This document shows positions 1 to 18,657 of a stretch of 18,657 nt of DNA, piece after piece (position 1 is the first letter of the stretch; each line of letters opens with the position of its first letter). The DNA is from a bacterium (GTDB lineage: Bacteria; Eisenbacteria; RBG-16-71-46). Location of the stretch: NCBI GenBank assembly GCA_043779265.1, contig JAYWEM010000134.1:1-18657 (forward strand). Reading direction: 5' to 3'. Under the pieces are notes generated by a model, which was not told the DNA's origin, did not search any database, and saw nothing but the letters and a program-made list of their open reading frames with translations. The position numbers and the translations under genes were made by a program.

Positions 1-2
1 CC

Positions 3-398
3 GCCTCCGACCTCCAGGGACACGTGAAGGCCGCCGCCGAGGCGATCGTCACGGCGATCGGAAGGCAATCCGCCCCGGAGCGCGTGGGCGAGGGAGAACG
101 CGCGCTCGAGCGCGCCTATAAGCTGCTGCCGGGCCTCGGTGAGCCCATTCCGTTCCGTCTCGATGAGGGGTGCCCGGCGATCGGCCAGCGTCTCTCGCAA
201 CTGCGACTGCGGGGCCGGACCGGTGCGACGATCATCGCGATCTCGCGAGGCGAGGACGTCGTGCTCGTGCCCGATGGTCACGAAGTGCTCCAGTCCGGGG
301 ATGTCCTCGCACTCGCTGGAACATCGACCGCGGTCGACGCGGCTCGTGAGGTCCTGCTCGGACGAGGCGAGGGAACCGCTGAGGGGAGTGAAGTGTGA
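3..398 (+). CDS. C-terminal part of an RCK-C/TrkA-C domain protein, probably a CPA2-family cation:proton antiporter (5' truncated by window edge)
   Basis: Frame is open from base 3 (ASDLQGHVKAAAE...). C-terminus has the TrkA-C pattern 'AIGQRLSQLRLRGRTGATIIAISRGEDVVLVPDGHEVLQSGDVLALAG'. Stop overlaps the next start (GTGA 395-398). The antiporter assignment is an inference because the membrane domain is outside the window. Confidence 0.75.
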   Translation, partial: ASDLQGHVKAAAEAIVTAIGRQSAPERVGEGERALERAYKLLPGLGEPIPFRLDEGCPAIGQRLSQLRLRGRTGATIIAISRGEDVVLVPDGHEVLQSGDVLALAGTSTAVDAAREVLLGRGEGTAEGSEV

Positions 399-1369
399 TC
401 GTCGTCACGGGTGCAGCGGGCTTCATCGGAAGCGCCCTCGTCTGGAGGCTGAACCAGCGAGGCGAGAACGATATCGTGTGCGTCGATACGCGGCCATCCG
501 ATGAGGGCGTCGAGAATCTTCGACCCCTGCACTATCGCGAGTACATCTCCCACGAGACATTCCTCCAGAGCATGGAGGCCGGACGGTGGTCCGACGGACT
601 CCGCGGCGTGTTCCATCTCGGGGCCTGCAGCAGCACCACGGAGATGGACTGGGATTACCTCACGCGCAACAACATCACTTACTCGCAGCGGCTGTGTCTC
701 GCGACGCTGCGCGATGGGGCCCGATTCATCCACGCGAGCAGCGCCGCCACGTACGGAGATGGTTCCCGCGGCTACTCGGATGACCATGCGGGGCTCGGTG
801 TACTCGAGCCTCTCAATCCGTACGGTCGCTCGAAGCAGGAGTTCGACCTGTGGGCGCTCGAGAACGGATTGTTGGAGCGCATCGTGGCGCTCAAGTACTT
901 CAATGTCTACGGACCGAATGAGTGGCACAAGGGCGAGATGCGCTCGATGGTGTGCAAGGGTTTCGAGCAGGTGCGCGATTCGGGTCGCGTGAGGCTGTTC
1001 AAGAGTGACCACCCCGACTACCCGGACGGCGGCCAGCGACGCGACTTCATCTACGTGAAGGACGCGGTGGACATGACGATGTGGTTCCTCGATCGTCCGG
1101 ACGTGAACGGCGTCTTCAACGTGGGCACCGGCGAGGCCGCCGACTGGAACAGGCTCATCCACGCGATCTTCAAGGCGATGGGCGTCGAACCACGCATCGA
1201 GTACATCGACATGCCCGCCGAGCTGGTCGGCCGCTACCAGTACTTCACACAAGCGGACATGCGGAAACTCCGAGCGGCAGGATATGCCGCTGCGGTGACG
1301 CCTCTGGAGTCGGCGGTCGAGGACTATGTCAGGCACCATCTTCTGACCGGCCGGGTGCTGGGCGCCTGA
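395..1369 (+). CDS. hldD: ADP-L-glycero-D-manno-heptose 6-epimerase
   Basis: MIVVTGAAGFIGSALV Rossmann motif, FHLGACSSTTE, ASSAATYG, PLNPYGRSK (YxxxK), LKYFNVYGPNEWHKGEMRS, RDFIYVKD, YQYFTQAD. All are typical of RfaD/HldD/GmhD. Confidence 0.96.
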   Translation: MIVVTGAAGFIGSALVWRLNQRGENDIVCVDTRPSDEGVENLRPLHYREYISHETFLQSMEAGRWSDGLRGVFHLGACSSTTEMDWDYLTRNNITYSQRLCLATLRDGARFIHASSAATYGDGSRGYSDDHAGLGVLEPLNPYGRSKQEFDLWALENGLLERIVALKYFNVYGPNEWHKGEMRSMVCKGFEQVRDSGRVRLFKSDHPDYPDGGQRRDFIYVKDAVDMTMWFLDRPDVNGVFNVGTGEAADWNRLIHAIFKAMGVEPRIEYIDMPAELVGRYQYFTQADMRKLRAAGYAAAVTPLESAVEDYVRHHLLTGRVLGA

Positions 1370-1402
1370 GGCATCCTCGCGACCGGTGCGGGGTGATGGG
1401 GC

Positions 1403-1408
1403 TATACT
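1403..1408 (+). promoter_or_regulatory. possible sigma-70 -10 element upstream of the first kinase gene
   Basis: TATACT in a GC-rich gap just after the hldD stop. No convincing -35 or extended -10. Confidence 0.3.
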
Positions 1409-1580
1409 CGCGCGACCTTCGGAATCGATCGACACCCGCGTGCCCCGCGTTGCTTCCCGCCCAAGCCCCGAAGTGAGTGTGAATGTGCCCTCCGAACACC
1501 CATCCGACTCTGATGCTCAGCCGAGTGGTGCGGTCGAATCGACTGGACCGCCCGTTCCGCGTGGGTCGGAGCAGGCGCCG

Positions 1581-3068
1581 ATGAACGGCGGACTCCCACT
1601 CTTCTTCGCGATCCTCTCCGCTCGTGGCGTTTGTCAGGAACTCGAGCCTCATTGGGCCGAGGCGTTGGGCGTGTCGAGTGATGAGGCGATGGCTCAAGCT
1701 CTTCCAACGCTGGCGTGCTGGTCTCGTGGGGAGGGCGGCGTGGACGCCCTGAGCGAGGCGATCGAGCACGTGAACGGGGGGCACGTCGCACACTGCCGAG
1801 TCAGCGTCGCGGGCCGCTCAATCGAATCGCTCGACCTCTCGTTGGTGCCCGTCACCTCAGCCACGGGCGTCCTCGAACGGATCATCGTCAGCGCCGCCGA
1901 TACCGGACGCGATGCGCGAGCCCACGCGAGCCTGCTCGCGGCCCAGCGTCAGCTGGCAGTCGGGAACCTCGCGGGCGGTATGGCGCACGGACTGAACAAC
2001 CTTCTCGCATCCACGCTCATGGCGGCCGGCATCCTGCACGACAAGATGACCGCACCGGACGATCGCCACCTCATCGAGACGATCGAAGGCAACACTCGGC
2101 GGGCTGCTGCGCTCACCCGCCAGGTGCTGGATCTCCGCAGTGCCTCCGAGACAGCGTGGACTCGCATTCAGCCGAGACAGCTCTTGCGGGAGATGATCAC
2201 GTTGCTGCGTGAATCATTCCCCCGCAGCCTCGGACTCGACTACCACGTCTCCGGAGAGTTGTGGTGCGTCCAAGGGAACGCCAATCAACTGCAGCAGGTG
2301 CTCCTCGCGCTGTGCCAGAATGCGAAAGAGGCCATGCCGCGAAGCGGCATTCTCGAACTGAGCGCACAGAACGTCGCACTCGAGGGCACGGCGCCGAAGG
2401 GGCAGGCCGAGTCTTCGACCCGGAAGGTCGTGCTCGTGAGAGTCCGGGACACTGGGTGCGGAATCGAGCCTGCCGATCTGGCGCAATTAGCCGAACCGTT
2501 CTTCACGACCAAGCCTGGTCACGTCGGGCTCGGGCTCACCAGCGTGGCGTCCATCGTGAATCGACATTGCGGTGTCCTGTCCATCGACAGCGAAGTGGGC
2601 AGGGGCAGTACCTTCCAGATCCAGCTGCCCGCGATGGTCGAGGTGGATGCCGCACCCGAATCGGATGATTCGAATGATCTCGCCGGCAGCGGCGAACTCG
2701 TATTGATCGTGGACGGGGATGAGTCCGTACGAGAGTCGACGCGCGCGTTGCTCGAGAGCCAGGGCTTCCAGACGACCATGGCCGCGAGTGCCGAGGAGGC
2801 GAATCGACGGTTCTTGCGGAGGCGTTCGGAGATCGCGCTCGTGGTGACGGATGCGAGCGATCTCCTCACGCGGCAGGGCGACATGATCCGGGCCATGCAT
2901 GCGCTGGAGCCGGACCTCCCGATTCTCGCCACCAGTCGTCTCGGCCAGACCACGAGGCGCGACGCGTTGCTCGCGCAGGGAGTGACGCAGGTCCTCCCGA
3001 GGCCCTGCGGTGAGGACATGCTCGTGCGATCGATCGTCCGGGCACTTCGTGTGGAGGACCTCGAGTGA
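1581..3068 (+). CDS. atypical hybrid sensor histidine kinase (degenerate PAS - HisKA - HATPase_c - pseudo-receiver)
   Basis: H-box AGGMAHGLNNLL, N-box QVLLALCQNAKEAM, G1 DTGCGI, F-box EPFFTTK, G2 GHVGLGL, receiver 'LVLIVDGD...LVVTD...ILATS...VLPRP'. Start is uncertain: the frame is open from 1386, there is a GTG at 1479, and the ATG at 1581 has GGAG at 1568-1571. Confidence 0.85.
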   Translation: MNGGLPLFFAILSARGVCQELEPHWAEALGVSSDEAMAQALPTLACWSRGEGGVDALSEAIEHVNGGHVAHCRVSVAGRSIESLDLSLVPVTSATGVLERIIVSAADTGRDARAHASLLAAQRQLAVGNLAGGMAHGLNNLLASTLMAAGILHDKMTAPDDRHLIETIEGNTRRAAALTRQVLDLRSASETAWTRIQPRQLLREMITLLRESFPRSLGLDYHVSGELWCVQGNANQLQQVLLALCQNAKEAMPRSGILELSAQNVALEGTAPKGQAESSTRKVVLVRVRDTGCGIEPADLAQLAEPFFTTKPGHVGLGLTSVASIVNRHCGVLSIDSEVGRGSTFQIQLPAMVEVDAAPESDDSNDLAGSGELVLIVDGDESVRESTRALLESQGFQTTMAASAEEANRRFLRRRSEIALVVTDASDLLTRQGDMIRAMHALEPDLPILATSRLGQTTRRDALLAQGVTQVLPRPCGEDMLVRSIVRALRVEDLE

Positions 3069-4417
3069 ACCTCGGGCGCGTGCTCATCGTCGAGGACGAA
3101 GCCTCATTCCGGAGCACGCTTCGTGCTTACCTGGAGTGGCGGGGACTTCATGTGATGGAAGCGCACAACTGCACGGAGGCTCTGCGTGTGTTCGCCGAGG
3201 CTCCGCCCGACGCGGTGGTGTGCGATTTCCAACTCCCCGATGGGGATGCGCTGACGTTGCTGCCGCGACTGCGCCGGCTCGGTGCGGACACTCCCGTGGT
3301 CGTCATCACCGGACACGGGACCATCGATCTCGCGGTCCAGCTCATGCAGCAGGGAGCGGAGCACTTCCTCACCAAGCCCGTCGAGCCCGAAGTGCTGTTC
3401 GGAGTCCTCGAGCGATTGATCGAGACCCGGCGCGCTCATCGGCACCAGCGCGCGAGCCAGGTCCGACAAGCGCGTGAGGCGCCCGATCCGTTCCTTGGCG
3501 CGAGCCAGGCCATCCAGCGACTCGAGACCGAGGCACGCCGCGCCCTCGAGACGGATAGCCAGGTTCTTCTGACGGGGGAGACCGGGTCAGGCAAGGGCGT
3601 TCTGGCCAGTTGGCTGCACGCCAACGGGCCTCGTGCCCGAGAGGCCTTCGTGGATCTGAACTGCGCCGGGATCTCGCGGGAACTGCTCGACTCCGAGCTG
3701 TTCGGCCACGAGAAGGGGGCGTTCACCGGCGCGGTGGCTTCTCGTCCCGGGCTGCTCGAGATCTCGGACCGCGGCACGCTGTTCCTGGATGAGATCGGTG
3801 ACATGGATCCGATCGTTCAGGGGAAGCTGTTGAAAGTGCTCGAGGAGAAGCGCTTCCGACGTGTCGGGGATACGCGTGACCGCGTGACGGACGTGCGACT
3901 GATCGCCGCGACACATCGGGACCTGCCGACCATGGTGCGTGAGAAGACGTTCCGCGAGGACTTCTACTACCGCGTCAGCGTGATTCCCTTGCACGTGCCC
4001 TCGCTCCGGGAGCGGTCGGAGGACATCACTCCGATTGCTCGCCGCCTGCTTGCGAGGATCGCGGGTGAACTCGGGCGGCCGGGAGCGACGCTCACGCACG
4101 AGGCGGAGCGGGCGCTCGCGACCCACCGTTGGCCGGGCAATGTGAGGGAGCTTCGGAATGCCCTGGAACGAGCGCTGCTCCGGAGCCGTGACGGGCGCAT
4201 CAGTGTCGCCGATACGCAATTGGGCAAAGCGCCTGCTCCCATGATGGCGGAGGAGAGTTCGCTCGACCTGACCCTCCACGAGCTCCAGCGGCGGCATGTC
4301 GAGCGGGTGTTGGCTGCCGAGGATGGTCACGTCGGTCGCGCCGCCGTGCGTCTGGGCATTCCACGGAGCACGCTCTATCAGAAGCTCCGCGCTTTGGGGA
4401 TCACCGTCGAGAGGTGA
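3065..4417 (+). CDS. NtrC/AtoC-family sigma-54-dependent response regulator (REC - AAA+ - Fis HTH)
   Basis: REC (VLIVEDE, VVCDFQLPD, ITGHG, TKP), Walker A GETGSGK, ELFGHEKGAFTGA, Walker B LFLDEIG, FREDFYYR, WPGNVRELRN, HTH 'AAVRLGIPRSTLYQKL'. GTGA overlap with the upstream kinase. Confidence 0.96.
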   Translation: MNLGRVLIVEDEASFRSTLRAYLEWRGLHVMEAHNCTEALRVFAEAPPDAVVCDFQLPDGDALTLLPRLRRLGADTPVVVITGHGTIDLAVQLMQQGAEHFLTKPVEPEVLFGVLERLIETRRAHRHQRASQVRQAREAPDPFLGASQAIQRLETEARRALETDSQVLLTGETGSGKGVLASWLHANGPRAREAFVDLNCAGISRELLDSELFGHEKGAFTGAVASRPGLLEISDRGTLFLDEIGDMDPIVQGKLLKVLEEKRFRRVGDTRDRVTDVRLIAATHRDLPTMVREKTFREDFYYRVSVIPLHVPSLRERSEDITPIARRLLARIAGELGRPGATLTHEAERALATHRWPGNVRELRNALERALLRSRDGRISVADTQLGKAPAPMMAEESSLDLTLHELQRRHVERVLAAEDGHVGRAAVRLGIPRSTLYQKLRALGITVER

Positions 4418-4550
4418 CTCAGGCGTCGTCGCGAATCTGGAATCAGGACCCGATCCCGGTTCGCCGACAGCTCTCCGGGAATCTGAAGTCAGTGCCCCAA
4501 CACTTGTCACAGACCGGACTTGTGATGGGTCTTCAGGACCCGGCACACGG

Positions 4551-4566
4551 TGGCCGGGCGCTTGCT
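4551..4566 (+). promoter_or_regulatory. sigma-54 (-24/-12) promoter
   Basis: TGGCCGGGCGCTTGCT = TGGC-N7-TTGC with exact GG-N10-GC spacing. Lies directly downstream of a sigma-54 activator gene and about 100 bp upstream of the likely kinase start. Confidence 0.7.
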
Positions 4567-4662
4567 CTTCTGAGCATGCATGCGCTCCAAGCCCCTCCAT
4601 TCCAGCTGGAACCATTCCGCTTCGGTCGAGCCTCTCGAGGCCCATGCCTCCCGGGTGACGCG

Positions 4663-6621
4663 GTGAATGTCCCACTGGACCCCGACGGCACACCGACGGC
4701 GCCGGATCATGAGTGGTTCGTTCGGTCGGCCTACTTCCAGGGGCTCGTCGAGAACGCCTCGGACCTGATCACGGTCCTCGATGGTCATGGTCGAATCCTC
4801 TATCAGAGCCCATCGGTCGAACGCGTACTCGGCTACACCATGGCCGAGCTCTCCACACACACCGTGATGGACTTCGTGCACCCGGACGACCTGGTCCGGG
4901 TTTTCGACGTTATGAGCATCGTGCTCCGAGTCAGCGGATCCTCGCAGAGTGTCGAGTGTCGGATGCGGCATCGTGATGGGGACTGGCGCGAGTTCGAGTG
5001 CGTCGGGAAGTCAGTCGAAACGCGAAGTGGCCGGAAGCACATCGTCGTCAACTCGCGCGACGCCACCGAGCGGCGCTCCATGGAGCGCGAACTGAACGCG
5101 AGCCATGAGCGTTACCGGCGATTCTTCGACGACGACATCGCGGCCAACCTCATCACGTCGGTCGAGGGTCGGATCCTCGCTTGCAACCCCTCGTTCGCCA
5201 CCATGTTCGGATTCGAGTCGGTCGAGGAGGCGCTCGGCACGCACGTGCAGAGGGTCTATGAGGACCCGGCACTGCGAGACGGGATCGTGCAGCGCCTGCT
5301 GGAACACGGACGCATCGACCGACTGGAGATCGAGTTGAAGCGGCTGGATGGCCAGCCGGTCCATGTCCTCGCGAACATGGTGGCCGACCGCGGACCCGAC
5401 GGGGAGATCAAGCAGATCCGCGGCTACTACTACGACGAGACGGTCGTGAAGCAACTCGAGAGTCAGCTGCAGGTCGCTCATCGACTCGAGTCGTTGGGGC
5501 TACTCGCCGGAGGTGTGGCGCACGACTTCAACAATCTGCTCACCGCCATCCTCGGCCACAGTCAGCTGGCGATGCGGATCCTCGAGGGGCACTCGCAAGC
5601 CATGGCGCACCTGCAGGAGATCTCTCGAGCAAGCGAGCGGGCGGCTTCCCTGACCCGGCAGCTTCTCGCTTTCAGCAGACGGGAGGTCGGCGCTCCGCGT
5701 GCTGTCATCCTCGAGCATGTCGTCTCGGATCTCACGGCGATGCTGCGTCGTCTGATCGGCGAGCACATCATGCTCACGACAGAGCTGTCCTGCTCCCCTC
5801 AGTCCGTCTGCGTGGACCCGGGCCAGTTGGAGCAGGTCGTGATGAACCTGGTGCTGAACGCGCGCGACGCGATGCCGGGGGGAGGGGAGGTCCGCATCGG
5901 TTCCTATCGCGAGGACGTCGACGAAGCGTTCGCCCGCGGCGCCGGTCTCACGCCCGGCCCTCATGCGGTCCTCGTCGTGTCCGACAACGGCATGGGCATG
6001 GACGCGGTGACACGCTCACGGATCTTCGAACCCTTCTTCACCACCCGCCCGGTCGGCAGCGGAACCGGCCTCGGACTCTCCATTGTCTACGGAGTGATCC
6101 GCCAGTGCGGCGGCCACATCAGCGTGGACAGTGCGATCGGTCATGGAACCCAGTTCCTCGTGCACCTGCCACTCCACGAGGGTTCACTCGAAGCTCCACG
6201 AATGGGCACGCCTGCGCCCGGGCAGGAGGGGGGGAACGAGACGATCCTCCTCGTCGAGGACGATGACGCGGTCCGCGCGCTCGCGACCGAAGTGCTCCGG
6301 GTCGGTGGCTATCGGGTCATCGAGGCGACCGACGGTCAGCATGGTCTTGAGATCGTCTCCGGCCTGGCGAGCGACGATCTCGCACTGATCGTCTCGGACA
6401 TCGTCATGCCGCGGCGCAGTGGTCATTCGTTCGCAGCACTCGCGCGGCAGTTGCGGCCGAACATCCGGATCCTGTTCATGTCCGGGTATCACGAGGAGTC
6501 CCCCAGCGAACTCGCCGGCTTCGCCGCCGGCGTGCCCCTCTTGGAGAAACCCTTCACGCCCGAAGAACTGCTGACTCGCGTCCGGCAGGCGATCGACGGG
6601 AACGATCCGAGCACGTCATGA
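4663..6621 (+). CDS. PAS-PAS hybrid sensor histidine kinase/receiver (CckA-like architecture, cytoplasmic)
   Basis: Two PAS/PAC domains (LVENASDLITVLD...YQSPSVERVLGY...VHPDD; NLITSVEGRILACNPSFATMFG), canonical H-box AGGVAHDFNNLL, NLVLNARDAM, DNGMGM, FEPFFTT, GTGLGL, receiver LLVEDD...SDIVMP...MSGY...EKPF. The frame is open from 4414, but the first 83 codons look non-coding and contain the sigma-54 promoter, so GTG 4663 was chosen. Confidence 0.9.
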   Translation: MNVPLDPDGTPTAPDHEWFVRSAYFQGLVENASDLITVLDGHGRILYQSPSVERVLGYTMAELSTHTVMDFVHPDDLVRVFDVMSIVLRVSGSSQSVECRMRHRDGDWREFECVGKSVETRSGRKHIVVNSRDATERRSMERELNASHERYRRFFDDDIAANLITSVEGRILACNPSFATMFGFESVEEALGTHVQRVYEDPALRDGIVQRLLEHGRIDRLEIELKRLDGQPVHVLANMVADRGPDGEIKQIRGYYYDETVVKQLESQLQVAHRLESLGLLAGGVAHDFNNLLTAILGHSQLAMRILEGHSQAMAHLQEISRASERAASLTRQLLAFSRREVGAPRAVILEHVVSDLTAMLRRLIGEHIMLTTELSCSPQSVCVDPGQLEQVVMNLVLNARDAMPGGGEVRIGSYREDVDEAFARGAGLTPGPHAVLVVSDNGMGMDAVTRSRIFEPFFTTRPVGSGTGLGLSIVYGVIRQCGGHISVDSAIGHGTQFLVHLPLHEGSLEAPRMGTPAPGQEGGNETILLVEDDDAVRALATEVLRVGGYRVIEATDGQHGLEIVSGLASDDLALIVSDIVMPRRSGHSFAALARQLRPNIRILFMSGYHEESPSELAGFAAGVPLLEKPFTPEELLTRVRQAIDGNDPSTS

Positions 6622-7628
6622 CTCCATTGAGGGTGACACGCAGCCATCCCGCCACGCCCCAAATCCTCGTGGCCGAGGACGACTCCACCCAGAGCGCGCT
6701 GGTCGAATGCTACCTCCGCAAGTGCGGCTACGCGACCGAGGCCGTTCGCACCGCGGAGGAGGCCTTCGGGCGGATCGAAGCCAGGCCGCCGGACCTGGCG
6801 CTGATCGACCTGCACCTGCCCGGGCAGGGCGGCCACTGGTTGCTCCATGCGCTCAGGGAACGCGAGGAGACCCGAATGCTCCCTGCACTCATGGTCTCGG
6901 GTGATTGCACGCGCGACGACCGATTCCGTGCGCTGGCGGCCGGCGCCACCGACTTCCTGCTCAAGCCCTACGATCCGGAGGAGATGGTCGCTCGGATCCG
7001 AGCGCTGGTGGCGTTCAAGGTCCATTGCGACCGACTCGATGATGCCGAATGTGTGATGGTGATGATCGCCAATACCATCGACGCCCGCGATCACTACACG
7101 GCCGGTCACAGCGCGCGCGTCTCCATGTACGCGACCCGGCTCGCGCGTCAGTTGCGACTCTCCTCTGACGAGGTCGACGCGGTGAGGTGCGGTGGTCTCA
7201 TCCACGACATCGGCAAGCTCGTCGTGCGCGATGCGATTCTGCTCAAGTGCGCGGCGCTCGATGAGGCTGAACGGCGAGAGGTCGAGCGACACCCGATCGA
7301 AGGTGTCCGGATGATCGAGTCGCTCCGTTCGCTGGAGCACGCTCTACCCGTCGTGCTGCATCACCACGAGCGGATGGACGGGAGCGGCTATCCGGACCGA
7401 CTGCAGGGCGATGAGATCCCCATGATCGCGCGCGTGACGTCCATCGCTGATGTCTTCGACTCGCTGACGACCCCGCGCCCCTATCGGGCGGCGTTCCACC
7501 GAAGTGAGGCACTCGGCATCATGTGGCATGAGGCTGGGCGAGGGTGGTGGGATGCGAGGCTCCTGGCGGTGTTCGAGGGGTTGATGTCCCGTGGACCCAT
7601 CACGATGACGGCCGACTCGGAGCTTTGA
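6618..7628 (+). CDS. response regulator with HD-GYP domain (RpfG-like cyclic di-GMP phosphodiesterase)
   Basis: REC (ILVAEDD, LIDLHLP, MVSG, LKP) followed by DARDHYTAGHSARV, IHDIGK, HHHERMDGSGYP, IADVFDSLTTPRPYR. ATGA overlap with the upstream kinase. Confidence 0.94.
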   Translation: MTPLRVTRSHPATPQILVAEDDSTQSALVECYLRKCGYATEAVRTAEEAFGRIEARPPDLALIDLHLPGQGGHWLLHALREREETRMLPALMVSGDCTRDDRFRALAAGATDFLLKPYDPEEMVARIRALVAFKVHCDRLDDAECVMVMIANTIDARDHYTAGHSARVSMYATRLARQLRLSSDEVDAVRCGGLIHDIGKLVVRDAILLKCAALDEAERREVERHPIEGVRMIESLRSLEHALPVVLHHHERMDGSGYPDRLQGDEIPMIARVTSIADVFDSLTTPRPYRAAFHRSEALGIMWHEAGRGWWDARLLAVFEGLMSRGPITMTADSEL

Positions 7629-7645
7629 GTTGAAGAGCCGGCCCA

Positions 7646-7661
7646 TGGCAAGCTGCTCGCA
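7646..7661 (+). promoter_or_regulatory. possible second sigma-54 promoter upstream of the esterase
   Basis: TGGCAAGCTGCTCGCA has GG-N10-GC spacing. The -12 is TCGC rather than TTGC. It lies about 43 bp before ATG 7704. Confidence 0.3.
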
Positions 7662-7703
7662 TACCGACTCCTGCCTGCCGCGCTCCGCCGACTTGAGGGC
7701 CCC

Positions 7704-8894
7704 ATGCGCTTCGCCTGGATGTGGATTCCACTCGTCATCGCCCCAGTGTCCCAGGCGACGGCGGCGAGTGCTGCGAGCATCACGTTCGTCGTCCGTCCGC
7801 CGAGTGCGACTCCCGCCGGGGCGAGCCTGTGGATCTCGGGAGACCGATCCGAGTTGGGGAACTGGAATGGCGCAGGCCTCCCGCTGACGCGGAACGCCAT
7901 CGGGGAGCACGTCGCAAGCCTAACGCTCACCGGCGGCGAGCCGTTCGAGTTCAAGGTCACTCGCGGCAGTTGGGAGACCGTCGAGAAGGACGCACGCGGC
8001 GGTGAGATCGCGAATCGCCGCGCCACGCACTCCGGCTCGGACGACACCCTGCGGATCGACGTGGCCGCCTGGCGCGACCAGGGCGAGACCACCGCCCCTC
8101 GGACCTCGACGATCACCGGAGACGTGCGCAGGCATGCCCAGTTCGAGTCGGCTCATGTGCCGGCGCGGGATGTCTGGGTCTGGCTGCCGCCGGGCTACGA
8201 GGAGAGTCCCGAACGCCGCTACCCGGTGGTGTACTTCCACGACGGCCAGAACGTCTTGGACGGTGCGACCAGTTTCCTGCCCGGTATGGAATGGCGAGCC
8301 GATGAGGTCGCGAGCGATGCGATCCGACGTGGCGCCCTGCAACCGTTCATGATGGTGGCGGTAGCCAACAGCTCGGCGCGGATGCGCGAGTACACCTCCT
8401 CGCTCGATCGACAGCACGGGGGAGGTGGATCACCGGCCTACTTCCGCTTCCTCATCGAGGAGCTCAAGCCGTTCATCAACGGCCACTACCGCACACTCAC
8501 GATCCCGTCGGAGACGACGGTGATCGGCTCCTCACTCGGCGGGCTGGCGGCGCTGGAGCTCGGGTTGCTCCATCCGGAGCACTTCGGTCGCGTCGGCAGC
8601 ATCTCGCCGTCGGTCGGCTGGTCGGACACCGCGATCCTCCGCCGCGTGCGGGCGTCCTCGAAGCTGCCGCTCCGCATCTGGCTCGACATGGGAACGCTCG
8701 AAGGCACTCCCCGTGCCGAGGGGGCCTCCTCGTCTGTCCTGCTGGCGCGAAGACTGCGTGACGCCCTCATCGCGCGTGGATGGCGAGAAGGCGTGGATCT
8801 TCACCACGAGGAGTTCGAAGGCGCTCGGCATGACGAGTCGGCCTGGGCGGCGCGGATCGGGTCGATCTTCCAGTGGCTGCTGACTTCGCCCTGA
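7704..8894 (+). CDS. secreted alpha/beta-hydrolase (Fes/IroE-like esterase family) with N-terminal CBM20-like starch-binding domain
   Basis: Signal-peptide-like N-terminus (MRFAWMWIPLVIAPVSQATAA), CBM20-like segment (LWISGDRSELGNW...FEFKVTRGSWETVE), esterase motifs VWVWLPPGY, YPVVYFHDGQN, GSSLGG (nucleophile), HDESAWAAR. Confidence 0.85.
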   Translation: MRFAWMWIPLVIAPVSQATAASAASITFVVRPPSATPAGASLWISGDRSELGNWNGAGLPLTRNAIGEHVASLTLTGGEPFEFKVTRGSWETVEKDARGGEIANRRATHSGSDDTLRIDVAAWRDQGETTAPRTSTITGDVRRHAQFESAHVPARDVWVWLPPGYEESPERRYPVVYFHDGQNVLDGATSFLPGMEWRADEVASDAIRRGALQPFMMVAVANSSARMREYTSSLDRQHGGGGSPAYFRFLIEELKPFINGHYRTLTIPSETTVIGSSLGGLAALELGLLHPEHFGRVGSISPSVGWSDTAILRRVRASSKLPLRIWLDMGTLEGTPRAEGASSSVLLARRLRDALIARGWREGVDLHHEEFEGARHDESAWAARIGSIFQWLLTSP

Positions 8895-8913
8895 GCCAAG
8901 ATCGCGAAGCTGC

Positions 8914-9486
8914 TCAGCGGCGCGTGAGCGTGACGATCGGCAGAGTCGGCAGCTCGATCCCATCGGGAGTCAGTGGCGTCACCGTGAGGGAAGCTGCCTG
9001 CTCGAGACCCGTTGAGTCCAGATGACTCGTCGTCTCGGCGACCACCCAAGTCCTGAGGCTCACGCCATGTGGGTCGGAAACCTCGACTCGGTAGTGCGAG
9101 GCGCCTTCGATCCGTGGCCACGTCACTCGGGAATCGCTTTGGATGACGAGCTTCGGTCCGCTCGAACCACTTCGCACCAGATCGTCCGCGGGAGTCGGTA
9201 GGCGATCCCGAACCCCGAGGAGTCCGAGGATGGCGATGATGGCGGCGGCGGCGACGATCGACCGGCGGTCCCAGCCGCGCCTCGTTCGCTCGCGGATGTC
9301 TCCTGCATCGGCAATCTTCGCGCGGACCGCATCCATCGACAGCTCCGAATAGAGCGCTTCGGCGAGCGAGTCACTTTGAAGGATCTCGGTCTCGAAGGCT
9401 TCGAGTTCCTCGCTGGCCATGAGGCCCGCTCGATAGCGAGCGAGTCGCTCCTCCTGCTCCGGCAGGAGTTCCCGTGGGGCGCTCAC
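8914..9486 (-). CDS. putative single-pass anti-sigma factor
   Basis: N-terminal anti-sigma-like helices (LARYRAGLMASEELEAFETEILQSDSLAEAL) without HxxxCxxC zinc ligands, one TM (SIVAAAAIIAILGLLGV) preceded by Arg residues, then a beta-rich Fn3-like tail (VTWPRIEGASHYRVEVSD). GTG start overlaps the sigma-factor stop. Confidence 0.7.
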   Translation of the reverse strand: MSAPRELLPEQEERLARYRAGLMASEELEAFETEILQSDSLAEALYSELSMDAVRAKIADAGDIRERTRRGWDRRSIVAAAAIIAILGLLGVRDRLPTPADDLVRSGSSGPKLVIQSDSRVTWPRIEGASHYRVEVSDPHGVSLRTWVVAETTSHLDSTGLEQAASLTVTPLTPDGIELPTLPIVTLTRR

Positions 9487-10055
9487 GCGATCACCCCCAG
9501 TCGGGCGAGTCTCGCCTTCAGCATCTGACGACAGCGATAGACCCTTCGATAGAGCACCGACTGCTCGAGTCCCTCTTCCCCGGCCAACTCGGCAGGGGAC
9601 CGGCCCTCGATGAGCGCGAGCAGATATCGGCTGCAGTTCTCGCTCTCGGGCGGGAGCTCCGCAATGGCTCGACGGATGCGTTCCACGGCGTCACTGGACT
9701 CCAGCGCCTCGAGCGGCGTGGGAAGATCATCCGCGGCACCGACCGCGGTATCGAGTGGGACATGCACGCGCTGACGGACCCGCGCGCGTTGGTAGTGATT
9801 GCCGATCGTGTTGCGCAGCACGGTGAAAGACCAGGCGATCGGTGGGGCTCCCTCGACAAGTCGGGAGCCGGGCCCTTGGATGTGCTTCTCGACAACGACT
9901 CGGAGCGCGTCCTGCACGATGTCCTCCACATCCGCTTCCGGCACCCGGCGCCGAGCGACCGAGACGAACCGTCTTCGCAGGTCGAGGAGCCAACTCACAT
10001 CGACCGGGCGCTGTGCGTCCGGTCTCTCTTCGGGAGTCTCGGATGGGCGGCTCAT
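9483..10055 (-). CDS. ECF-family RNA polymerase sigma factor
   Basis: Region 2 (VEDIVQDAL...WSFTVLRNTIGNHYQR) and region 4 (IRRAIAELP...EGRSPAELA...VLYRRVYRCRQML). Likely start is ATG 10055, with an ATGA overlap on the CHAT stop and an upstream GGGAGGG; 190 aa. The ORF-track extension to 10562 overlaps the CHAT gene and is rejected. Confidence 0.9.
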   Translation of the reverse strand: MSRPSETPEERPDAQRPVDVSWLLDLRRRFVSVARRRVPEADVEDIVQDALRVVVEKHIQGPGSRLVEGAPPIAWSFTVLRNTIGNHYQRARVRQRVHVPLDTAVGAADDLPTPLEALESSDAVERIRRAIAELPPESENCSRYLLALIEGRSPAELAGEEGLEQSVLYRRVYRCRQMLKARLARLGVIA

Positions 10056-11986
10056 CTCCCGCGCCCTCCCTGGATCAGTGCGGCGACGGGCGTTCCGGCG
10101 GCGCCATGCAGGACGAACGCGTGGATGTCCCGCAACGGCAGACCGGCCGCCGTCGCCGCGAGCCTCGCGCGGCGCAGGCTCTCGTCTCGTGCGAGCCCGG
10201 ATCGAAGGCCGGAATAGAACCAGTGCATCATCCGAGCGGCCGAGCGGTCCCCGACTTCCCAGCGTGTCGTGAGGACCGATCGCGCTCCCGCCTGCAGGAA
10301 TGCCCGAGCGAATCCGAGCTGACCCTCTCCGATGAAGGCAGGCCCCCGATCGCCATGACAGGCGGAGAGCGTGACGAGGTCGGCGCGGATCCGGAGCGCG
10401 CCGATCTCGGCTGGTGTGACGAGCCCGTTCGGCCCGCTCAGCGCCAGCCCCGATCGCGAGGCGTCCCCGGGGAGGATCACACCATGGGCCGCGACGTGGA
10501 TGACCGGCTCCCTCAGGATCTCCTGACGGAAGCGAGTACCGGTGGCAGCCGAGCCCAGCCACACGCGACCGGTCGGGCCCGCTGCATGCCTCGCCTCCTC
10601 CCGGGCATGGGGGAGGCGTCGCCGCGTCGCATCAGCCCCCGGCCCCGCGGCTCGATCGCCGACAGCAGCAGACGTCTGAACATCGGGATCCCCGAACGCG
10701 ACGACGATGCCCGGGACCACGGGCCGCTCGTGCAGCGCCATCCAAGCTGCTCCGGAGGGCGAGACGTGCGTCGCGAATCGAACGACGAGTCGCCGCGCGT
10801 GCGCTCCCGGAAGTGGAATCGCCTCCCACGGCAGATCCTCCGCGAGTGCGGGAGGGATCACGACGAACCGTTCGATGCCGGCGGGGAGTCGAGCCAGCGC
10901 CGCCGGCAGGAGGCCCGTCGCCAGTCGAGCACCGATCGCATCGATGGACTGTTGCGAGCCTCGTCCACTGATCGCCGTCCGGAACGCCCGGGCCTCGCGC
11001 ATCATGTCGGCGAGGACGAAGCGATGCACACTGAGCGAGTCGGGTGTCACCAGGAACGCCATCCCCGCACTTCCCTGGACGCCCCCGAGTGCCAGCATGA
11101 CCGCCTTCTGCTGGCGCAGCTTCGCCTGCAGCTCGACGAGCGATGGCTCGGTGGCGCCGATGCTCTCGTCGAACCAACGCGCGCGCGCACGTCCCTGCAG
11201 CTCGAAGGCGCGTGGAGTCCTGCCTCGGCGGATGTGGGACTCCATCCAGTGGGTCCAGGCGCGGGCGAGATTCGCACTCGCACCCACTCGGTTCTCCTCG
11301 TGGTCGTGCCCGACCTGGAGGGCCTCGAGGCGGGGCAGTTCACGGCTCAGCAGTGAGTCCAACTCCTCGTGGCGTTCGAGGTCACTGAGACAGTTCGCGC
11401 GACGAGCCAGCACGAGCTCCGGGTAGCCCGACATCCCGGCTGCTCCCACTCGCGCGTGAACGGAGTCCAGCTGGGCGAGCGCCTCGAGTGGCCGTGCGCT
11501 CTCCAGCAGTCGATTGACCAGCGTCAGTCGCGACGAGCGTTCATGGGATCGGTCACCTCGGCCGCGGTCGAGTGCGATCGCCTCGTGCAGGACGGCGAAG
11601 CTCTCATCCACTCGACCGAGCGCTCTCAGTGCCGAGGAGCGTGCGATCAGGGCACGGCTCCATTGGAGGCCAGCGTTCTCACTGCGAGCCACGCGAAGTG
11701 CGCTGTCCGCCAGAACCAGAGCCTCAGAGGATCGACGGGCGATGACCAGCATCTGGCTGTACTGCGTGAGGACGTGCGCGAGGCCGCGGCGGTGCTTCGT
11801 TCGAGCGTAGCTCTCGACGGCCAAGCGGGCGTAGGAAGTGGCCTTCGGCCAACGTTCGAGGAGCGCATGGCTCCGGGAGAGTGTCGAGTACGCGCCGCCG
11901 AGTACTCCTCGATCCGTGGAGCGTCTGAAACGAGGCAACTGTCGATGGAGGTATTGGATCCCCGCTTCCGGATCTCGATCACTCAC
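10052..11986 (-). CDS. TPR-CHAT domain protease (caspase-like clan CD), C-terminal 644-codon segment
   Basis: Helical TPR-like repeats, then CHAT motifs FVVIPPALAEDLPWEAI, VAFGDP, LPHAREEA, IHVAAHG (His codon 10484-10486), LVTLSACHG (Cys codon 10358-10360), GFARAFLQAGARSVLTTRWEVGD, FY. Confidence 0.9.
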   Translation of the reverse strand: MSDRDPEAGIQYLHRQLPRFRRSTDRGVLGGAYSTLSRSHALLERWPKATSYARLAVESYARTKHRRGLAHVLTQYSQMLVIARRSSEALVLADSALRVARSENAGLQWSRALIARSSALRALGRVDESFAVLHEAIALDRGRGDRSHERSSRLTLVNRLLESARPLEALAQLDSVHARVGAAGMSGYPELVLARRANCLSDLERHEELDSLLSRELPRLEALQVGHDHEENRVGASANLARAWTHWMESHIRRGRTPRAFELQGRARARWFDESIGATEPSLVELQAKLRQQKAVMLALGGVQGSAGMAFLVTPDSLSVHRFVLADMMREARAFRTAISGRGSQQSIDAIGARLATGLLPAALARLPAGIERFVVIPPALAEDLPWEAIPLPGAHARRLVVRFATHVSPSGAAWMALHERPVVPGIVVAFGDPDVQTSAAVGDRAAGPGADATRRRLPHAREEARHAAGPTGRVWLGSAATGTRFRQEILREPVIHVAAHGVILPGDASRSGLALSGPNGLVTPAEIGALRIRADLVTLSACHGDRGPAFIGEGQLGFARAFLQAGARSVLTTRWEVGDRSAARMMHWFYSGLRSGLARDESLRRARLAATAAGLPLRDIHAFVLHGAAGTPVAALIQGGRGR

Positions 11987-12010
11987 GATCTCGGCGAGAT
12001 AGGAGACTGA

Positions 12011-12421
12011 TTACAACTCGTCCACGGGCGACCGCGCTCGGATCGCCAGGCGGATCGATCGCTCCAGATCGGCTTCGATCGCCGGCCGAGGGAACATGCG
12101 TGACCCGACCCCAGCGGCCTTGTAGAGCGCTTGGGCCGCAAGTGTGTCCAGCCTTGCCACCTCGAGCGAGTCGGCTACCGCCAACAACTCCGAACGGATC
12201 GTGACCGGTGCGATCTCCGAGCTGTTGCGCGCGGCCTCCCGTCTCGCGAAGACCATGGCCGCGCTCACTCGAAGCGCCTGACGGGCATGCACCGAGGTCG
12301 AAGCCTCGGCCGCGGTCCGTAGCAGGGGCACGGCAGCCGCCCCCAGAATGGCGATCATGAGGGCGGTGAGAAGGCGGGTGATGGGGGCCCGCAGCATCGG
12401 ATGAAGGGAGTCCGCTTGCAT
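12011..12421 (-). pseudogene. N-terminal segment of the TPR-CHAT gene (signal peptide/TM plus helical region), cut off by an in-frame TAA
   Basis: Same frame as 10052..11986. The junction reads GAC GAG TTG TAA TCA GTC TCC TAT CTC GCC GAG ATC GTG AGT with only one stop. Hydrophobic stretch LLTALMIAILGAAAVPLL. Start ATG 12421 or 12397. Confidence 0.7.
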
Positions 12422-12429
12422 GGTCTCGC

Positions 12430-12438
12430 AGGATAGCA
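12430..12438 (-). promoter_or_regulatory. possible extended -10 promoter for the CHAT-sigma operon
   Basis: Minus strand reads TGCTATCCT (TGn-TAnnnT), 8 nt before ATG 12421. Confidence 0.35.
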
Positions 12439-12483
12439 GCGAGGCGGCCGTTGGGGATGGAGTCACCCTGGCTCACAGATCAC

Positions 12484-12512
12484 TTGACTACTCAACTGTA
12501 TGAGCATACAGT
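12484..12512 (+). promoter_or_regulatory. sigma-70 promoter of the sulfur operon
   Basis: TTGACT (12484-12489) - 17 nt - TACAGT (12507-12512) in the divergent intergenic region. Confidence 0.8.
12495..12512. promoter_or_regulatory. perfect 8-2-8 palindromic operator overlapping the -10 (probable ArsR site)
   Basis: ACTGTATG-AG-CATACAGT. Its position over the -10 fits a repressor site, and an ArsR gene lies in the downstream operon. Confidence 0.8.
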
Positions 12513-12559
12513 CTCGCAGTTCATCGAAGTCATGGAACCCTGGGTGTCGAGGAGGACCC

Positions 12560-13348
12560 TTGTCGATCGAAGCGTGGGCTGTTCCCGTCGTGGGTCTGCT
12601 GTTGGCGGGCCTGGTCGGACTCTCGCTCGGGATGCTCGGTGCGGGCGGCTCGATCCTCACGGCGCCGATCTTCATCTACGTCCTCGGGCACTCACCGCGT
12701 GAGGCCATCGCCATGAGTCTGCCGGTCGTCGGCGTGGTCAGTCTCGTCGGCGCGCTCCGGCATCGACATGCCGGGAACGTGGCGCTCCGTACGGCGATCC
12801 AGTTCGGGGCAGTGGCCATGATCGGAGCATTCCTGGGTGCCCGACTTGCAGGCGCCCTGAGTGGCGCCCAGCAGCTCGGCATCCTCGCTTTCGTGATGTT
12901 GGTGGCGGGAGCGGCGATGTTGCGGCCGACGCCGATTCAGGAGCGTGAGGGGAGCGCCCACGCGACGCCCTCCGCGTCCTGGAAGCTGGCCGCGATCGGC
13001 CTTGGTGTCGGGATCCTCACTGGCATCGTCGGTATCGGCGGCGGGTTCCTGATCGTGCCCGCGCTCGTGAACCTCGCCGGCGTCCCCATCCGGCATGCCG
13101 TCGGGACCTCGCTCGTCGTGATCGTCATGAACGCCGCCGGCGGTTCGATCGGCTACTTGGGGCAGGTGAGCATCGGAGGGACCTATCTCGTCGCGTTCAT
13201 CGCAGTGGCCAGCCTCGCGGCGGTTGCGGGGATCCAACTCTCGCACCGCGTCCGCGCCGCCTCACTGAAGCTCGCCTTCGCCGTCTTCATCCTCGTGGTG
13301 GGGGCATGGATGCTCTATTCGAACCGCTCTGCTTTCGGACTCTCATGA
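12560..13348 (+). CDS. TauE/SafE-family sulfite exporter
   Basis: Multi-TM protein with two homologous halves (GLSLGMLGAGGSILTAP; GILTGIVGIGGGFLIVPAL; AVGTSL). TTG 12560 follows GAGGAGG. The ATG at 12500 lies inside the promoter, so it is rejected as the start. Confidence 0.92.
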   Translation: MSIEAWAVPVVGLLLAGLVGLSLGMLGAGGSILTAPIFIYVLGHSPREAIAMSLPVVGVVSLVGALRHRHAGNVALRTAIQFGAVAMIGAFLGARLAGALSGAQQLGILAFVMLVAGAAMLRPTPIQEREGSAHATPSASWKLAAIGLGVGILTGIVGIGGGFLIVPALVNLAGVPIRHAVGTSLVVIVMNAAGGSIGYLGQVSIGGTYLVAFIAVASLAAVAGIQLSHRVRAASLKLAFAVFILVVGAWMLYSNRSAFGLS

Positions 13349-13391
13349 CCCCGTTCCCGGGTGCCTGCTGCATCCCGAAGAGGAGACTCCC

Positions 13392-14843
13392 ATGATCGTC
13401 AGACGATTCTTCGATCCGAAACTCGCCCAGACGAGTTACCTGCTCGGTTGCGGCCGCAAGGGCGTCGCTGTGGTGATCGATCCCAATCGCGATGTCGAGC
13501 AGTACATCCGGGCGGCGGAGCTCGATGGTCTGGCCATCACGCACGTGACCGAAACCCACATCCACGCCGACTTCGTCTCCGGCTCGCGGGCGCTCGCGAA
13601 GCGGACCGGAGCGCAGTTGCATCTCTCGGATGAGGGTGGCCCAGACTGGAGCTATGCGTTCGCCAAGCAGGACGGAGCCTCGCTCGTGCGAGACGGCGAT
13701 CGCATCACCGTCGGGAACATCATCCTCCAGGTGGTCCATACGCCCGGGCACACACCCGAGCACATCAGCTTCCTCGTCACCGACTCGGCAGCCGCTGATG
13801 AACCCATCGCGATGGCCACGGGTGACTTCGTCTTCGTCGGAGATGTCGGCCGCCCGGACCTGCTCGAGAAGGCCGCCGGTGGGAAGGGGACGATGGAACC
13901 CGCCGCGCGCACGCTGAGTCAGTCGCTCGATCGCTTTCGCACGCTTCCCGACTGGCTCCAGATCTGGCCCGGACACGGCGCCGGTTCCGCGTGCGGCAAG
14001 GGGCTCAGTTCGGTGCCGCACAGCACGGTCGGATATGAACGGCGCTTCAATTGGGCGCTGAGTGTCACGGATGAGGCGGAATTCGTCCGCATGGTGCTCG
14101 CCGGTCAGCCGGAACCGCCTCGCTACTTCGCCGAGATGAAGCGCATCAATCGAGAGGGGCCTCCGCTCACGCTCGCGCCGCCGCCTCGGCATCTCGAGGC
14201 GAAAGAGCTGGCCGGGCTGCTCCAGCGAGGTGAAATCGTCATCGACACGCGACCTGCCGCCGTCTTCGCGACGAGGCATGTTCCGGGAACGCTCAACATC
14301 CCGCTCAACAAGTCGTTCTCCACCTGGGTCGGCTCGTTGGTTCCCTACGATCGCGATCTGCATCTGATCGTGGATGAGACCGCCGGCGCGAGCGCCGCAT
14401 CCGCCTCTCTCGACCTGGCCATGATCGGACTCGATCGAGTCGCCGGGTGGTTCGGCGTCGATGCGCTCGCGGTCGCCTCCGAGTCGGCGGGCCAATCGAC
14501 CATTCCCCAGATGGCGTGCTCCGCGCTCGTCGGCAGCCTGGGTCGTCGCGAGGTCACTTTGCTTGATGTGCGCGGTGCAGCCGAGTGGGAGGCAGGTCAC
14601 ATCGAAGGCTCGATGAACATCGCGCTTGGCGATCTTCCGCGCCGGATCGCCGAGGTGCCGCGTGATCGACCACTCATCGTGCAGTGCCAGAGCGGCGGAC
14701 GCTCGTCGATCGCAGCCAGCGTCCTCAGGCAACTCGGCATCGAGGATGTGACGAATCTGGTGGGCGGCATCGTCGCGTGGCATGAGGAGAAGCGAGAGGT
14801 CATCGTCCAGGCCGGGCAGGAGAGCGCCGCATGGGGAAGCTGA
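13392..14843 (+). CDS. CstB-like persulfide dioxygenase (MBL fold) fused to pseudo-rhodanese and rhodanese domains
   Basis: ETHIHADF, HTPGHTPEH, GDFVFVGDVGRPD, PGHGAGSACGK; middle rhodanese fold (IDTR...HVPGTLNIP) lacks a loop Cys; C-terminal rhodanese has CQSGGRS. RBS GAGGAG. Confidence 0.92.
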   Translation: MIVRRFFDPKLAQTSYLLGCGRKGVAVVIDPNRDVEQYIRAAELDGLAITHVTETHIHADFVSGSRALAKRTGAQLHLSDEGGPDWSYAFAKQDGASLVRDGDRITVGNIILQVVHTPGHTPEHISFLVTDSAAADEPIAMATGDFVFVGDVGRPDLLEKAAGGKGTMEPAARTLSQSLDRFRTLPDWLQIWPGHGAGSACGKGLSSVPHSTVGYERRFNWALSVTDEAEFVRMVLAGQPEPPRYFAEMKRINREGPPLTLAPPPRHLEAKELAGLLQRGEIVIDTRPAAVFATRHVPGTLNIPLNKSFSTWVGSLVPYDRDLHLIVDETAGASAASASLDLAMIGLDRVAGWFGVDALAVASESAGQSTIPQMACSALVGSLGRREVTLLDVRGAAEWEAGHIEGSMNIALGDLPRRIAEVPRDRPLIVQCQSGGRSSIAASVLRQLGIEDVTNLVGGIVAWHEEKREVIVQAGQESAAWGS

Positions 14844-15160
14844 CGCTCACGCCCGAGGTACTCGATCTCATCGCGGAGCGGTTCCAGGCACTCGCCGAAC
14901 CGGCACGCCTCCAGATCCTCGACTCGCTTCGTTCGGGTGAGAAGACGGTCGGCGAGTTGGTCGTCGCGACCGGCCTGACCCAGGCCAACGCCTCCAAGCA
15001 TCTGCAAGTGCTCCACGCCCGCGCATTCGTGAAGCGCCGCAAGGTGGGGCTGCACGTGTACTACTCACTCGCCGACCGGCAGGTGTTCCGTCTCTGCGAC
15101 CTCATGTGCGGCCGACTGGAAGCGGAGCTCAAGTCGCGCGACCGTCTGCTCTCTGTCTGA
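14831..15160 (+). CDS. ArsR/SmtB-family transcriptional repressor
   Basis: FQALAEPARLQILDSL..GEKTVGELV..TGLTQANASKHLQVL...VKRRKVGLHVYYSL winged HTH, with C-terminal CDLMC. Overlaps the upstream gene by 13 nt. Confidence 0.93.
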   Translation: MGKLTLTPEVLDLIAERFQALAEPARLQILDSLRSGEKTVGELVVATGLTQANASKHLQVLHARAFVKRRKVGLHVYYSLADRQVFRLCDLMCGRLEAELKSRDRLLSV

Positions 15161-15208
15161 GCCGCAACGGCGTCATCACCCCCATCCGAGTCCCGAAATG
15201 GAGTCCCC

Positions 15209-15781
15209 ATGTGGAATGAGTTCATTCGAACCGTGTCGCAACCGTGGCCCTGGTACGTCTCCGGGCCCCTCATCGGTCTGACCGTCCCGATTCTGCTCCT
15301 CATCGGCAATCGGATGTTCGGCGTCTCCAGCAACCTGAGGCACCTGTGCGCTGCCACGATACCGGCGCGTGTCTCGCTCTTCGACTATGACTGGAAACGA
15401 GCGGGCGGCTGGAACCTCGTGTTCGCTGCCGGCATCATGATCGGCGGTCTCGTCGCTGGGGCATTCCTCGGCGCACACCAGATGGCGCCGCTCAGTGCCA
15501 GCGCCACGGCGATGTTCGAGGGGATGGGCTTGGTCGCGCCTCAGGGCCTGCTCCCGCCGGAACTGTTCGCTTGGAGCGCGCTCGCGGACCCTCGCATGCT
15601 GGCGATCCTCGTCGTCGGGGGGTTCCTCGTCGGTTTCGGCGCCTCGTACGCGGGAGGGTGCACGTCCGGCCATGCGATCACCGGGCTCTCGGACTTCCAA
15701 CTCCCGTCGCTCGTGGCTGTGCTCGGTTTCTTCGTGGGCGGCCTGATCAGCGCCTGGCTCATCCTGCCGCGCATCCTGTGA
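15209..15781 (+). CDS. YeeE/YedE-family sulfur transporter subunit
   Basis: PWPWYVSGPLIG, GGFLVGFGASYAGGCTSGHAITGLS signature, multi-TM. Confidence 0.92.
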   Translation: MWNEFIRTVSQPWPWYVSGPLIGLTVPILLLIGNRMFGVSSNLRHLCAATIPARVSLFDYDWKRAGGWNLVFAAGIMIGGLVAGAFLGAHQMAPLSASATAMFEGMGLVAPQGLLPPELFAWSALADPRMLAILVVGGFLVGFGASYAGGCTSGHAITGLSDFQLPSLVAVLGFFVGGLISAWLILPRIL

Positions 15782-15803
15782 CCTGCAACCGAATGGAGTC
15801 CCG

Positions 15804-16268
15804 ATGAGCCTTCCCGATATTGCTTCGCCTCGCTCCGCTTCGCCGCGACTGGCGGCGCTCGCCGGCTACCTGCTGGCGGGGATCCTCTTCGGCATCATCC
15901 TCACCAAGTCCGAAGCGGTGTCATGGTTCCGGATCCAGGAGATGTTCCGGTTCCAGTCGTTCCACATGTACGGGATCATCGGGAGCGCGATCGCCGTGGC
16001 CGCCGTGGCGCTTCAGATCATCAAGCGCAATCGGATTCGGTCGCTCGATGGCGAACTCATCCATGTGCCCGCGAAGTCGATGGGCACGGGCCGGCACTAT
16101 GCGATCGGCGGCACCTTGTTCGGCATTGGCTGGGGACTCGCCGGCGCCTGTCCCGGCCCGATCTTCGCTCTGATGGGGACAGGAGCATGGGTGATGGCGA
16201 TCGTGCTGCTCAGTGCGACGCTGGGAACATGGGCGTACGGCTGGATGAAGCCGCACCTGCCGCACTGA
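15804..16268 (+). CDS. YeeE/YedE-family sulfur transporter subunit (partner half)
   Basis: GILFGIILTKSEAVSWFRIQEMFRFQSFHMYG and GGTLFGIGWGLAGACPGP signature. Confidence 0.92.
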   Translation: MSLPDIASPRSASPRLAALAGYLLAGILFGIILTKSEAVSWFRIQEMFRFQSFHMYGIIGSAIAVAAVALQIIKRNRIRSLDGELIHVPAKSMGTGRHYAIGGTLFGIGWGLAGACPGPIFALMGTGAWVMAIVLLSATLGTWAYGWMKPHLPH

Positions 16269-16290
16269 GCTGGGCTCGGGCTTCGTCCGG

Positions 16291-18002
16291 TCAGGTGTTC
16301 CGAATGCGGAAGGCCCCAGGCTCGCCCCGCGGCCCCTTCGGCTCGGCCGGCAGGACCATGGCATTCGCATCGCGAAGAGCATGGTAGGCGGGCGGCAGGA
16401 TCTCGACACCGGCGCGATCGAACTCATCCTGGATCGCGGCGTGCAGGTCCGAATGGAGCCGCAGCTGCGGGTGCGACAGCCGTGTCACACAGGTGAGTTC
16501 ATAGGCGACGTAGTAGTCGTCGAGTGAGCGCTGGAACACTTTCGGCTCGGGAGTCGTCTCGACCCCATCGACCAACTTGGCGGCGGCGATCAGCAGCGCG
16601 TGCACCTGACGCCATTCCACGTCATAGCCGATCGTGATCTGAGTATGGAGGACGAGCCCCTGCTCCTCGGCGAGGCGCGTGTAGTTGATGATCGCGGACG
16701 AGGCCACCTGACCGCCGGTCTGCTCGCCGATCTTGACGCGATCGCCCACCGCGAACGAGCGTGAATAGGTGAGCACGAGCCCCGCGATGATGTTCCCGAC
16801 GATGCCGGTCGATCCGAGCGAAACGAGCACGCCGAGGAACAGCGAGACGCCTTGGAACGCCTTGGACTGGGCACCCGGGAAGAAGGGGAAGGCGATGATG
16901 ACGGCGGCCAGCCAGAACAGGATCCGCAGCAGGCGCTTGCTGGGACGCGCCAGTTCGGGGTGGAAACCCGGCATCTGATGCGTGCCATCCTCGATCGCGT
17001 CGAAGAAGCGATCGACCAGCTGGGTCAGCCAGTTCGTGATCACGATGATGATCGCGACCATGAACAGCCCCGGGAGTGCCGAGCCGATTGACCGCGCCGC
17101 ATCTCCAAGCTGCGTGCCGGCGAAGTTCAGGAGCTGCCAGCTCCAACTCTGAGTCCACGGGAACAGCGAGAGCACGAGGGTCAGGTAGATGTACAGCAGA
17201 ACCAGGCCGATCAGCAGGTCGATTCGCGACAGGATGCCGCTGACGACGGCGATGACCTGCCCCTGCGAGAGGATCTCGAAGTCGCGAAGCCGGAGCCCCT
17301 TCACATACTTGGGCAGCATGTCCTTGAGCCAAGCCCGCCAGCGCAGGTCCCCGGCGGAGAGCAGGCGCATCGCCACGATCGCCGCGGTCGTGATACCGAT
17401 GGCGAAGAGGATGGAGAAGAGGATGCCGAGCGGTCGCCTGCCCGCGCGCTCCTTCTCGATGCCGGTCCGGATCCGCATGGGGAGCTCTGCGATCTGAGCA
17501 GCCAACTCGGTCGGCGACTGCCCTTCGACATCGCCGGATGTGATGACCCAGAGGAAGGACGACCCAGACGGACCTCGATGCCATCGGGCGTGGTCACCAG
17601 CGCGACCGAGTCGGCCGGCACACGGGAGTCGGCTACGGCTGAACCGAGCCTCGACCGGATAGCGCTGGCCCGCTGGGCAGGGGAGAGCCCGTCTCGACTC
17701 GAGCGGATACGGAAGATCTCCTTGCCGCCCACGAAGACCGGTGCACTCGGGATCGGTGCCGTCGACAGGGTCTCGGGTGTCGCGCTCTCCGCCTGGTTGG
17801 TGAGCGTCTCCGAGGCCCGGTGCAGCGCGGTCGAGTCGACGAGCACGGTGTCGGGCTGCGCCGCGATCGCCGAGGAATCGATGGCGACCCCCGCGACCGA
17901 GTCGTGAGCAGCCAGTGACTGAGCCGAGGTCGAAGCCGGGAAGAGGAGACTTGCGAACAGGAGCAGGCGAGCGAACGTCCCGCATCGACTCGTTGACCGC
18001 AT
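16291..18002 (-). pseudogene. MscS-family mechanosensitive channel, frameshifted at about 17563-17565 and with an apparent internal deletion
   Basis: The N-terminus (ATG 18002, signal peptide, APVFVGGKEIFRI...SPAQRA...GIEVRLG) is in one frame and the TM plus MscS domain (FQGVSLFLGVLVSLGS...NIIAG...FAVGDRVKIG...ITIGYDV...LDDYYVAYEL...IQDEF) is in another. One added G in a GGG run joins them. Confidence 0.85.
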
Positions 18003-18097
18003 GGGAGAACCCTCTGGTCGGCGACGGCTGGGCTCAGCGAAGTGGGATGGTAGTGATGTGGGGCGTCGAATCGACCGCATGACACGACCGCGGTCCG

Positions 18098-18655
18098 TCA
18101 CTCCCGGAACGCGATCTGGAACTTGAGGAGCAGCTGATGATGCTCGGGGCCCGTCTCCGTCGGGATCACATAGTCGGCCTGCATGCGCACCGAGGGCGAG
18201 GGGGCGAGATCGAAACCGAGCAGGATGAGGTCGCGATCGGGGCCGCCACCGTCTCGACTGAATCGATCCAGCCGGACTCGTGTCTGAAGCGTCGGACTCA
18301 GACGACAGCCGAGCGTCACGTGCCCGCCGAACGGGTCGTAGACCTCGGGGAAGAATCGGGACTCGTAGTCGAACCGTGCGGCGATCCACTCGCCCCCGAT
18401 CATCCAGGCGGCTCGTTCCCACCGAAGATCGGCGCCAACGATCCGGCGTTTTCCCCGGAATGACGGGAAGTAGGGAGGAGAACCCCCGGGTCCGATGAAG
18501 TCGTGTGAGTGCAGGAAGCTGGCGCCCAGCGAGAGCACGCCCACACCCCTCGAATCGGCGAACGGCATCCCCTCGGCACGAGCGGCGAACAGGAAGTCCT
18601 CGTTGTCGTTCGAATTGGCTTCGTTCCCATTGAACAGGCCAGCGGCGAGGTCGAC
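18098..18655 (-). CDS. outer-membrane porin, OprO/OprP phosphate-selective porin-like (5' truncated by window edge)
   Basis: Frame is open to the window edge: VDLAAGLFNGNEANSNDNEDFLFAARAEGMPF..., amphipathic beta strands (IVGADLRW, IGGEWI, VRMQADYV) and a terminal strand LLLKFQIAF. Confidence 0.75.
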   Translation of the reverse strand, partial: VDLAAGLFNGNEANSNDNEDFLFAARAEGMPFADSRGVGVLSLGASFLHSHDFIGPGGSPPYFPSFRGKRRIVGADLRWERAAWMIGGEWIAARFDYESRFFPEVYDPFGGHVTLGCRLSPTLQTRVRLDRFSRDGGGPDRDLILLGFDLAPSPSVRMQADYVIPTETGPEHHQLLLKFQIAFRE

Positions 18656-18657
18656 GC

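Follow-up and report, generated by a model that had tools for sequence, protein, structure and literature searches.

The locus considered here raises the question of whether an exported, caspase-like TPR-CHAT protease can act as a site-1 protease devoted to the anti-sigma factor encoded beside it. The window, an 18,657-nt stretch of DNA from a member of the Eisenbacteria, carries on its minus strand a three-gene module (8914..12421) in the order TPR-CHAT protease, ECF sigma factor, and predicted anti-sigma factor. As stated in the preliminary description of this DNA, the genes are joined by 4-nt overlaps, ATGA at 10052-10055 (protease stop/sigma start) and GTGA at 9483-9486 (sigma/anti-sigma), both of which we confirmed in the sequence. 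The reading toward which we lean, if modestly, is that of a conserved, co-inherited module in which the exported TPR-CHAT protein is likely the site-1 protease that cuts the co-encoded anti-sigma factor, likely at an arginine in its linker, and would thereby release the sigma factor onto its own gene and onto genes for secreted surface proteins, with the copy in the window likely disabled by a stop codon. The protease would cut the membrane-bound anti-sigma factor on the outer side, where an invariant linker Arg is the candidate site; RseP would then make a second cut, and the freed sigma factor would transcribe its targets. Sigma binding, cleavage, and the second cut are steps that we infer from known systems.

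The sigma gene (9483..10055, minus strand) encodes an ECF-type protein of 190 aa that scores 52.6 bits against TIGR02937 (cut-off 42.9), reaches no NCBIfam ECF subfamily cut-off, and belongs to a distinct family: a profile search retrieved 42 proteins at E <= 1e-27 and the next only at 5e-4. DdvS of Myxococcus xanthus is not picked up by the sigma profile. Its best solved relative is SigL (E 3e-7); SigL, SigH, and CnrH match over the whole length, which comprises sigma2 and sigma4 only. The protease is read here through an in-frame TAA. Its C-terminal piece (10052..12010, minus strand) contains TPR repeats and the CHAT domain (Pfam match 10933-10154; PF12770, E 3e-42, 145.5 bits vs. a cut-off of 24). 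The catalytic His and Cys, described earlier as intact, are present as residues 646 (10484..10486, minus strand) and 688 (10358..10360, minus strand) of the read-through frame and are invariant in 31/31 aligned family members; His646 aligns with His585 of the Craspase TPR-CHAT protein. Asp578 and Glu608 are likewise invariant. A predicted model, which covers the CHAT domain only, has a caspase-like fold (pLDDT 87).

Synteny in homologs had been set beforehand as a refutation test, and it held. Of the 21 loci with at least 3.4 kb on both sides, 19 have a CHAT gene next to the sigma gene, far above the ~2.6% expected by chance (11 CHAT matches in 3.43 Mb, ±4-kb window); among loci with 3.4 kb upstream, the count is 24/29. 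The adjacent genes occur in four arrangements, and each of these genomes has between 5 and 16 CHAT matches in all. An adjacent CHAT gene was missing at two fully flanked loci (L162 and L134), and one exception genome encodes the orthologous protease elsewhere (E 7e-149). Protease and anti-sigma factor are separate genes in all loci, and a single-pass gene follows directly 3' of the sigma gene in 56/56 groups. In a survey of 201 genomes of the class, 14/15 of those with this sigma clade also encode the protease, vs. 0/186 of the others; nine of the 14 protease-bearing genomes contributed no row to the protease profile, and the genomes are kin, such that neither the synteny nor the co-occurrence counts are independent. 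RseP-like M50 proteases were found in 4/4 relatives tested, and no RseP match was found in this genome. Reading its absence as evidence of decay was considered and rejected, given that the neighbors of rseP in a genome of the same genus also lack a match here; the absence is probably an assembly gap.

Opposite sides of the membrane for the protease and the anti-sigma tail had been named as a second condition for refutation; the topology predictions, which rest on hydropathy and charge, instead place both on the outer side. A hydrophobic N-terminal segment occurs in 24/26 full-length proteases, and the intact proteases carry predicted signal peptides, which puts them on the side of the membrane where the anti-sigma tail lies, as had been proposed. 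Further, nine of the 16 clade-A proteases also have a TM helix and then a basic tail at the C-terminus, an arrangement that places the CHAT domain outside. The intact proteases are thus predicted to be exported; the copy in this genome lacks the C-terminal membrane anchor.

The third gene (8914..9486, minus strand; 190 aa), directly after the sigma gene, was described earlier as single-pass with an anti-sigma-like N-terminus, and its predicted model bears this out, with a three-helix domain (9462-9280), one TM helix (9264-9211), a disordered linker, and an Fn3-like outer domain (9156-8917; structure matches with Z ~9, rmsd ~2, 77 residues aligned), all on the minus strand and in a predicted N-in/C-out orientation. 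This is the class I (ASD/ZAS) layout of an N-terminal helical bundle, one TM helix, and a position directly 3' of the sigma gene. Zinc-less anti-sigma domains exist, and the zinc motif HxxxCxxC is absent here and found in 0/71 clade-A homologs; it is present in many anti-sigma factors of sister clade B, which matches the zinc anti-sigma factor 3hug_B (E 3.5e-6), and 6/26 members match zf-HC2. Arg105 (9172..9174, minus strand) falls in a stretch of the model with pLDDT < 50 (residues 93-108), and this linker Arg is conserved in all 46 aligned anti-sigma factors (19/19 and 27/27), that is, in two clades whose outer domains are unrelated (Fn3-like and TPR-like). The surrounding motif, hydrophobic-R-G/A/S (V-R-S here), fits 68/71 further homologs, vs. 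15.1 expected by shuffling, and the remaining three keep the Arg; the motif had been derived from the very alignments on which it was first tested, and a profile containing it retrieved the 71 homologs. Among unrelated ECF-adjacent membrane proteins used as a control, 6/21 fit the motif. A small sub-branch (L147, L150/L151) is without the motif, and no CHAT gene was seen there.

An invariant Arg suits docking as well as cutting, and an alternative that we consider unlikely, yet the best of the competing ones, is that the TPR-CHAT protein grips the linker Arg in the manner of RseB and shields the anti-sigma factor, that another protease cuts first upon a signal, and that its own proteolytic activity targets either itself or an invader. 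In DdvA, the TPR-CHAT domain sterically blocks RseP and no cleavage by it has been seen; RseP degrades DdvA after removal of its outer domain, no autoproteolysis was detected, and mutants of the dyad resembled wild type in unstimulated cells (PMC11506125). The Asp that binds the P1 Arg in separase is also missing from the family: by sequence alignment and residue offsets, separase D2151/human D2070 maps to the W+8 position, which holds Ala in 16, Arg in nine, Glu in three, Ser in two, and Thr in one of the 31 sequences, and never Asp. Arg specificity thus draws no structural support from separase. The conserved Asp of a W-x-V-x-D segment was tried as the separase S1 Asp and rejected, as the alignment and published numbering put that residue four positions later. 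Bacterial TPR-CHAT proteins known so far cleave after Met or Leu (PMC11506125). Against a purely shielding role, the His-Cys dyad is kept in every aligned member, and the Arg precedes a small residue within a linker predicted to be disordered, as often at scissile bonds. Cleavage at the linker remains our preferred reading.

What the released sigma factor might transcribe, a matter that the preliminary description left as unknown, can now be addressed in part. A conserved motif, GGGAGAT-N12/13-SAAAY, is found ahead of the sigma gene and of several genes for secreted proteins and is predicted to function as a promoter; overlapping dimers were assembled into it by eye before it was tested on left-out loci, and an unbiased gapped-dimer scan was marginal (11-12/27 vs. 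9-10 shuffled). The candidate in the window (10034..10062, minus strand) overlaps the protease stop and the sigma start and has an intact -35-like GCGGGAGAT and a degenerate -10-like GAGAC in place of SAAAY. It scores 11.2 at the conserved position and is supported by that position, not by its score, because 146 sites in this genome reach at least 11. One near-perfect site in this genome (C87:2979, score 29.2) is flanked by another ECF gene and by one that, from its sequence, we take to be acpS-like. The strict pattern in four genomes returned mostly genic or repeat matches, and no motif of the sigma type was found in clade B. Secreted proteins with FlgD-Ig tails are frequent among the neighbors (14/87 scanned ORFs, at 12 loci), and the candidate promoter points to secreted surface proteins. 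No cas genes were found within the window, and no CRISPR or CBASS genes among the neighbors covered by a Pfam scan (87 of the 257 flanking ORFs), distant targets having been partly scanned.

The same neighbors would suit a different arrangement, in which the sigma factor turns on the exported protease, the protease processes secreted proteins of the regulon, and general envelope proteases cut the anti-sigma factor. ECF54 sigma factors adjoin CHAT genes without any anti-sigma factor (PMC7826278). However, in most loci the candidate promoter comes after the protease gene (located at its 3' end or pointing away from it), which leaves the protease mostly outside the predicted regulon, and the invariant linker Arg goes unexplained; we regard this arrangement as quite unlikely. 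If the protease is the enzyme that cuts the anti-sigma factor, the most far-reaching version of this reading would be a site-1 protease of a new class for ECF signaling. Such an enzyme, with a caspase fold, would be exported, encoded by a gene of its own, and paired with a single sigma factor; it would cut its cognate anti-sigma factor after the invariant linker Arg via a pocket unlike that of separase and switch on secreted surface proteins from GGGAGAT-N12/13-SAAAY. This proposal is tentative, and we hold it with slightly more doubt than belief.

The proposal concerns the family, and the copy in the window is probably a recent pseudogene. The protease frame does begin with the hydrophobic segment described earlier but is no single ORF: the TAA (12011..12013, minus strand; codon 137), a nonsense change inside a TPR helix, divides it into a 136-codon piece (12014..12421, minus strand), with a predicted signal peptide (approximately residues 9-40, ending A-E-A) and the first TPR-like helices, and a 644-652-aa TPR-CHAT piece without an export signal. 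The stop separates the export signal from the catalytic part, and this copy is therefore probably non-functional. The same TAA occurs in Logan contigs of two runs (~10x, no other letters), an agreement that is not independent because this DNA may itself derive from these runs. Sequence across the stop aligns without gaps to intact orthologs at 19%-39% identity, like the remaining TPR region, and the orthologous column is variable (E, S, G, R, A). Recoding was rejected: TAA terminates ribosomal-protein and other ordinary genes in this genome, and no UUA-anticodon tRNA is listed for it. Other genes of this genome also carry internal TAA stops, its second clade-A protease is frameshifted, and among the 14 genomes carrying a clade-A protease it alone has the internal TAA. 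A background check for broken genes flagged 6/44, one of them real on inspection, in a small sample. That the copy nonetheless works, by read-through or recoding or through a separately made 644-aa piece acting in the cytoplasm like Csx29, is very unlikely: GC3 is coding-like (0.76-0.80) and identity is at ortholog level in both pieces, and there is an in-frame GTG at 11986, but the codon is ordinary, the column is not conserved, and the outer linker would be out of reach for a piece in the cytoplasm. Thus, of the original claim of a CRISPR-independent, envelope-facing, dedicated site-1 protease, synteny and predicted topology stand and the function of this copy probably does not; owing to the stop, this copy is poorly suited to testing the idea.

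In the DegS-RseA-RseP and PrsW-RsiW cascades, a single-pass anti-sigma factor undergoes an outer cut and then an intramembrane cut. The module resembles these cascades in its single-pass anti-sigma factor and in the proposed outer-then-intramembrane removal (for DegS/RseA, see also PMC10028731), whereas DegS- and PrsW-type site-1 proteases differ in fold and are not encoded pairwise with individual sigma factors. By structure, the CHAT model matches separase (Z 20.5, rmsd 2.8, 238 aligned), Csx29 (Z 20.4), and DdvA (Z 20.1), the three being tied. Separase shares the TPR-plus-caspase fold and the W-x-V-x-D segment and cleaves after Arg in unstructured linkers (PMC10317155, PMC4626109; PDB 5fc2); its P1-Arg-binding Asp is not conserved in this family, and the P4 Glu of ExxR is no feature of the family's Arg motif. 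ECF54 of Actinobacteria likewise pairs an ECF sigma factor with a nearby TPR-CHAT gene, but it has no anti-sigma factor and a GTATCAG/CTCC promoter (PMC7826278), whereas here an anti-sigma factor is always present and the motif is GGGAGAT/SAAAY.

The Csx29/Csx30 pair, offered earlier as the parallel, shares the TPR-CHAT fold, and Csx29 has an anti-sigma factor as its demonstrated substrate, cleavage of which relieves inhibition of the ECF factor CASP-sigma; Craspase is cytoplasmic, acts on a soluble anti-sigma factor, and is activated by Cas7-11 with target RNA (PMC10028731, PMC9729208). Here, the type III-E models stay below their cut-offs (NF041237, 14.7 vs. a cut-off of 300; NF041236, 24.2 vs. 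100), and neither Cas7-11 nor Csx30 was found in the locus. The closest studied system is instead DdvA/DdvS of Myxococcus xanthus, DdvA being the best solved match of the family CHAT-domain profile (E 4e-13), and in a search of mainly open-access literature, only DdvA/DdvS and CRISPR-linked systems were found for the split exported form. In DdvA, a TM anti-sigma factor is fused to a periplasmic TPR-CHAT domain, for which a site-1 role was proposed but not shown (PMC11506125). Both systems combine an ECF sigma factor, a three-helix anti-sigma domain, one TM helix, and a flexible outer linker with an extracytoplasmic TPR-CHAT domain (predicted here) that bears a His-Cys dyad and is tied to the sigma/anti-sigma pair (PMC11506125, PMC6061681; PDB 8rot, 8rw5, 8rlz). 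In contrast to DdvA/DdvS, the protease here is a separate exported protein, the anti-sigma factor has a small Fn3-like or TPR-like outer domain of its own and in this clade no zinc ligands, and neighbors and predicted targets are secreted surface proteins and not CBASS or CRISPR. The module is thus best read as a split form of DdvA/DdvS. The DdvA structure leaves open whether a periplasmic CHAT domain can act as an anti-sigma site-1 protease; there, protease and substrate are one chain, whereas here they are separate, so that cleavage, specificity, and output can be tested separately. If our reading is correct, exported bacterial caspase-like proteases gain a job outside immunity, and the mechanism proposed for DdvA has a split form whose cut site and reporter promoter are predicted from sequence.

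The three overlapping minus-strand genes belong to a real and conserved signaling module that is broken in the genome carrying the window (3.43 Mb, 92% complete). The 4-nt overlaps reported in the preliminary description are present (ATGA, 10052-10055; GTGA, 9483-9486), a Pfam scan finds TPRs and a CHAT domain in gene 1, whose catalytic dyad is intact as described (His646, Cys688), and gene 2 does encode an ECF-type sigma factor. A close homolog of this sigma is labeled Candidatus Eisenbacteria, and more distant homologs occur in Krumholzibacteriia genomes. The gene 3 product (8914-9486), without a match in the Pfam scan, is modeled as a three-helix part, one TM helix, a linker of low model confidence (residues 93-108), and an Fn3-like domain; because basic residues stand before the TM helix, it is predicted to be N-in/C-out. 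A sulfur-handling cluster adjoins the module at 12500-16268 (TauE, an MBL-rhodanese fusion, an ArsR regulator, and two sulfur-transporter-type genes) and is not kept next to orthologs of the module.

The sigma family is tight (42 of 43 matches at E <= 1e-27), and 82 loci from genomes and metagenomes, with nine duplicate loci dropped, gave 72 groups at 95% identity. These loci split into two clades. In clade A, which includes the window's copy, the protease is about 800 aa long and the anti-sigma is zinc-less with an Fn3 tail; in clade B, the protease is about 1000 aa long and the anti-sigma has a TPR tail and often binds zinc. A single-pass gene lies directly 3' of the sigma gene in all 56 groups whose sequence extends far enough (a script identified 55, and one was recognized through an alternative start). 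Synteny of the trio, on which its reading as one system depended, is borne out by the CHAT gene counts: 19 of the 21 groups that extend 3.4 kb to either side have one, as do 24 of the 29 that extend 3.4 kb upstream; the five misses among the 29 are three whose sequence ends early downstream, one locus (L134), and one genome (G060) in which the protease ortholog is present elsewhere. The CHAT gene may be co-oriented upstream, divergent, downstream, or convergent; the CHAT-sigma link therefore survives rearrangement. Across 201 genomes of the class, the clade-A sigma occurs in 15 and the clade-A protease in 14, all within those 15 (5 of the 14 supplied rows to the protease profile). Distribution is patchy, for example 4 of 15 genomes of one genus, which argues for gain or loss of the module as a whole. 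Searching with the anti-sigma recovered seven new loci, every one with the full trio, and three weaker, partial matches with neither sigma nor CHAT alongside, one of them at a contig end.

Several related loci were observed. Other CHAT genes of the window's genome also neighbor ECF-like sigmas, accompanied by a gene resembling a zinc anti-sigma on contigs C10, C12, and C16 and by a membrane kinase-like gene on C96 and C113; going by these sequence-derived labels, the genome probably holds several parallel CHAT-ECF modules. The clade-B anti-sigma is often followed 3' by a fourth gene for a secreted 220-280-aa protein with a TWGxIKSLYR-like tail. Of 12 such genes, L040:9576-10277 and L124:9421-10122 among them, 10 form one family by alignment, and two match DUF7451 weakly. 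At one clade-B locus (L153), a large C25 (gingipain-type) peptidase with a FlgD-Ig tail is encoded on each side of the module (732-4769 and 10207-14886); the locus of DdvA, a Myxococcus xanthus anti-sigma with fused TPR-CHAT, likewise encodes a C25 peptidase (PMC11506125).

A hydrophobic N-terminal segment of signal-peptide type was found in 24 of 26 full-length proteases (by hydropathy and reading by eye), and, where the C-terminal end is complete, a closing TM helix with a basic tail in 9 of 16 proteases of clade A versus 0 of 14 in clade B. These features predict a CHAT domain outside the cytoplasm, on the same side as the anti-sigma tail, in agreement with the envelope-facing arrangement first proposed. 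On balance, we lean toward a mechanism in which an outside cue would activate the exported TPR-CHAT protease, which would cut the anti-sigma linker at or near an arginine; RseP and cytoplasmic proteases would complete removal of the anti-sigma, and the freed sigma would transcribe its own gene and those of secreted surface proteins.

The arginine in question (Arg105 of the window's anti-sigma, 9172-9174) is invariant in 19/19 clade-A and 27/27 clade-B anti-sigmas despite unrelated outer domains, about 10-17 residues past the TM helix in clade A and mostly 23-28 in clade B, with a hydrophobic residue before it and Gly, Ala, or Ser after. The motif, defined on the alignments of those 19 and 27 proteins themselves, fits 68 of 71 further homologs (76 short matches minus five already aligned, retrieved with a motif-containing profile) versus 15.1 expected by shuffling, and the remaining three keep the Arg; 6 of 21 unrelated ECF-adjacent single-pass proteins also fit. 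Another ECF-adjacent single-pass protein of the window's genome, on C58, has an LRG linker motif and no CHAT gene within 5 kb. In separase, the P1 Arg is bound by Asp2151 (PMC10317155, PMC9729208), which maps to W+8 of a shared W-x-V-x-D segment; Asp is found there in 0 of 31 members of the module's protease family. This counts against a separase-type reading of the linker Arg, the Arg pocket of separase not being conserved. Asp578 (30/31) and Glu608 (31/31) lie in the stretch that connects the first strand of the CHAT domain to the first helix, the region in which the Arg-binding acid of gingipain-R and MALT1 is placed (PMC4626109), and are candidate Arg-binding acids. That TPR-CHAT is instead a guard, binding the anti-sigma without cutting it, we consider unlikely.

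The regulatory half of the favored cleavage mechanism draws on a clade-A motif, G[GA]GAGAT-N12/13-[CG]AAA[CT], immediately 5' of the sigma gene at 19 nonredundant loci. A matrix built from these loci finds the same position in 8 of 10 left-out loci, with scores of 11-25, and in all seven new loci, which score 24-30; of the 40 clade-B upstream regions, 30 score below 0 and the best reaches 13.7. At several divergent loci, the sigma start codon lies 7-8 nt past the -10-like element, a spacing as for a leaderless, presumably autoregulated transcript. At operon-type loci (L085, L086, L089, L093, L109, L161, L234, L235, L237, L238, L241, L242), the element and the sigma start codon overlap (CAAATGA); a transcript from there is predicted to start just inside the sigma ORF, possibly with only the anti-sigma whole. 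In the window's candidate promoter the -35 is intact but the -10 is degenerate, and a same-genus genome shows the same pattern. Six loci have extra motif copies 3' of the anti-sigma gene or the protease gene, five of them preceding ORFs with signal-peptide-like starts; in one genome (G023), four of five further sites stand 60-95 nt 5' of ORFs of this kind, one of which encodes a beta-propeller protein and another matches Por_Secre_tail weakly. Other matches, in G054, G052, G001, and G006, are mostly genic or in repeats. Pfam scanning of 87 of 257 flanking ORFs gave a FlgD-Ig tail in 14, two of them C25 peptidases, and no Cas or CBASS family match. The protease could itself be an output of the sigma, which we rate slightly below the guard. 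A near-perfect motif copy (C87:2979 in the window's genome; score 29.2) lies in the gap that separates a divergent pair, another ECF gene and a gene we take to be acpS-like.

Gene 1 contains an in-frame TAA at 12013-12011 (minus strand), identical in Logan contigs from two runs (possibly the source data of the window), which leaves the export signal and the catalytic domain on separate pieces. In this genome TAA serves as a normal stop, and other genes have internal TAAs too. The pieces on either side align without gaps to 12 intact orthologs, one as well conserved as the other, so the nonsense change looks recent. The genome's only other clade-A protease, on C147, is frameshifted. The window's copy is very probably non-functional; that it still works, a separate question from the mechanism, is improbable. 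The C147 gene (5360-7779, L001) has a signal peptide, a frameshift near 6540, and no cognate sigma pair alongside; the second copy of the same-genus genome (G001, C21) is a single open frame of 851 aa. Internal TAAs also interrupt otherwise intact-looking genes, a histidine kinase and two others, on C39 (about 13240, minus), C59 (22914), and C136 (8299), and the genome carries a modest load of nonsense changes. An MscS gene (window 16291-18422, minus) is frameshifted near 17560, with signal-peptide and channel pieces in separate frames and an apparently shortened beta domain. Elsewhere, frameshifts in both the protease and anti-sigma genes of L238 (G201, C1) and in the protease gene of L122 reflect decay or assembly error.

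The closest studied system is DdvA and its ECF sigma DdvS, which has the same parts as the module but in one chain; DdvA is also the best solved match of the family's CHAT profile. For DdvA, RseP cleavage is reported as demonstrated, a site-1 role as proposed, and autoproteolysis as not observed (PMC11506125). The module may work in a like manner but is not a DdvA member, because it is unfused and no defense island was found (87/257 flanking ORFs scanned). Csx29, Csx30, and CASP-sigma establish that a TPR-CHAT protein can cut an anti-sigma, in the cytoplasm and under CRISPR control (PMC10028731), whereas the module's protease is predicted to be exported. ECF54 has CHAT neighbors but no anti-sigma (PMC7826278). 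A literature search, with most subscription papers outside reach, found no paper on a split, exported form. The present analysis adds the lineage, the co-occurrence at the level of whole genomes, the non-conservation of the separase Arg pocket, and a candidate promoter with secreted targets.
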